Assembly: GCA_034433295.1 (NCBI GenBank)
Contig: DAOUAS010000019.1
Span: forward strand, 3,713 to 67,712
Source of the DNA: Anaerolineales bacterium
GTDB lineage: Bacteria > Chloroflexota > Anaerolineae > Anaerolineales > Villigracilaceae
Reading direction: 5' to 3'
Length of the DNA stretch: 64,000 nt
Position 1 is the first letter of the stretch. Each line of letters opens with the position of its first letter. A program made the translations under genes and the position numbers. Below, piece by piece: positions 1 through 64,000 of the stretch. The notes beneath the pieces were generated by a model, which did no database searches, was not told the origin of the DNA, and saw only the letters and a program-made list of their open reading frames with translations.

Positions 1-305
1 CGCGCCCGGAGCCTGTCACGGTGGGTAACGCCTTCCTCGACAAGATTGGCGAGTGGACACATTACCTGATCTACATTTTCGCCATTCTCATGTCATTGAC
101 GGGAATCATGCTTTCGGTGACATATAAACTTGCTCCTGTGGTCTTTGGCGGAGAGGGAAGCCTGCCCAGGGATTTAAGCCCCATGCTGCACGGGCTGATC
201 GACCCCATTCTGGCGTTGCTCATCCTTTTACACATCCTCGCGGCGCTTTATCATCAATTCGTCCGCAAGGATAATTTGCTGGCACGCATGTGGTACGGAA
301 AATAA
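1..305 (+). CDS. cytochrome b561-family membrane protein, C-terminal part (5' end lies outside the window)
   Basis: The reading frame is open to the window edge. It shows hydrophobic helices and the C-terminal motif HILAALYHQFVRKDNLLARM, typical of CybB-type b561 proteins. Confidence 0.55.
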   Translation, partial: RPEPVTVGNAFLDKIGEWTHYLIYIFAILMSLTGIMLSVTYKLAPVVFGGEGSLPRDLSPMLHGLIDPILALLILLHILAALYHQFVRKDNLLARMWYGK

Positions 306-334
306 CCACAGATGTGTCTGCTGGATTTACAGAT

Positions 335-1249
335 ATGTCTACAAAAACAAACACATTATCTCAAACTGAATTTTCCATTCACCCTGCCACGTTGATTGGT
401 CACGTTTCATTGACTGTTGCCAACCTGGAAAATCAAATCCTTTTTTACCGCCAGGCGCTGGGATTCAAACTCCACTGGCGTGAAGGAAACAAGGCGGGGC
501 TTGGCGCTGGCGGCGCGGATTCGCTCCGCCTGACCGAAGAACCGAACCTCAAGAAATATCGCGGCGTGACGGGACTCTATCACTTTGCAGTGTTGTTTCC
601 CAACCGCCGTGAACTGGCGCGGGCGGTGGCGCGTCTGTCCGCGTTGAAAGTCCGCAACTACCCAACCGACCACATCATGACCAAGACCACCTACCTCGAC
701 GACCCCGAAGGTAACGGCATCGAATTGTATTGCGAGTCGCCTGAAGATGGTTCTTGGACGTTGAAGGATGGAAAATACGAGACTCGCCGCGCCGATGGCT
801 CCTGGAGCGACGGACGCGAGCCGCTCGACGTGAAAGCCTTGTTCAGCCACCTGACAGCGGATGACCGTCTTGATGAGCCTGCTCCATCCGAAACCCGCGT
901 GGGACATGTCCACTTGCACGTCCGCAATGTGCAGGAAGCCGTGGATTTCTATCATGGCATCCTCGGTTTCGACTCAATGGGAGTCGCGCCCGAATTCCAG
1001 ATGGGATTCGTTTCCGCGGGCGGATACCACCATCACATCGGGCTGAACACCTGGCAGGGTGTGGACGCTCCGCCTCCTCCCGCCGACGCGGTGGGATTGC
1101 GTCACTTCACCGTTGACATTCCCAATCAACAGGCGTTGGACGATGTTGTGACTCGAGTCACTAAAGCAGGCATCCCATTCAACCAGACCGACGAAGGGCT
1201 TTTGCTGTACGACCCATCCCAAAACGGGGTGGTATTGAGAACGGTCTAA
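335..1249 (+). CDS. VOC-family protein with two glyoxalase/extradiol-dioxygenase-like domains
   Basis: Two repeated VOC modules are present (IGHVSLTVANLENQILFYRQALGF... and VGHVHLHVRNVQEAVDFYHGILGF...). The track ORF starts at 290; ATG 335 avoids overlap with the upstream gene. Confidence 0.8.
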   Translation: MSTKTNTLSQTEFSIHPATLIGHVSLTVANLENQILFYRQALGFKLHWREGNKAGLGAGGADSLRLTEEPNLKKYRGVTGLYHFAVLFPNRRELARAVARLSALKVRNYPTDHIMTKTTYLDDPEGNGIELYCESPEDGSWTLKDGKYETRRADGSWSDGREPLDVKALFSHLTADDRLDEPAPSETRVGHVHLHVRNVQEAVDFYHGILGFDSMGVAPEFQMGFVSAGGYHHHIGLNTWQGVDAPPPPADAVGLRHFTVDIPNQQALDDVVTRVTKAGIPFNQTDEGLLLYDPSQNGVVLRTV

Positions 1250-1252
1250 ACC

Positions 1253-1287
1253 AAAAACGTCTCGCAACAAGCGGGACGTTTTTATTT
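1253..1287 (+). terminator. rho-independent terminator candidate after the VOC gene
   Basis: Hairpin aaaaacgtctcgc / gcgggacgttttt (one G-T pair) followed by a T-run, 4 nt after the stop codon. Confidence 0.6.
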
Positions 1288-1366
1288 GTGGGGATGGCGT
1301 TATAATTCCAATCGAAAACCGTGGTCTCGGTACGTCCTCGAAAAGCATTCGGACTACTCGACCACC

Positions 1367-1399
1367 AATCCAAAATCGGAAATCCAAAATCGGAAATCT
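1367..1399. repeat. 14-bp direct tandem repeat (aatccaaaatcgga x2.3) abutting the surE start codon
   Basis: Read directly: aatccaaaatcgga aatccaaaatcgga aatct, then a, then ATG at 1401. Confidence 0.8.
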
Positions 1400-1400
1400 A

Positions 1401-2174
1401 ATGAAACCCATGCATATCCTAGTCACCAACGATGACGGCGTACAAGCGCCCGGACTTCTCGCTCTTGCGCAGGAGATGCGCAAACTCGGCAAAGTGACCG
1501 TCTTTGCGCCAGACAAAAACTGGTCCGCTTCGGGACATGTCAAAACGATGGATCGTCCCTTGCGCGTGCGCGAAACCCTGCTCGTGGACGGCACTCCCGC
1601 CTTCATGTCTGACGGCGCACCGTCAGATTGTGTCGCCCTGCCCCTGCTTGGTCTGATCGAAGGGAAGATCGATCTTGTCGTTTCGGGCATCAACCCCAAC
1701 GCCAACGTCGGGCATGACGTGACCTACTCTGGCACGGTCACCGCCGCGATGGAAGCCGTGATTGCAGGCGTGAAGGGCATCGCCGTCTCGCTCGATTCCC
1801 CCGAAAGCTTCAAAGGCAAACTCGATTATTCCACCGCCGCAATTGTGGCCCGCAAAGTTGCGAAGAAGATCATAAAGGACGGATTGCCCGAAGGTGTGGT
1901 CATCAACCTCAACGTGCCTTATCTCGAGGAAAAACAAATCAAGGGATACATGATCACCCGTCAGGGACTCCGCGTCTACCGCGATGCGCTCGACGAGCGG
2001 GTCGATCCGCGCGGCAAACCTTACTACTGGATTGGCGGCGAAGCTCCCACAGGCGTGGATGAGCCCGGCACCGACTTCGGCGCCCTCCGCGCTGGCTACG
2101 TCTCCATCACCCCGCTGGAGTTGGACCTGACCCACTACAAGGCGATGGATGTTTTGAAGAAGTGGAAGTTTTAG
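1401..2174 (+). CDS. surE: 5'/3'-nucleotidase SurE
   Basis: The N-terminus MKPMHILVTNDDGVQAPGL and the motif GINPNANVGHDVTYSGTVTAAMEA are classic SurE signatures. Confidence 0.93.
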   Translation: MKPMHILVTNDDGVQAPGLLALAQEMRKLGKVTVFAPDKNWSASGHVKTMDRPLRVRETLLVDGTPAFMSDGAPSDCVALPLLGLIEGKIDLVVSGINPNANVGHDVTYSGTVTAAMEAVIAGVKGIAVSLDSPESFKGKLDYSTAAIVARKVAKKIIKDGLPEGVVINLNVPYLEEKQIKGYMITRQGLRVYRDALDERVDPRGKPYYWIGGEAPTGVDEPGTDFGALRAGYVSITPLELDLTHYKAMDVLKKWKF

Positions 2175-2242
2175 CACAAGTCTGGAATCCATCAGCTCAC
2201 CTGCCCTGTGGGTGCTGATGGCTGTACAAGGAGACCTAAACC

Positions 2243-2524
2243 ATGAACCTCCTCCAAAAACTCTTCGGTGGGTCCGCCAAGCCGACGCAACGCTATTACA
2301 CCTTCTCCGTCAAATGTAACCGCTGCGGAGAAGTCATCGAAGGGCGTGTGGACTTGAACAATGATCTCAGCGTTGAATATGAAGGAGGTGGTGACATCTT
2401 TTACGCCCGCAAAGTCTTGATGGGCGAGAACCGCTGCTTCCAGCGCATCGAAGCCGAATTGAAATTCAATGCCAATCGTGACCTGCTTGAGCAACACGTC
2501 ATAGGCGGACAGTTCGTCTCATAA
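2243..2524 (+). CDS. small hypothetical protein
   Basis: 93-aa ORF with a CNRCG motif, sited in the intergenic slot after surE. I recognise no family. Confidence 0.5.
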   Translation: MNLLQKLFGGSAKPTQRYYTFSVKCNRCGEVIEGRVDLNNDLSVEYEGGGDIFYARKVLMGENRCFQRIEAELKFNANRDLLEQHVIGGQFVS

Positions 2525-2569
2525 AGAATTCGTGCCTCTTAGTGTCCTTCATGGAAAAAAGGAAACACC

Positions 2570-3256
2570 ATGAAACGCCTTGCTTTCCTCCTCATCGTTT
2601 CTTCATCGGTTCTCGCGGCTTGCCTTCCCAAATTCGTTGACCGAAGTCCCTCGCAAGGCGCAGAGCCAGCCCCCACCCTTCAACCTGTGGAAAAAGTTCT
2701 TTCCTCGTTCATTCCCGTCAAGGGCACAGACTACCTGATGGCAGGGATTGTTTCCAATCCTGGTGACCGCGAGAGCAGCTTCAATCCGCTGGATTGGATC
2801 AACAGCAGTGGCTATTCGTCCTACTCGTCCAACACCTACAACTACGTTTTCTTCAACCTGGCGACGGAACAGTATCACCGCCTGCTGCCTTCAAATGAAT
2901 ATGCCATTTTCCAGACTTCTGGATTCCCGACGCTGCAATATGACCCAGATAATCCCGACCAACCTGACCCAACGGTCGAATGGTGGGTGTACAGCGTCAT
3001 CAAAAAGGACACGAATGGCAGCGGGTATCTCGATTACAAGGATGACCTGACCATTGGTCTCTCCGATGTTGGCGGCAACGGATACACGGAACTCATCGAA
3101 AATATAGACTCAGTCCTCAGCCAGGTTTACAAGGATAGCTCCGCGCTGTTCATCATCTACAGCGCCGACGAGAAGAATTACATCGCCAAGATCAACCCAA
3201 CCACGCGTGAGGTTCTCTCCACAACCGAAATGGACCTCGGTAGAGATGTGAAATAA
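2570..3256 (+). CDS. hypothetical lipoprotein
   Basis: Signal peptide with a lipobox-like LAAC. An SD-like aaggaaa lies upstream. Confidence 0.6.
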   Translation: MKRLAFLLIVSSSVLAACLPKFVDRSPSQGAEPAPTLQPVEKVLSSFIPVKGTDYLMAGIVSNPGDRESSFNPLDWINSSGYSSYSSNTYNYVFFNLATEQYHRLLPSNEYAIFQTSGFPTLQYDPDNPDQPDPTVEWWVYSVIKKDTNGSGYLDYKDDLTIGLSDVGGNGYTELIENIDSVLSQVYKDSSALFIIYSADEKNYIAKINPTTREVLSTTEMDLGRDVK

Positions 3257-3262
3257 AACTTC

Positions 3263-4720
3263 ATGCGCCGCCTCACGAATATCCTGCTCATCCTTCTCGC
3301 TGCATACCTCGTCACGCAGGCGGTTTATTCCACGCGCTGGCAGATTGCCCATGACGAAGCGCCGCTCCTCTACGAAGCCTTCCTCATGCAAAGCGGGCAA
3401 ATGCCCTACCGCGACCTCTTCGACTTTCAAATGCCAGGCAGTTTCATTGCCTATTTTGCGCTTGGCTCCCTGAGCGGCTTTAACGCCTTCCGCCTTCGCC
3501 TCCTCGACCTGCTCATCCTCGCCGCGATTCTCACCGTCACCTACTTTGCGCTCAAACGCCTTGGTAAAGCGCCCGCCCTCGCCGCCGCACTTCTCTTCGG
3601 TCTGAAATACCTGCAAGGCGGACCGAGCATGTCGCTCCAGCGCGAATACCTCCTGCTGGTCTTCCTTGCGCCCGCCCTTTATATTTCTCTTTTGGATGAA
3701 ATGACTCCCAGGCTTCGGTTGACGCTGGGAGTTTTGTTCGGTTTATCGGCTTTGATCAAACCCCATGCCGCCATCGGACTCCTCCCCATGCTGGCAGCCG
3801 ACCTATGGGCTTTTGTTAAACGCCCCAACCTGACTCTGCTTCCCACCGCCGTCGGTTTTCTCATCCCCATCGCCGCCGTCTTTGCCTGGCTTGGGTTTAT
3901 AGGGGCATTGACTCCTTTCCTAAACATTGCCACAAACTACTGGGGACTCTATTCCCAAATCAACGGTCAAATGGAAATCACCTCAAGCGCAGAGCGTCTC
4001 TCTCTCCTGCTGACTCAAACCCTCCACCTCGGTGGACATGCCCTCTGGCTCATCCCCGCCGCCATTGGCATTTATTTCAATCAAAACAAAAAGACCTGGC
4101 TTCTCGCGTCTCTTGCCTTTTGCTACGCCATCTACCCCGCCCTCTCTGGACAATTCTTCCCTTATCACTACATCCCCTTCACCTACTTCATCATCCTTCT
4201 GGCTTCACTGACCTTCGACTTTCGACCTTCGACTTTTCCTTCTTTCATCCTTCATCTTTCATCCTTTATCCTTATTATTTCCCTCCTTCTTCCATCTCAA
4301 ACTTTTATTCGCCAACTCCAAGGTAGACCCATCTCCACCTCCACCGATCGCGCCGTGGAAATTACAAACTTCCTCGAAAGGAAATTAAAAGGCGGAGATA
4401 CCGTCCAACCGCTCGACTGGACGGGCGGCTCTCTGCTCGCCATGCTCGAAACCCGCGCCCGCATCGCTACCCCCTACGTCTTTGATTTCTATTTCTATCA
4501 CCACGTCTCCAACTCCTACATCCAGTCCCTCCGCGTCGACTTCATGAACGACTTGCAAGCCGCCAATCCACGTTTCATCATCGAAGTCACAGCAATAGAC
4601 AAGCCTTGGGTCGCGGGTCTCGATACCTCGCGCGAATTCCCCGAACTTCGCGCATATCTCGAAGAGAACTATTTTGTTGCCATTGATAAAGACGATTATG
4701 TGATTTATGAACGCGAATAA
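3263..4720 (+). CDS. polytopic membrane protein, GT-C (family 39/83-like) glycosyltransferase candidate
   Basis: More than 10 hydrophobic segments, with an early loop motif AHDEAPLLY...PYRDLFDFQMPG resembling the DE loop of ArnT/PMT-type enzymes. It also carries an in-frame low-complexity repeat at 4210-4272. Confidence 0.55.
   Translation: MRRLTNILLILLAAYLVTQAVYSTRWQIAHDEAPLLYEAFLMQSGQMPYRDLFDFQMPGSFIAYFALGSLSGFNAFRLRLLDLLILAAILTVTYFALKRLGKAPALAAALLFGLKYLQGGPSMSLQREYLLLVFLAPALYISLLDEMTPRLRLTLGVLFGLSALIKPHAAIGLLPMLAADLWAFVKRPNLTLLPTAVGFLIPIAAVFAWLGFIGALTPFLNIATNYWGLYSQINGQMEITSSAERLSLLLTQTLHLGGHALWLIPAAIGIYFNQNKKTWLLASLAFCYAIYPALSGQFFPYHYIPFTYFIILLASLTFDFRPSTFPSFILHLSSFILIISLLLPSQTFIRQLQGRPISTSTDRAVEITNFLERKLKGGDTVQPLDWTGGSLLAMLETRARIATPYVFDFYFYHHVSNSYIQSLRVDFMNDLQAANPRFIIEVTAIDKPWVAGLDTSREFPELRAYLEENYFVAIDKDDYVIYERE
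4210..4272. repeat. low-complexity repeat inside a CDS (gaccttcgactttt x2, then ttcatcc-type repeats)
   Basis: Sequence gaccttcgactttcgaccttcgacttttccttctttcatccttcatctttcatcctttatcc, translated in frame as LTFDFRPSTFPSFILHLSSFIL. Related motifs occur at 9564-9595, 17243-17298 and 20920-20952. Confidence 0.75.
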
Positions 4721-6257
4721 AATTCTACACCGCATCACGATTTTTTATCTGGCACTCCCATTCATTCTCTTCTGCGTGGGTTGGCTGAGACTGTCCATCG
4801 CCATCCCAATCGCCGCCCTCATCCTCTGGATGATCTGGAAATTTTTTACCCAATCCCCTATTTCCTATTCACCATTCCCTACTCCCCAATCTACCTTTTA
4901 CTTATTACTCGTTTCTGGCGCTTGGCTCCTCCTTTCAGGCATTGGCGGCTACACCTTTCAAAACTGGGATCATCACTGGCGTAACGCCGTCCTGCGTGAC
5001 CTCATCACCTACGACTTCCCTGTCATTTACTCATCTCCCGAAAAGGGACCGATCCAGATGCTGGTCTATTATGTGGGATATTTTCTCCCCGCCGCGTGGA
5101 TTGGAAAACTCCTCGGCTGGCAGGTGGCAAACTTCGCGCTCTTCCTGTGGACATGGCTCGGCGTCCTCCTCGTTACTCTTCAACTCGGCAACGCTCTGAA
5201 GACTTCACCTGTAAAACTGGCGCTTCTCCTCATCCTCTTCAGCGGACTAGACTCCCTTGGCGCGTTGCTCTTTGCCAGCGATTACCCAACCCTCTTCCCG
5301 CCCATCCAGCATCTCGAAATCTGGAGCGGAAACCTGCAATACTCGTCCTTCACCACCCAACTATTCTGGACCTTCAACCAAGCCGTCCCCGCGTGGTTGT
5401 GCATTGCCTTCCTTGCCGATGAATCACCTGCACTTGCGCCGCGCGCAAGTGCAGGTGTTACCAATTACCAATCCACTAATTTACCAATTTCTCCTATTCA
5501 CTATAAACTATTCGTCTATTCCCTCTGCCTCTTCTTCGCCCCCCTCGCCGCCATTGGACTTTTCCCTTACCTCGTCATCGAACTCACCCGGCATATCGAC
5601 TTCAAATCCCCGTTCAAAAACCTTCGCCTTGACGTTCTTCTTGCCAGTGGAATCGTCGTCCTCGTTTCGTTTCTTTACTTCTCGTCCAACACCGCCGCCC
5701 AGGAGCGCGGATTTCAATCCATCGCGCTGAAAGACTTCCTCGCCTTTTTCCTGCTCGAAGGCGGACTCCTTTGGCTGTTAGTGGCTCCGCTCAAGTGGCG
5801 TGACCGGCGCTGGGCGGTGACAGGGTTACTGCTCTCCGTCATCCCCTTCATCCAACTCGGCAGCGGACGTGACTTTGTGATGCGCGCCTCCATCGCCCCG
5901 CTTTTCTATCTTATGGTAATGATGGGTGAAATTATTTTTGATAAAACATCGCCGCGCCTATTACGTGTTACGTGTTACGTGTTACTTTTCATCGGCGCAT
6001 TGACTCCGCTCTACGAAATCAACCGCTCGGTCTATCGTACAGTTCAATACTATTCGCTGGAATCAGGTCAGCGGGCGCAACCAACTTCGGGCATGGTAAC
6101 ACATCTCGAACAGCCTGGCGTCCCAGAGGGTGAACATCCCAACGCCCTCGTCGCGGACGACATCCGCACCCTGAAATTTATGAATGACAAACTCTCGAAG
6201 AATTTCATTGCCAATGTCAGGCGGTCGTTTTATTATCTGTATCTCGCGCCGCGTTAG
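4707..6257 (+). CDS. polytopic membrane protein, unknown function
   Basis: 516-aa ORF with many hydrophobic helices. It overlaps the upstream membrane-protein gene by 14 nt and contains repeats at 5425-5495 and 5961-5985. Confidence 0.6.
   Translation: MNANKILHRITIFYLALPFILFCVGWLRLSIAIPIAALILWMIWKFFTQSPISYSPFPTPQSTFYLLLVSGAWLLLSGIGGYTFQNWDHHWRNAVLRDLITYDFPVIYSSPEKGPIQMLVYYVGYFLPAAWIGKLLGWQVANFALFLWTWLGVLLVTLQLGNALKTSPVKLALLLILFSGLDSLGALLFASDYPTLFPPIQHLEIWSGNLQYSSFTTQLFWTFNQAVPAWLCIAFLADESPALAPRASAGVTNYQSTNLPISPIHYKLFVYSLCLFFAPLAAIGLFPYLVIELTRHIDFKSPFKNLRLDVLLASGIVVLVSFLYFSSNTAAQERGFQSIALKDFLAFFLLEGGLLWLLVAPLKWRDRRWAVTGLLLSVIPFIQLGSGRDFVMRASIAPLFYLMVMMGEIIFDKTSPRLLRVTCYVLLFIGALTPLYEINRSVYRTVQYYSLESGQRAQPTSGMVTHLEQPGVPEGEHPNALVADDIRTLKFMNDKLSKNFIANVRRSFYYLYLAPR
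5425..5457. repeat. perfect 15-bp inverted repeat with a 3-nt loop, inside a CDS
   Basis: cacctgcacttgcgc cgc gcgcaagtgcaggtg, anchored by codons of track ORF 5257. A degenerate copy lies at 61049-61078. It is followed by ttaccaat-type direct repeats to about 5495. Confidence 0.85.
5961..5985. repeat. 7-bp tandem repeat (ttacgtg x3.5) inside a CDS
   Basis: ttacgtgttacgtgttacgtgttac, translated in frame as LLRVTCYVLL. Confidence 0.8.
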
Positions 6258-6268
6258 ACAACAACTCG

Positions 6269-6292
6269 TCCTTCGACTACGCTCAGGATGAA
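6269..6292. repeat. 24-bp dispersed repeat, copy 1 (tccttcgactacgctcaggatgaa)
   Basis: Matches 9540-9563 at 23 of 24 positions. Lies 12 nt after the stop of the 4707-6257 gene. Confidence 0.8.
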
Positions 6293-6364
6293 TTTCGCGC
6301 CCCCGAAAGAGCATCGGCACAATGTGAGCGCAGTCGAAGCGCAGTCAGACGAAAGGACAATCCC

Positions 6365-6751
6365 ATGCCCAGTTTTTCCTCCCCTCCAAATCTACAGGTA
6401 TTCAACCAGCAAGTTTGGGAAATTGCCCGCCGTATCCCGTGTGGAAAAGTCGTCACTTATGGGCAGATCGCAAAGATGATTCCCCCTCCAAATGGCGTTG
6501 AGATCGAAGCCTATGCCGCATTCGCCCCGCGTTGGGTGGGCGGCGCGATGGCAGCCTGTCCCGATGACGTGCCGTGGCAACGGGTCATCAACTCACAGGG
6601 CAAGGTCAGCGAACGGGCGGGGGCGCAGAAACAACGTCAATTGCTCGAAGGGGAGGGAGTCATTTTCGATGCCAAAGATCGCGTGGACTTAAAAAAATAC
6701 GGCTGGAGCGGAAAGGATGAAGACATCTCGCAACAGCCATCGCTTTTCTGA
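6365..6751 (+). CDS. alkyltransferase-like (ATL) / MGMT-family DNA-binding protein lacking the acceptor cysteine
   Basis: MGMT C-domain pattern VWEIARRIPCGKVVTYGQIA...VPWQRVINSQGKVS. The PCHRV cysteine position reads PWQRV. Confidence 0.8.
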   Translation: MPSFSSPPNLQVFNQQVWEIARRIPCGKVVTYGQIAKMIPPPNGVEIEAYAAFAPRWVGGAMAACPDDVPWQRVINSQGKVSERAGAQKQRQLLEGEGVIFDAKDRVDLKKYGWSGKDEDISQQPSLF

Positions 6752-6766
6752 CCGAGTTCATATTTA

Positions 6767-6794
6767 GACTCAAAAGTCAGGAGACTTTTGAGTC
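6767..6794. terminator. perfect 12-bp hairpin between convergent genes (possible bidirectional terminator)
   Basis: gactcaaaagtc agga gacttttgagtc, between the ATL stop (6751) and the holA stop (6830). The U-tracts are weak. Confidence 0.45.
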
Positions 6795-6829
6795 CAACGA
6801 CAGGACGCGAAGCGGTTGGACTCCATCGT

Positions 6830-7792
6830 CTATTTCGTCAGTTCAAAAATCAGGGTATCCAGAGCCAGGTCCAGCGTGACTTGGCTCGTTTTGACTCTCT
6901 CGTCGATTACCAGCAGGTGGCGGTAGATATTTTCCAGCGACTCCATCGTGAAGCGGCTTGCCTGTCCCGTGGTCTTTTCCGCCACGAAGGGATGAACGCC
7001 CAGTGCGCGCGCCACGTCGTCTTTGTTGCCGCGCCCGTCGAGAATTTCGCGCGCTTGAATCAGCAGGCGGAATTGCCGCACGACCATGCCCCACAGGGAG
7101 AATGCGTCTTCGTTTTCCAGCAGGCGGTGAAGCAGTTTTTGCGCGGCTTTGCCGTTGCCGAGTGAAAGCGCGTCCACGAAGTCGAAGGCGCTTTGTTGGG
7201 CAGTGACAATGCAGACCGCGTCCACATCCGAACCTTGCACGGAACGCGACCAGTTGACGTACGCCAGCAGTTTGGCGAGTTCCATGCCCGCCTGTCGCGT
7301 GTCCACGCCGACCATCTCGGCGAGTTTGGCGGCGGCGGCGGGTTCGATTTTCCCGTTTTGATTCTTTGCTTCGTTGACGATCCAGCCAGCCATATCGCGC
7401 TGTTTGGGGAGCATGAACGCTTGCGTTTTGACGAGATCGGTATTTTTCTCAGCCCATTTGATGAGCCAGTGCTTTGCCGTCTCTTTGGGTTCGATGAGTT
7501 CGTGAATCACCAGTTTGACCGTGTCTGGCGCTTTGCTGATGTACTCCTCGAATTTCTTGCGGACGGCGGGGTTATTGTATTTTGACGACGGGTTGGCAAG
7601 CGTCACCAGCCGCTTCGAGGCGAGGAAGGGCATGGCGTTGAGCGCGTTGTTGAATTCCTCATCGGTCATGCTGCGGGATTCAAAATGCGCGGTATTCATC
7701 CCCGCTGTGGTCGGGTCGCTGAACCCTGACTCGAAGTCCTTGAGTTTGCGGGTGATGGCAAATTCGTCGTTGCCGAAAAGAATGTAAATCAT
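6830..7792 (-). CDS. holA: DNA polymerase III delta subunit
   Basis: N-terminus MIYILFGNDEFAI plus a delta-subunit-like helical C-terminal domain. Start moved to 7792 because the track extension (to 7840) is encoded by a repeat element. Confidence 0.8.
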   Translation of the reverse strand: MIYILFGNDEFAITRKLKDFESGFSDPTTAGMNTAHFESRSMTDEEFNNALNAMPFLASKRLVTLANPSSKYNNPAVRKKFEEYISKAPDTVKLVIHELIEPKETAKHWLIKWAEKNTDLVKTQAFMLPKQRDMAGWIVNEAKNQNGKIEPAAAAKLAEMVGVDTRQAGMELAKLLAYVNWSRSVQGSDVDAVCIVTAQQSAFDFVDALSLGNGKAAQKLLHRLLENEDAFSLWGMVVRQFRLLIQAREILDGRGNKDDVARALGVHPFVAEKTTGQASRFTMESLENIYRHLLVIDERVKTSQVTLDLALDTLIFELTK

Positions 7793-7804
7793 AAGGATGA
7801 GTAT

Positions 7805-7888
7805 GTCATTGCGAGGAGGGTATTCTCCCTGACGAAGCAATCTCCGTAAGCAGGAGGTTGCTTCGTCGCTGCCGCTCCTCGCAACGAC
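7805..7888. repeat. nested-palindrome intergenic repeat, copy A (84 bp)
   Basis: Outer arms gtcattgcgagga / tcctcgcaacgac and inner arms gacgaagcaatctcc / ggaggttgcttcgtc. Same architecture as 19567-19650 and 60938-61050. Confidence 0.85.
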
Positions 7889-7894
7889 ATGAAT

Positions 7895-8380
7895 TTATTT
7901 CGTGATGACCTGATGCGCGCCCTTGCGGATTGGGATGATGTCCACGATTTGCTTGTGACCCATGAACGCTTCGGTGGTGACGTTTTCCTGGAGCCATGTC
8001 CCAAGCGGACGGGAGAGCAGCACGCCGACAATTGCAAATGCAACCGCAAACGGCACGAGCAGAATCTTCGTCTGTGTGGATTTGGCTCCTCGAAGCACCG
8101 ACCAGCTCAGGGTCGCGGAGAGCAGGAGGGTGGTTGCCAGATTGGTGCCACATCCCTTATGGATGGCGAGTCTGCTTTCGCCTTCGCGCAGTCGTTCCAG
8201 CGCTTCAGTTGCCGCCGCCCAAACGTCGGGTGTGGAAAAATCCCCAAGCAGGAAAAAACCAGTCGGGTTGGAATGTCCCGCCATGCGCCCTTTATGCGTT
8301 CGTGACAGCATGTGCAAGGTGGCGTGTTCGAGCGCGTGATTGCGCCGTGTTTCGAGAATGAAGGGAAGGTCGAGAATCAT
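7895..8380 (-). CDS. conserved hypothetical protein with a C-terminal hydrophobic segment
   Basis: 161-aa ORF (RRNHALEHATLHML..., KGCGTNLATT). I cannot name a family with confidence. Confidence 0.55.
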   Translation of the reverse strand: MILDLPFILETRRNHALEHATLHMLSRTHKGRMAGHSNPTGFFLLGDFSTPDVWAAATEALERLREGESRLAIHKGCGTNLATTLLLSATLSWSVLRGAKSTQTKILLVPFAVAFAIVGVLLSRPLGTWLQENVTTEAFMGHKQIVDIIPIRKGAHQVITK

Positions 8381-8402
8381 GGGTTGATTATACGTTAATT
8401 CA

Positions 8403-8441
8403 AGACCTGACAGGTTCGCTTCGCGAAAACCTGTCAGGTCT
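8403..8441 (-). other. 14-bp-stem hairpin overlapping the dus stop codon
   Basis: agacctgacaggtt (8403-8416) pairs with aacctgtcaggtct (8428-8441). It lies between two same-strand genes. Confidence 0.6.
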
Positions 8442-9393
8442 CAATGACAGTATAGACCTGATTGAGCATTTCGAGAAACTCCGCCGACGGCATGGGCTTG
8501 AGAATTTGCTTGCGCGTTTCGCGGTCAAGGGTTTTCATCAGTAAATATTGAACGGCGTATTTGCGGAAGAGCCGCTGCCCATCCTCTTCGCCGTAGAACT
8601 CGACGCTCTTCGCCAGATGCTTGCGGACAGTCTCGCGCACCTGTTCGGCTGTGACCTGCTCGCGATTCAGTTTTGAAAATATCCACGGGTTGGCAAGCGC
8701 GGCGCGACCGATCATCACCGCGTCACAGCCTGTGTGACGTTTCATCCGCTCGATGTCTTCGACCCGCTTCACGTCACCGTTGCCGATGACTGGGATTTTG
8801 ACCGCAGCCTTGACCTCGGCAATGGCGTCCCAGTTGGCATTGCCGCCGTAGCTTTGCTCCTTTGTCCGCCCGTGGATGGCGATCAGCGACCCGCCGCATT
8901 CCTCGACGATACGGGCGATGATTTTGTAGTTTTGATTCCGCTCCCAGCCGAGGCGGATCTTGCCCGTGACAGGGACTTTGAGCTTGGCGCTGAGCTTCTT
9001 GAATGTCCGCGCAATTTTCAGCGGGGACTTCATCATGCCGACGCCCGCGCCGCGATGCGAAATAGTCTTGGCGGGACAGCCCATGTTCACGTCGATGAAA
9101 TCTGGCCCCCACTCCTGCACGATTAGTGAGGCTTCCAGGATTTTGTCTGGATTGTCGCCATAGAGTTGAAAGGTGACGGGTCGCTCGACTTCCTGAAAGT
9201 AGAGTTTCTTTGCGGGTTGTTTCGACTTGCTGAGAATTTTCTCCACCTGCACGAATTCGGTATAGCTCATGGCGGAGCCGAACTCACGGCACAGCGAGCG
9301 GAATGGCCAGTCGGAGTAGCCGTCCATCGGCGCGAGAATCGCGTCGCCGTGGATGGGGATGTCGCGGATGTAAAAAGCGGGGGAGTTAGTCAT
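8434..9393 (-). CDS. tRNA-dihydrouridine synthase
   Basis: Dus-family motifs DVNMGCPAK, AIHGRT and VIGNGD. Confidence 0.92.
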   Translation of the reverse strand: MTNSPAFYIRDIPIHGDAILAPMDGYSDWPFRSLCREFGSAMSYTEFVQVEKILSKSKQPAKKLYFQEVERPVTFQLYGDNPDKILEASLIVQEWGPDFIDVNMGCPAKTISHRGAGVGMMKSPLKIARTFKKLSAKLKVPVTGKIRLGWERNQNYKIIARIVEECGGSLIAIHGRTKEQSYGGNANWDAIAEVKAAVKIPVIGNGDVKRVEDIERMKRHTGCDAVMIGRAALANPWIFSKLNREQVTAEQVRETVRKHLAKSVEFYGEEDGQRLFRKYAVQYLLMKTLDRETRKQILKPMPSAEFLEMLNQVYTVIET

Positions 9394-9539
9394 TGGTTAC
9401 TCGATACGGATAAAGTTATTTTTCAAGTATACCTGCTTTGTAGCTGAATCGCTGACTCGTTGATTCGCCGAATCCCAAAACTCCTCTCGCCAACTCCACC
9501 TGCCTGTCATATAATCAAAGTGATTGGGATTTCTTTTCA

Positions 9540-9595
9540 TCCTTCGACTACGCTCAGGACGAACCTTCATCCTTCCTCTTTCATCCTTCGTCCTT
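9540..9595. repeat. 24-bp dispersed repeat copy 2 plus ttcatcc-type low-complexity tail, directly upstream of the TIR gene
   Basis: tccttcgactacgctcaggacgaa followed by ccttcatccttcctctttcatccttcgtcctt. Anchored by codons of track ORF 9524. Confidence 0.8.
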
Positions 9596-10153
9596 ATGTC
9601 ACGACCTCTCCGCGTTTTCCTTTGCCATTCCTCCAAAGACAAAGCCGCCGTGCGCGAGTTGTATCAAAAATTGCGCGCCGAGGAATGGATTGACCCTTGG
9701 CTCGATGAAGAGAAGTCATTGCCAGAGCAGGATTGGCGCGAGGAAATCGAAAAAGCCGTTGAAATTGCGGATGTGGTGATTGTCCTCTTATCGAAACAAT
9801 CCGTCTCACAGGAGGGATTTGTCCAGCGCGAATTGAAACTTGCGCTGGATGTCGCAAACGAAAAACCAGAAATCACGATTTTTATCATCCCTCTGCGTTT
9901 GGACGATTGCCCCGCCCCCCGCCGCTTGCATGGTTGGCATTATGTGGACTATTTCCCTGAAAACCGAAAGCCTTGGGTCATAGAGCGCTTGATTGCCAGC
10001 TTGAAAGTGTGGGCTGAGACGCTTGGCATAACGACTGATACAAAGCAAGAACCAAAAAAGGCAGCGTCCGCCTCTACACAGGAAAAGAAAGCGCCCGAAG
10101 TCAAAGTTGCTCCGAGAAAGCCTTTTACTAGCTTACTTTTGCAAGAGGTCTAA
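9596..10153 (+). CDS. stand-alone TIR-domain protein
   Basis: RVFLCHSSKDKAAVRELYQKL...ADVVIVLLSKQSVSQEGFVQRELKLAL matches the TIR_2-type pattern, including the conserved Glu. ATG 9596 chosen because the upstream extension is repeat-encoded. Confidence 0.8.
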   Translation: MSRPLRVFLCHSSKDKAAVRELYQKLRAEEWIDPWLDEEKSLPEQDWREEIEKAVEIADVVIVLLSKQSVSQEGFVQRELKLALDVANEKPEITIFIIPLRLDDCPAPRRLHGWHYVDYFPENRKPWVIERLIASLKVWAETLGITTDTKQEPKKAASASTQEKKAPEVKVAPRKPFTSLLLQEV

Positions 10154-10243
10154 TGGACGCCTGTCACCGACCAAAGTTGCCCAAAGGGGAATGGCGTGAA
10201 GGTTGTATAATACGTCCGCCAAATTCAAATCATTGGAGTCGCT

Positions 10244-11560
10244 GTGAAATTTGAAAAAATCTGTGTTGTGGGGCTTGGGTACATCGGACTCCCCACTGCG
10301 TCCACCTTTGCCACACATGGCATCCACGTTCTTGGTGTGGATATCGATCAGCACGTCATCGAAACCCTGAACCGGGGTGAAATCCACATTCACGAGCCGG
10401 GTTTGCATGACGCTGTCAAAAGAGCCATCCAGTCTGGCAATTTCAAAGCCGCCGCAAAACTCGAAGAGGCGGATGTCTTCATTATTGCCGTGCCGACGCC
10501 GTTCAAAGAGGATAAACTCGGCGAGTACAACGGTATGACCTACAAGCTGGCTGACATGCGCGCCGTGATCTCGGCCGCTGAAGCCATCGTCCCGTTTTTG
10601 CGGAAGGGGAATCTTGTGATTTTGGAATCGACCTCACCGCCGCGTACCACCGTTGACCTGGTCGCCCCCATCTTGTCGCGTTCCGGACTGACGGCTGGCC
10701 GCGACTTCCATTTGGCTTATTCCCCCGAACGGGTCCTGCCGGGACAGATCATGCGCGAGTTGATCGAGAATGCGCGCGTTATCGGCGGCGTGTCTCCCGA
10801 ATCTGCACAGGCAGGCAGCGACCTGTATGCCACCTTTGTCCAAGGGCAGATCATCCAAACCGACGCGACTACCGCCGAGATGGTCAAGATCATGGAAAAC
10901 ACCACCCGCGACGTGAACATTGCCATTGCCAACGAATTTGCCCGTCTTGCCGAAAAATTTGGTGTGGATGTTTGGGAAGCCATCCGTCTTGCTAACCTTC
11001 ATCCCCGCATCAACATCCTCAATCCGGGGCCGGGTGTCGGCGGCCACTGCATCAGCGTGGATCCCTGGTTCTTCGTCGAGTCCGCGCCCGAAATAACTCC
11101 GCTCATTCATCATGCGCGGCTTGTCAATGATACCCAGCCGCATTTCGTCATCGACAAGGTGAAGCAGGCTTTGGGCGACTTGAAGGGCAAAAAGATCGCC
11201 GCACTTGGGCTGGCCTACAAACCGGATGTGGACGACCTGCGCGAAAGCCCAGCAACGGAAGTGGTTCATCTCCTCCAAAAAGAAGGTGCTCAAGTCAAAG
11301 CATGGGAGCCGTTCAAGCCGTATGCCGATATGCGTGGTATCTACATGGCTTCCAGTCTGGAAGATGCGATTGCCGATGCCGATATGCTGTTGCTGTTGGT
11401 CAATCACACCGAATTCAGGCAGTTGAATCCAGATAAAGTCGCCGGGAAAACAAAATCCCGTCTTCTCATCGACACCGTCAATGGCTGGGATGATGTCGCA
11501 TGGAAGAATGCCGGTTTTGATGTGCGCGTCTTGGGCGTTGGAAAGGTGCGCGTTGCGTAG
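10244..11560 (+). CDS. wecC: UDP-N-acetyl-D-mannosamine dehydrogenase (UDP-sugar dehydrogenase family)
   Basis: N-terminal Rossmann motif KICVVGLGYIGLPTA, catalytic-region GGHCI, and adjacency to wecB. GTG start. Confidence 0.85.
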   Translation: MKFEKICVVGLGYIGLPTASTFATHGIHVLGVDIDQHVIETLNRGEIHIHEPGLHDAVKRAIQSGNFKAAAKLEEADVFIIAVPTPFKEDKLGEYNGMTYKLADMRAVISAAEAIVPFLRKGNLVILESTSPPRTTVDLVAPILSRSGLTAGRDFHLAYSPERVLPGQIMRELIENARVIGGVSPESAQAGSDLYATFVQGQIIQTDATTAEMVKIMENTTRDVNIAIANEFARLAEKFGVDVWEAIRLANLHPRINILNPGPGVGGHCISVDPWFFVESAPEITPLIHHARLVNDTQPHFVIDKVKQALGDLKGKKIAALGLAYKPDVDDLRESPATEVVHLLQKEGAQVKAWEPFKPYADMRGIYMASSLEDAIADADMLLLLVNHTEFRQLNPDKVAGKTKSRLLIDTVNGWDDVAWKNAGFDVRVLGVGKVRVA

Positions 11561-11566
11561 CCGCCC

Positions 11567-12700
11567 ATGAAAATTCTGTCTGTTTTTGGTACGCGTCCGG
11601 AAGCCGTGAAAATGGCTCCCATTGTCACTCTGCTTGCCCAGACCGCGGGAGTGGAATCGCGAGTCTGCGTCACCGCGCAGCACCGCCAGATGCTCGACCA
11701 GGTTTTGGAATTGTTTGCGATAAAACCCGACTATGATTTGGACCTGATGCGTGAAGACCAGACCATGGCGCAGATTAGCGCCGGTATTTTTACGCACCTC
11801 GACCCCATTCTTGCAGACTTCAACCCCGACTGGGTGCTGGCGGTTGGCGATACTACAACGGTTGTCACCACATCCTTGTTGGCTTTTTACCGCAAAATCA
11901 AGTTTGGCCACATCGAAGCGGGACTCCGCACCCACGACAAATGGCATCCCTTCCCGGAGGAAATCAATCGCAGGCTGGCCACCGTCACCGCTGACCTGCA
12001 TTTTGCGCCAACGGAATGGTCGCAGGGGAACTTGTTGCGCGAGGGCATTGAACCCGAAAAAATCTTTGTCACGGGGAACCCCGTAATCGATGCGCTCAGG
12101 TTTGTTTCTGTCCAGCCCGAACCGAGGGAAGTCAGCCGGTTGCTGGTGGAAATACCAAAACCGGGCAAATTGATTCTTGTCACCGCCCACCGCCGCGAAA
12201 ACTTCGGACAACCGCTCGAAAATATCTGCCGGGCGCTCAAGCAAATTGCAACCCGCGGTGATGTGCATATTATTTACCCTGTTCATCTCAACCCGAATGT
12301 GCAGGAGCCTGTCAACCGTATTTTGGCCGGTATAAAAAATATCACCCTCCTGCCTCCGTTGGATTATCTTCCGCTGGTGCATCTGATGAAACATGCAACC
12401 CTTATTCTGACTGACTCTGGCGGAATTCAAGAGGAAGCCCCTTCATTTGGCGTGCCTGTCCTGGTCATGCGGGAGACGACCGAACGCCCGGAGGGAGTGG
12501 AAGCGGGGTCCCTCAAACTGGTTGGAACGGAAACCAATTCCATTGTCCGCGAAGCGAAACTGCTACTGGAAGATGAATCTGCATATGCCAGAATGGCAAA
12601 GGCGGTCAATCCGTACGGGGATGGCCATGCGGCGGAGAAAATTATCCAGTGCCTGCTGGATGCTGGAAACCGATCTCCTCGGTTGTTTTCAAAATTGTAG
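11567..12700 (+). CDS. wecB: UDP-N-acetylglucosamine 2-epimerase (non-hydrolysing)
   Basis: MKILSVFGTRPEAVKMAPI, HIEAGLRT and TDSGGIQEEAPSFGVPVLVMRETTERPE are canonical WecB motifs. Confidence 0.93.
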   Translation: MKILSVFGTRPEAVKMAPIVTLLAQTAGVESRVCVTAQHRQMLDQVLELFAIKPDYDLDLMREDQTMAQISAGIFTHLDPILADFNPDWVLAVGDTTTVVTTSLLAFYRKIKFGHIEAGLRTHDKWHPFPEEINRRLATVTADLHFAPTEWSQGNLLREGIEPEKIFVTGNPVIDALRFVSVQPEPREVSRLLVEIPKPGKLILVTAHRRENFGQPLENICRALKQIATRGDVHIIYPVHLNPNVQEPVNRILAGIKNITLLPPLDYLPLVHLMKHATLILTDSGGIQEEAPSFGVPVLVMRETTERPEGVEAGSLKLVGTETNSIVREAKLLLEDESAYARMAKAVNPYGDGHAAEKIIQCLLDAGNRSPRLFSKL

Positions 12701-12942
12701 GGTATAAAAAGACGGCTATATGCTACACTGTAAAAAATGAAAGACGTTTCGTGTAATTGGAAATTCACTCAAAGTTCAGGGTGTCAAATCACAGGTTAAA
12801 TAGGCAACCATGATCGCCAGATTGCTGAAAACCGTATATATGATGTCGTACGATTTCGCACCTGGCTATAGTCAGGCATGTTTTCTTTATGCGGAGACCA
12901 ACCTGTAATGAGCAAAAAAAACTGAGTATAATAAGGTTAACC

Positions 12943-13890
12943 ATGGCACGCCGTTTTCTTGCAGTTTTTATTACGCTTTGCCTGCTCAGCACCGGTTGGG
13001 CGCCTGTTCGTGCGCAGACTCAGACTACGGAGCCGAAATATTTCAGCGAGACCGGACATAATGTAAAAGGGGATTTTCTAAAATTCTATAACAGCAATGC
13101 CAATGCTGTTTTTTTGTACGGGTATCCCATTACGGAGGAATTTACAGCAAAGAACGGCAGGGTGGTGCAATATTTCCAGCGCGCGCGTTTTGAATATTGG
13201 CCCGACCTGTCCGAAGGACAGCGGGTAGTGGTAACCCCGCTGGGGCGCGAGACGTACGTCTCCACAGGACCGCTGGGTGTATCGAATGCCTTTGCCTGCC
13301 GTACCTATACAGAGACCGGCTTTCCGGTATGTTTTGCCTTTCTTGAGTTTTTCGATCAATATGGCGGCGTAACCCAGTTTGGATATCCCATATCGGGATT
13401 TGAGTATCACGAAAATAAAATAGTCCAGTACTTCGAGAAGGCGCGCATGGAATGGCAGCCATGGAAAGCCGAGGGACAGCGGGTGGTGCTTTCAGACCTG
13501 GGACGAACGTACTTCGACAAACAAGGCGAAGACCCCGGACTGCTTTCACCGGTCAAGCCTTTGAATAATACCAGCACCAATATCGTTAATTTACAGGTAC
13601 GCGCTTTTGTCTGGAAGGCTGTTACCCTTGCCTCTGACTCACAGTTGATCTTTGTCATTGTGCAGGATCAAAATCTCCAGCCTGTGGCAAACGCCAATTG
13701 CGCTACACAGACGAACTGGCCCGACGGGCGCGCCGACACCACCGCTTTGAAGACGAATACCAATGGCGTGGGGATGGTGCCGCTTTCATTTACAAACCAG
13801 CCTTATGGAGGTTTGATCTACGTAAATGTCGCCTGTGACTATAACGGTTTCAGCGCCAATACCACAACCTCATTCAGAATTTGGTATTAG
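12943..13890 (+). CDS. secreted protein with internal repeats
   Basis: Signal peptide MARRFLAVFITLCLLSTGWAPVRAQ. The unit F..F......GYPI(T/S).E.....VQYF(Q/E)(R/K)AR(F/M)E(Y/W) recurs. Confidence 0.65.
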   Translation: MARRFLAVFITLCLLSTGWAPVRAQTQTTEPKYFSETGHNVKGDFLKFYNSNANAVFLYGYPITEEFTAKNGRVVQYFQRARFEYWPDLSEGQRVVVTPLGRETYVSTGPLGVSNAFACRTYTETGFPVCFAFLEFFDQYGGVTQFGYPISGFEYHENKIVQYFEKARMEWQPWKAEGQRVVLSDLGRTYFDKQGEDPGLLSPVKPLNNTSTNIVNLQVRAFVWKAVTLASDSQLIFVIVQDQNLQPVANANCATQTNWPDGRADTTALKTNTNGVGMVPLSFTNQPYGGLIYVNVACDYNGFSANTTTSFRIWY

Positions 13891-13910
13891 AGGTTATCGC
13901 CACGGAACAA

Positions 13911-13937
13911 AAAAGGCGCGATGAGCGCCTTTTAGTT
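13911..13937 (+). terminator. rho-independent terminator
   Basis: aaaaggcgc gatga gcgcctttt, 20 nt after the stop codon. Confidence 0.7.
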
Positions 13938-14348
13938 TGCGTTTCTTTGCGTTTTAATAATGGCGGGGAGCGCATTGTGTTTACTTTGCGAACTATTTCT
14001 TGTACAGTGTGAATGCCACCCAGCCGAGGTTGAAGAAGAATACTGTGGGGTCGAGCAAACCATCAGGGGACGCCGAGACTCGACGCGGCAGAAAGCCGGC
14101 ATGGTGGAAAATCCAGCGGGGGACGGAAGGTTGATTGGCGGACCTGATTTACTCCTTTAGGGTTGGCGGACTTGGACTTGAACGCCTTCAGCTTCTCTGC
14201 GCGACAAAAAATTTCCGCACAGAATTTTATGTCTGTCGGTATAGTCTCGGTGAATTCGATGCGCGCTTCGGTTTGGGTCATTGTTTGCATGGCTCGCTCC
14301 TTTTGGGAAATTCTATCTGCTGAAACCGCAAAAATGGTTAATGACGAT

Positions 14349-15053
14349 TTAACCGCCTTTCTTGCCCATCAAAATCATGGATGTGATGATGACTACATCC
14401 TGTACGAAATGAATCGCCCACGCGATGAGAAGTCCCTGCGTTTCGATGAGACTCAGCGCCAGCAGCCAGCCGAGGAAGCCCGCCATCAAAACGCCGACGA
14501 TTCCGCTGGGTTGCCCAAAATAGTGGGGAAGCCCAAACAGCACGCCCGAAATAAGCAGGATGACTGATACGGATAAGGTTCCGTAAAGCGGCGAGACAAT
14601 TCCGATTCTGAAAATCGCTTCTTCGGAAAATGCATTTGCCATGGAAAATGGAATGGACCAGAGCAGGCTAAACAGAAAGTAGCGATAATTTGCGCCTGAT
14701 TTTTTCAACTGGAAGAACATGAAGATGCCTGTGCCGAGGGTGATGAAAATTCCAATGCTGGTGGCAATCTCCAGCCAGGTTTCGTTGCCTGTGACTCCAA
14801 GCCAAGCAATTTTGCTAATGTGTGCATTGACATCACCTACGCGGAAGAAGCGGGCAAAGTTTTCGGGGTTGAGCAGGTAGGTCAGTAGCAAAACAACGGC
14901 GGCTAGAATCAGTTGCAGGGATTGAAATTTGATTTGGTGATCCACCGTTTTGTCGGTGTGGAAGACGGTTTTGATTTTGGCGGTGACAGGTCGCAGGGAG
15001 AAAATACCTGCAATGCTGAGAACAATGATTGGGATGATGATATATGCAGCCAT
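14349..15053 (-). CDS. CPBP-family intramembrane metalloprotease (CAAX protease/Abi type)
   Basis: Motifs FSEEAIFRIG, GLPHYFG and WAIHFVQD on a polytopic membrane scaffold. Start at ATG 15053, 2 nt after the upstream stop. Confidence 0.8.
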   Translation of the reverse strand: MAAYIIIPIIVLSIAGIFSLRPVTAKIKTVFHTDKTVDHQIKFQSLQLILAAVVLLLTYLLNPENFARFFRVGDVNAHISKIAWLGVTGNETWLEIATSIGIFITLGTGIFMFFQLKKSGANYRYFLFSLLWSIPFSMANAFSEEAIFRIGIVSPLYGTLSVSVILLISGVLFGLPHYFGQPSGIVGVLMAGFLGWLLALSLIETQGLLIAWAIHFVQDVVIITSMILMGKKGG

Positions 15054-15055
15054 AA

Positions 15056-15904
15056 TTATTGCTCTGCTCCGTTTTGTTTCATCCGCCGTTGATAGAGGAG
15101 CAGTCCCGCCGCGCCCATCAGCAGGGACGTGATGATTCCTTCGTTGGTGGGGGTGAAGAGGACACCCGTCACACCTTTGGCTTCGATGAAGCCGTTCATC
15201 AATAGCGGCATACTGACGGCGTTGATGACACAGTGTAGAAGAAAAACTGTCCATGTGGATTTGCTGATGAGCCGCAGTTCGCCGAAAAGAATGGCGGTGG
15301 GGAACATGACGAAGAAGCCGATGGCGAGAAAGACAGGGATGCTGGTGGTCAGGGCGCTTTCCAATGTGGCGCGGTCAAGAAAATAATAATAGTACGGCAG
15401 ATGCCACGACCACCACAAAACGCCCGTGATGAGATGATTCAGCATTGGGTGGATTTTTGTCGCATCGAGGCGCGGGGTGAGATAACTGCGCCAGGCAAAT
15501 TCTTCGAAGAAGTTTTTCATCAGCGAGCCGACGAACATAGTGCCGACGATAGCGAAATACGCGCCGAGGCCTTGCTCGGCAAAGCCATCAGCGGAGATAA
15601 AGCCGAAGAGGGAACCCAAGCCAAAAGTCAGCAGAGCGGCGAGCGGATAGACCAGAATCGCCGCAACATACCACCCAAAGCGTGAGGGCAGATTCAGCCC
15701 GAAGCCAGAATCCTTCCAGCCATCTCCACCCAAAGCGCGGAGTAAAAATCCCGCCAGCGCGGGCGACATCAGCCAGACCAGCGCGCCCAAACTTTGCATG
15801 GGCGGCATGATGCTGCCAGTGACCTGGTTGAGACAGATGCCAAGCCAGCCGCCGACGACGGTGAAGAGCGAGAAAATAATAATATTGCGAACGATTTTGT
15901 TCAT
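15056..15904 (-). CDS. CPBP-family intramembrane metalloprotease, second copy
   Basis: Motifs FEEFAWRSYLTPRL, WWSWHLP and FLLHCVINA. Start at ATG 15904 (MNKIVRNIIIFSLF). Confidence 0.8.
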   Translation of the reverse strand: MNKIVRNIIIFSLFTVVGGWLGICLNQVTGSIMPPMQSLGALVWLMSPALAGFLLRALGGDGWKDSGFGLNLPSRFGWYVAAILVYPLAALLTFGLGSLFGFISADGFAEQGLGAYFAIVGTMFVGSLMKNFFEEFAWRSYLTPRLDATKIHPMLNHLITGVLWWSWHLPYYYYFLDRATLESALTTSIPVFLAIGFFVMFPTAILFGELRLISKSTWTVFLLHCVINAVSMPLLMNGFIEAKGVTGVLFTPTNEGIITSLLMGAAGLLLYQRRMKQNGAEQ

Positions 15905-16024
15905 GGTTCCTCCGTTGGTGATTTTATCCGATGTGTGACTTACGCAGGTTGCCTGCAAAAGTTTTGGAAACCCTGGTTTTGCTGGTGGTAAAATTCAAAA
16001 AGAAATTCAATTCGGAGAATCAAA

Positions 16025-17239
16025 ATGAAAACCCCTGTCATTGTCGATGCAATCCGCACGCCCGTTGGCGCATTGGGCGGCGCGCTCGCTTCCGTCCGTC
16101 CCGACGATTTGGCGGCGCATGTGATCAAGTCCATTCTCGAACGAAATTCGTTTGACCCCGCGCTGGTTGAAGAAGTTTTTATGGGATGCGCGAATCAGGC
16201 GGGGGAGGATAACCGCAACGTGGCGCGCATGGCGGCGCTTCTCTCTGGTCTGCCGCTGGAAGTTGGGGGTGTGACCGTCAACCGACTCTGCGCCTCGGGC
16301 TTGAACGCGGTCAATATGGCGGCCCGGGCAATCAAAGCGGGCGAAGGCGAAATCTACATCGCAGGCGGGGTCGAGTCGATGAGCCGCGCCCCGTATTCTT
16401 TGCCGAAGGCGGAGTCAGGCTTTCCGTTTGGAAATCTCACTGCGTACGATACCGCGCTTGGCTGGCGCTATCCAAATCCCAAAATGAAGGAGATGTACGG
16501 CACAGACGCAATGGGCGAGACGGCGGAAAACATTGCACGCGAACGCCCGCACATCACCCGCGAGAAGCAGGATGTCTTCGCCGTGCGCTCGCATCAACTG
16601 GCGGTTGCTGCCATTGATTCAGGACGCTTCAAGCAGGAGACTGTGCCTGTTGCCATTCCCCAAAAGAAAGGTGATCCGAAACTCGTGGAAACCGACGAAC
16701 GTCCGCGCCGCGACACGACAATGGAATCGCTTGCCAAACTCAAGCCTGCTTTTGCAAAAGAAGGCGGCACGGTCACGGCTGGAAATTCATCGGGATTGAA
16801 CGACGGCGCCGCCGCTTTGCTGGTGATGAGCGAAGAAACCGCCCAACGCCTGAGCCTGAAACCGCTTGCAAGAATTGTGACCTCCGCCTCGGCCGGGTTT
16901 GCTCCGCGTGTGATGGGCTATGGTCCCATCCCCGCCACTCAAAAAGCCCTTGCCCGCGCTGGCTTGAAAATCGGCGACATCGGTTTGATGGAGTTGAACG
17001 AAGCCTTTGCCGTGCAAGCCCTCGCCGTTATCGAAGGCTTGGAGATTGACCCTGAACTGGTCAACGTCAATGGCGGCGCGATTGCCATTGGACATCCGCT
17101 TGGCTGTTCGGGCGCGCGCATTTTGACCACGCTGGTTCACGAGATGCAGATTCGCGGAAACGTCAAATACGGCATGGCGACTTTGTGCGTGGGCGTCGGT
17201 CAGGGTGAAGCGACGGTGGTGGAGTATCTTGGGTTGTAG
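16025..17239 (+). CDS. acetyl-CoA C-acetyltransferase (thiolase II)
   Basis: [12 protein letters not shown] (active-site Cys), NEAFAVQ and [11 protein letters not shown]. Confidence 0.93.
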
Positions 17240-17242
17240 TGT

Positions 17243-17298
17243 GTTGAAGGTTGAAGGTCAAAAGTCAAAAGTCGGGTCGACCTTCGACCTTTGACTCT
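17243..17298. repeat. intergenic low-complexity repeat patch
   Basis: ttgaagg x2 and tcaaaag x2, then gtcgaccttcgacctttgactc. gaaggtc and gaccttc form inverted arms. Shares the accttcgac core with 4210-4238 and 20920-20952. Confidence 0.7.
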
Positions 17299-17311
17299 AT
17301 CTGGAGTTGGT

Positions 17312-18319
17312 ATGAAAAAAATCCCGTTCATCTTGTTGGCTGTGTTTTTGTCTGCCTGTGCCGCGCCAGTCGTTGAACCTGCGCAGGTGATTCAGCTTAC
17401 ACCGACGGTTGTGCCAAGCCCCACATTCACGGCTATCCCGCCCACCGCTGTGCCGACGGAAGGATTTCCGACTTACACGCCGCCCACTGTGGAAGCGGGA
17501 CAGCCCATCGAGATTCGCTTTCCCGCCAATGGGACTTATGTTGATGTGTCTGACAACATTGTGACGGGCGGAAGCAAAACCTACCTGCTTAACGCCATGC
17601 AGGGACAAATTATGTCGGTTTCAATTCTGCCGCAAGCCGACGCTGCCAGCACAATTTCGATGCAAATCAAAGGCGCAGATGGGAGCGTGCTTTGCCCGAA
17701 AGTTGCCGACGAGCAATGTCTGTTCTGGCGGGGAATGCTGCCCGCTTCGCAGGATTATTTCGTCACGCTCACACCCGATGGCAGGGGATTGCAGTACGTG
17801 ATGCGGGTCGCCATCAATCCGCTGAACATGGGATTTCAATATTTCGATTTCAAGCCCGCCGCAGGACTTTCCCTGACTTACCCCGACACCTTTGCGCCCG
17901 CGCTTCCCGTGCAGGGAAATTACAAAACCGAACCCGTATTGACCCTGCAATTAATCGAGACAGACCTGTATGAAAAGTCTAACCTGAGCGAAGTTTATTT
18001 GATGTTCAGTTCGAGCATCGACTCGAAGGTGGTATCCACCTGCACGGAGCCGAATCCAAACGGCGGCGGTCCCGAATATCCCGCTGACGAAGTCACTGTC
18101 AACGGGTTAACCTTCGTCCACACCACAGCCGAAGGCGCGGGCGCGGGCAACTACTATCAGCAGGAAATTTTCCGCACGGTTCATAACAACTCCTGCAATG
18201 AAGTGATTTTCTACATCCACTACACCAATGCCGCCAATTACACGCCGGGAACCGTGACCGAGTTCAACAGGGGTGCGGTGATGAAAAATTTAGAGGCGGT
18301 GTTATCGATGCTTAAGTAG
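17312..18319 (+). CDS. hypothetical lipoprotein
   Basis: MKKIPFILLAVFLSAC lipobox. No recognisable family. Confidence 0.6.
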   Translation: MKKIPFILLAVFLSACAAPVVEPAQVIQLTPTVVPSPTFTAIPPTAVPTEGFPTYTPPTVEAGQPIEIRFPANGTYVDVSDNIVTGGSKTYLLNAMQGQIMSVSILPQADAASTISMQIKGADGSVLCPKVADEQCLFWRGMLPASQDYFVTLTPDGRGLQYVMRVAINPLNMGFQYFDFKPAAGLSLTYPDTFAPALPVQGNYKTEPVLTLQLIETDLYEKSNLSEVYLMFSSSIDSKVVSTCTEPNPNGGGPEYPADEVTVNGLTFVHTTAEGAGAGNYYQQEIFRTVHNNSCNEVIFYIHYTNAANYTPGTVTEFNRGAVMKNLEAVLSMLK

Positions 18320-18361
18320 GGCTACAGCAGCGTTGTGTCTCTACTATGCTAAAATTAACCT

Positions 18362-18985
18362 GTGGACAAGCACAAGTACTACGTCGTTTGGAAGGGACGC
18401 AAGACGGGCATCTTCACGACATGGGCGGAGTGTGAAAAACAGGTGAAGGGCTTTGTCGGCGCGCAGTACAAAGCATTTGGCAGCAGTCACGAGGCCGATG
18501 CCGCTTTCCTGGCTAACTACGATCATTACAAGGGCAAGCCCGCCTCGAGCGGACGATGGAAAACTGCGGATGAGAAACCCATCCTCCCTTCGATCTGTGT
18601 GGATGCGGCTTGCAGTGGTTCGCCGGGAAAATTAGAATATCGCGGGGTGATTACCGAGACAGGCGAGCAGATTTTCCACGCGGGACCTTACGAGCAGGGG
18701 ACAAACAACGTCGGCGAATTCCTTGCCATCGTCCACGTGTTGACCTGGCAGTTCAAGCACAACTCCCATACGCCGATCTATTCCGATTCAGAGAATGCCA
18801 TTGCGTGGGTGATGAATGGTGAATGTAAGACCAACCTCAAGCACACTCCGAAAAACGCTCTACTCTTCGCCCTCATCCGCAGCGCGGAAAATTGGCTGGC
18901 GGAGAACGAACTCCCCGAGGATAAGATTTTGAAATGGGATACCAACCTGTGGGGGGAGATACCGGCGGATTTTGGGAGAAAGTAG
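18362..18985 (+). CDS. rnhA: ribonuclease H1 with an N-terminal hybrid-binding domain
   Basis: N-terminal YYVVWKGRKTGIFTTWAECEKQVKGFVGAQYKAFGS (RNase H1 N-domain) followed by an RNase H fold (VDAACSG...TNNVGEFLAIV...YSDS). GTG start. Confidence 0.8.
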   Translation: MDKHKYYVVWKGRKTGIFTTWAECEKQVKGFVGAQYKAFGSSHEADAAFLANYDHYKGKPASSGRWKTADEKPILPSICVDAACSGSPGKLEYRGVITETGEQIFHAGPYEQGTNNVGEFLAIVHVLTWQFKHNSHTPIYSDSENAIAWVMNGECKTNLKHTPKNALLFALIRSAENWLAENELPEDKILKWDTNLWGEIPADFGRK

Positions 18986-18990
18986 AGCCA

Positions 18991-19027
18991 GTCCTCCGAT
19001 TTTTTCAAGAAATCGGAGGACTTTCAT
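18991..19027 (+). terminator. rho-independent terminator after rnhA
   Basis: gtcctccgattt / aaatcggaggac 12-bp stem, then tttcatt. Confidence 0.65.
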
Positions 19028-19033
19028 TGCTGC

Positions 19034-19543
19034 CTACTCCAGTTCCCGATCCGCTCTGGCGAGGATTTCGCCCAGTTGACCCACCACCCGATCTGGCAGA
19101 GGTTATTCCAGAGGAGCGGACAGAATCTCCTCCACCTTTTTTCTTGCATTCGAATACATCGACGGTTTGCCCAACTGCATTCACTGGTCGAGGGTATGAC
19201 GGTCGAAAATGTCGTTGGTCAAAATCTTTTCTGGGTTGGAATCCACGCCCTGAAAGATGCGCTCGCAGAAGTGGGCGATTTCGTTATCCACCACAATCTG
19301 TTCGAGGACGAGGAGCTGGTCGCCTTCGATCTCACCGAAGCCAATGAGAATCTCCGAACCGACCAGCACAGGCGGAATGTAGGCGATATTCTCATCCCAA
19401 TGGATTTCCGCCCCATTTTTCTCCAACAACTTCAACGCCTGTTTGTTGTGATGGCGGACTCCCGTCTCCTCCAAAATCCGCAGGGTTTCCTTGTGAACTT
19501 GTTCTTTTTCTGACTCGGTCAATAACTGGCTGCTGAAACGCAT
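19034..19543 (-). pseudogene. remnant of an MttB-family (trimethylamine methyltransferase-like) gene
   Basis: The 120-aa ORF joins an MttB-like N-terminus (LTESEKEQVHKETLRILEETGV...) directly to a C-terminal segment (LVLEQIVVDNEIAHFCERIFQGVD). Further C-terminal pieces (ARKKVEEILSAPLE; PLPDRVVGQLGEILARADRELE*) lie in other frames down to 19034. About 0.5 kb remains of an expected 1.4-1.5 kb or so. Confidence 0.6.
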
Positions 19544-19566
19544 AATATTTTCCTTTTATGCCTTCT

Positions 19567-19650
19567 GTCATTGCGAGCCGCCGTTCTTTTGGCGGCGAAG
19601 CAATCTCCTGTCATTGGGGGATTGCTTCGGGCTAACGCCCTCGCAATGAC
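19567..19650. repeat. nested-palindrome intergenic repeat, copy B (84 bp)
   Basis: gtcattgcgag ... cgaagcaatc ... gattgcttcg ... ctcgcaatgac, plus a small gccgcc/ggcggc hairpin. Lies between two divergent gene remnants. Confidence 0.85.
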
Positions 19651-19669
19651 GTGAAGCTTAGGAGTATAT

Positions 19670-20068
19670 ATGACCAAAATCACTTTTATCGGCGCGGGCA
19701 GTCTTGGATTTACAAGTGAACTCGTGCGCGGCGTCCTAACCTTCCCTCTGTTGGAAGATGCCCACATCTCCTTGATGGATATTGACGAAGAGCGGCTTGA
19801 CTTTGCCAATGAGAGCGTCAAAAAACTCATCGCCGCTGGGAATCGTCACGCCAGTCTAACCGCCCTGCTGACCCAACTTTCCAGCGGCATCGAAGAGATG
19901 GCGATTCAAGCCTCGCTTACGGGTGACCCGACCATGATCTACCGCGCCATCTGTCACGACCCGCTGACCGCCTCTGTGTTATCGTTGGCGGAAATCAAGG
20001 AGATGACGAATGAACTCTTTGCCCATCACAAAGATTACCCGCCGCAGTTCAAGCATCATGTGGTCTAG
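19670..20068 (+). pseudogene. internally deleted family-4 glycoside hydrolase (alpha-glucosidase/galactosidase-like)
   Basis: The GH4 N-terminus KITFIGAGSLGF...LMDIDEERL is fused to a GH4 C-terminal segment (DPTMIYRAICHDPLTASVLSLAEIKEM). 132 aa versus the 430-450 aa or so expected. Confidence 0.6.
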
Positions 20069-20912
20069 GATTATTTTCCTGCTCCTTTTCCTCGTGGGAT
20101 GTCAACCCACTTTACCTCAGTTTGCTTCTTCCCAGACAGAGACACTAGTCCCTATGCCTTCCACTGAACCTGCAACTCTCAATCCGCAACCCGTAGATGA
20201 TTGGTGGCATCCCGCCGTTGGACTTACCTGGCAATGGCAACTCGGTGACGACGACATAGACACCTCTATCGAAGCAGATGTTTACGACATTGACCTGTAC
20301 GTTGACCAAGCCATCATTGACGAATTGCACGCCAAAGGGAAGAAGGTCGTCTGCTACATCAGCGTCGGCTCGCGGGAGGATTGGCGTCCCGACAAAGACC
20401 AGTTCCCTGCCGAAGTTTTAGGCAAGGACTATGACGGCTGGGAAGGGGAGAAGTGGCTCGACATCCGCCGCATTGACCTGCTTGCGCCCATCATGCGCGC
20501 CCGCTTCGACCTGTGCCAGTCCAAAGGTTTTGATGCCATCGAGCCCGATAACATGGAAATCTACACCAACGATACAGGCTTTCCGCTGACCTTCGACGAC
20601 CAGTTGAAATATGCCCTATGGCTGGCAGACGAAGCCCACAAACGCGGACTCGCCATCGGGCAGAAGAACGCCTCCGACCAGGTTCTAAAGCTGGTAGAGG
20701 TGTGCGACTTCGCCGTCACCGAGGACTATTTTTACTATGGTGATGCCGAATCCATGCTGCCCTATGTCAAAGCTGGCAAACCTGTCTTCGCCGCTGAATA
20801 CACCGACCTGCCTGGCGACTTCGCCGCCTTCTGCGAAAAGTCAAAACAACTCAATTTCAGCGCCATCCTCAAAAATCGTGAACTGGATGCCTGGATTCAA
20901 ACCTGCCAGTAA
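20058..20912 (+). CDS. GH114-like endo-alpha-1,4-polygalactosaminidase lipoprotein
   Basis: Lipobox LLFLVGC, then WQWQL...DVYDIDLY...KVVCYISVGS.EDWRPD...EKWLDIR, typical of GH114. Confidence 0.75.
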   Translation: MWSRIIFLLLFLVGCQPTLPQFASSQTETLVPMPSTEPATLNPQPVDDWWHPAVGLTWQWQLGDDDIDTSIEADVYDIDLYVDQAIIDELHAKGKKVVCYISVGSREDWRPDKDQFPAEVLGKDYDGWEGEKWLDIRRIDLLAPIMRARFDLCQSKGFDAIEPDNMEIYTNDTGFPLTFDDQLKYALWLADEAHKRGLAIGQKNASDQVLKLVEVCDFAVTEDYFYYGDAESMLPYVKAGKPVFAAEYTDLPGDFAAFCEKSKQLNFSAILKNRELDAWIQTCQ

Positions 20913-20967
20913 CAAGCCAAAGGTCGAATGTCGAAAGTCAGAACCTTCGACCACCCAATTGAAGACC

Positions 20968-21796
20968 ATGAAACCCTTTGATATTCTCGTTGCGGGTGAA
21001 ATCAACCCCGACTTCATTCTCTGCGGGTAGCCATTATTGGCAAGTGCGGTGACGATGTTTTTGGGCGCTTCATGCTTGATGAGTTGCAAAAAAGAAATGT
21101 GAATGTGGATCATATGATCGTGTCACCATCTGAATCCACGGGATTGAGTGTGATTCTTAATCAGCCCTTCGACGTTGCTCAGGGAGACCGTGCAATTTTG
21201 TCTTACTCTGGGCTGATGGCTGAAATACAAGCCTCGGACATCCCCGACAACATATTGAGTCAGGCGCGTCACCTGCATGTGGCAAGTTATTTCCTGCAAA
21301 CGAAATTGCAACCTGATTTGCCCAGCTTATTCTGTCGCGCCGTTCGCTGGGATTGACCACACCCCTCGATACGAACTATAATCCATCGGAAAAGTGGCTG
21401 GGTTTCGATGAATTACTTTCGGACACGAACGTCTTCCTGCCGAACGAGACGGAGGCGAAGTCGCTCACAGCGGCGGAAAATATCGACGAAGCAGCGATCA
21501 GGCCTGGGCGGAAGGTCGAGGCGGCGGCGATCAAGCTTGGAGCGGAGGGAGCGTTTGGCGTGAGGCAGTCCCAAAAAGTCAGGGTCCCTTCCATTCCCGT
21601 AAACGTCGTGGATACCGTCGGCGCGGGTGACAGTTTCAACGCGGGATTCCTCTACGGATATTTGCAGGGTTGGTCGCTGCAAAAAGCGCTGCGGTTGGGC
21701 ATTATTTGCGGCGGACTTTCAACACGGCAAGCGGGCGGCGTGAATGGACAGCCAACTTTGAAAGAGGCTCTGAAGCGCCTGCGATTTTTTGCCTGA
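20968..21796 (+). pseudogene. fragmented PfkB-family carbohydrate kinase
   Basis: Three collinear pieces in three frames. First, 20968-21030 (MKPFDILVAGEINPDFIL, then TAG). Second, 21030-21356 (AIIGKCGDDVFGRFMLDELQ...LPSLFCRA). Third, 21341-21796 (RSLGLTTPLDTNYNP...TVGAGDSFNAGFLYG). About 40 aa are missing between pieces 1 and 2, and there is a 1-nt frame slip near 21340. Confidence 0.75.
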
Positions 21797-22022
21797 TCGC
21801 AATCCTCCGCAATTGGCCGAATCGCGTCTCTAGGACCTCGTGCGTTGGCGAAGCGCCTTGGAGGATGGAAGGTTGACGGCGCGGGAGTGCGTTTTTGGAC
21901 GGGCTGACATTCGCCTTATCGAATGCGCGGGTGGAAATTTTGCGAATGGGCGCGCATACCCGGCACCGGACTTATGGGAGAATGTCCGTTGTGCGGGAGC
22001 GGGTATAATTTGAAGCAGAGTC

Positions 22023-24623
22023 ATGCAAACCGATAACGGCATTCAAACTTCACTCAAAGATGCAACGCGACTCTCCGCGGCTTCCTGGGCTGTCCTGGCT
22101 GAGCGTGTTGGCGGTACATGGATGATTCAAGCCGCGTATCGCCTCGGCAGGCCGGCTCAAAACGAATTGACGACTCTTATGGCAAAGCCATCCATAGATG
22201 CCTGGTTGTGTGGAGCGTTGAGCGGCGGGCATTTGCGTTCCGGGGCCATCCCTGAAGGGATGGGGCTGGAAGCCGGCCGCCTCTTTGTCTTTCCTGTCAG
22301 CGGGTCGTCGCAGGCGGTGATTGTCGGCGCTGAAGATCAATCTGCCGAAGCCCAGCGGATCTGGAAACTGACAGCCTCGCTCCTGTCACCGCAATCCGCT
22401 TCTCCCGGTCAGCCTTTTCTCCCCGACCTGCAATCAGGCCTTGTATCCGATCTGCCGCTTGCCATCGGAAAGATGCTGTCTGTGTTTGTTCAGGCATCGG
22501 CTTGTCAGGGGGCATGGCTCGCAATTCGCCGCGGCGACTCACTCGACATCCAGTCCGAATGGAACGATCCCAAGGCTCAGGGTGTATCCATGTTGATCGA
22601 CGAGAATCCGATCCTGCGGCGTGTCAACCGCTCTTTGTATGATGTGGTTATTACCCGCGAACAACCCAATTGGGACAACCTCCCATACGGTTCGCTAAAA
22701 TCGGGCACGAAGGTTTGGGTGTGCCTGCCGTTGGTCATTGGTCAGCGCCTGATTGGCGTGGCGGCAATCTGGCGGCAGAAGGAATTTTCCCGCAGCGAGT
22801 TGGGTCAGTTGCGCGAATTGGCGTCCCGGATTTCGCCTTCGGTCGAGGTGCTGGTTACGTTTTCCGAAATGGCGGCGCACCTGCGAAGGCTGGGGCTGCT
22901 TAACGACTTTGTACTTACGGTTTCCTCCGCCCAAAACCTCGATCAAATTGCGCGGCGCGTGTTTGGTTTGCTTTCCCGCGCGTTCAATACCGAATTGATT
23001 GCCCTCTTCCTGCGTTCCAGCGACGGTCGTGTGCTGCGCGACTATCGCATGTTGGAGGGAAAACTGAATGTGATTAGCGCGTCGCTGGCTGGGCACTCCA
23101 TCCAACCCATGCTCAAGGATGGGCGGGTGCGCCGTATCGCGGATACGGTCAAGGAAGGATTCGTGCCGCTCAACAAGGGGGCGCGTTCCATGCTGATGGT
23201 TCCGCTCAAATATCGCGGACAGGCCATCGGTGTCTTGATCATCGAGAACCTGCGCGCCGAAGCCTTCAACAAGTACGACGAACACCTGATGGTGGTCATC
23301 ACCAGCCACCTTGCGGGACTGATCGAATATACCCGCCTGCGCGAGGAGGCCGAGGGACGCGCCCGCAGCCTGGGCTTGATTCATGAGGTCGTCCAACAGG
23401 TCATTGGGTTGAGCGATAAAAAGGAGGTTGCCTACATTTCGGCCGATCTCGTGGCCCGGTATTTTAAATACGAACTGGCTGCCATCCTGCTGGTGGATGA
23501 TGCCGGGCGGTTTTCCATTCAGGGGATTGGCGGCACCCAGTCTGAGACGGTGGTTCGCGCGCTTGCCGGGCGTGATTTCCTTGAAAGCAATGGGATTGCA
23601 GGGCGGGTTTTGAAAACCGGCGAAAGCATCCTCGTCAACGACACACGACAGGAAAAATCATATATCCCGCTCAAAGGCTGGGATGCGCGTTCTGAAATGT
23701 GCGTTGCCCTAAAGGACGGCGAAAGTATTCTTGGAATTATCGATGTCGAAAGCCGCGAACAGAACGTGTTCTCGCACAACGACCTGATTGCCGTCGAGTC
23801 GCTGGCTGGAATTTTAACCTCGGTGATCACCAGCGCAAACCAATATCAAAAATTGCAGGAGACCATCCGTCAATTAAGGGCGACCGAGACGGAACTGAAT
23901 GCGCGCATGGAAGCCCAGCGTTTCGCGGAAAACCGCCTGATTCAGGCGGCTAAACTTGCCGCCGTTGGAGAAATGGCGGCCGGCATTGCTCATGAATTGA
24001 ACAACCCCCTCACCACGGTTACAGGGTTCTCGGAACTTGTATTGGAGGACCTCCCGCAGGATTTTTCATACAGGACCGAACTGGAAATGGTCTCGCGCGA
24101 AGCCCACCGGGCCAGCGACGTTGTCCGCCGCCTTTTGGATTTCTCCCGCCAAGGCGAGCGTGCCCGCGCGCGCGCCGACTTGAATGAGATCGTCAACGAT
24201 GTTATTGCGCTCACCCGCCACTTGATCCAGGCCAATCGTATCAGCCTCGCCCTTCAACTTGACCCCGGACTGCCGTGGGTCACCATTGACCGCAACCAGA
24301 TGAAACAGGTATTGCTGAATTTGATTCACAACGCCCTGCAAGCCATGCCCAGGGGCGGCGGGGAATTGACCGTTGCCACCGGTACCGCCATGCGGGAGGA
24401 GCGTGATTGGGTGTTCATGTCCGTCAGGGACACCGGTGTGGGCATCCCTCACGCTGACCAAAATCGAATCTTTGAACCATTCTTTACCACAAAAGGAGAT
24501 CGCGGCGGCACAGGGCTGGGACTTTCAGTCACCTATGGAATTGTCACAGACCACGGGGGAACCATCGAAATAGCCAGTGAGCCACATAAAGGCTCTACCT
24601 TCATTGTCTGGCTGCCGATCTAA
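22023..24623 (+). CDS. cytoplasmic multi-GAF sensor histidine kinase
   Basis: Several GAF-like modules, then HisKA (AAGIAHELNNPLT) and HATPase_c (LIHNALQAM, DTGVGI, GTGLGLS). No TM segment seen. Confidence 0.88.
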   Translation: MQTDNGIQTSLKDATRLSAASWAVLAERVGGTWMIQAAYRLGRPAQNELTTLMAKPSIDAWLCGALSGGHLRSGAIPEGMGLEAGRLFVFPVSGSSQAVIVGAEDQSAEAQRIWKLTASLLSPQSASPGQPFLPDLQSGLVSDLPLAIGKMLSVFVQASACQGAWLAIRRGDSLDIQSEWNDPKAQGVSMLIDENPILRRVNRSLYDVVITREQPNWDNLPYGSLKSGTKVWVCLPLVIGQRLIGVAAIWRQKEFSRSELGQLRELASRISPSVEVLVTFSEMAAHLRRLGLLNDFVLTVSSAQNLDQIARRVFGLLSRAFNTELIALFLRSSDGRVLRDYRMLEGKLNVISASLAGHSIQPMLKDGRVRRIADTVKEGFVPLNKGARSMLMVPLKYRGQAIGVLIIENLRAEAFNKYDEHLMVVITSHLAGLIEYTRLREEAEGRARSLGLIHEVVQQVIGLSDKKEVAYISADLVARYFKYELAAILLVDDAGRFSIQGIGGTQSETVVRALAGRDFLESNGIAGRVLKTGESILVNDTRQEKSYIPLKGWDARSEMCVALKDGESILGIIDVESREQNVFSHNDLIAVESLAGILTSVITSANQYQKLQETIRQLRATETELNARMEAQRFAENRLIQAAKLAAVGEMAAGIAHELNNPLTTVTGFSELVLEDLPQDFSYRTELEMVSREAHRASDVVRRLLDFSRQGERARARADLNEIVNDVIALTRHLIQANRISLALQLDPGLPWVTIDRNQMKQVLLNLIHNALQAMPRGGGELTVATGTAMREERDWVFMSVRDTGVGIPHADQNRIFEPFFTTKGDRGGTGLGLSVTYGIVTDHGGTIEIASEPHKGSTFIVWLPI

Positions 24624-24626
24624 TTT

Positions 24627-26198
24627 ATGGAAACACCCCTCATCCTTGTTGTTGACGATGAACCCGGCATTGCGCTTTTATGCCAGCGCCTGCTTACGCG
24701 CTCAGGCTATAAAGTCGAAACCCAAACCGATCCCCGAAAAGCCATCGATTACTTGAAGGAAAATAGAATCGACCTCCTCTTGGTGGACATCCGTATGCCG
24801 GAAGTGGATGGCTTCGAGGTTATTCAACACGCCCAGCGGCTTCAACCCGATGCCGCAATGCTCATCATGACCGGGCATGGAACGGTCGAGACCGCGATCC
24901 GCGCCCTGCGACAGGGGGTGGACGGACTGATTCTAAAACCGTTCAGCGCTGGCAGCGAACTGGTGGATGCCGTCAAACTAGCGCTTTCCGACAGTCAGCA
25001 AAAGCGTGACGCCGCCCGCATGCACGCTCTGCGACCTCTCTTCTCTGTCACAGAATCGCTCCTTTCGGAAACCCGCCGCGAACCGCTGCTCGACCTGATC
25101 GTAAACGTCATTTGCGAACACCTGCATTGTTCAGGCGCCGCTTGTTTTCAAAAGAAGGAGGATGGCGCTTTTTCATTACTGGCTTCCTGTGGCAGGGATT
25201 TTCCATCCGCCTTCATGGAATTGGTGACGCATGTGGATGGACTGTCTTCCCCGGTGTTGGTCAATGCGAATGGCCCGGGCGACCCCGAGCTGCGCAAAAA
25301 CATCTCCGCCCTTGGGTTGGGCGCTGTCATCCTCGTGCCGATTCTCCGTCCAAACCTGTGCATGATGCTGTGCGCCGTGCGCGCTGTCAATGAGCCGCCG
25401 CTTCGTGAAGCGGACCTGGAGTTGTTCCAGATTCTTTCGCGTCAGGCTGCTGTTGCGCTTGAAAATTCCCGCCTGTATGCCGAACAACTGGAATATGTCC
25501 GAAAGATGGAGGAATCCCAAAAGGCATTATTGCAAGCGGAAAAAATGGCCGCCGCAGGCAGGTTGAGCGCCTCCATTGCCCATGAAGTCAACAACCCGCT
25601 GCAGGCGGTTCAAAACTGCCTGCATCTGGCAGGACGGGATGATTTTCCCAGTGAAAAGCGAGCGGAATACTTCGATTTGGCCCGAGCCGAACTGGAGCGT
25701 CTGATCCTGACTGTTCGCCGCATGTTGGACTTCTACCGCCCCGGCGCAACCCTGCAGGAAAATGTCGATCTCACAGAGATGCTGCAGTACATCCTGAATC
25801 TGATGTCGAAACAGTTGTCTGAATTAAATGTCAAGATAGTGGTCGATTTTCTTGGGGACATTCCTGCTGTCAGGGCGGTTGGTAGTCAAATTCAGCAGGT
25901 GTTTATTAACCTAATCCTGAACGCAATGGATGCCATGCCTGAAGGCGGAGTCCTGACCATTACCCTTCGTCCGCTCAAGGGTGGTGTTGAGATCAAGTTC
26001 CAGGATCAGGGCAGGGGGATTCCCGTGGAAAAGCAGGAAAACATTTTCGAGCCATTTTTTAGCACAAAGGAAGGAGGCACGGGGTTGGGGCTGACAGTGA
26101 GTTACAATATAGTCACCGCGCATGGCGGCACGCTGGAGTTGCTGCCAGAACGCGGTCCCGGCGCTTGTTTTCGTATTTTTCTACCGATAGGAGGCTAA
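24627..26198 (+). CDS. receiver-domain histidine kinase (REC - GAF-like - HisKA - HATPase_c)
   Basis: REC (LILVVDDEPG...LLLVDIRMPEVDG...LKP), H-box SASIAHEVNNPLQ and G2 box GTGLGLTVS. Confidence 0.88.
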   Translation: METPLILVVDDEPGIALLCQRLLTRSGYKVETQTDPRKAIDYLKENRIDLLLVDIRMPEVDGFEVIQHAQRLQPDAAMLIMTGHGTVETAIRALRQGVDGLILKPFSAGSELVDAVKLALSDSQQKRDAARMHALRPLFSVTESLLSETRREPLLDLIVNVICEHLHCSGAACFQKKEDGAFSLLASCGRDFPSAFMELVTHVDGLSSPVLVNANGPGDPELRKNISALGLGAVILVPILRPNLCMMLCAVRAVNEPPLREADLELFQILSRQAAVALENSRLYAEQLEYVRKMEESQKALLQAEKMAAAGRLSASIAHEVNNPLQAVQNCLHLAGRDDFPSEKRAEYFDLARAELERLILTVRRMLDFYRPGATLQENVDLTEMLQYILNLMSKQLSELNVKIVVDFLGDIPAVRAVGSQIQQVFINLILNAMDAMPEGGVLTITLRPLKGGVEIKFQDQGRGIPVEKQENIFEPFFSTKEGGTGLGLTVSYNIVTAHGGTLELLPERGPGACFRIFLPIGG

Positions 26199-26200
26199 CA

Positions 26201-26935
26201 ATGAAGTCCAATATTTTGGTCGTTGACGATGAGCCTGTTGCGCGCCAGTCTCTGACGGATATTCTCAAATTGGAAGGATACAACGTTTCATCCGCTCCCA
26301 ACGGGCAGGCCGCTGTCGAATATGTCCGCACGCATCCCATTGATTTGATGATCGTGGATCTGCGAATGCCCGGCATGGACGGCCTTGAAGTGGTGCAGGT
26401 GGTCAATCAGGTTTCGCCTGAAACCGAGGTGATCTTGCTCACGGCTTTCGGTTCCACCGAAACGGCAATCCAAGCCTTGCGTTTGCGAATTCATGATTAC
26501 CTGTTGAAACCCGCCTCGCCTGCCCAAGTTTTGGCAAGTGTCAAGAAGGGACTGGCGCGTCATGAAGCCCGGTCTCGCGCGGGCAGCGCCGCCCTCAGCA
26601 CCGACGTGGATGAAACCGTGGAGGTCTTTTCACTCAAGGATGGGACAACGGTTGACCTTTCCCGCCGCCAGATCAAACACAAGAGCAAGGTGGAACATCT
26701 GACACCCGCCGAAGGCAGATTATTGCGAATTCTGATCGAGAATGAAGGCAAGGTGTTTTCACACCGTGAACTGGTTCTGCTGGTTCAAGGGTACGATACT
26801 TCGCAGCGTGAGGCGCCGGAAATTTTGCGTCCTCTGGTCAGCCGGTTGCGTCACAAACTGGATCAGTTCCCGTCCTTGTCGGAGCGGGTGGTTAGTGTGC
26901 GGGGCACGGGATATTTATACGAGGGGAATAAGTGA
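26201..26935 (+). CDS. OmpR-family response regulator (REC + winged helix)
   Basis: MKSNILVVDDEP...LMIVDLRMPGMDG...YLLKP, then LTPAEGRLLRILIENEGKVFSHRELV...VRGTGY. SD ggagg lies upstream. Confidence 0.88.
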   Translation: MKSNILVVDDEPVARQSLTDILKLEGYNVSSAPNGQAAVEYVRTHPIDLMIVDLRMPGMDGLEVVQVVNQVSPETEVILLTAFGSTETAIQALRLRIHDYLLKPASPAQVLASVKKGLARHEARSRAGSAALSTDVDETVEVFSLKDGTTVDLSRRQIKHKSKVEHLTPAEGRLLRILIENEGKVFSHRELVLLVQGYDTSQREAPEILRPLVSRLRHKLDQFPSLSERVVSVRGTGYLYEGNK

Positions 26936-26979
26936 AATGACAGACTCCAAAGGCGCCGAAAGCCGTTGGAGTCTTTTTT

Positions 26980-27927
26980 CTATTCATATGGACCGAACAC
27001 GTCCTTGGGTAATCCAGGCGCGCGAATCCAGGAAAGCCAGCCCGTTTTTCCGCTATGCGTTGGCACGGTTGGGACTTCAAACATAACCAGGATAAGACTG
27101 ACGCCAAGTCCAAATGCCCCCAGCCATTGAAACAAGGTCAAATTTTCGCCCAGCCAGATATGGCTGAACAGGATTGCAATCAGCAGTTCGGCAAGTCCGA
27201 GCAGGGCGGTTTGCATTCCGCCGATCTTCTTCACGCCGAGGAAAAGAGCAATGCGAGAAAACATGGTCACGAAGGTCAATCCTGCAATCGGCTGCCAGGG
27301 GATGTTGGCGGCAGGCCAGGCGCGGTCGAAGATCAGGTAGGCAGGGACAACAACAGCGCTCATCGCCAGCAATGTGTAAAGCGCAACTGTTGGCGCGGGG
27401 ACTTCAAAAAGCACGCGCTGATTGATGGGGAGATGCATGGCATAAAGCACCGAGGCTCCAATCATCATCAAAACCCCTGTTGTGTCCGCCGGATTGTTCG
27501 GAATGCTTGTGAGCAGCAGAACGGCAACCGTGGCCAACCCCACTCGAAAGAATGTCAGGCGGCTGGGGGGTTGGTGATCGAGAATGAGCCAGAGCGCTAC
27601 AAAGAAGGGGTAAAGAGAGTAAAGCAATTGCCCAATGCTGGCATCCAGTCTTTGCAGCGCAAGGTAATACAAAAGCGAACCCAGTCCGTTGATTGCGCCT
27701 GCCAGCCCGCAGCCGATTAACCCCACCGGAAATATATATAGATATTGGCGATAGAACAGAGCTACGACCAGAAAAAGAATGCCAGCCGCAAAGCCGGTAC
27801 GTAAAGCCACAACGGCAAAAGGCGTAAATCCCAGGGTGATGGCCAGTTTTCCGAAAACGGGAGCCAGACCGAGGAATACTGCGGAACTGAAGGCGGCCAA
27901 AATGCCGGCTGTATGTTTTTTTTTCAA
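26980..27927 (-). CDS. DMT-superfamily (EamA-like) transporter
   Basis: Ten hydrophobic helices in two repeated halves, typical of EamA. Confidence 0.75.
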   Translation of the reverse strand: MKKKHTAGILAAFSSAVFLGLAPVFGKLAITLGFTPFAVVALRTGFAAGILFLVVALFYRQYLYIFPVGLIGCGLAGAINGLGSLLYYLALQRLDASIGQLLYSLYPFFVALWLILDHQPPSRLTFFRVGLATVAVLLLTSIPNNPADTTGVLMMIGASVLYAMHLPINQRVLFEVPAPTVALYTLLAMSAVVVPAYLIFDRAWPAANIPWQPIAGLTFVTMFSRIALFLGVKKIGGMQTALLGLAELLIAILFSHIWLGENLTLFQWLGAFGLGVSLILVMFEVPTVPTHSGKTGWLSWIRAPGLPKDVFGPYE

Positions 27928-27968
27928 AGATACCAGCCTTTAAGGTCGTCAATCAAGGAGGTGGGCGC

Positions 27969-29624
27969 TTATTTTATTAATGCTTTTACTTCTTCCAGGA
28001 ATTCATCGTTGAGAAAATCACCCTTTTGCATCAGGGATTGAATCTGACCGCTCAGCCTGTTCTTTTCATCGGGCGTCAGTTCCTTGGCGGTTGCAACGAT
28101 TACAGGAATGGTGGCTGTCTCCTGCTTTGCGCGCAGGGCTTCAATCACCCCAAAACCATCCAGCTCGGGCATCATCAAATCCAGCACGACAAGGTCCGGT
28201 AATTCGCGCTGGATTAGATCGAGACCTTCGCGTCCGTTGGTGGCCTCCAAAATGGTGAAACTTCCCTGCGATTGCAAAATGCGGCGAATCAAGCGGCGGG
28301 CCTCTGCGGTATCCTCCACGATAGCGATCTTGGGGAAACGTTCCGGCGCGACCTGGCTCAGGGCCGAGAGCAGGCCTTCCTGCGGGGTTTGTTCGCTGGT
28401 CATCAATTTAACGTCGCGCGACCAGTTGTCACCAAGAACGCCAGCCTCCGCTGGCATGGTGTGACCCGTGCAATTCACCACCACAGTGTCACTGGGCTTG
28501 ATGATGCCGGCGCGAATCAGCTTGAAGAGCCCGGCAAAGGCCACGGCTGCGGCAGGTTCGGCGGAAATTCCCTCCATTTTTGCCAGAACGTGCATGGCGC
28601 GGAAGGCATCCTCGTCACTCACACTCTCGAAAGCGCCATTGGTGCTATTCACATAATCGCGTAAAAATTGGTAGGAACGGCCGGGGTCGCCGGTGGCAAG
28701 CGTTTCGATGCGGGTTTTGGGCGAGGTGACGGTCTCCGCCTTTTCCAATCCCTTCTTCCAACTGGTCACCATGGGGGCGCAGCCTTCCGCCTGGATGGGG
28801 GCGAACGCGGGAATGTTTTCGATCCAACCCATGCTTTTCATTTCGCGGAAACCCTTGTAAATGCCGATGGGTCCCATGCCGCCGCTGATGGCCTGCACGT
28901 ACCAGTCGGGTGTGATCCAGGGATAACCTGTGTTTTCTGTATCCTGGATGGCGGTCAGTTGTTCGGCAATTTCGAATGCAATGGTCTTCATCGCTTCGAT
29001 GGAGGTAATGGTGCGCGCCCCCATATCCTGATACAAATGGCGTTGTTGCGCGAACTCGGCCGCAACCTGTTTGCATTGATCGTAGGAACCTGTGATTTTG
29101 ATGACCTGGCTTCCATACAGCGCGATTTCGCGCATTTTCATGGCAGGCACTAGGCTGGTGACGAAGGCCCATAGTTTCATCCCCGCGCGGGATGCGTAGG
29201 CCGAATAGGAAATTGCAACGTTGCCAGTGGAAGCTGCCACCATCTCGGTGATGCCAGCCTCCTTCAGCGCGGCAATTGTCACCGCCGCCTGCCTGTCCTT
29301 GAATGAGGATGTCGGACCCTGACGCTCATCCTTGATGTAAATATTGGGACAGCCCAGCATCATGCCCAGATTTACTGCGCGGATGAGCGGAGTTCCGCCT
29401 TCGCCGAGCGACAGGCTTATGTTTGGATTGCGGACGGGCAACAATTCACGATAGCGCCAGAGATCGAAGGGGCGTGAAGCCAGTTTGGGAAGCAGGGTCT
29501 TTCCGATGATTTCATAATCGTATTCCGCTTCACGCCACTGACTGTTGCACTTGGGGCATGTGGTTGAAGTTGGGTAGTATGGCGCCAGATGCCCGCAATC
29601 GACGCACTTGATGAGAAAGGACAC
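27969..29624 (-). CDS. threonine-synthase-like PLP enzyme fused to a C-terminal receiver (REC) domain
   Basis: N-terminal Zn-ribbon (CVDCG...CPKC), PLP-lysine motif SSFKDRQAAV and a fold-type-II body. The last 125 aa or so are KIAIVEDTAEARRLI...LVVLDLMMPELDG...IPVIVATAK...MQKG, i.e. REC. Confidence 0.85.
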   Translation of the reverse strand: MSFLIKCVDCGHLAPYYPTSTTCPKCNSQWREAEYDYEIIGKTLLPKLASRPFDLWRYRELLPVRNPNISLSLGEGGTPLIRAVNLGMMLGCPNIYIKDERQGPTSSFKDRQAAVTIAALKEAGITEMVAASTGNVAISYSAYASRAGMKLWAFVTSLVPAMKMREIALYGSQVIKITGSYDQCKQVAAEFAQQRHLYQDMGARTITSIEAMKTIAFEIAEQLTAIQDTENTGYPWITPDWYVQAISGGMGPIGIYKGFREMKSMGWIENIPAFAPIQAEGCAPMVTSWKKGLEKAETVTSPKTRIETLATGDPGRSYQFLRDYVNSTNGAFESVSDEDAFRAMHVLAKMEGISAEPAAAVAFAGLFKLIRAGIIKPSDTVVVNCTGHTMPAEAGVLGDNWSRDVKLMTSEQTPQEGLLSALSQVAPERFPKIAIVEDTAEARRLIRRILQSQGSFTILEATNGREGLDLIQRELPDLVVLDLMMPELDGFGVIEALRAKQETATIPVIVATAKELTPDEKNRLSGQIQSLMQKGDFLNDEFLEEVKALIK

Positions 29625-29659
29625 GGTAAATTAAACTCCTGTGGACGTATTATGCGGTT

Positions 29660-32600
29660 TTATGTGCGAACTCGTTCGAGCGACCGCTGAATGGATGTAA
29701 GCAGTTCTTTTTCGTTGAAGGAGCCCTTCGACAATAGTCGTTGACCGAATTCGTTTAACTGCTGTTTTTGTTCGTTTGTAAGTTCCATGCCGCTAATGAC
29801 GATCACCGGAATGTCGCGCAGTTTTTCGGATGCTTGCATGTTTTCCAATATCTTGAAGCCGTCCATTTCGGGCATGAACAGATCCAGGATCACGGCATGG
29901 GGAGGTTTGCCCGACGAGATGATATCCCAACCCACGCGTCCGCCTTCCGCGAGTATGGGCTTGTATCTTCCGTCGTCGATCAGCATTTTGCCGAGCAGCC
30001 GCAGGTCATCGGGGTTATCGTCGATCACCAACACATCGCGGATCGAGCCGTCGGTGTTCAGGCGATCCAGGGCATTGACGAGGTCTTCCTCCAAAATGGG
30101 TTTGACCAGATAATCTGTCGCCCCAAGGTTGAATCCCTTTTCGAGTTCTTCGACGATACTGCAGATAATGACGGGAATGTTGCGCGTGTCGGGGTCGCCT
30201 TTCAGGTTGTCCAAAACCTGCCAGCCATCGATGTTTGGCATCATAATGTCCAACGTTACCGCAAAAGGTCTGAGTTCCTTGACGCGTTCCACCGCTTTTG
30301 AAGGATCGGTCAATGGGACCACCTGATACCCCTGCGGGTGTAAATAGCGTTCGTATAGTCCAATAACCTGCATATCATCATCGATTGCCAGCACCACTTT
30401 ATTGCTGCCATCGGTGATGCTTTCGTGTTCCTTGTGGAAAAGGGGCAGGGTAAAGTGGAACGTGCTTCCCCTTCCAATTTCGCTTTCGACCCATATCTTG
30501 CCACCATGCATGTTGACAATGTGCTGGCAGATCGACAATCCGAGGCCGGTGCCGCCGGTTTTGCGGGTGGGGGAATCGTCCACCTGTGAGAAGGGTTGGA
30601 AGAGCTTTGCCTGATCCGGCTCGGCAATACCCGGACCTGTATCGGTGACGCTCACGCGAACTTCGTTGTGTCCGCTGGTTCCAGGCTTCAGCCCAACTTC
30701 CACGCTGATGATGCCTTCATCGGTGAATTTGGCCGCGTTCGAAAGCAGGTTGATCATCACCTGGCGGATGCGAATGGCGTCGGCCCGCACTGTTGGCAGG
30801 TTGGGCTGAATCGTGCGCTGCAATTGAATGGGCTTGTCCTTGATGAGCCCGGTCATGGTGGAAAGGACGCTGTTGGTGATATCGGAGATGTTCACTTCGT
30901 CGAAAGCCAGTTCCATCTTGCCGGCTTCGATCTTGGAAAGGTCCAGCACATCGTTGATCAGACCAAGCAGGTGTTGTCCCGAATTGTAGATGGCTGTCAG
31001 GTCCTGTTGTTGTAATTCGGTGACGGGACCGTCGATGCCCTTGATGATTACGCGCGAGAAACCGATGATCGAGTTGAGGGGTGTGCGCAATTCGTGGCTC
31101 ATATTGGCCAGGAACTGGCTCTTCATGCGGTCGATTTCGCGCATTTCCATAACAGCCTGCTGTGACAGTTCGAAGGAGCGCGCATTGTCGATGGCCACCG
31201 CCACCTGGTCTGAAAGTGTTTGAAGCACGGCTATGTCGTCTTCGGTTAGTGCGCCGGCAGACTTGGATTGAATGTCGATTACCCCGATGATGCGGCTTCC
31301 GATCCGCAGGGGGAGCGCGGCTTCCGCCCGCGTTTCAGGCAGCAGGGGGTTGAATTTGTGCGTTGGGCTTGCCGTGACGTCGTTGACCACGACAGCCTGT
31401 CCATCCATGGCCACTTTGCCGACGATGGATTTGTCGTTGATCTGTAGCGTATGCTTCCTTTCCTTCATTTCCTTTCCGGCTTCGCCGGTCGCTTCGCGCA
31501 GGACGGCATTGAAGCCGGTTTCCTCGACGATGAAAATGCCCGCATGGTAGAAGCGGAAACGTTCATTGATCAGGTTTACGGTTCGGGCGAAGATCGTGTT
31601 CAAGTCCAGCGTGGATGTGACCAGCCTGCTGATTTCCGCGGACGCCGCAAGGTACTCATTGCGGCGTCTGATTGCCTCTTCGGACTTTTTACGCTCTGTA
31701 ATGTCACGCGCCACCCAGAAGACATTGTTGTCATCGAGTTTGGTGAGCTTTGCCAGAAACCAGAAGACCTCGTTTCCCACTTGCATGTCATACTCGATCT
31801 GGGTGGGCTCGTCGTTTTCCAATGTCCGTCTGATTGCTTCTAGAAATTTATCGGCTGTTTCCCCGGGAAGCACATCGTGGACCAATTTGCCCAGCAACTC
31901 TTCCGGAGGCTTGATTAAACGCGACGGGTTTGTGGGCGCAATGCGCACATACCGGCCATCGCGGTCATAGACCAATACGATGTCTTCCATTGCCGAGAAT
32001 AAGGCGCGCAGGTCCGCTTCGGATTTGGCAAGGGACTCCTCCGATTTCTTGCGCTCTGTAATATCCTGATGCACGGAAAGGAAACCAAGAACTTTTCCGT
32101 TCTCATCGAGGATTGGACTGTTCGTTCCTGCGATGAAGACAAGGCGACCGTCCTTTGCCTTGTTGACGATTTCACCTGTGACGGTTCCTCCGCTCAAAAG
32201 CCTGTCCCAGAAGTGTTTGTATTGCACCTCTGTGATAAGCCCGGATTTCAGGATGCGCGGAGTCTTCCCCAGCGCTTCTTCACTGGTGAAACCGTATATT
32301 TTCTCGAATCCCGGGTTGATATATTGGATGGCGCCGTTGGGGTCGGTGATGAATACTGCATTGTCGGTCCTGTCGATCCCAAGTTTGAATTTTTGAGCTT
32401 CCTGGAACAGGCGCGCGTTTTCCAGCGCCAGCGATAACTGGTCTGTGACCTGTTTTATAAGCAGTTCGTCTTCCGGAGTCCACTGTCGCTGTTCTTCGGT
32501 CAGGATGCGCAGCGTAGCCCAGTCCTGGTAGCCGCTCTGGATATTGACGGAAAAAGTGGTTGTGGCGCTGTCCTCGTTGCGCACAGGCAGGGATTCGGCA

Positions 32601-32827
32601 AAAACCATTGTGGCAATATCGCGTCCGGTTGTTTGCGGACTTGGCGCCACTTCGGGTTTTGCCGGAGCGGGAGCCGGCGGCTGATGGGGTGGGATACCCG
32701 CAGATTCGATGGACGATAGAACCTTCCTCTCCTTTTTGGAAGGTTCCGGTTTTGCCGCGCTCTCTTCAGGAGTAAGCCCTTTGAATAAATTGTCAATTCG
32801 CTTGTTTATTTTCGGTTTCTTTGACAT
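29660..32827 (-). CDS. hybrid sensor histidine kinase (half-GAF module - PAS - PAS - GAF - HisKA - HATPase_c - REC - REC)
   Basis: H-box MSHELRTPLNSIIG, G boxes DTGPGI and GTGLGLS, and two receivers (VLAIDDD...VTLDIMMPNIDG; VLVIDDN...VILDLFMPEMDG). The GAF has the cluster signature FRFYHAGIFIVEE...TRAEAALPL...IGVIDIQS. The N-terminal QWTPEDELLIKQVTDQLSLALENARLFQE matches the sensors' second module. Confidence 0.9.
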   Translation of the reverse strand: MSKKPKINKRIDNLFKGLTPEESAAKPEPSKKERKVLSSIESAGIPPHQPPAPAPAKPEVAPSPQTTGRDIATMVFAESLPVRNEDSATTTFSVNIQSGYQDWATLRILTEEQRQWTPEDELLIKQVTDQLSLALENARLFQEAQKFKLGIDRTDNAVFITDPNGAIQYINPGFEKIYGFTSEEALGKTPRILKSGLITEVQYKHFWDRLLSGGTVTGEIVNKAKDGRLVFIAGTNSPILDENGKVLGFLSVHQDITERKKSEESLAKSEADLRALFSAMEDIVLVYDRDGRYVRIAPTNPSRLIKPPEELLGKLVHDVLPGETADKFLEAIRRTLENDEPTQIEYDMQVGNEVFWFLAKLTKLDDNNVFWVARDITERKKSEEAIRRRNEYLAASAEISRLVTSTLDLNTIFARTVNLINERFRFYHAGIFIVEETGFNAVLREATGEAGKEMKERKHTLQINDKSIVGKVAMDGQAVVVNDVTASPTHKFNPLLPETRAEAALPLRIGSRIIGVIDIQSKSAGALTEDDIAVLQTLSDQVAVAIDNARSFELSQQAVMEMREIDRMKSQFLANMSHELRTPLNSIIGFSRVIIKGIDGPVTELQQQDLTAIYNSGQHLLGLINDVLDLSKIEAGKMELAFDEVNISDITNSVLSTMTGLIKDKPIQLQRTIQPNLPTVRADAIRIRQVMINLLSNAAKFTDEGIISVEVGLKPGTSGHNEVRVSVTDTGPGIAEPDQAKLFQPFSQVDDSPTRKTGGTGLGLSICQHIVNMHGGKIWVESEIGRGSTFHFTLPLFHKEHESITDGSNKVVLAIDDDMQVIGLYERYLHPQGYQVVPLTDPSKAVERVKELRPFAVTLDIMMPNIDGWQVLDNLKGDPDTRNIPVIICSIVEELEKGFNLGATDYLVKPILEEDLVNALDRLNTDGSIRDVLVIDDNPDDLRLLGKMLIDDGRYKPILAEGGRVGWDIISSGKPPHAVILDLFMPEMDGFKILENMQASEKLRDIPVIVISGMELTNEQKQQLNEFGQRLLSKGSFNEKELLTSIQRSLERVRT

Positions 32828-33581
32828 ATTCCATTAACTCCTGGGCGAGCACGTGATATTGCGTTGTGCCTCGCGCGGCGGGTTTGTAGCGGGAGATCGG
32901 CAATCCTGCAATCGAACTTTCGCGCAGTTTTGTGTCCATTTCGATCACCGTGCTGAATACGCCTTCGCCAAATGTCGAACGAAGCTGCTCATGGATGTTG
33001 CGGTGCGTGCGGTTCCTGTTATCGAGCATTGTAACGAGAATGCGATATGCAAGGTTGGGATTGTCGTCTTCGCGAATGCGGCGTACGAGATTCATCATGT
33101 TGCGAAGAGCGTAGGCGGAGAAATACTCGGCCTGCGTGGGGATGAGCAGAAGGTCTGCCGACGCAAGGGCGTTTTGTGTAATTGCGCCAAGGGAGGGGGG
33201 GCAATCGAGCAAAACATAGTCGTACGGCAGGTTGGGCGTTCCGGCGATGGCTCGCTTGAGGATGGTGGTGTAATTTGTTCGCACGGGCAGGAATTGCTCG
33301 CATGTTTCGATCCGCAGGCTGGACGAAATCAGGTCCAGGTTTTCGACTTCCGTCCTTCGGCGCACATTCAGCAGCGGGACGTTGTCAAGAAGTATGTTGC
33401 TGGATGTGCTTTCGGACTCTCCCGGCTCGAACCCGAGAGCCAGCGTCAGGTTGGCTTGCGCATCCAGGTCGATAAGGAGGACACGACAGCCCAGTTCGCC
33501 AAGCGCGGCTCCCAGTGAGATGGTGGTTGTGGTCTTTGCAACGCCGCCTTTTTCATTGGATACTGCAATTGTTTTGGTCAT
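32793..33581 (-). CDS. ParA/MinD-family ATPase (orphan; no ParB nearby)
   Basis: Deviant Walker A KTIAVSNEKGGVAKTT and Walker B YVLLDCPP. Overlaps the kinase start by 35 nt. Confidence 0.88.
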   Translation of the reverse strand: MTKTIAVSNEKGGVAKTTTTISLGAALGELGCRVLLIDLDAQANLTLALGFEPGESESTSSNILLDNVPLLNVRRRTEVENLDLISSSLRIETCEQFLPVRTNYTTILKRAIAGTPNLPYDYVLLDCPPSLGAITQNALASADLLLIPTQAEYFSAYALRNMMNLVRRIREDDNPNLAYRILVTMLDNRNRTHRNIHEQLRSTFGEGVFSTVIEMDTKLRESSIAGLPISRYKPAARGTTQYHVLAQELMEYVKETENKQAN

Positions 33582-33598
33582 GGTTTACTTTCTCCAGT

Positions 33599-35845
33599 TT
33601 AATCGTCTTCCGATGGTGATACGCCTTTTTGCGGGATGATTTCAACGCGCGTGACGCCCAAAGCGCGCTTTAGTTCCTCAACCGCCGTCCTCACCATTTC
33701 CTGCGGGTCATTGGTACTGCGGATCTTGGTGGTGATGTCTGTTACGAGACGTTCACGCGAGGCGCGCGCGGATGTTTCCTCGAAAAGCCGGGCGTTATCC
33801 AACGCAAGACCGAGGCGTTCTGCGACCGCCCGCACGATATTGACTTCATCGGTTCTCCAATGCCTGCCCCCGGTGATGGGACGGATATCGAGGGTTCCGA
33901 TTGTCTGATTGCGCAATTTGATCGGGACAGTCAATGCGCCGTTTTCATTTGCATCCGGAAGTTCGTCCCTGGCTTTGTTTGCGGTGATGACCTGTCCGCC
34001 GGTCAGGGTTTGATGATAGCCAACAATGCCGGAGGCAGACTTCTTTTGCCACGAATCGGCAAGATATTCCCGGAAGATGGATTGCGATTCTGCGAGAGCC
34101 TCCTGAGCCTCCTGCAATAGGCGGACATTGTCAATGGAGATGGCGATTTGGTCTGCCAGCAGACTGAGGGTGGAGATATCCGTGTCGGTGAAGGCGTTTG
34201 GAACAGTGCTTTGCACGTCCAATGCGCCGATGATCTTGCCGCGCGCGGTGAGCGGCAGGGCCATTTCAGCGTGTGTGTCGGGCAGATCGGGGTTGTTGAA
34301 AAACACAGCATCTGAACCGGTATCCAGCGCAATGCGGGGGACACCGGTTGCAGTCACCATGCCTACGATGCCGACCTGTCCGACTTCGAGTTTGTGTTGT
34401 CTGTCCAGCATCTTTTGTCCGCCGGGACTGTTCGCCGCGCGCAGGATAGCATAGTTACCACTTTCGTTGAGAAGGAAGATGCCAACGTGATAGAACCCGA
34501 AACGTTCGCTCACAGCTCGTGTAACAAGAGGAAGGAGGAGTTCCAAGTCCTTTTCTGTCGAAAGGTATTGACCGATTTCTGCAATTGTCCGCAGGTCTCT
34601 GGCGCGTTTTTCGCTTTCCTTCGAAGTCTGTTCGAGTTCGGCGCTGCGATGTTCCAATTCCAAAGTGCGCTGTGCCACCCGGTCTTCCAACTCCGTCACC
34701 AGGTTTTGCAGTTGCCCAGCCATGCTGTTGAACGAATTGGTGAGCAGACCCACCTCATCCTTGGATGGGTTGGACACGCGCTGAGAGTAATCTCCGCTTG
34801 CCATTTTGTCGGCTGCTTCCTGGAGCCTGTGGATGGGCCTGGAAATTTGGTAAGTGGCGAACAAGGCCAATATGACATTGCCGATTATTGCGAAGAAGGC
34901 AAATACGCCGCGTTGATCGGAGATGAGTTGATCCTTTACCACTAACAGATCGCCCAGGTTAACAGCGATGCCGACCACGGCCCGGGTATCTGCGCCGATG
35001 GTAACTGGAGTCAAACCCAGGGCGTGGGGGGCGCCTCCCGGCGTCGTGAACAATTCCCCGGCAACGACCACTTGCCCATTCAAAGCCTGTTCGATGGATT
35101 TTGGCTCCAGCATGTAGGAGGAAAAATACGTCAATCCCGTGGCATCCTCGAAATCGGTGGCAACGATCTCCCCATCGATAATCAACGCCAGGTCGAGGCT
35201 GTGACCGGAAATGACGTTGATCTTCGAAAGCATCTTGTCATCCATCAGGCGGCTGCCGATGACCGCGCCGATCACCTTGCCGGAATTATCATGGACCGGG
35301 GTGGCGACCGAAATGTAGATTTGTTGTGGTTCGTCTCCCATGACAATGCCGCTGGCATTGAAACCCAGCAACGCCAGTTCGAGCAGACGATCTTCTCCGG
35401 CGGAGTTTTCTTCGGATACATCGAACAGCCGCCTGCCCTGGGCGTTTACTGTGTCTACGTCGTCGAAGTCGAGACGGGCGGCTGCAATCAACAGATCGGA
35501 TTGAACGGGCTTGATGTTCCCCCTTGTCAGCGCGTCCAACAACCCCGGAGTGTTGGAGAGCGCCACAGCATTATTGAGCATTTCCCGTTCGATTTCTTCG
35601 AAGCGGATCCGAATGATCTGCGCTTCCTGTTCGACATTTCGACGCCCGGCTTGGATCATGAAGCTATTCATGCCGATATTGGTTGCCAGAACCATTCCAA
35701 GCAACAGGAAACTGAATATCACGAAGACCAGAATGTTCAGCCTCGCGCCCAGTGTTGTTTTCTTGATGAGTTCCAAAAGCCGCATCAGTCTCTGCTCCTT
35801 TGCAGTCATCCAGACTTCGTCAGGACGGCTGCAAAATACGATCAA
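33599..35845 (-). CDS. membrane sensor paralog 1 (TM - extracytoplasmic domain - TM - HAMP - S-helix - GAF - half-GAF - tail), no output domain
   Basis: HAMP SRPIHRLQEAADKMASGDY...DEVGLLTNSFNSMAGQL, S-helix LEDRVAQRTLELE, GAF FGFYHVGIFLLNE...THAEMALPL...IGALDVQS. The start may instead be an internal Met. Confidence 0.85.
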   Translation of the reverse strand: MIVFCSRPDEVWMTAKEQRLMRLLELIKKTTLGARLNILVFVIFSFLLLGMVLATNIGMNSFMIQAGRRNVEQEAQIIRIRFEEIEREMLNNAVALSNTPGLLDALTRGNIKPVQSDLLIAAARLDFDDVDTVNAQGRRLFDVSEENSAGEDRLLELALLGFNASGIVMGDEPQQIYISVATPVHDNSGKVIGAVIGSRLMDDKMLSKINVISGHSLDLALIIDGEIVATDFEDATGLTYFSSYMLEPKSIEQALNGQVVVAGELFTTPGGAPHALGLTPVTIGADTRAVVGIAVNLGDLLVVKDQLISDQRGVFAFFAIIGNVILALFATYQISRPIHRLQEAADKMASGDYSQRVSNPSKDEVGLLTNSFNSMAGQLQNLVTELEDRVAQRTLELEHRSAELEQTSKESEKRARDLRTIAEIGQYLSTEKDLELLLPLVTRAVSERFGFYHVGIFLLNESGNYAILRAANSPGGQKMLDRQHKLEVGQVGIVGMVTATGVPRIALDTGSDAVFFNNPDLPDTHAEMALPLTARGKIIGALDVQSTVPNAFTDTDISTLSLLADQIAISIDNVRLLQEAQEALAESQSIFREYLADSWQKKSASGIVGYHQTLTGGQVITANKARDELPDANENGALTVPIKLRNQTIGTLDIRPITGGRHWRTDEVNIVRAVAERLGLALDNARLFEETSARASRERLVTDITTKIRSTNDPQEMVRTAVEELKRALGVTRVEIIPQKGVSPSEDD

Positions 35846-35846
35846 T

Positions 35847-36683
35847 TTACGGGGTTGGGATGAACCCGAGCGCCTTTAATTCAGCCTGTCCTTCATCGGA
35901 GGACAACCAGTCGATCAGCGGTTTGATTTCGCTTTCATGTTCCGCCAGATAGCCGATGCCGGCCGAGCCGAGGATGGGGTAGGATGCATTATTTGGCAGA
36001 ATGCCGTTGATGGCAATCGTTTCCACTTCCGCATTTTCGGCCAGCACAGGCGGCAGGGCGGCAATCCCAACCGCTCCCCTTGTGCCTTCCACTGAGAAGA
36101 TCATATCCGACTGGCTGAAGAGAGTTTTGGCTGTTTCAGAAAGGGCTGTTTCGCCTATCATGGCTTTTCGCAATCCCTTTGTGCTTGAGTCGTCCTCATC
36201 GCGCACATACAGGACAAGATCAAGGTTTGCCCCCCCTACCTGGGACCAGTTTGTGACCTTACCCGAAAAGATTTCAGTGATCTGACGTTTGTTCAGACTT
36301 GAAACGCCGGTTACAGAGGGATGAACGATAATCGATTGCCCAATCAGACCCATTTCGTAGTATTTGATGTTTTTGGCGATTTCTTCATCCTTGGGTGGGC
36401 GCGCCATTGCCGCCGCATCCAGCAAACCTTCGAGGATGCCGGTAACGCCGCTGCCGGTGCTGTTGCCGGACATGACTTCGAGTTTATAGCCGGGGGTTGC
36501 CCGTTCAAATGCGGGCGTCAGAACTTCGAGTACGCTTGTAATCGTTCCCGAGCCCGATATCTTCAATACCACCAGCCGGGAGGGCGTTGGGGTTGGCGGT
36601 TGCGAAGAGAAGCCCGCGCACGAGGTTGAGAATAGCGCGCCGGTCAATATCAGAAAAATAAAACGTATATAACGGTTTTTCAT
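35847..36683 (-). CDS. PstS-like (PBP_like_2) periplasmic substrate-binding lipoprotein, orphan
   Basis: Lipobox LFSTSC plus LKISGSGTI and NSTGSGVTG motifs of the phosphate-binding-protein fold. No ABC permease or ATPase anywhere in the window. Confidence 0.75.
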   Translation of the reverse strand: MKNRYIRFIFLILTGALFSTSCAGFSSQPPTPTPSRLVVLKISGSGTITSVLEVLTPAFERATPGYKLEVMSGNSTGSGVTGILEGLLDAAAMARPPKDEEIAKNIKYYEMGLIGQSIIVHPSVTGVSSLNKRQITEIFSGKVTNWSQVGGANLDLVLYVRDEDDSSTKGLRKAMIGETALSETAKTLFSQSDMIFSVEGTRGAVGIAALPPVLAENAEVETIAINGILPNNASYPILGSAGIGYLAEHESEIKPLIDWLSSDEGQAELKALGFIPTP

Positions 36684-39148
36684 TCCAAATCCTTCACGTT
36701 CGTTGCTTGCAGGTTGATGTAAATATCCGCATCATGTAGCAGGTGGCTTAATTCGTTTGCAGTGGTCCGGAGAATGTTTTCGGTGCGGAAAGAAGCGGAA
36801 ATTTTCGAAGCAATATCTGAAATGGCGCGTTCCATTTCGGCGCGCCGGGATGTTTCATCGAAGAGGCGGGCGTTTTCAGCGGCAAGCGCCACCCGCTCCG
36901 CAACGATCTTGATCAAATCGACCCGGTCCTGGCTGACAGGTTCATCCTTTGGAAGTTGAACGGATAGCGAGCCTATTGTCTCTCCTCGCACGATAATGGG
37001 GATGTTGATATCCGAGGCTGTGCCAGTATTCCCCACATCCTCATTTGCCTGCAGGGGAACGGCGCCGGAGACGGAATATCGATACCCGCCAAGTTGTTCC
37101 TCCCTTGTCAACCGTCCCCAGGTTTCACGAACATATTGACGTTGAATGACCTCGAACTCCAGGATCGCCTTTTGCGCCTGGTCGAAGAGACGCGCGTTTT
37201 GAATGGCAAGGCTTACCTGGTCTGCCAGCGCTGATAGGGTTTTGAAGTCTTCGTCGGTGAACGCGCCGACCTCGGTGCTTTGAATATCAAGGGCGCCGAC
37301 AACCTGGTTGCCGGCTTTGAGCGGCAGCGCCATTTCGGAGTGGGTGAAGGGAAGTTCAGGGTTGGTGAAATAGATCGCGTCCTCGCCGACATCGAGCGCA
37401 ATGCGCGGTTTGCCGGTTTGCGTCACATATCCGACGATGCCTTGCTCCCCGATTTTCAACTGGTGTCCGCGGGCGAGCATTTTCATGCCACCTTCGCTGT
37501 TGGCCGCACTAAGGACGGCGTACAGGTCGTTCTTGTCGTTCAGGAAAATTCCCACATGATAAAAACCGAAGTTTTCGCTGATTGTCCTCGAGATTTGAGG
37601 CAGGAGAACCTCGAGGTTGTGGGTGGCGTTGATAACGCGGGCTACGTTGGTGATGGCTTCGAATTGTTTTCCTCTGCGGACACCTTTTTCAAGCGCGTCC
37701 TGCAGTTCTGATGTGCGCTCGGACACCCTTTGTTCAAGCGTGTTGACCGAGCCTTTGATGGCGTCGGTCATTATGTTCAGTGTTTCTGCCAGGATTCCGA
37801 TTTCATCCCGGTTTTTGATCTCCGCTTTTGCGTTGTAATTTCCTCTGCCGATTTCGCCGGCAATGCCTGTCAGGGATTTCAGCGGGGCGGTCAATCGGTT
37901 TCCAATGACAAGCGTCGAAACGGATGCCATGGACAGGATCAACGCCACGAGCAAAACGCTGGTGGTGATGATATTTCTTGTTTCCTGAAGAATCTGGGCT
38001 TTGACTGTGGTTGATTCGAGCAGCAACTCTTCGGACGGCACTGTGATGATCAGGCTGTATCCAAGCGTCGGAATTTGCTGATACGCCACGAATCTCTCGA
38101 CCCCGTTTACATTCACCGGGATCACAATATCGCTGCCGAGGGAGCGTTGTTCCAGTACCTGCCGAAAATCCCCGGAAACTTTTTCCAATTTTGTTTGGTC
38201 TAATATTTCTCCCAGAGACGCCGTTTCTGGCGTGAAGCCAAAATCGCCGTAACCGGCTTCGGGCAGGGCGATCAAGCGGTTCTCGCTGTCGATCAGGAAG
38301 GCGTATCCTGTTTCTCCAATCTTGATCTCGGAAACCAGGCTTGTGATTCTCTCCAGTTGAATATCCATGGCCGAAACGCCCTGAAATTTTCCGCCGCCGT
38401 CGAAGACCGGTACGCTGGCTGTTATCACCAGCCCGTTCAGCGCCGCATCCTGATAGGGCGCGGACCATACCACACTTTGATCGGGGTTTTGCCCCGGCGA
38501 TGCCGCAACATACCAGGGGCGTCCGGTTACATCGAAGTCTGCCGGCACGATATTTGCTAGGTCGATGTTGGGGAAGTAGATGGTTTCCTTGAACGTCCCC
38601 CCGAAATAGACAGCGATGATGTCGGGGTTGTCCTTGAGAATGGAAGGCACGATCAACTCGGTTTGCTTTATCACATTTAGTCTAGAGGTAAATTCATCCG
38701 TAAGTTCGGCGCCGGCGGGTATGAAAACCGAGGCGGTCTCCGAATTCGGATTATCCCATGCCCCGGCGGGTGTTTGGACAAGGGCTTCCTTTGCATTCCA
38801 ATAGATTCCGCTATTCAACCTGGATTCCCCGGCGAACATTTGTTTTTCCGTTTTGCCCAACATGGAAATGTAATCCCTCATCGACTCGAAAAAGACATTA
38901 AGGATTGCGGCCTGTTCCCGGCTGGTGGTCTGGAGTTTCTCCTCTGCCTTGTTGCGAACGCTCGATTCGAGCTGGGCGGTCAGGACTGCGTTTGATTCCT
39001 GCGTGCGAAAATAAACGTAATAACCCATGCCCACAATGGACGCAAAGGTGATCAGTAGGTTGCCCAGGATCAGTTTGGCGCGCAAGTTCATGCGGCTGAA
39101 GGGCATTTTTCGGGTGTTTCCAGGTTTAGACGAACGAAGCATGCTCAT
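36680..39148 (-). CDS. membrane sensor paralog 2 (TM - dCache - TM - HAMP - S-helix - GAF - half-GAF - tail)
   Basis: dCache_1-like GRPWYVAA...LVITASVPVFD..GKFQGVSAMDI...GETGYAFLIDSENRLIA, HAMP RDEIGILAETLNIMTDAI, S-helix LEQRVSERTSELQ, GAF FGFYHVGIFLNDK. Confidence 0.88.
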   Translation of the reverse strand: MSMLRSSKPGNTRKMPFSRMNLRAKLILGNLLITFASIVGMGYYVYFRTQESNAVLTAQLESSVRNKAEEKLQTTSREQAAILNVFFESMRDYISMLGKTEKQMFAGESRLNSGIYWNAKEALVQTPAGAWDNPNSETASVFIPAGAELTDEFTSRLNVIKQTELIVPSILKDNPDIIAVYFGGTFKETIYFPNIDLANIVPADFDVTGRPWYVAASPGQNPDQSVVWSAPYQDAALNGLVITASVPVFDGGGKFQGVSAMDIQLERITSLVSEIKIGETGYAFLIDSENRLIALPEAGYGDFGFTPETASLGEILDQTKLEKVSGDFRQVLEQRSLGSDIVIPVNVNGVERFVAYQQIPTLGYSLIITVPSEELLLESTTVKAQILQETRNIITTSVLLVALILSMASVSTLVIGNRLTAPLKSLTGIAGEIGRGNYNAKAEIKNRDEIGILAETLNIMTDAIKGSVNTLEQRVSERTSELQDALEKGVRRGKQFEAITNVARVINATHNLEVLLPQISRTISENFGFYHVGIFLNDKNDLYAVLSAANSEGGMKMLARGHQLKIGEQGIVGYVTQTGKPRIALDVGEDAIYFTNPELPFTHSEMALPLKAGNQVVGALDIQSTEVGAFTDEDFKTLSALADQVSLAIQNARLFDQAQKAILEFEVIQRQYVRETWGRLTREEQLGGYRYSVSGAVPLQANEDVGNTGTASDINIPIIVRGETIGSLSVQLPKDEPVSQDRVDLIKIVAERVALAAENARLFDETSRRAEMERAISDIASKISASFRTENILRTTANELSHLLHDADIYINLQATNVKDLE

Positions 39149-41982
39149 CCCTGCGATTCCTTACTTTCATTGCTGTTCTTTAGTTGAAGGACAACATTCG
39201 ACCCGGGCATAATGCGTCCCAACTCCTCCACCGCTGTTCGCAATACATTTTTGAGATTGGCGGCTTCGCTGATCTTGCCTGTAATATCGCCGAGGGTTTG
39301 TTCCCTGGCGGCTTGACGCTGGGCCTCTTCGATCAGGCGGGCGTTATCCAGGGCAATTGAAAGGCGCTCACATACTGTTTCAGCGAGATTGATTTCGTCG
39401 GCGGACCATTCGCGATTTTTAATCGGCGCCTTGATATTAATGCTTCCGATAACCTGCCCACGGAGTTTAATGGGCAGGACAATGGAGGCTTCCTGGGTGA
39501 TGCCGTCTGCGTGGAAAATCAAGACTTCACCGCGTTTCATGGTCTGTTCAATTTCATCTGATTTAACCGCCCTGGTTATTTTTTGTCCGCTGGTTATATT
39601 TTGACGGTAGCCGACAAAACCCTTTTGTCGGCTGAATACCTTCCAGCCCTCCTGGATGTTTTGGCGGTAAAGCGCCTGTGCTTCATTCAAAGCCTGCTGT
39701 GTCTGAGCAAAGAGCCGGGCATTTTCCAGCGCAATTGCGATCTGGTCTGCAAGAATACCGAGAGTGCTGGCGTCGTTTTCGGTGAACGCTCCCGCCCTTT
39801 TACTTTGCACGTCAAGCACGCCCACCAGACTATCCCTTACTTTAAGCGGCAGGGCTATTTCCGAGCGTGTTTCTGGCAGGTCGGGATTGTTAAAGTAAAC
39901 TGCATCCTGTCCAACATCGAGCGAAATGCGTGGGTAACCGGATCGGGCAACGTATCCGACGATGCTGTTTTCGCCAAGTTCGAGTTTGTGTCCGCGCTTC
40001 AGCATGTTTTGTCCGCCCGCGCTATTTGAGGCTTGCAGTACTGCATATTGATTCGAATTGTCGACCAGGAAGATGCCGACATGGTAGAAATCAAATCGTT
40101 CGCTCACCAGGCGGGTAATCAGCGGCAACAGGTTCTCGAGTTTTTGTTCGCTGGTGATGATCTTTGAAATCTCGCCAATGGATTGGAGTTCGTTTGCCCT
40201 CCTGATGCTTTGCTGGCGCGAGAGTTCCAGGTCGGCTGTGCGCTCCGCCACGCGTTGTTCCAGCCCGGTTAGTGTCTGGCTCAATTGGCGGGTCATGCGA
40301 TTGAATGTGTCGGCCAAAATGCCGATTTCATCTTTGGTGTTTACTTCGGCTTGCGCATTTAAATCTCCCGAAGTAATTTTTTCAGCGACTTTGGTAAGAA
40401 TACCAAGCGGGGATGTCAGGATTTGCGAAGCCACAAACCCGGCAAGAATGCCGAAGACGACCAGCAGCATCGAAGTGAGCGTATTGGTTTTGTTCTGCTC
40501 CCTGATCGAGGCAAGGTAAGTTTCGGTGGGCTGTTGAACCAGGACAGCCCATGGAAGGTTTTTTAGGAAAACGCCGGCATTGATGGCTTCGGACTGGTGT
40601 AATTCCGAGTAGCTGTAAAAGAATGGCTCCTGTGCAAGATTGTCCATTCCGGCAACAATTGCATCATCTGTTGCCATGATCGCATTTGCCGGAAGCCGCC
40701 CATCTGATTGCAGAGCCACAAATTCTACTTCGCTGAAATCCCTGTATGTTTTGAAGAGGTTATCGCGCTCGCCTGTGTAACCGGTCCGCAGATAGGTGTT
40801 TACGTCGACAACCGATATGATTGTGTCATTTCCGCCCGTATCCAGCGAACGGACAATGGATTGGATGATGGTCCCATAATACTCGATTCTCAACACACCG
40901 ATGGTCTCCCCGTCGAGATTTTTGATTGGCGCGCTAAAGTATATGCTTGGCTTTTTCCCGCGAAATGTGATGTTGGACACATAAGGCAGACCGCTCTTCA
41001 TCGGCCGGGTGAAGTGGGTGAACATGGATTCATCCCTGCCCGTGTAGTCTTCGAAGGTGTCCAGGACATCCATCCCGTTTGAATCCAGGACGGCGATCGA
41101 GCGAATGAAGACCGGGTTCTTGCGCGACAGGAACAGCAAGGCCTGGCTTGCGTTTTTTTCCTCGCCGGGCTGGGACGGAGGCTCAAGATATTCGATCAGC
41201 GAAATTTGCTTTGCGTCTGCGTGTATGGCATCCGTTTGGGCGTTGATGAAATCATCGAGCGTGTCCGCCGCAATGTTTGCGAGTGCGGATAATTGTGCTT
41301 CGCTTTGCCTTTGCAGCGCCGCCGTCGAATACCGGCTGTTAATGACGCTCAGCGCGATGAGCGGAACGATTGTGATGAGAATGAAGGCGATGACAATCTT
41401 GGTCTGGAGGGTGTATGACCTGAAGTTCCTTAGGATAAAGAAGGCATACACAACGGATATTGCCCCGGCTAGGATATTTGTGTAAGTGGGGTCGTTGGGC
41501 AGGCTGGCGCGGGGTAGATATAGGTCGACCAAAATGACAAGGACAGTAATGATGAATGCGCTGACGATTGCGCGCCTTGCCAGCATAGGAGGAAGTGCAA
41601 TGGAGGAAATGCCGGATACAAGGACGAGGATGATAATGGCAAGCCCAAGCCCCTGTCCATAGGCAAGGAAAGGCAGCATACAGGATAAAATCAAAAGTGC
41701 CGCAATTAATATGCCGATGCCCTGTGTGGCGCGCCCGCGTGAAACTTGCAGGGCGCTTGTGAATGCCGCCGCAGATGCAATTCCTGTTATTAGAATTCCC
41801 CACAAGCCGGCCAGCCCATTTTCATAATAGGCAACCGGGGTCAGGATCACGGTGATCACCAGGAATAAAACGCCGGTGATCAGGCTGATCACTAATGCGT
41901 TTTTCCTGCGGGCTTCCTCTTCTGATGATGCGGGCGGGCGATTGGCTGGGTAATCCATATAGGTTCTCGTCTTGTTTGGCAA
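39145..41982 (-). CDS. membrane sensor paralog 3 (about 6 TM - extracytoplasmic domain - TM - HAMP - S-helix - GAF - half-GAF - tail)
   Basis: Long polytopic N-terminus, HAMP SPLGILTKVAEKITSGDLN...KDEIGILADTFNRMTRQL, S-helix LEQRVAERTADLE, GAF FDFYHVGIFLVDN. Confidence 0.88.
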   Translation of the reverse strand: MPNKTRTYMDYPANRPPASSEEEARRKNALVISLITGVLFLVITVILTPVAYYENGLAGLWGILITGIASAAAFTSALQVSRGRATQGIGILIAALLILSCMLPFLAYGQGLGLAIIILVLVSGISSIALPPMLARRAIVSAFIITVLVILVDLYLPRASLPNDPTYTNILAGAISVVYAFFILRNFRSYTLQTKIVIAFILITIVPLIALSVINSRYSTAALQRQSEAQLSALANIAADTLDDFINAQTDAIHADAKQISLIEYLEPPSQPGEEKNASQALLFLSRKNPVFIRSIAVLDSNGMDVLDTFEDYTGRDESMFTHFTRPMKSGLPYVSNITFRGKKPSIYFSAPIKNLDGETIGVLRIEYYGTIIQSIVRSLDTGGNDTIISVVDVNTYLRTGYTGERDNLFKTYRDFSEVEFVALQSDGRLPANAIMATDDAIVAGMDNLAQEPFFYSYSELHQSEAINAGVFLKNLPWAVLVQQPTETYLASIREQNKTNTLTSMLLVVFGILAGFVASQILTSPLGILTKVAEKITSGDLNAQAEVNTKDEIGILADTFNRMTRQLSQTLTGLEQRVAERTADLELSRQQSIRRANELQSIGEISKIITSEQKLENLLPLITRLVSERFDFYHVGIFLVDNSNQYAVLQASNSAGGQNMLKRGHKLELGENSIVGYVARSGYPRISLDVGQDAVYFNNPDLPETRSEIALPLKVRDSLVGVLDVQSKRAGAFTENDASTLGILADQIAIALENARLFAQTQQALNEAQALYRQNIQEGWKVFSRQKGFVGYRQNITSGQKITRAVKSDEIEQTMKRGEVLIFHADGITQEASIVLPIKLRGQVIGSINIKAPIKNREWSADEINLAETVCERLSIALDNARLIEEAQRQAAREQTLGDITGKISEAANLKNVLRTAVEELGRIMPGSNVVLQLKNSNESKESQG

Positions 41983-41984
41983 GT

Positions 41985-42953
41985 TTAGGGCAGATAGGAT
42001 GGGTTGAGCAGTTCGAGCGGGTCGATCAATTGGGTGGTCGTGCCGATCGAAATAAGATAGTCGGATGTCATCTGCGTAACCGAGTAAATGGAATTTGTCC
42101 CTTCGATATCGAATAATTCCCTGTTTTCCTCTGCAGTGTAAAGCCTCTGATTATCATCGGGTTGTATTTCATCGGCGCTTACCCCAAGATATTTGGCGGC
42201 AATTTCGCGGGTTTCTCCCTGGTGTTGCATTCGGTACTCCACGGCTTGAAACCATGCTTTGAGGAAGGCGCGGATGTCCTCCGGCCTTTCATCCACAACC
42301 GCCTTGCTGAAAACGATCGTATCCGGAAAGAGGCGCATTTTTTGATTTGGGTAGATGATCCTGTTCCCATCTGCAATTGCCTTGGATAGGTGCGGCTCCC
42401 ATGTGTATACCGCCTGTACGCGTCCGCTCTTCAGCGCCTCCGAAGCGTCTTCCGGGTTGACGTTTACGATGGTTACATCGCTGACGCTCATTAAACCGCT
42501 CTTCAACATTTGAGACACCATTAGTTCGTATTGTGTTCCAAGGAGGACGCCGATAACCTTCCCATTTAAATCCTGGATCGAAGCAATCTCCGGGCTTGCG
42601 ACGATCGAGTCCGCGCCCCCATCGTCATTAAGCCCGACAACTTTCATCGGATAGGTATGGTGAATATTGATAACATCACCAACTGCAATCAACGCCCCGT
42701 CAATTTGCCCTGAGGCAAGGTCAGGGTAGATCTCTGGATAGACATCGTAATATACCGGTTCGACTTCGACCCCATACTTCTCGAAAAAACCTTTCTCCTT
42801 GGCTACCAGGAGCGTGTAATCGCCCCACCACTGCGTATATTCCACCCGGAGCGGTGGATTTGCGCGTTCTTCAGCCTGAAGCGGCGCGCATGAAGTGGGA
42901 ATGGTTGTCATTAAAACTGTAAGTAGGACGGTGTTAAAAAATTTTTTTTTCAT
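41985..42953 (-). CDS. NMT1/SsuA-like periplasmic substrate-binding lipoprotein, orphan
   Basis: Signal peptide with Cys (TIPTSCAP) and an overall pattern like nitrate/sulfonate/bicarbonate-type binding proteins (WWGDYTLLVAKEKGFFEKYGVEVE...). No transporter partner genes. Confidence 0.7.
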   Translation of the reverse strand: MKKKFFNTVLLTVLMTTIPTSCAPLQAEERANPPLRVEYTQWWGDYTLLVAKEKGFFEKYGVEVEPVYYDVYPEIYPDLASGQIDGALIAVGDVINIHHTYPMKVVGLNDDGGADSIVASPEIASIQDLNGKVIGVLLGTQYELMVSQMLKSGLMSVSDVTIVNVNPEDASEALKSGRVQAVYTWEPHLSKAIADGNRIIYPNQKMRLFPDTIVFSKAVVDERPEDIRAFLKAWFQAVEYRMQHQGETREIAAKYLGVSADEIQPDDNQRLYTAEENRELFDIEGTNSIYSVTQMTSDYLISIGTTTQLIDPLELLNPSYLP

Positions 42954-42967
42954 CGGTTTCGCTTGTA

Positions 42968-44908
42968 TTAACCTTGTTTTTCCGTCGAAAACGGTTCGAC
43001 TTGTACCAGCACATCCGAGCCGCCGAGAGCCTTGCTAAGCTCCTGCGCGGCGGTTTGCAGGATCGTCTCGAAGTGAGTGGACGCGCCGATTTTGGATGAA
43101 ATATTATTGGTCAAGCGTTCGACTTCCGCGCGGTGTTGAGTGGACTGGAGCAGGGTCGCGGTTTCGATCGCCAAAGACAGGCGCTCCGAAACCGCCTGAG
43201 CGATATCGGCGTCGTCATTTGTGAATTCCCGATTGTGTGAGCGCAGGTGCATTATGCCGATAATTTGTCCGCGCAGGCGAATTGGAATTGTGAAACTGGA
43301 CGGCTCGCCTTTCCGGGTGTAAAAAACGGCGGAACCCTTGGAAGTTGCCTCCCGGATTTGTTCGCTTTCGAGTCCGGTTTCGAGGGGCATGATGGCTGAA
43401 TCGATTAATTGATAGCCCATGCCCAGCGACTTCGGACGCATGACTTTCCAGGCATCCTGAACGTTTTTTTCCAGCACACTTCGCGCTTCGGCGAGCGCTT
43501 TGTTCGCCTTTTGAATAGAGAGCGTATTGCTGATGGCTGCGGATACCTGGTCTGCGAGAGCGGACAACACCTCCATATCATCCTCGTTGAAAGCATTCGA
43601 CTCAGCGCTCTGCACGTCCAATGCGCCGATAACTCGATCATCATACCTGAGAGGGAGGACCGCTTCTGAACGGGTCTCCGCGAGATCCGGATTGTTGAAA
43701 TGGACCGGGTCGTTGCCTACATCCAGGGCGATGCGCGGGCGTCCCGTGGCTGTGACGAAGCCTACAATGCCTGTCTGACTGACTTCGAGTTTATGTCCGC
43801 GAGCCAGCATCCTCTTTCCCCCTTCGCTGTTGGAGGCATGCAAAATCGCAAACTCCCTGTTTTCGTCCAACAGGAAGATTCCTGTGTGATACACGTTGAA
43901 TTGTTCGCTGACCACCTGTGCAATACGCGGTAGAAGGACCTCCAGTTCGTGGATGGATATGATTGCATGATTGATTCTTGTGATTGCTTCGAATTGACGC
44001 GCGCGCCGCTCGCTGTTCGCCTTTGCATTTTCGAGGTCTATGGTTTTTTCCGCAATTCGTTGCTCGAGGGTTTCGATTACCCTGCGAAGTTCGCCGGAAA
44101 TCGTGTTAACCGCCCGGATGAGATCAAAAGATTCCTTATTCTTCCCGGCCAAGGTGATTGGTATTTCTTCGAGGTTGCTTTCAGACAGGCGCGAAATTCG
44201 AGCCGCGACTTCGTTCAATACAACAGAATGACGGGAGAAGGGGTATCCCAGAAGCCAGGACAACAATGTAATCAGAGGGATCGACAGCCCGAAATAGAGC
44301 AATATCTTCCGGACCACCCCCTGTTTTGCTTCTATCACAGTATCTGCGCTCATGTCCACGGCGAGGATTGATTCGAGACTGCCATCCTTGTTATAAATGG
44401 GAACATAGGCTGAAATGACGCTTCCAAACTCGTCTGTGTAAACATCGCTCTCCACCACGGTGCCTGCCGGTGAGGCGAAGGTCGCCTGCAATAAGTTACT
44501 CGGCTCTTTGTAGGGCGTTGTTCCGGGCGGATTAGGCGTATAATCCGGGCGGCCGGCGTCGAGGTAGAAATAGATGACGCCGGCCGGGCTTTGCCGCATG
44601 GTGTAGATATGGATCACGTCGCTGCTGGCATCGATCATGCCGGAAAGCATCGTTTGATATTTGATATAGGATTCTTCCCCGACATCGGCCGCATCGGTTA
44701 TTGTGGATAGTTCCTCGGGCTTTAACTGGAACGCGGCAATTTCGGCAATGTCTCTTAATCGCAGCTTGATGTCGTCCAGCGCCTGCCTGCTGACGCTAAA
44801 ATAAAATATACCGGCAACAACAATACTGACCAGAATTCCCAGGGTGATCATTCCCAGGGTAATTGTGGTTTGCAGGCTGGTGTAGATTTGTTTCGACCGG
44901 TTTTTCAC
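42968..44908 (-). CDS. membrane sensor paralog 4 (TM - Cache/PDC-like - TM - degenerate HAMP - S-helix - GAF - half-GAF - tail)
   Basis: YTDEFGSVISAYVPIYNKDGSLESILAVDMS (PDC-like), S-helix LEQRIAEKTIDLE, GAF FNVYHTGIFLLDE...TRSEAVLPL. Confidence 0.85.
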   Translation of the reverse strand: MKNRSKQIYTSLQTTITLGMITLGILVSIVVAGIFYFSVSRQALDDIKLRLRDIAEIAAFQLKPEELSTITDAADVGEESYIKYQTMLSGMIDASSDVIHIYTMRQSPAGVIYFYLDAGRPDYTPNPPGTTPYKEPSNLLQATFASPAGTVVESDVYTDEFGSVISAYVPIYNKDGSLESILAVDMSADTVIEAKQGVVRKILLYFGLSIPLITLLSWLLGYPFSRHSVVLNEVAARISRLSESNLEEIPITLAGKNKESFDLIRAVNTISGELRRVIETLEQRIAEKTIDLENAKANSERRARQFEAITRINHAIISIHELEVLLPRIAQVVSEQFNVYHTGIFLLDENREFAILHASNSEGGKRMLARGHKLEVSQTGIVGFVTATGRPRIALDVGNDPVHFNNPDLAETRSEAVLPLRYDDRVIGALDVQSAESNAFNEDDMEVLSALADQVSAAISNTLSIQKANKALAEARSVLEKNVQDAWKVMRPKSLGMGYQLIDSAIMPLETGLESEQIREATSKGSAVFYTRKGEPSSFTIPIRLRGQIIGIMHLRSHNREFTNDDADIAQAVSERLSLAIETATLLQSTQHRAEVERLTNNISSKIGASTHFETILQTAAQELSKALGGSDVLVQVEPFSTEKQG

Positions 44909-44941
44909 TGATACTCCTTTGAAAATCCTTGCGGGGGAAAT

Positions 44942-46660
44942 TTATCTTTTTCCCTGGAATTGAATGGCAATGTCGGTGTCCGGCAGAGCAGTACCCAATT
45001 CCTGCATGGCGGTTTTCAAGATCGTTTCGATTTGGGTGCTGGCGCCAATCCTTGCCGAAATTTCGCCAATCACTCTTTCCTTTTCGGCAGCTCTCTGGCT
45101 TTCGACCAGCAGGCGTGAATTTTCAATGGAAAGCGCCGCGCGTTCCACAATTGCCGCGACAATATCGATATCGTCGCGGGTCCACTTTCGGTTGTCGTCT
45201 GCCTTGACGTTGAGGATTCCCACGATTTCGCCGCGCAATTTCACAGGTATCATCATGTGGGAGCCCCGTTCGTCCTGATCCAAAATGACCACTCCTGAAT
45301 TTATCACTTCGGTTGCGCCCGGCAGAGCTATTGCCTCTGTGTAAATACTTGCGCTCATTCCAGTCCGGCGTATGCCCGCGATTTTCTGGAGATTGGTGAA
45401 TTTTTTCCAGCCCGCTTGCAGGTTTCGCTGGTATAGCATTTGCGCTTCGATAAGCCTCTTTTGTGTCTCTTCATAGAGGCGGGCGTTGGCAATCGCCACA
45501 GAAACCTGGTCTGCCAGCGTGAAAAGAATGCCGATGTCTTCTTGTTTGAAGGCATTGGGCTCGGTGCTTTGGATGTCGAGGACACCAATCACCTGTCCGC
45601 CGGTTTGGATCAGGGGGAGTGCCATTTCGGAGCGGGTTTTTGGAAGGTCGGGGTTGGCGATATAGGTAGTGTCGGTATCTGTATCCAGCGCGATTCGGGG
45701 TTTTGCCGTTCCTGCCACATAGCTGACAATGCCAATGTGCCCAATTGGCAATTTATGGTTTCGATCGAGCATTCTTTGTCCTTCTTCACTGTTGGCTGCG
45801 CTGAGAATGGCATATTCCCTGGCAGGGTCGAGTAGAAATATGCCGATGTGATAGAAACCGAAATGCTCGCTGATTGCCTGGGCGACCTGTGGCAGGAGGT
45901 CTTGCAGGTTTTGGGTGGATATGATTGCATGTGTAACCTGAGCAATCGCCTGAAACATTTTGGCGCGATGTTCGTTGATTTGATTGGCGCCGGCCAGGTC
46001 CCGGGTTCTGTTCTCCACGCGTTGTTCGAGCATAAGTTTTTCGTTTTGGAGCATGTCCAGCGTGGCCTGGGCGCGATCCTGCGCTTTCCCAAATTCGTCC
46101 TGAGTCAGACGGATACCGTTTACCATTAGGACCGCAAGCAGCAACACGGCAGTGCTTCCGCTTGCCCAAATTTCAATACCTCCTTCAGGGACATCAGGGT
46201 TGGTGATGGTCATTGAACCGCTCAAGACCAGCCAGCCAGTGATCAAATAGGACAACATCGTCAGCCCGGTGATTGCCCAGCCGGCTTTCCAGGAAAACAA
46301 CAGGGAAGCCATGACAATGGCTCCCAGCATGAATACGCGGGAATCGCCCCAGATTCCTGTCTCCAACAATCCCGCCACCCCAAGTATGAAGATTAGCCCG
46401 ATAAACAACCCGGCCTTTACCACGTATGGAACCCCTATGATCGTCACAAGCAATAATACCGCGTAAAGCCCGATATAAATGGCGGAATAAATGGGCGCGG
46501 ACGTCGTCATTAAGCCAGGGATCAGGGCGGCCAGCCCAAATATGCACGCCCCGATCAGGGTGAGCCGCAGAAAACCGGCGCGCCAGTTTGTGTACGAAAA
46601 ATTTACGTTGTATGGCGATTGATTCATTTTCCGTTCTTCCGGCTGAAAAACATTGACCAC
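44942..46660 (-). CDS. membrane sensor paralog 5 (about 6 TM - S-helix - GAF - half-GAF - tail)
   Basis: Polytopic N-terminus without a large loop or HAMP, S-helix LEQRVENRTRDLA, GAF FGFYHIGIFLLDP...TRSEMALPL. GTG start; an internal ATG (MNQSPY) is also possible. Confidence 0.85.
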   Translation of the reverse strand: MVNVFQPEERKMNQSPYNVNFSYTNWRAGFLRLTLIGACIFGLAALIPGLMTTSAPIYSAIYIGLYAVLLLVTIIGVPYVVKAGLFIGLIFILGVAGLLETGIWGDSRVFMLGAIVMASLLFSWKAGWAITGLTMLSYLITGWLVLSGSMTITNPDVPEGGIEIWASGSTAVLLLAVLMVNGIRLTQDEFGKAQDRAQATLDMLQNEKLMLEQRVENRTRDLAGANQINEHRAKMFQAIAQVTHAIISTQNLQDLLPQVAQAISEHFGFYHIGIFLLDPAREYAILSAANSEEGQRMLDRNHKLPIGHIGIVSYVAGTAKPRIALDTDTDTTYIANPDLPKTRSEMALPLIQTGGQVIGVLDIQSTEPNAFKQEDIGILFTLADQVSVAIANARLYEETQKRLIEAQMLYQRNLQAGWKKFTNLQKIAGIRRTGMSASIYTEAIALPGATEVINSGVVILDQDERGSHMMIPVKLRGEIVGILNVKADDNRKWTRDDIDIVAAIVERAALSIENSRLLVESQRAAEKERVIGEISARIGASTQIETILKTAMQELGTALPDTDIAIQFQGKR

Positions 46661-46718
46661 ACGGACAACCTGTCCAAATTTTGGTGTACTTTCTCTTTAA
46701 AGATATTGTATAGCATGT

Positions 46719-49064
46719 TTATAGTTCGTTTGTTGAAGAAGCATTGTCATCATTAAACTGCAATATTACTTCTGAACTGCCGAGAATCCGTTCGATTTCC
46801 TCGGCGGCGGCATGAAGGACGTTTTCGAGACTCGTCACTGAGCCGACGCGTCCCGTCGCATCGAAGATCGTGCGTTCCTTGATCGCCCGCCGCTGACTAT
46901 CCTCGATCAAACGGGCGTTTTCCAGCGTGATCCCGGCCCGGTTTGCGGCGGCTTGTGCGATGGCGGCTTCCTCATCTGTCCATGGCTGGCTGGCATCTCT
47001 CTCCAGTCCTACGACCCCAATGGTCTGGTTTAATACCTTTATGGGAATCAGAAGGGTTGTTTGTCCGTTGTGTTCCTGTCGTTTTTTATCTTCCTTGAAG
47101 AGAACAGGTTTGCCATTTTCGAGTTGTTTCAACAATTCCTCTGGAATATGACTTGACGCGGGCTTTGTCTGGATCCCGTCATATTCGTATCCCGGGCGCT
47201 CGCGCCAATCGATGCTGGAACGCCATGCATTTTGGGTTTGCATACGGTAGGTTTTGTCCAATTCGGACAGGGCTGTTTCGACCTGTTCCACTAACTTGGC
47301 ATTTTCGATTGCCGCGGCTAGTTGGTCGGCAAGTAATTGAAAGACCTTTACATCCTGCTCGCCAAATGCCGCCTCCACGTTTGCCTGGATATCCAAGGCT
47401 CCAATGATAATTCCGCGGCTTTGCAAAGGGAGGGTGATTTCGGACCGGGTTTCCGGCAGGAGCGGGTTTTGGAAGTGGATGGTGTCCTTGCCGGTATCGA
47501 GGGCAATAAGCGCCTGTCCGGTTTGAGTTGTGCTGCCAATCATCCCTCTCTGCCCCACCTTCAACTTAAAGTTTTGTTCAAGCAGTTGACTTGCAGCTGC
47601 GCCGCTTGCAGCTCGTAAAACCGCAAATTCCCCGCGTTCGTCAATCAGAAAGATGCTTACGTGGTAGTGTTGAAATCGTTCGCAAATCAAGTTCGCCGAT
47701 ACATTGAGAAGGGTATTCAGGTCGTGAATGATGGTGATCTCACGCGCCACTTCCGCAATCGTCTCAAGTTCCAGGGAACGACGTTCCAGATGCCGGGACC
47801 TGTCCGCGACTTTTTCTTCCAGGGTTTCGAGTGTCTGAGCAAGATCGTGGGACATTTCATTGAACGCGTTAGCCAGATCTTCCAGTTCATCGCCGGTTTG
47901 GATGTTGATGGTCTCTTTCAATCTGCCGCCGATCAATTGCAGATTTTCGGCCGATAATTGACTTGCATGCCTGGTCAGGCGGCGAAGCGGCACTGTGATG
48001 GATCGGGTGAGAAGGAAGAGAAGGGCCCCAAAAACGACCACCGTCAACCCCGAGTAAAGAATAAGGGTATTCTGTGGCGTCGAGGCCTCTCTTAAAATTT
48101 CATCTCGTGGAAACGCCAATCCCAAAGACCAGCCTGTGTTCATTCCAATTGGCTGGTATGCAACGAACATGGGCTTCCCCTGCGGGTCCATTACTTCGGC
48201 AAAGCCGGCATTCTCCTTTAGCATCGAATTGACCAAATCCCCCCACCCCTCGGCCTTTGGCGAATGCGCGGCATTACGCATGGACGTTTCCATGGGCTCG
48301 TAATCTCCCCCTGCATTTTCGCCGATTCCCAGAACCTTGCCGTTGGAGTCCAGCAAAAAAGCATAACCTTTTTGTCCGACTTTTATTTGACTTACAATTT
48401 CCTGCGTTTGCGAAAAAGCAATATCTGTTGTGGCAATTCCTCTTAATGCGCCTGACTTGTCGTAAAACGGCACGCTCCAGGTTACCATCCAAATTTTCGC
48501 GCCACCGATGTCAAAGTAAGGGGGGGATAAAATGATTCCGTTCGAATCTTTGGCAAGCCTGTACCAATCCTGGGCCGGGTAATTGTTTTCCGGCGTCCCC
48601 AACTGCGTAAACTGTAATTTGCCTTCGTCCGTTCGGCTGTAATAGGGCGCCCAGTATTGCATATCCGGCGTGAATTTATAGGGCTCATATGCGATGGTCG
48701 AGCCGACGACCTGTTCGTTTGGGGAGAGTATTTTTACTATGATATTTTTGCTTGCTTCCTCATCGAGTTCAAGGGCTTCAGCAGCGGCGCCAAGGTCGAT
48801 TGCCGTGCCCCGCGTCCAGATCAGGTTTGCGCGGATGACTTCGGCTTTTGCTTCGGCTTGGGTCACCAATTCGTTCTTTAAAGTGGCAATCAATGCTGTT
48901 CGTGCCGCCCGGATGCTCAGGAAGGTGGATATAGTAAAAGCCAGTGAAAGCAGCAGAATAATCATTGCAGGCAGTTTGACATCCAGATTTATTTTGCGCC
49001 TGAAGAAGACTCCGGGCGCGGAAGCGTTTGACTTGGGCAAGGTGTGGGTGGAGGGATTGCTCAT
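46719..49064 (-). CDS. membrane sensor paralog 6 (TM - dCache - TM - HAMP - S-helix - GAF - half-GAF - tail)
   Basis: dCache_1-like QDWYRLAK...MVTWSVPFYDKSGALRGIATTDI...GQKGYAFLLDSNGKVLG, HAMP DELEDLANAFNEMSHDL, S-helix LEEKVADRSRHLE, GAF FQHYHVSIFLIDE. Confidence 0.88.
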   Translation of the reverse strand: MSNPSTHTLPKSNASAPGVFFRRKINLDVKLPAMIILLLSLAFTISTFLSIRAARTALIATLKNELVTQAEAKAEVIRANLIWTRGTAIDLGAAAEALELDEEASKNIIVKILSPNEQVVGSTIAYEPYKFTPDMQYWAPYYSRTDEGKLQFTQLGTPENNYPAQDWYRLAKDSNGIILSPPYFDIGGAKIWMVTWSVPFYDKSGALRGIATTDIAFSQTQEIVSQIKVGQKGYAFLLDSNGKVLGIGENAGGDYEPMETSMRNAAHSPKAEGWGDLVNSMLKENAGFAEVMDPQGKPMFVAYQPIGMNTGWSLGLAFPRDEILREASTPQNTLILYSGLTVVVFGALLFLLTRSITVPLRRLTRHASQLSAENLQLIGGRLKETINIQTGDELEDLANAFNEMSHDLAQTLETLEEKVADRSRHLERRSLELETIAEVAREITIIHDLNTLLNVSANLICERFQHYHVSIFLIDERGEFAVLRAASGAAASQLLEQNFKLKVGQRGMIGSTTQTGQALIALDTGKDTIHFQNPLLPETRSEITLPLQSRGIIIGALDIQANVEAAFGEQDVKVFQLLADQLAAAIENAKLVEQVETALSELDKTYRMQTQNAWRSSIDWRERPGYEYDGIQTKPASSHIPEELLKQLENGKPVLFKEDKKRQEHNGQTTLLIPIKVLNQTIGVVGLERDASQPWTDEEAAIAQAAANRAGITLENARLIEDSQRRAIKERTIFDATGRVGSVTSLENVLHAAAEEIERILGSSEVILQFNDDNASSTNEL

Positions 49065-49069
49065 AATAC

Positions 49070-50800
49070 CTAATCCGTCATTGGTTTCTGCTCAACCGCA
49101 TTAGCATCCGGCGAGGTTTGCAGTTGTATGAATGCGCGTGTTGTGCCCAGCGTCCGGCCGAGTTCCTCCACGGTGGTTTGCAGGATATGGCCAAAATCGG
49201 TGGAGGCGCCAATCTGCGAACTGATTTGCGCGATGGCTTCCTCTTGTTCGGCGCGCCGCCTGGTTTGTTCGAGCAGGCGCGCATTTTCCAGGGCGAAGGC
49301 GGCCCGTTCTGAAATGGACTGTATGATGGTGATTTCGTCCTCGGTCCATTTTCGATCTGTTTCTGCGGCTTCGATGTGGATGATACCAATCACTTGATCC
49401 CGGAATTTGACGGGAACCGCCATGGCGGGCGGCGTATTTTTGGAGAGTTGGTTTTGCGCGATTTCGCCTGTTGCAAGCGCTTTTTCGATGCTTGGGCTGG
49501 AAATTGGCTCTGAGATTGAGATTGTTCCATCTGCATTGTATGAATAGCCGACTGAACCATGCTTGGGCGCGAATCCCTGACCGAATTTGGGAACCCTGCC
49601 CGAGACGCCAAATCCGGCCCTTTCGCTCGCCAGCGAGTGATTGATTGCAATGGCAACCTGGCTGGCAACCGCGCTGATAAGATCCGTGTCTTCATCTACA
49701 AAGGCGGCTGGCAATGTGCTTTGTATATCCAGTACGCCGATGATTTGCGAACCATATTTGAGGGGAACAGCCATTTCGGAACGCGTTTGGGGAAGATCGG
49801 GATTGTTGAAGAAAATCGCATCCGAGCCGGTATCGAGCGCAATGCGCGGTCGTCCCCCCTGCGAGACATATCCGACGATGCCGGCGCCCCCCACCCTCAT
49901 CTGATGCTGACGTTCGAGCATGCGTTTCCCGCCCTGACTGCTGGCGGCTCGCAGTACGGCAAATTCGCGGTTCTCATCCAGAAGGAATATGCCGACGTGA
50001 TAAAAATCGAGTCTTTCGCTGATGATTCGAACCGCGCGGTCCAGCAAGTCCTGAAGGTTTTGCCCCATGTTCGAAGAGATTTCCTGGGAAACCTCTGAAA
50101 CAACCTGCAAGCGCGTTGCACGCTTTTGCATTAGTTTGTTTGTTTCGCTCAATTCGCGGGTGCGCGCCTCCACCCGGCTTTCAAGTGTTTGGTTGACCTC
50201 CTTGAGTTCCAGGTTGCTTTTCAGGTAGGCATTCTTGTTCTCTGTGGCAATTTGCAGCAGCGAGTAATGTCTGCGAAAAATTGCGACAATGGCAGTCATG
50301 ATTGTTGCGAAGAAGAATGAATTGGCGTAGGTATATTGAAGGCTGGTCTTGTACGGATTGTCCAGAATTCCATATACCTCCGCGATACCGGTCGCGGCAA
50401 ATGAGCCTACCATCAATACTCCCAACAATATGGGGAACAATAAGTTATTTCTGCTCTGAATGTTTGCCAGGAGGAAAAGCCCCAAATTTCCAATCCACAG
50501 CAGGTCGTGAACGCCTTTTCCTTCAAAGATGGCGACAAAGCAAATCGAAAGCGCTGTGACGATGGGAAATACATTCAAAAACCGGTACCGATGCTGAAAA
50601 GCCTGGTATAAGGTAAACAAACCAACGGCACTGGCAATTGCAATCGCGATCAATGTAGCCGGGCTGCGATATACCAGCAGCGGGAATAACGTGGAGATCG
50701 CTGCCAGTGTCAGGGCAATCAATAATTCGGCGCGTTGTCCCAAGTCTTCCCCTGTGGGGTCTTTGAACAGATAGTCGCGGAGTTTGCTGAATATGTTCAT
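49070..50800 (-). CDS. membrane sensor paralog 7 (about 6 TM - S-helix - GAF - half-GAF - tail)
   Basis: S-helix LESRVEARTRELS, GAF LDFYHVGIFLLDE...TRSEMAVPL...IGVLDIQS. Confidence 0.85.
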   Translation of the reverse strand: MNIFSKLRDYLFKDPTGEDLGQRAELLIALTLAAISTLFPLLVYRSPATLIAIAIASAVGLFTLYQAFQHRYRFLNVFPIVTALSICFVAIFEGKGVHDLLWIGNLGLFLLANIQSRNNLLFPILLGVLMVGSFAATGIAEVYGILDNPYKTSLQYTYANSFFFATIMTAIVAIFRRHYSLLQIATENKNAYLKSNLELKEVNQTLESRVEARTRELSETNKLMQKRATRLQVVSEVSQEISSNMGQNLQDLLDRAVRIISERLDFYHVGIFLLDENREFAVLRAASSQGGKRMLERQHQMRVGGAGIVGYVSQGGRPRIALDTGSDAIFFNNPDLPQTRSEMAVPLKYGSQIIGVLDIQSTLPAAFVDEDTDLISAVASQVAIAINHSLASERAGFGVSGRVPKFGQGFAPKHGSVGYSYNADGTISISEPISSPSIEKALATGEIAQNQLSKNTPPAMAVPVKFRDQVIGIIHIEAAETDRKWTEDEITIIQSISERAAFALENARLLEQTRRRAEQEEAIAQISSQIGASTDFGHILQTTVEELGRTLGTTRAFIQLQTSPDANAVEQKPMTD

Positions 50801-52641
50801 GCCAATCCCTGGCTTTTTCTGCCCGTGTCTGGATTTTCTTCGCTTGTTCCGGGCGCATTTTCATTATTCGGCTGATCCAGTAGTTGGAATGTAACGGAAG
50901 CATTTCCAATGACCTGCCCCAATTCCTGCACCGTTTCCCGCAGGATGAAATCTGTCTGGGAGACCGCGTTGATGCGGGCTGAAATATCAGAGATGAGCGT
51001 TTCCCGCGCGGCATGTTGTTGCGATTCCTTGTAGAGACGCGCGCTTTCCAATGCCCCTCCCAATTGATCCGACAATGAAATTGCCAGATTGGTCTCCTCC
51101 TGGGTCCAGGCTTCTGAAATTTCGGTCTTTTTGAGGCGGACGGCGCCAATCACTTGACCGCGCACCCTGACCGGCAGGATGATGGTAAGCCCGTCGCTTT
51201 CCAGGGTGGGGGTTCCAGTCTCGAATGCCCTAGCGAGATTGGGATTGACTTGATCGGAACTGATCGGCACAGTAGCGGGTGTGGTCGCCAGGAAGCCGAT
51301 ACGCTGTTGCGTCCGAAGGAGTTTGTTCCACGCCCCGCGGCTTAATTCGGCATATCCCATGCGCGCAGACTCAATCGCCTTTTCCGCTTCATCGAACAGG
51401 TTTGCGTTTTGAATGGCGATTGCGATCTGTTCTGCAAGGATTTGCAGTGTGGAAACATCCTCTTCGGAGAATGCCTGCGGCTCCGTGCTTTGGACATCCA
51501 ACGCGCCAAGCATCTGTCCCCCGACGATCAGTGGAAGGGCCATTTCAGAGCGTGTTTGAGGCAGATCGGGATTGTCGAAATAAACGGCATCCTTGCCGAC
51601 ATCCAGCGCGATGCGGGCTTTTGCGTTCTGTGTTACGTACCCTACTATACCTACTTCTCCGACTTTAAGCCGGTGCTGTTTTTCCAACATGCGCCGGCCG
51701 CCGTCGCTGTTGCTGGCGCTTAGTACCGCATATTCCTTGTGTTCATCCAGCAGGAATATTCCCACGTGGTAGTATCCAAAATTTTCGTGAATCAGGTAGG
51801 CGGTTTGCTGAAGGAGTTCGGAAAGGTCGCGGAAGGACGTAATTGCCTTCCCCACGTCGGCAACCGCCTTCGATAATTTGCTTCTGTGTTCCAGTTGTCT
51901 GGTGCGTTCATTGACGCGGTTTTCAAGCGAAGCAATGGATGACCGCGCGTTGGCGGCGAGCATTCTAAGATTGAAGGACAGGGTGGCAAGTTCGCCTTTC
52001 AGTTTCCTGTCGTCAAATCGAAAATTGAGATTGCCCGCTGCAACTTCATTGGCGTAGTTGGCGAGTGCATGAAGGGGACTCAGAGTGAGCAAAATTGCCG
52101 CGGCGCCCAGCAGCGTGCTTATGACAAAAGCGATCAAAGATTGTGTCTGGAGTTCTCGCGTCAAAATGTCAACCTTGCTGTTCTCTTTTGGTGGCTTTCC
52201 TACAACCACCGACACAGGGCCGGTTGGTGACGCCCGGTACGATGCTGCCAATTTCCCCGTCTTTTCGTCGAGGAGGCTCGTGGAGGAACCTTGAAAGAAG
52301 GCCTCGAGCGTGGATGAGGAAAAGTCCCCACCGGCAGATTGTCCGATTTTGTCCGGGTTTGAATGGGTCAGGTATGTCCCATCAGGGGCAATGAGGTAAA
52401 AACTTTCGCCTTCGAACAGAGTGGACATGTTTGCCGTCAACACCTGTTGTTCGTCGGGGTTTGCCTCCAGTTTTTTGGCATAGGCGAGGGCATGATCGCT
52501 CATTACGCTCAGTTGCCCGGCAACGGCGCTTTTGCTGATTTGCTGTCGTGCGGCAATAAAGACACTGCCGGCCAGGATCAGGCTTATGAGTAGAAATAGT
52601 AGAATCAATTGCCGGGTTATGGGGCTTTTTAATTGGTTCAC
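50797..52641 (-). CDS. membrane sensor paralog 8 (TM - extracytoplasmic domain - TM - HAMP - S-helix - GAF - half-GAF - tail)
   Basis: HAMP-like LHALANYANEVAAGNLNFRF, S-helix LENRVNERTRQLE, GAF FGYYHVGIFLLDE...TRSEMALPL. Confidence 0.85.
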   Translation of the reverse strand: MNQLKSPITRQLILLFLLISLILAGSVFIAARQQISKSAVAGQLSVMSDHALAYAKKLEANPDEQQVLTANMSTLFEGESFYLIAPDGTYLTHSNPDKIGQSAGGDFSSSTLEAFFQGSSTSLLDEKTGKLAASYRASPTGPVSVVVGKPPKENSKVDILTRELQTQSLIAFVISTLLGAAAILLTLSPLHALANYANEVAAGNLNFRFDDRKLKGELATLSFNLRMLAANARSSIASLENRVNERTRQLEHRSKLSKAVADVGKAITSFRDLSELLQQTAYLIHENFGYYHVGIFLLDEHKEYAVLSASNSDGGRRMLEKQHRLKVGEVGIVGYVTQNAKARIALDVGKDAVYFDNPDLPQTRSEMALPLIVGGQMLGALDVQSTEPQAFSEEDVSTLQILAEQIAIAIQNANLFDEAEKAIESARMGYAELSRGAWNKLLRTQQRIGFLATTPATVPISSDQVNPNLARAFETGTPTLESDGLTIILPVRVRGQVIGAVRLKKTEISEAWTQEETNLAISLSDQLGGALESARLYKESQQHAARETLISDISARINAVSQTDFILRETVQELGQVIGNASVTFQLLDQPNNENAPGTSEENPDTGRKSQGLA

Positions 52642-52677
52642 AAAACGCCTCTTTGTCTTCTATCGTTCATCTTGAAA

Positions 52678-54348
52678 CTACCTTGGCTTGAGCGAACCCG
52701 TATTTTTTCTTGCCGAGGCGCCCTCTGCCTGAAGCGATCCAATTGCTATTTCAGCCTCCTTGAGGTCGAATACCCTGCGTAATTCGGTTGCGGTGGTGCG
52801 CAGAACAGATTCTATGTCAAGGGTCTCGCGAATGTGGGCGGAGATACTGGCAATCACCTGGTCGCGCAAGGCGCTTTTCTGTGTTTCGTCCACCAGGCGG
52901 CTGTTTTCGATTGCCAGAGCCACTTGATCGGCCACTTTTTCCACCAAAACGCGTTCCCGTTCGGACCATGTGATCGATGAGCCTTTCCTTTTCAGTATGA
53001 TCTTTCCAATCTGTTGTCCATGCAAAACCAACGGAATACGGAGTCCGTGTTGATCCTCCTGTCTGTTGCTCGCAAAGATTGGACGCACCCCGGCTGGGGT
53101 GTATTGAAAAGCCGGTTTGTGACGGCTTGTAAACTTTGTCCAGGTTTCGCGTGTTTGGACGGATGTGTTCAATTCCAGTTGACTTACCAGGTTTTTGGTC
53201 TCGTTGATCAGACGGGCATTATCCAGGGAGATTGCCACAAGATCGGCAAGCGTTTGCAATACCTCTGCATCCTGCTCGGTAAAGGATTTGGGCTGGTCTG
53301 AATGCATGTCTAATATGCCGATTATGTTGTTGCGCACGGTCAATGGCAGGGCCATGCGCGAACGTGTGAGCGGAAAATTGGCGTCGCGAATAAAGTTGAC
53401 TTCGTCCACATCCGACGCAATGTAGGGGGTGTTGTGTTCGATGACCCTGTAGGCCAGATTAAACCTGTCCGGTTCTATGCGGTATCCCTGTCCGATGAGT
53501 TTTTTTGCGTCTTGTGAAGACGCCGCCTGCAGATAGGCGTGTTTTTTCCTTTCGTCCAAAAGATATAAGCCCACATGATAGTACCCGAAATATTCAGAGG
53601 TTAGATCCGTGGCGGTTTCGATCAATTGAGAGACATCCTGTATTTCCGCAATCGTTCTGGATATGGATGCGGAGGAGCGTAATTGCGCGGTTCGAGAGGA
53701 TAGTTCCTCCGTGCGCTCGATTACCCGGCTTTCCAGCCGGGCCCGTTCGTTCGCAAGCGACTGGACCGTGTTTTGCATGTCTGTTGTGACATCTGAAAAC
53801 GCCTTTTTGAGGTGGCCAACCGCAATGACGATGATCGCGCCGATAATGGAAAAACCAACGACATATTCAACCCAATCGAGCCATGTGATTTCCAGTCTGG
53901 GAGAGAGACTGGATTGACGGATGCCGAGTTGTTGCAGTAGAGCGACCGCGCCAATTGTGAAAACGCTGAGCGCAAAGGCAGCTATGTCGACTCGCTGTTC
54001 GAATAACAAGGCGGCCAGAACTATGAATGCGATGAAAAAAACGCTTCCGTCAAACCAGGGACCCCAGCTCAAAATGTTGTTTGCGCCAACGGCATATGTG
54101 ATAAAAAGCAAAGTATAGGCGCGCGCCAGATATTTTGTTTTTAATACGGTCACCAATAACAATGCAAAATAAAGGGAAATGAAAAGCGCGCGTTCGTTTG
54201 TAGAAGATGTGGGAAAGAGAAATAAAATGGCCGCAAATCCCAGAATGCAAGCAATACGGAGAGTGACGGTGACGAATCCGTCCCGCCGGCTTTGATAATC
54301 GAGAGCGCCCGATACAGGCACGGTTGGTATGTTATCCATTATCGTCAC
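52678..54348 (-). CDS. membrane sensor paralog 9 (about 6 TM - S-helix - GAF - half-GAF - tail)
   Basis: S-helix LESRVIERTEELS, GAF FGYYHVGLYLLDE...TRSRMALPL...IGILDMHS. Confidence 0.85.
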   Translation of the reverse strand: MTIMDNIPTVPVSGALDYQSRRDGFVTVTLRIACILGFAAILFLFPTSSTNERALFISLYFALLLVTVLKTKYLARAYTLLFITYAVGANNILSWGPWFDGSVFFIAFIVLAALLFEQRVDIAAFALSVFTIGAVALLQQLGIRQSSLSPRLEITWLDWVEYVVGFSIIGAIIVIAVGHLKKAFSDVTTDMQNTVQSLANERARLESRVIERTEELSSRTAQLRSSASISRTIAEIQDVSQLIETATDLTSEYFGYYHVGLYLLDERKKHAYLQAASSQDAKKLIGQGYRIEPDRFNLAYRVIEHNTPYIASDVDEVNFIRDANFPLTRSRMALPLTVRNNIIGILDMHSDQPKSFTEQDAEVLQTLADLVAISLDNARLINETKNLVSQLELNTSVQTRETWTKFTSRHKPAFQYTPAGVRPIFASNRQEDQHGLRIPLVLHGQQIGKIILKRKGSSITWSERERVLVEKVADQVALAIENSRLVDETQKSALRDQVIASISAHIRETLDIESVLRTTATELRRVFDLKEAEIAIGSLQAEGASARKNTGSLKPR

Positions 54349-55999
54349 CTATTGATACTTCGATGTCGACCTCCGAAGCCTCCAGGGCGCGTCCCAGTTC
54401 GCGGACTGTTGTTTGAAGGATGCTGTCCATTGTTGTGGAGGCCCAGATTTTTGCCGTGATTTCGTTTGCCAGTCTCTCGCGTATGGCGACGGACTGACTG
54501 TCTTCCACCAGGCGCGCGTTCTCCAGGGCGAAGGCGGCCTGGGTGGCGATGGATTCTACAAGTTTTTTTTGTTCAGGCGTCCACGTTTCCGGGTTGGACA
54601 TTTCAATTTGTCCTATCACCTGTTCGCGCAGGGATAACGGAACTCTAAGTTCCTGTTCATTGCCAAGGTCCATGCTGCCAAGCGTATACTCATAACTTTT
54701 TTCCGACGCAAGGGACTGCCAGACCCCGTGCAGGTATTGTTCCTGGGTTGCGCTCATTTCACGAATGCTTTGTTGAGCTTCGTTGAACAGTCGGGAGTTT
54801 TCGAGTGCGATTGCAACCTGGTGCGCCATGTTCTGGTAGGTATCTGCGTCCTGTGTGACGAATGTATTTTCCTTCGACGAGTGCATTTCCAGGGCGCCGA
54901 TGACACGGTCGCCAACGACCAGGGGGGCTGCGACTTGCGAGCGGGTGTATGGAAGTAACGGGTTATCCGTCCGCGCAAGTTGTTTGGTTGCCGAAATCTT
55001 ATGCCATGCCTCCGTGTAAAATGTTTCGGGGCGATTATCAGATTGGGTGGATTCCTGATTGGTGTCCGCGACAATATAGGTTTGCTTGGCGCGTATGACA
55101 GTGCTTACCGGTCCCCTGCCATTAATATCCACGTGATGTTTGTTTTCAAGCAGTAATTTGCCGGCCTCTCCGGTTGCTGCCTTTAGTTCGGCCCACTGTC
55201 CTGAGGCATCGACCAGATAGATGGCGGTGTAGTAACATTCGAACTCGTCGCCTATCAAATGCGCGGCGCGAGTCAAAAGCGCGTCGGGGTCGAGGATGGC
55301 TGTAATCATGCGCCCGATTGCATTAACCTTCTGCATCTGCCGGGTGCGTTCGATCACCCTTCTTTCAAGGTTGTTGCGTTCGTCTCTAATGAGATTGAGA
55401 TTCGAATCGATTTGTTTTTGCGATTCGAGAAAGGCATTTTCGAGACGTTGAAACCCCAGGATCACAAGCACCCCGACCATGATAACCATGAGAGAGCCGG
55501 TTATCCAGTCCAGAATGACGGCCTTGGAGGTGAAAGGAGCAATCGGGGATATCGTATTGCTCAACATCAGCCATCCGGTTGTGGCGGTGGTGAGAATTGA
55601 TACTGCGATTGAAATGATCCCGGCGCGGGGAGAAAGGAGCAATGTCGCAAGTACAATTGCGGATATGAAGAAGAATGTGCCGTCTCCCAGGATGCCATAC
55701 CTAAGCAGTTCTGCCACTCCCAATGCGTAAAAACTCAGGAGGAAAACGCTGATGCGGATGGCATACGAGAATTCTATAACGGTAACAATTCCCGTTAACA
55801 CAAATGCCGCGATAAATATTGCCTTGAGCAGGTTGCTTTCACTGGCGCTGTTGAGGGCGGGTATCAAGACTCCAAGCCCCATCGCAAGCGCAACGAGCAG
55901 GAGCGGCATGACAAATCGCTCGCGCCAGTTCTTATATAACAGGCGGGTTGCCTCCGCGGGATTGGAAGGTGGATTTAAGGAAGAATTGTTTTGGGTCAT
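54332..55999 (-). CDS. membrane sensor paralog 10 (about 6 TM - S-helix - divergent GAF with an insertion - half-GAF - tail)
   Basis: S-helix LERRVIERTRQMQ. GAF FECYYTAIYLVDA...(about 40-aa insert)...TRSQVAAPL...IGALEMHS. Confidence 0.82.
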   Translation of the reverse strand: MTQNNSSLNPPSNPAEATRLLYKNWRERFVMPLLLVALAMGLGVLIPALNSASESNLLKAIFIAAFVLTGIVTVIEFSYAIRISVFLLSFYALGVAELLRYGILGDGTFFFISAIVLATLLLSPRAGIISIAVSILTTATTGWLMLSNTISPIAPFTSKAVILDWITGSLMVIMVGVLVILGFQRLENAFLESQKQIDSNLNLIRDERNNLERRVIERTRQMQKVNAIGRMITAILDPDALLTRAAHLIGDEFECYYTAIYLVDASGQWAELKAATGEAGKLLLENKHHVDINGRGPVSTVIRAKQTYIVADTNQESTQSDNRPETFYTEAWHKISATKQLARTDNPLLPYTRSQVAAPLVVGDRVIGALEMHSSKENTFVTQDADTYQNMAHQVAIALENSRLFNEAQQSIREMSATQEQYLHGVWQSLASEKSYEYTLGSMDLGNEQELRVPLSLREQVIGQIEMSNPETWTPEQKKLVESIATQAAFALENARLVEDSQSVAIRERLANEITAKIWASTTMDSILQTTVRELGRALEASEVDIEVSIGDDNG

Positions 56000-58900
56000 C
56001 TCGAATCTTCCTTGTCGGGCATGGGATTAATTTGCACTTTTGTGTAGCGCGCTCCGGTGAGTCTTGTTAATTCATTGGCCGTTGTGACCATGATGGATTG
56101 AATGTCTGTCGACCGGCGTATCTTGCTGGTCACTTCATAGATCAGGTGGTCGCGTTCCGCCTGGACGCGTATCTGTTCCACCAGACGCGCGTTGGCAATG
56201 ATGGCGGCAAGGCTTCCGCCAAGAGTGCCGAGCATTTCCTCGTCGTTTTCGGTGTAGGCGTCCACAATTTCGCTTTCGACATTCAACACCCCCAACAACT
56301 CATTGCGATAGGTGAGCGGAACTGCCAATTCTGAGCGCGTATTCGAACTGACCATGATGTAGCGCGGGTCCTCCTCTACATTTTTGATGCGAAGCGGGCG
56401 TTTGTGGGCTGCAACCCATCCAGTGATTCCTTTCCCTATCGGCACTTCCACGCGCGAAATGTTTTCGGCGTAGCCCGTGGAGGCCTTCGCTTCAAGGGCG
56501 TTCTTCTCTTCGTTTAAAAGCAGGATGGTGACGCGGTCACCGCCCAGCGTTACCTGTAGTCCGTCCACTGCGCTCTCCAAGGCCTCCTCCAGTGTCGTGC
56601 CTGATGCCGCGGTGCTGGTGATGTGATGCAACAGGCGATGCTGGGATAGGTGCTCCTGGGTTTCGGAGAACAGTTCCGTATTGACCACGGCAACAGCCAT
56701 CTGATCTGCCAGGATTTGGAGGCTGCGCAATTTGTCCTCTGTGAAAGCGTAGGGCAGGGTGCTTTGGACATCTATTTCACCCAGAATGCGCTCCCCGACC
56801 TTCAATGGAAAAGCCGCTTCCGAACGGGTGTTGGGGAAAAGTGGATTTGTCTGGTAGGTGGCATCTCTGGCTATATCATTCACTACCAGGGGTTCGCCAT
56901 TGCTGCTTACGAAGCCGACGATGGATTTGGACCCAATGCCGATTTTGTATCCCGTGCGTTTCAACTGGGCGCCCGCTTCTCCGGTTGCTTCGCGAACCAC
57001 TGTAAACTCTCCCTGCAGGTCATGAAGATACACCGACGCATGATAAAAGTCGAATCGTTCCCGAATGAAATTGACGGCCTTGATCAATAACTCGTCGAGA
57101 TTGAGCGAACCGCTGATGTCGCGCGCGATCTCGGCGGCGGTTTCAAGTTGAAGCGCCTTCTGCCTGCTTTCATCCAGCAGGCGGACATTGTGAATGACAC
57201 CCGCCACCTGCCCGGCAATGGTGGATAGGAATTTCAAATCATCGTCGTCGAAGGCATGTTCTTTTTCGGCGTCCTGCACGACCATGACGCCAATCGGGCT
57301 GTTTTGTACAAGCAAGGGCGCGCCCATCCATGAACGGATTGGTCTTCCTGCGGGCTTTACCCCTAATTCGACCATTCTTTTTTCGGCATTTTCCAAAATC
57401 ATGAGCGGCTGACGCGTGCGGACCAGGATCGATGTTAGCCCTTCACCCAAAGTTTGCGACCCGGATGGGGAAATCTTCCCGCCCTCATAGTTGAATGTAA
57501 CATTCAGCGTATTGCTTTTCTCGTCGTAGAGCGCCACTGTCAGGTTGTGGTCGCCGATCACCAGTTGTATTTTTTCGAGGAGATTCAAATGGAAGTTTTT
57601 GAAGTCCGATGAAGTCGGCATCGTTTCGTTGATCGAAACAAGCGCTTCGACCTCACGCAGGTGCTTTTCCGTTTGCTTGACAGCTTCCATTTTTCCCAAC
57701 GCAATGGACATCAGATCTGACAGATTGACGTAAGGCTGAACTGCGGCGCTGGAAAGACTCTGTTCCGCTCCGCCAAGCATCAAAATGGCGGCCAATTCGC
57801 CTCCCTTGCGTATCGGGAAAAAGGCCGCGCTCTCCAGGTTTATTGCTTGCATGAAATTTTTTAACGGGACCGGAAGCGTTTCGCTGGCAGGTGTGGCAGG
57901 CGCTTCACCCTGAAGCAGGTAAGTCTCGATTTCTTCCATATCTGCTTCGATGGTTTCCGGCATGGGGGGGGGGGCTGTTTTTGCGTAGTTTGCAGGCTGG
58001 ACTATCCTGAGGGTTTCGTCCTGGACACGAAGGATCGCCGAGTGAAAGGAGGACTTTCCAAGAATAAGGTTCCCGACTTCGAAAATTTCCTGTTCCGTAT
58101 CTGCTTTCGCAATCAGCCGGCTTGCGCGATAGAGATGAGAAAGTTCTTCGAAGTTTACCTGACTCGTTTCGGCCAAACCGGCCGCCTGAATGGCTGTTGC
58201 AATCTGATTGGACAACATGTGCAGTGTTAAGGCGGTTTCGGGGCTAAGCGGGTTGTCCTCTGTGCTTTGGACATCCAGTACGCCTAGCACCAGGGTGCCC
58301 ATTGAAATCGGAATGACCGTTTCGGAATGGGCATTGGGAAGTGGTTCTGATTGCAGGTTGAGCGCGTCATCCCGCCCTTTATATAGCGTATGCGGCTGGT
58401 TATGGGTACAGACCCATCCGATCAACGTTGCCGGGTCTATCGCCAGACGGTTTTTCCGTGGAGGGGGTTCTCCAAAACCGGATTTGAATTCGGCATACCC
58501 GCCGCTCCGGTCCACAATATAAATGTTTGCCTGGAGGAAGCCGAATTGTTTGACGAGTAATTCGACCGTTTTTTCGAATGTCTGGTTCAGGCTTGCGGTG
58601 TCTGTGATATTCCGGGTTACTTCTGCTGTGGTGCGGATGTGGCGCTCCCCTTCATCCACCTTGTGTTCGAGCGACCGGTATAACTTGCCAAGTTCGTCCG
58701 CCATTTGATTGAAGGAATTGGCCAGGACGCCGATTTCGTCGTTGCTTTTCACTTCGGCGCGGCGGCTCCAATCCCCGCTGGTAAAACTATGTGTGATTTC
58801 TGAAAGGGCGCGCAACGGTTTAACAACGCGATTAATTCCAATGATCAACACCAGTCCCATTGCCAGAAGTGTGAGCAGGGTTAATATGGACGTAAAGGGA

Positions 58901-59850
58901 AGCAGGCTGGAAATCTCCCCATAGATGTCGCTGGACTTCACTTGAAGCACCACGCCCGTTTGCATTTTGGGAAACCATCTTAGTTGGGCAAGCGCATTCT
59001 CCCCTTCGGTCGATGCGATTTCCAGCGTCCTTGTCGATGGCGCGGACTGGGCGGTTAATTCTGTAAAAACGGCATTGACGGTATCTCGCGAAGCAAATTC
59101 CACGGGTGCGAATCCCCCGGTGGCGGGGTCGCTGTGGATGAATTGACCGTCTGGCAGGACAAAGTACGTGGTTGCCAGCGGCGACAGCCCAGTCAACGGT
59201 TGTGTAAGTTTCTGCAGGCTTTTCTTTTCGGTGATACCCACCAGATACCCAAGCATGGACCCGCGCGCGGTTTTATATGGCTGTGCGGTTATCAGAATGA
59301 ATTCGTTTTCATACAAGGGGGGAATCCCATAAAGAGCGGTCGAAGGATGTTCTTTTGTGGTTCTTTCCAGGATGGAGGCGTCGAATTTCAATCCCTGCCA
59401 CGAGGCTTTACTCGAGATTTTTATGTTTCTGTTCGAGTCCAAGAGGAGAAACTGATTGAAGGAAGGGGCGTCCTCCTGCGTGCCGAGGCTGTTGAATTCC
59501 ACAATGATGCCATTGCGAATCTCGCGGAATTCGCCGCTTTTGGGGTTTGCGTGAAGCGCGAGTTCCGTCAAAATCCTGAAATCACTGCTTTCGAGTAGAC
59601 GATTGAGGTACGTCTCCTTGTTTGCAATTTCGCGCTCAATGGCTTCGATTTGTGTTGCAAGCAGGTGCTGGGATTGGGTAATCGCCTGTTCCTGCAGAAG
59701 CGCGCGGGTGCGGAGGTAGGCGGCGCCCGCCATTAAGGCAAGGGGAATGAAAGTGAATATTAAGAGCGTTCGTACGAGAGTCCCCGCCAGGCTGCCCTTA
59801 AATCTTCTGCGGCTGGTGTCATAAGTGGGCGTCGCTTGAGTGGTTGACAT
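55996..59850 (-). CDS. membrane sensor paralog 11, giant form (TM - extracytoplasmic domain - TM - HAMP - five GAF-like modules - tail)
   Basis: HAMP KPLRALSEITHSFTSGDWS...NDEIGVLANSFNQMADEL. Five successive GAF-like blocks, the fourth carrying the family signature FDFYHASVYLHDL...TRSEAAFPL...LGEIDVQS. Same C-terminal tail type. Confidence 0.85.
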   Translation of the reverse strand: MSTTQATPTYDTSRRRFKGSLAGTLVRTLLIFTFIPLALMAGAAYLRTRALLQEQAITQSQHLLATQIEAIEREIANKETYLNRLLESSDFRILTELALHANPKSGEFREIRNGIIVEFNSLGTQEDAPSFNQFLLLDSNRNIKISSKASWQGLKFDASILERTTKEHPSTALYGIPPLYENEFILITAQPYKTARGSMLGYLVGITEKKSLQKLTQPLTGLSPLATTYFVLPDGQFIHSDPATGGFAPVEFASRDTVNAVFTELTAQSAPSTRTLEIASTEGENALAQLRWFPKMQTGVVLQVKSSDIYGEISSLLPFTSILTLLTLLAMGLVLIIGINRVVKPLRALSEITHSFTSGDWSRRAEVKSNDEIGVLANSFNQMADELGKLYRSLEHKVDEGERHIRTTAEVTRNITDTASLNQTFEKTVELLVKQFGFLQANIYIVDRSGGYAEFKSGFGEPPPRKNRLAIDPATLIGWVCTHNQPHTLYKGRDDALNLQSEPLPNAHSETVIPISMGTLVLGVLDVQSTEDNPLSPETALTLHMLSNQIATAIQAAGLAETSQVNFEELSHLYRASRLIAKADTEQEIFEVGNLILGKSSFHSAILRVQDETLRIVQPANYAKTAPPPMPETIEADMEEIETYLLQGEAPATPASETLPVPLKNFMQAINLESAAFFPIRKGGELAAILMLGGAEQSLSSAAVQPYVNLSDLMSIALGKMEAVKQTEKHLREVEALVSINETMPTSSDFKNFHLNLLEKIQLVIGDHNLTVALYDEKSNTLNVTFNYEGGKISPSGSQTLGEGLTSILVRTRQPLMILENAEKRMVELGVKPAGRPIRSWMGAPLLVQNSPIGVMVVQDAEKEHAFDDDDLKFLSTIAGQVAGVIHNVRLLDESRQKALQLETAAEIARDISGSLNLDELLIKAVNFIRERFDFYHASVYLHDLQGEFTVVREATGEAGAQLKRTGYKIGIGSKSIVGFVSSNGEPLVVNDIARDATYQTNPLFPNTRSEAAFPLKVGERILGEIDVQSTLPYAFTEDKLRSLQILADQMAVAVVNTELFSETQEHLSQHRLLHHITSTAASGTTLEEALESAVDGLQVTLGGDRVTILLLNEEKNALEAKASTGYAENISRVEVPIGKGITGWVAAHKRPLRIKNVEEDPRYIMVSSNTRSELAVPLTYRNELLGVLNVESEIVDAYTENDEEMLGTLGGSLAAIIANARLVEQIRVQAERDHLIYEVTSKIRRSTDIQSIMVTTANELTRLTGARYTKVQINPMPDKEDSR

Positions 59851-59859
59851 TAAAGATGG

Positions 59860-60312
59860 TTAGTTGTATTCCCAGACCGGCTCCCCGCTCAGAATACGGC
59901 GGATTTGATCCGGAAAACGGTCGGGGTCGAGCGGTTTGCCCAGAAAGCCGTCGAAACCGGAATCCTTCGCCTTGGTCATTTGCTCGAGGCTGGCTTCCGC
60001 CGTCACGGCGATAATGGGCACGGTCTTGAAGCGTTCGGATGCGCGGATTTTTTTCAACGCGCCGTAACCGTCTTCGTAAGGCAGGCGGATGTCCATCAGG
60101 ATCAGGTCGAGGCGCGGCAGGGTGTCGGCATATTCCACAACCTCGTAGCCGGAGGTTTTCCACTCGCAGTGGATTCCCAGGTAGCCAAGCATGCGCGCGA
60201 TCAGCACAAAATTCGAAACATTATCCTCGACGACCAGCACAGCCGCATCTTTGGGGATGTTGGGTTTGCGGATGGGTTGGGTGTCGGATACGGCAGGTGT
60301 TTGATCAGACAT
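59860..60312 (-). CDS. single-domain response regulator (CheY-like)
   Basis: VLVVEDN...LILMDIRLPYEDG...IIAVTA...FLGKP. No output domain. Confidence 0.88.
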   Translation of the reverse strand: MSDQTPAVSDTQPIRKPNIPKDAAVLVVEDNVSNFVLIARMLGYLGIHCEWKTSGYEVVEYADTLPRLDLILMDIRLPYEDGYGALKKIRASERFKTVPIIAVTAEASLEQMTKAKDSGFDGFLGKPLDPDRFPDQIRRILSGEPVWEYN

Positions 60313-60700
60313 TTGTGCTCCTTAAAAGAAATCGCTCGATCTGTTGGGATAAGGTGTCTATATCTATCGGTTTTTGGATATAACCGTCACATCCGGCCCC
60401 CAATGATTTTTCGCGATCGCCACGCATTACATTTGCTGTAACCGCAACAATGGGGATTTTCGAGAATTTTTCGATGGATTTGATCCTGGCTGTCAGGGTG
60501 TAGCCGTCCATATCCGGCATATTGATATCCATCAGTACCAGTTCGATTTTTTCGCGCTCGAGTTTTTCCAGCGCCTGCGTGGCGTTGACAGCCTCGACGA
60601 CGGCGTATCCTTCCGCCTCCAGCACTCTGCGAATTAGGCTTCTGTTGTCCGGGTTGTCTTCCACATAAAGTATAGTACTTTTTTTGATTTCCAGTGCCAT
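60305..60700 (-). CDS. single-domain response regulator (CheY-like), first gene of the string
   Basis: ILYVEDNPDN...LVLMDINMPDMDG...IVAVTA...YIQKP. SD GGAGA lies 10 nt upstream. Confidence 0.88.
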   Translation of the reverse strand: MALEIKKSTILYVEDNPDNRSLIRRVLEAEGYAVVEAVNATQALEKLEREKIELVLMDINMPDMDGYTLTARIKSIEKFSKIPIVAVTANVMRGDREKSLGAGCDGYIQKPIDIDTLSQQIERFLLRSTNV

Positions 60701-60774
60701 GCGAATTTAATCTCCGGCTTGAATTCTACTTTAAAGGGAAAATCGATCACATAACAGCAACCTTACAAAAGAAC
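60701..60774 (-). promoter_or_regulatory. leader/promoter region of the sensor gene string
   Basis: Bounded upstream by the tRNA terminator. SD ggaga at 60711-60715 and a TAGAAT-like -10 candidate on the minus strand. I could not find a convincing -35. Confidence 0.3.
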
Positions 60775-60802
60775 AAAAAGTCGAGGTAGAGAGGGCCTCG
60801 AC
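60775..60802 (-). terminator. rho-independent terminator of tRNA-Gly
   Basis: Minus strand reads gtcgagg ccctctcta cctcgac ttttt, 9 nt after the tRNA 3' end. Confidence 0.75.
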
Positions 60803-60811
60803 TTGAGTTTG

Positions 60812-60883
60812 AGCGGGTGATGGGACTCGAACCCACGATATCATGCTTGGGAAGCATGCGTTCTACCACTGAACTACACCCGC
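60812..60883 (-). tRNA. tRNA-Gly (anticodon CCC), CCA not encoded
   Basis: Minus strand: GCGGGTG TA GTTC AGTGGTA GAAC G CATGC TTCCCAA GCATG ATATC GTGGG TTCGAGT CCCAT CACCCGC T. This gives a full cloverleaf of 72 nt. Confidence 0.9.
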
Positions 60884-60937
60884 TTGCGGAAACGAGTGGA
60901 ATTATACGCCAGGTGGAAAAGGCATGTCAAGCGAAGC

Positions 60938-61050
60938 GTCATTGCGAAGGCGGCGCTTTTCTGCCTGAAGCAATCCCTTTTCCGGTAGGAGATTGCTTCG
61001 CCGCTTGTCTGCGCTCTAAATGCAAAGCGACGGGTATTGCGGCTCGCAAC
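60938..61050. repeat. nested-palindrome intergenic repeat, copy C (longer, about 113 bp)
   Basis: gtcattgcgaa (60938) ... gaagcaatc (60967) ... gattgcttc (60991) ... gctcgcaac (61042). Coordinates anchored by codons of track ORF 60817. Confidence 0.8.
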
Positions 61051-61078
61051 ACTTGCACCAGCGCGCAAGTGCAGGTGT
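61049..61078. repeat. degenerate copy of the 5425-5457 palindrome
   Basis: acacttgcaccagcgcgcaagtgcaggtgt. The right arm gcgcaagtgcaggtg is identical to 5443-5457 and the left arm is eroded. Confidence 0.7.
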
Positions 61079-61090
61079 GACATCATGATT

Positions 61091-62104
61091 CTATTGGTTG
61101 CGTTTCAGGAGCATATTTGCCAGTTCCAGCATGGACTCTCCTGCCGCGCCGCATGGGTTGGCTTTGCCCAGATATTCCAACGCGGTTTGGGTTTCCCTTT
61201 CAGAGATTTTCTCTGCGTAGGATTTTCCACCTTCCTCTTCGAGGAGAGCCGCAACCGCCTTGACTTCGCCTACCGTAATGGGACCCTGCTTCCATCTTTC
61301 GGCGAACTTCCCGCGTTTGCCGAGGGCGTAAAGCACGGGCAGGGAGTTTTTTCCTTCAACCAAATCGCTGGCGGCGGATTTGCCCGTCACGGCTTCGTCG
61401 CCCCAAATGCCGAGGATGTCATCCTGCACCTGAAAGGCTAGCCCGAGGTGGTGTCCAAATTGACGATAAGCTTCCTGTTTCGCTTCTTTCGCATTTCCCA
61501 GCAGGGAACCAATGTGCGTGCAAGCCGAGAGCAGGGCGGAGGTTTTCCCGCCGACCATGGGCCAATAATCTTCGAGATCGAGGTCGTTGCGTTCTTCGTA
61601 AGACATATCCAGATATTGGCCGCGGGTCAGGCTGAGACAGGCATCATGCAGAATGGCGGCGGCCTGCACCACAGTCGAAGCCGGGTGATGTTTGATCAAA
61701 TCCATCATTGCCTGATTTGAGATGACAAAAAGCGCGTCCCCGACGTTGATTGCCATCGGCACGCCCCATTTCGTCCAGACGGTTGGCCTGCCGCGCCGCT
61801 TGTCCGAGTTATCCTGCACATCGTCGTGGACCAGACTGAAGTTGTGGATCAGTTCCACGGCGGCGGCGGCGGGCAGGGCGGGTTTCCAATTGCTTCCAGC
61901 CGAAGCGGCGGACAACAAAACCATCAGCGGACGAATCCGCTTGCCCGTGGCTTCCTTCCCCGCGCCTTCGCCCGTCCAGCCCATGTGATAGGTGAGCATC
62001 TGGTGGAAGGGAAGCGTGTTCCCGGCATCCAGGCGTGATACCTGGTTTTGGAGTTCCTTTTCGATCTCCGGCAGCATGATTTCGATGTGTTGTTTCAGGT
62101 TCAT
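61091..62104 (-). CDS. polyprenyl diphosphate synthase (trans-isoprenyl diphosphate synthase family)
   Basis: First Asp-rich motif LVHDDVQD...RRGRPT and second motif FQVQDDILGIWGD. Confidence 0.9.
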   Translation of the reverse strand: MNLKQHIEIMLPEIEKELQNQVSRLDAGNTLPFHQMLTYHMGWTGEGAGKEATGKRIRPLMVLLSAASAGSNWKPALPAAAAVELIHNFSLVHDDVQDNSDKRRGRPTVWTKWGVPMAINVGDALFVISNQAMMDLIKHHPASTVVQAAAILHDACLSLTRGQYLDMSYEERNDLDLEDYWPMVGGKTSALLSACTHIGSLLGNAKEAKQEAYRQFGHHLGLAFQVQDDILGIWGDEAVTGKSAASDLVEGKNSLPVLYALGKRGKFAERWKQGPITVGEVKAVAALLEEEGGKSYAEKISERETQTALEYLGKANPCGAAGESMLELANMLLKRNQ

Positions 62105-62191
62105 GTTTTCCTTTCCATGCCACGTTCAAGGCGTCATTCCCGGCGGCGGGGATGACGCGTGGAGCAATTTTTTCGGCTCTGGCTCGGATGA

Positions 62192-62806
62192 TTACAGGAT
62201 TCGACGGGTTTGCAATTCCTTTTTCAATTGCTCAGGTGATTTGAAATGTACGGTTTCCATGCCCAGTTTCCTGGCTGTGACAATGTTAGGCTCCGAGTCG
62301 TCGATCAGCAGGCATTGATTTGCCGGCCTGCCGACACGCTGAAGGCAAAGTTCGAAAATCTCCGGCTCCGGCTTGATCAATTTTACGTCGCCGGATACCA
62401 CAATGTCATCGAGTAGATTCAGGAATTCATATTCGTGGCGGACAACGGTGAAGGTCTCGGCAGACCAATTGGTCAGCCCGTAGAGCGGATATCCCTTCCT
62501 CTTCAATGTCTGTAGGATTTCAACCGTACCGCCGATTGCTCCGGTCAGCGATTCCTTCCAGTTTTCATGATAAGCGCTGATTAAATCTGCGCGGTGCGGA
62601 TACTGCTTCGAATGCAGGGCAACGGCCTCTGCGAATGGACGCCCCTTGTCCTGTTGCGCGTTCCATTCCATGAACTTGATCTCGGCGAGAAATTCCTCCA
62701 TGGCCTGCGGCTGACCGGGGAAGTAGCGGGAGTATAAATTGCGCGGGTCCCATCCGATGAGCACGCCGCCAAAGTCGAAGATGATAGCCTTGATTTCAGA
62801 TGTCAT
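62192..62806 (-). CDS. HAD-superfamily hydrolase (subfamily IA-like)
   Basis: Motif I AIIFDFGGVL, plus LTNW and LLIDDSEPN. The ATG at 62806 overlaps the upstream stop (ATGA). Confidence 0.8.
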   Translation of the reverse strand: MTSEIKAIIFDFGGVLIGWDPRNLYSRYFPGQPQAMEEFLAEIKFMEWNAQQDKGRPFAEAVALHSKQYPHRADLISAYHENWKESLTGAIGGTVEILQTLKRKGYPLYGLTNWSAETFTVVRHEYEFLNLLDDIVVSGDVKLIKPEPEIFELCLQRVGRPANQCLLIDDSEPNIVTARKLGMETVHFKSPEQLKKELQTRRIL

Positions 62807-63732
62807 TGATTTTCCTTGAGTCTCCATACCTCGTACCCCGCAAAACCTGTGGAGCCGAGTTTCGCAAATTGTTTTTCCGTCCACTTTGAAAACAAACCCG
62901 TATTCGGGTCGGACGGATCATAGAGCAGGGCTTCATCGATGATGAAACCTCGTTCTTCAGTATTGTAATTGGTGACCGAATATGCGCGTCCCTGGCTGTC
63001 CACCCGGTTGACGACGAGCATATGCTCGAAGTTGCCACCCGTGCCAGCGTAGATATAAACGAAGTCGCCGGGCAGGAGCGGATTGGCGGCCCAGTCCACC
63101 TGGTCGATCCGCACTTTGTATCTTGTGTCCGAAAAATATTCTGACGGGAAAGCTGATGCGAGGACCGCGCGATCTTTATCCAAATCCGGATTGATCAAAA
63201 AGAAATCGTGCGGAATCAGGAATTCGTTGAGAATCCCCGCCTTTTGCAGGATGGCGATAGACAGCGGTCCGCAGGTGGTGCTGGGATCGGAGAAGCGCAG
63301 TTGATTGACCAGCCCGGACATTTTTTTGCTTTCGCTGTAGGTGGGCGCGATAAAGAAAAGCGAAGTCTCGTACAGCCCGATTTGTTCCTGTTCCGTCAAC
63401 GGCCCGACGATGGCGATTTCCCCGCTGGCGACCATCATTTCCGCCGCGGTCAACGTGGCGGTTGGGGAGGGAGGGATAAAAGATGTGGGAGTTGCGCTGA
63501 CAATTGATTCGGCTATGACGATTGTTGCGGCTGTGGTCGAAGCGGGCGTGGAGGTCGGCGGAGCGGAAAGCGTAACCACTTGCGCCGGGGCGTTCGGCGT
63601 TCCGGTCGGTAATCCATCGCCGAAGACGTTGAATTGCGGGGTGATGAAGAACATCGCCGCAAAAAAAAGACTGGCAAGCAGTGCGCCAATCCCAAGTCCG
63701 TAGCCGAGATACTTCATATCGGTGGAACGCAT
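62803..63732 (-). CDS. membrane-anchored hypothetical protein with a possible Cys/His (papain-like/NlpC-P60-like) signature
   Basis: N-terminal TM (YGLGIGALLASLFFAAMFF), a Thr/Pro/Ala-rich linker, then TTCGPLSIAIL ... GDFVYIYAGTGGNFEHMLVV. An alternative start lies at 63717. Confidence 0.55.
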   Translation of the reverse strand: MRSTDMKYLGYGLGIGALLASLFFAAMFFITPQFNVFGDGLPTGTPNAPAQVVTLSAPPTSTPASTTAATIVIAESIVSATPTSFIPPSPTATLTAAEMMVASGEIAIVGPLTEQEQIGLYETSLFFIAPTYSESKKMSGLVNQLRFSDPSTTCGPLSIAILQKAGILNEFLIPHDFFLINPDLDKDRAVLASAFPSEYFSDTRYKVRIDQVDWAANPLLPGDFVYIYAGTGGNFEHMLVVNRVDSQGRAYSVTNYNTEERGFIIDEALLYDPSDPNTGLFSKWTEKQFAKLGSTGFAGYEVWRLKENQ

Positions 63733-63837
63733 GGGGCATATTTTAGCCGAAATATGGAGATGCCGTTTGGCTTTTTTATGGATGTTGGAGTATCATCCAT
63801 AAATCTGCCGTTCTCTACAACTCAAAACCGAGGCAAC

Positions 63838-64000
63838 ATGTCATCCACAGACAAGTACATTCTCGCAATCGACCTGGGGACATCAGGACCCAAAACAGCC
63901 TTGTTCTCCACACAGGGCGAGTTGATTGGCAGTGAATTCGAAGAAACAAAGGTAATGCTTTTGCCCGGCGGCGGCGCGGAACAGTCACCCGACGAGTGGT
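63838..64000 (+). CDS. FGGY-family carbohydrate kinase, N-terminal part (runs off the window)
   Basis: My own translation: MSSTDKYILAIDLGTSGPKTALFSTQGELIGSEFEETKVMLLPGGGAEQSPDEW. It shows the canonical FGGY N-terminus (DLGTSG.K; EQ.P..W). Confidence 0.8.
   Translation, partial: MSSTDKYILAIDLGTSGPKTALFSTQGELIGSEFEETKVMLLPGGGAEQSPDEW

Follow-up and report, generated by a model that had tools for sequence, protein, structure and literature searches.

A C-terminal GAF fragment conserved in eleven tandem sensors of an Anaerolineales bacterium and its possible counterpart at the N-terminus of a hybrid histidine kinase

Genome annotations contain many sensors that combine HAMP and GAF domains but lack an output domain, and these are usually labelled 'GAF domain-containing protein'. 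Several described systems can be compared with the sensors reported here. In chaperone-usher pili, the incomplete fold of a subunit is completed by a terminal segment of another protein, a process called donor-strand complementation. In cyanobacterial phytochrome-type and cyanobacteriochrome-type kinases (8w26, 6oap, 2lb5 and 6bhn), the elements b5-b6-a5, a long helix, a1 and b1 follow one another and form the junction of two successive GAF-like domains. Lastly, chemoreceptor arrays let many receptors feed a single kinase, and the PpfA/TlpT system illustrates their positioning by a ParA-like ATPase (PMC7993993).

We analysed a stretch of 64,000 nucleotides from an Anaerolineales bacterium, called here the window. 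Like chemoreceptor arrays, the locus combines many output-less dCache/HAMP sensors with one kinase, a ParA-like ATPase and a basic N-terminal peptide on the presumed partner of this ATPase. By contrast with these arrays, it lacks the MCP signalling domain as well as CheW and CheA, its kinase is a HisKA-type hybrid kinase, and the coupling proposed below would rely on a split GAF domain. The 8w26-type junction and the C-terminal segment of the sensors, called here the tail, have in common the start motif ERERL..I...IR.S.D...IL.TTV.E.R..L..DRV, and 8w26 is matched across its GAF-GAF junction by the profile of the C-terminal modules of the sensors. Unlike in phytochrome-type arrays, however, the downstream domain of the sensors ends after its first strand, the bilin-binding region is absent and no kinase is carried by the same chain. 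As in donor-strand complementation, a terminal segment would be donated to a very specific non-covalent joint, which is hypothetical here, whereas the donor would be a helix-helix-strand unit instead of a single strand, the fold a GAF domain instead of an Ig-like domain and the outcome signalling instead of fibre assembly. If docked, sensor and kinase would resemble single-chain HAMP-GAF-PAS-HisKA kinases in the order of their parts (sensor, HAMP, GAFs, PAS, GAF, HisKA, HATPase, REC) and in helix-to-helix transfer, but the chain is broken within a GAF domain and each genome has 11 alternative sensor sides. The literature on circularly permuted or swapped GAF domains, on MASE11 and on Anaerolineae GAF/HAMP proteins yielded nothing concerning this sensor family.

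The sensors and their C-terminal tail

The eleven tandem paralogs are membrane sensors whose ORFs lie on the minus strand of the window between positions 33599 and 59850 (Table 1). They share a layout made of a sensor domain of periplasmic or membrane type, HAMP (in most paralogs), at least one GAF domain and a reduced GAF domain, followed by the tail. At a threshold of E <= 0.01, the Pfam domains present in the 11 sensors were dCache_1, CHASE4, MCP-like_PDC_1, MASE11, HAMP and GAF, two further sub-threshold matches being attributed to chance. Pfam detected in none of the 11 an enzymatic output domain, including HisKA/DHp and HATPase_c, or an MCPsignal domain, and the matches of NCBIfam to the sensors were limited to partial HAMP and GAF hits far under the cut-offs.

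Table 1. Positions in the window of the sensor paralogs, their tails and the neighbouring genes
Feature	Positions	Strand	Tail positions	Tail residues	Remarks
Paralog 1	33599-35845	-	33635..33757	697-737	tail RERLVTDITTKIRSTNDPQEMVRTAVEELKRALGVTRVEII; 11 aa, then stop
Paralog 2	36680-39148	-	36713..36835	772-812	tail HMM
Paralog 3	39145-41982	-	39184..39306	893-933	tail HMM, AlphaFold2
Paralog 4	42968-44908	-	43001..43123	596-636	tail HMM
Paralog 5	44942-46660	-	44960..45082	527-567	tail HMM
Paralog 6	46719-49064	-	46758..46880	729-769	tail HMM
Paralog 7	49070-50800	-	49124..49246	519-559	tail HMM
Paralog 8	50797-52641	-	50884..51006	546-586	tail HMM
Paralog 9	52678-54348	-	52744..52866	495-535	tail HMM
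Paralog 10	54332-55999	-	54359..54481	507-547	tail HMM
Paralog 11	55996-59850	-	56032..56154	1233-1273	tail preceded by complete fourth GAF
ParA/MinD-like ATPase gene	32793..33581	-			between last sensor and kinase, overlaps kinase start
Hybrid histidine kinase	29660-32827	-			two genes downstream of sensors, after ParA-like gene
Kinase N-terminal basic peptide	32738..32827	-			MSKKPKINKRIDNLFKGL... and start of Pro/Ala/Lys-rich linker; conserved in orthologs
Orphan GAF end b5-b6-a5	32393..32560	-			kinase residues 90-145; proposed tail acceptor ('socket')

A sequence-only reading of this DNA had claimed that all eleven proteins end in a conserved segment, a claim confirmed by searching six-frame ORF pieces of the window with a tail HMM. 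This search gave 11 strong matches (65-79 bits, E 1e-19 to 1e-24), each of which is the C-terminus of a paralog, and the next-best match, at 8.6 bits, falls on the genuine N-terminal end of the fourth GAF domain of paralog 11. Positions 33599-33760, which that reading had given for paralog 1, take in its stop codon together with its residues 696-748. A helix-helix-strand core of ~41 aa, with a linker helix aL, a helix a1 and a strand b1, makes up the tail. The 11 tails align without gaps across this core with a mean column identity of 51%; A5 and E34 do not vary, and I18 and L35 hardly do. Two details of the proposed pattern hold in part. Paralogs 2, 4, 5, 6 and 7 have M, V, K or Q in place of its opening R, and the preceding NARLxE motif also occurs as ETATLLQS, ENSRLL, ESARLY or ANARLVEQ. 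The segment does stop after its first strand, as had been noticed; just 5-28 residues separate b1 from the stop codon in the 11 paralogs.

In ~160 related Anaerolineales loci, the tail lies no more than 40 aa from the stop codon in 606 of the 610 copies, which argues for selection and against decay. Conservation reaches 2.2-2.6 bits per column in the tail (2.5-2.6 in the helices and 2.2 in the strand) and is lower in the regions before it (1.9 in the linker and 1.4 in the upstream strands), and the strand retains an alternating hydrophobic pattern. For the adjacent sensor, the mean pairwise identity over 118 loci is 0.66 for the tail versus 0.50 for the preceding half-GAF. Judged from these alignments, the tail is maintained by selection and is not decaying, so that this part of the earlier proposal, a functional element instead of a product of decay, is upheld. 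A pseudogene or frameshift origin of the tail was rejected, the cut point and the stop being identical in the 11 paralogs and in ~600 homologs.

The resemblance of the tail to the opening of the full GAF modules, also noticed earlier, was substantiated by profile-profile comparison. Alignment of the tails with the full GAF domains of the paralogs using hhalign gave a probability of 72% and an E-value of 3.5e-5, tail columns 2-50 falling on GAF columns 12-60 without any gap. Against the PDB, the tail profile matched 12 chains at E <= 0.01, all of them over the first ~55 GAF residues or over a GAF-GAF junction, among them 8w26 (E 1.2e-11) and 6oap (E 6.6e-11). The tail lacks the complete GAF fold of ~130-150 aa, with its five- to six-stranded sheet and its ligand pocket (b2-b4, a2-a4), and no stretch over the tail was reported by the Pfam GAF models PF01590, PF13185 and PF13492. 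The bilin-binding pocket with its conserved Cys is likewise absent because that region is missing, the similarity to phytochrome-type proteins being confined to the first ~45 residues. The tail is a GAF fragment, namely the first third of the domain and a true homolog of its start, and not a GAF domain.

The kinase N-terminus and the order of the genes

The N-terminal region of the hybrid histidine kinase carries the end of a GAF domain (b5-b6-a5) that is not preceded by aL-a1-b1, and this is the sole case in the operon of a GAF end lacking its own start. Profile comparison of the kinase N-terminus with the reduced GAF domain of the sensors gave a probability of 98.5% and an E-value of 3e-15, with b5-b6-a5 alone being aligned, and its matches in the PDB were restricted to the C-terminal thirds of GAF domains. 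The entries 8w26, 6oap, 6xhg, 6bhn, 8k9o and 7ckv are matched by both the kinase N-terminus and the tail. The two fragments are complementary and do not overlap, the tail covering GAF positions ~1-55 and the kinase ~100-190, whereas b2-b4 are found in neither. No tail-like segment was detected in the kinase in any of 50 orthologs. Over 118 loci, the mean pairwise identity of the orphan GAF end is 0.61, compared to 0.30 for the next 300 aa of the kinase. A miscalled start of the kinase gene was considered and rejected, because its frame is already closed 2 codons before the ATG. The basic N-terminal peptide is present on the kinase and absent from the sensors. Basic N-terminal peptides are used by known ParA/MinD partners (PMC7993993), and that of the kinase is probably the contact for the ParA-like ATPase.

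All 60 genome loci that contain the kinase as well as the ParA-like gene show the same order, namely a tail-bearing sensor, the ParA-like gene and then the kinase with its orphan GAF end. In metagenomes searched with the kinase N-terminus, a tail-bearing sensor lies upstream of the kinase in all 63 assessable loci; the ParA-like gene accompanies it in 62 of these 63, the remaining one having the sensor. A search for unsplit fusions with kinase residues 60-300 returned mostly multi-PAS proteins, and the two hits that were inspected proved to be ordinary kinase orthologs. Between the tail and the GAF end of the kinase, the mutual information rises above a locus-permutation null with a z of 5.8. 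However, the same measure gives a z of 17 between the tail and the ParA-like protein, and the value for the kinase is therefore explained by shared ancestry.

Predicted structures and a possible split GAF domain

The end of paralog 3 (residues 745-945) was modelled with AlphaFold2 from an alignment of 131 sequences. In this model, construct residues 1-150 form a GAF-like domain (pLDDT 80-95) to which the incoming helix and two strands lying upstream contribute. Helix aL is continuous with a5 as one helix, a1 is helical and b1 is unpaired, with pLDDT values of 45-75 across the tail. From the order of the secondary-structure elements in this model and from its Foldseek matches, which are to GAF domains only, the reduced GAF domain of the sensors appears to be complete already. 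The linker helix preceding this domain gave no second match to the tail profile, and it is thus not a detectable degenerate tail.

In rare natural fusions, one chain contains an internal tail, then a linker of 17-45 aa leading to b5-b6-a5 without a GAF start of its own, and lastly another tail; this arrangement was found in 7 proteins or ORFs (P0121/L057, P0122, P0241, P0242, L044, L054 and L067). AlphaFold2 predicted the last 205 aa of P0121 with a mean pLDDT of 90.6. The strand of the internal tail (E72-77, pLDDT ~92) is paired with the sole other strands, E97-104 and E107-115 of the b5-b6 hairpin, to form a reduced GAF domain, while the strand of the terminal tail is unpaired. Foldseek aligned the model with whole GAF domains end to end (163 columns for 5w10_B, 156 for 3jab_B and 141 for 4y2f) and with 8w26 at an E-value of 1.3e-6. 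In the same chain, a tail is thus predicted to complete a partial GAF domain, in line with what had been supposed. It should be noted that the internal tail is covered by 4 sequences only in the modelling alignment, and that tethering and the GAF-fold prior of AlphaFold may be partly responsible for this pairing.

We tentatively propose, as a reading that falls a little short of an even chance, that the tails of the sensors plug into the N-terminus of the kinase and that a single GAF domain is split between them. This reading is suggested because the sensors supply the start of a GAF domain, the N-terminus of the kinase supplies nothing but the end of one, and both co-occur; because the single-chain fusions pair the two pieces whereas the ordinary monomer leaves the tail strand unpaired; and because the tail and the kinase GAF end are constrained in a locus whose sensors have no output domain. 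The sensor tail would be the donor half, a free-standing C-terminal module in which the aL/a1 hairpin would fold alone, while strand b1 and a hydrophobic face would still want a partner. A GAF end (b5-b6-a5) without its own start would complete this strand and this face, the putative acceptor being the one with which the hybrid histidine kinase begins, a partner that the sequence-only reading had not named as such. We infer that such complementation would take place in trans, with the kinase as the partner. Docking would rebuild a small GAF domain entered by the signalling helix of the sensor and left by helix a5 straight into the first PAS domain of the kinase. Each of the 11 sensors could in this way connect with the one kinase as though the two formed a single polypeptide.

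Against this proposal, the identity between paralogous tails is just 25-37%, compared to ~66% for orthologous tails, a difference that might reflect partners specific to each paralog. It also counts against the proposal that the 610 tails included no unsplit sensor-kinase protein, and the presence of 11 sensors per one kinase raises a question of stoichiometry. The whole locus may even represent a previously undescribed two-component wiring, in which about a dozen interchangeable output-less sensors would reach a shared cytoplasmic kinase by a continuous helix path through a GAF domain split between genes, with a ParA-like ATPase providing positioning via the basic peptide; we regard this composite picture as possible, with the balance leaning against it.

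If the split GAF domain is real, this Anaerolineales sensor family would gain a testable output, one kinase integrating ~11 inputs, and a natural case of fragment complementation would be seen to serve signalling. The two pieces (~41 aa and ~56 aa) would also offer a compact orthogonal docking pair for the synthetic wiring of receptors to kinases. For annotation, a C-terminal GAF start and an N-terminal GAF end within one operon should be read jointly.

Other explanations for the tail

HAMP-containing receptors are parallel dimers, so that two tails should emerge side by side. The best surviving alternative, though an unlikely one, builds on this proximity: the tails of a sensor homodimer could pack together, their helices forming a four-helix cap and their strands pairing, or dock on the reduced GAF domain of the partner or of another sensor, thereby stabilising dimers or building arrays, the kinase being contacted otherwise. 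Such a homotypic role is consistent with the confident prediction of the aL/a1 hairpin in the P0121 model (pLDDT ~95), and the higher identity of orthologous than of paralogous tails is what one would see if tails were matched to the protein that carries them. Direct coupling analysis (DCA; zero-sum gauge, gaps excluded) also revealed a few couplings between the tail and its own half-GAF, such as L111-V155 and V89-I141. However, in a comparison of low power these couplings are unrelated to the contact couplings of the canonical GAF domain of the paralogs (Spearman 0.015, with positive controls that are themselves weak, 0.06 and 0.10), and the top 20 canonical GAF pairs rank at a mean percentile of 0.43 among them, again in a low-power test. 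With these couplings off the GAF contacts and the strand free in the monomer model, the strand swap within a sensor dimer suggested by the sequence-only reading found no support. A homotypic role is further weakened by the apparent completeness of the reduced GAF domain in the paralog 3 model, and it leaves the bare and highly conserved GAF end of the kinase unexplained.

It is improbable that the tail is a structural remnant, that is, a former extra GAF domain truncated to a helical hairpin that, as a cap, ends and stabilises the signalling coiled coil and leaves the strand without a partner. Some relatives do carry an additional full GAF domain at the position of the tail, indicating that domain gain and loss happen at this end, and the helices are more conserved than the strand. 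Yet the hydrophobic alternation of the strand, its conservation above that of the linker and of the upstream strands, and the same cut point in nearly all copies all argue against a remnant, and a partnerless, exposed amphipathic strand would be unlikely to persist in 11 paralogs and many genera.

The tail could instead fold back on the partial GAF domain of the same chain, yielding an ordinary domain in circularly permuted form. A GAF end followed by a GAF start is what circular permutation by duplication and truncation produces, and the Pfam match before the tail of paralog 6 (GAF_3, positions 64-129) covers the C-terminal half of a GAF domain only. This intramolecular completion is nonetheless very improbable: the AlphaFold2 monomer folds its GAF-like domain without the tail strand, the tail follows a complete GAF domain with its own first strand in paralog 11 and in L071/L058, and DCA gave no canonical contacts between tail and half-GAF. 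Binding of the tail to a different partner, such as the ParA-like ATPase or a receiver protein of the operon, for localisation and not for signalling, has a similarly slight probability: the ParA-like gene always adjoins the last tail-bearing sensor and covaries with its tail, most simply by shared ancestry, but neither the ParA-like protein nor the receivers hold anything complementary to a GAF start, and a basic N-terminal peptide like those of known ParA/MinD partners (PMC7993993) is carried by the kinase and not by the sensors.

The C-terminal tail of the sensors

The N-terminal sensor part of the eleven paralogs is variable, with Cache-type domains, MASE11 or membrane segments without Pfam match. 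Pfam detected one full GAF domain per paralog, except in paralog 11, which has four, and HAMP in paralogs 1, 2, 3, 6 and 11 (slightly under the cut-off in paralog 8, absent from paralogs 4, 5, 7, 9 and 10). C-terminal of the GAF, only the last third of such a domain is recognisable (b5-b6-a5, '...PIKLRGQ.IG......W..DE..........ENARL.E'), and an NCBIfam scan of paralogs 1 and 10 gave partial matches far under the family cut-offs. No kinase, cyclase, MCP or DNA-binding output was detected by Pfam in any paralog; since the defining domains are absent, these sensors are neither histidine kinases nor MCPs. Paralog 11, the largest (1284 aa), also carries a stretch of ~300 aa, roughly residues 560-900, that matches GAF only in part.

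As the sequence-only reading had described, all eleven proteins end with an alignable segment of ~41 aa, here called the tail, followed by 5-28 variable residues. Mean column identity was 51% for the tails, 54% for the full GAFs and 40% for the whole C-terminal region. When all six-frame ORF pieces of the window were searched with a tail HMM, exactly the eleven C-termini matched (65-79 bits) and no other piece scored above 8.6 bits. The proposed resemblance to a GAF opening was confirmed by profile-profile comparison with the paralogs' own GAFs (E 3.5e-5, no gaps, in register). Against the PDB, the tail profile alone matched 12 chains, all at the first ~55 GAF residues or at a GAF-GAF junction. 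Most were cyanobacterial phytochrome/cyanobacteriochrome kinases (8w26, 1.2e-11; 6oap, 6.6e-11), photoreceptors in which the junction of consecutive GAF-like domains is homologous to the tail plus the preceding GAF end. By these profile comparisons, the tail is a genuine GAF start made of linker helix aL, helix a1 and strand b1; because two-thirds of the fold are missing, it is a GAF fragment rather than a member of that family.

A protein-database profile search returned 299 relatives, every source-named one from Anaerolineales or Chloroflexi, and the tail lay 1-34 residues from the end in 120/120 relatives among the matches listed. Species-representative genomes yielded 493 relatives; the 80 loci fetched from these, nearly all Anaerolineales or Chloroflexota MAGs, held as many as 8 genes with a tail per locus over roughly 20 kb. 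Across 80 genome and 80 metagenome loci, a stop occurred at most 40 residues after the tail in 606 of 610 copies. Information per column reached 2.64 (aL), 2.46 (a1) and 2.21 bits (b1), compared to 2.5-2.75 in b5-b6-a5, 1.88 in the linker helix before and 1.43 bits in the strands before. This terminal position and high information indicate a family trait under selection, in agreement with the earlier suggestion that the segment is kept rather than decaying. The unit before the tail varies: it is a reduced GAF in paralogs 1-10 and, within the window, a complete GAF in paralog 11 only. In two paralog-2-like sensors of related loci, an extra complete GAF separates the reduced GAF from the tail, so the tail is retained even where the count of preceding GAF units differs.

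The operon and the N-terminus of its kinase

Stop/start overlaps or few-base gaps occur along much of 59860-27969 on the minus strand (36680-36683, 39145-39148, 50797-50800, 54332-54348, 55996-55999 and 32793-32827); at the last of these sites, the kinase gene begins before the ParA-like gene has ended. This suggests a single very long translationally coupled operon, from the single-domain receiver to the PALP-receiver gene.

Coordinates of the genes discussed (window positions unless a related locus or database protein is named)
Feature	Position	Strand	Description
Single receiver gene	59860-60312		Operon start
Paralogs 1-11	33599-59850	-	Eleven paralogous genes, head to tail
Paralog 11	55996-59850	-	Four GAFs
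NMT1/OpuAC-like gene	41985-42953	-	Periplasmic solute-binding protein, directly upstream of paralog 3
PBP_like_2 gene	35847-36683	-	Periplasmic solute-binding protein, directly upstream of paralog 1
ParA/MinD-like ATPase	32793-33581	-	After paralog 1
Hybrid histidine kinase	29660-32827	-	Soluble; PAS, PAS, GAF, HisKA, HATPase, REC, REC
Kinase residues 1-30	32738-32827	-	Basic peptide
PALP enzyme	27969-29624	-	Fused to receiver
Second two-component set	22023-26935	+	Beyond operon, divergent
PALP + receiver pair	L001 17479-19085		Related genome
Paralog-2-like sensors	L071 10508-12724; L058 10471-12732		Extra complete GAF
Basic peptide relatives	L022 13766-14515; P0357; P0457
Fusion gene (P0121)	L057 8351-11068
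Fusion gene	L044 3-2702
Fusion gene	L054 7865-11158
Fusion gene	L067 7898-10852
Fusion genes	P0122; P0241; P0242

Both binding-protein genes lie within the sensor array: PBP_like_2 overlaps the final bases of paralog 2, and a mere 1-2 nt separate the two genes from paralogs 1 and 3, of which their products are likely ligand-delivery partners. The PALP enzyme is threonine-synthase-like, has a Cys4 zinc-ribbon motif at its N-terminus and a receiver at its C-terminus, and may be a metabolic output of the phosphorelay; in a related genome, the kinase is likewise followed by this PALP and receiver pair. The divergent set (two histidine kinases, one GAF-GAF and one REC-GAF, and an OmpR-type regulator) has neither tail nor orphan GAF end in its proteins.

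The kinase begins with a conserved basic peptide (MSKKPKINKRIDNLFKGL, consensus K..KR[IL]D.LFK...PE[ED]) and ~70 Pro/Ala/Lys-rich residues, followed by TTFSVNIQSGYQDWATLRILTEEQRQWTPEDELLIKQVTDQLSLALENARLFQEAQ (residues 90-145), whose a5 passes straight into the first PAS domain. Within the sensors, residues 90-145 align only with b5-b6-a5 (probability 98.5%, E 3e-15) and, in the PDB, with C-terminal thirds of GAF domains only. A missed upstream exon was ruled out, as the reading frame is shut two codons ahead of the ATG. A tail-like segment was absent from all 50 kinase orthologs, and almost all of the 92 tail-less GAF ends in the genome loci are hybrid kinase N-termini. Over 118 loci, mean pairwise identity was 0.61 for this orphan GAF end versus 0.30 for the next 300 kinase residues, and 0.66 for the adjacent sensor's tail versus 0.50 for the preceding half-GAF. 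The order tail-bearing sensor, 0-20 nt, ParA-like gene and overlapping kinase is kept in 60/60 genome loci holding both latter genes. Of 63 assessable metagenome loci, found independently through the kinase N-terminus, 62 carried both a tail-bearing sensor and the ParA-like gene upstream, and the remaining one has a tail-bearing sensor.

Predicted structures of tails and natural fusions

Residues 745-945 of paralog 3 were modelled from a 131-sequence alignment (mean pLDDT 81). A GAF-like domain made of the incoming helix, five strands and a5 was predicted at pLDDT 80-95, and Foldseek matched only GAF domains, with weak E-values of about 1e-3. Helix a5 continues unbroken into aL, then a short turn leads to a1; b1 does not take strand form, and pLDDT drops to 45-75 across the tail. 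The tail is thus predicted neither to belong to an ordinary complete domain of its own chain nor to be simply disordered, the alternatives against which the sequence-only reading had set its docking element, and resembles a folded hairpin whose strand is left unsatisfied.

Four locus ORFs and four database proteins contain an internal tail, 17-45 residues, a bare b5-b6-a5 and a second, terminal tail. P0121 and P0122, from different assemblies, are 89% identical overall and 97% in the appended unit, so that these fusions are real, maintained genes, probably derived from deletions joining adjacent paralogs. They combine one paralog's body with neighbours' GAF end and/or tail, for example a paralog-3-like body, a paralog-2-like b5-b6-a5 and a paralog-1-like tail; their conservation between assemblies indicates that the array is remodelled by recombination between repeats. 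In the model of the last 205 residues of P0121 (mean pLDDT 90.6, pTM 0.71), b1 of the internal tail is a paired strand (E72-77, pLDDT ~92) and the appended unit's b5 and b6 are the sole other strands; in the terminal tail, the helices are confident and the strand is unpaired. Foldseek aligned this model with whole single GAF domains nearly full length, and with tandem GAFs. Strand pairing and alignment predict that a tail and a bare GAF end form a reduced GAF in normal topological order, and the GAF end of one paralog type is predicted to take the tail of another type.

Candidate partners of the tail

The reading we tentatively prefer, at somewhat less than even odds, is that the sensor tails dock in trans on the GAF end of the kinase as a split GAF and pass the signal. 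It is based on the two homologies, the terminal position, conservation and co-occurrence of the segments, and the predicted cis complementation in the fusions; from these we infer docking in trans, the partner and the signal transfer. As judged from the HAMP/GAF architecture, the sensors would be parallel dimers with an unbroken helical spine, at whose distal tip each aL/a1 hairpin would display b1 and a hydrophobic face. The kinase, dimeric via its DHp domain, would offer two flexibly linked GAF ends. Two small GAFs would be restored on docking, each joining the sensor's last helix to the kinase a5 and first PAS, helix-in and helix-out, the same path as inside single-chain kinases. Such a mechanism would be akin to donor-strand complementation in pili. 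No description of a naturally split GAF or of the Anaerolineales tail-bearing sensor family was found in the searchable literature, and this split-domain wiring would, if confirmed, be a new mechanism. No unsplit sensor-kinase gene was found among the 610 tails or from the kinase side.

Homotypic use, the tail being a dimer cap or docking on the reduced GAF of the partner chain, is a less probable alternative. Direct coupling analysis of 715 sequences (effective number 378) gave mostly intra-tail couplings fitting the aL/a1 hairpin (e.g. R127-L162), and a few between tail and half-GAF of the same protein. In canonical paralog GAFs, the top pairs were the expected b1-b6 and a1-a5 contacts; the tail/half-GAF couplings did not correspond to these (Spearman 0.015), although the controls show that this comparison has little power. 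That the tail is a remnant without partner is improbable, being hard to reconcile with the conserved amphipathic strand. Completion in cis of the preceding partial GAF is more improbable still, as it is contradicted by the paralog 3 model, in which the tail strand is not in the same-chain domain, and by tails placed after complete GAFs.

We give an equally low probability to the ParA-like ATPase as the tail's partner, because basic N-terminal peptides are a hallmark of ParA/MinD ATPase-activating partners (PMC7993993) and here this peptide sits on the kinase, which by analogy is probably the cargo or activator of the ATPase. Covariation of the tails with the kinase GAF end was not stronger than with ParA and so carries no information on the partner. 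Under the split-GAF reading, eleven sensors, two with paired binding-protein genes, could share or compete for one kinase, a system resembling chemoreceptor clusters, in which many receptors feed one kinase with a ParA-like positioning ATPase.
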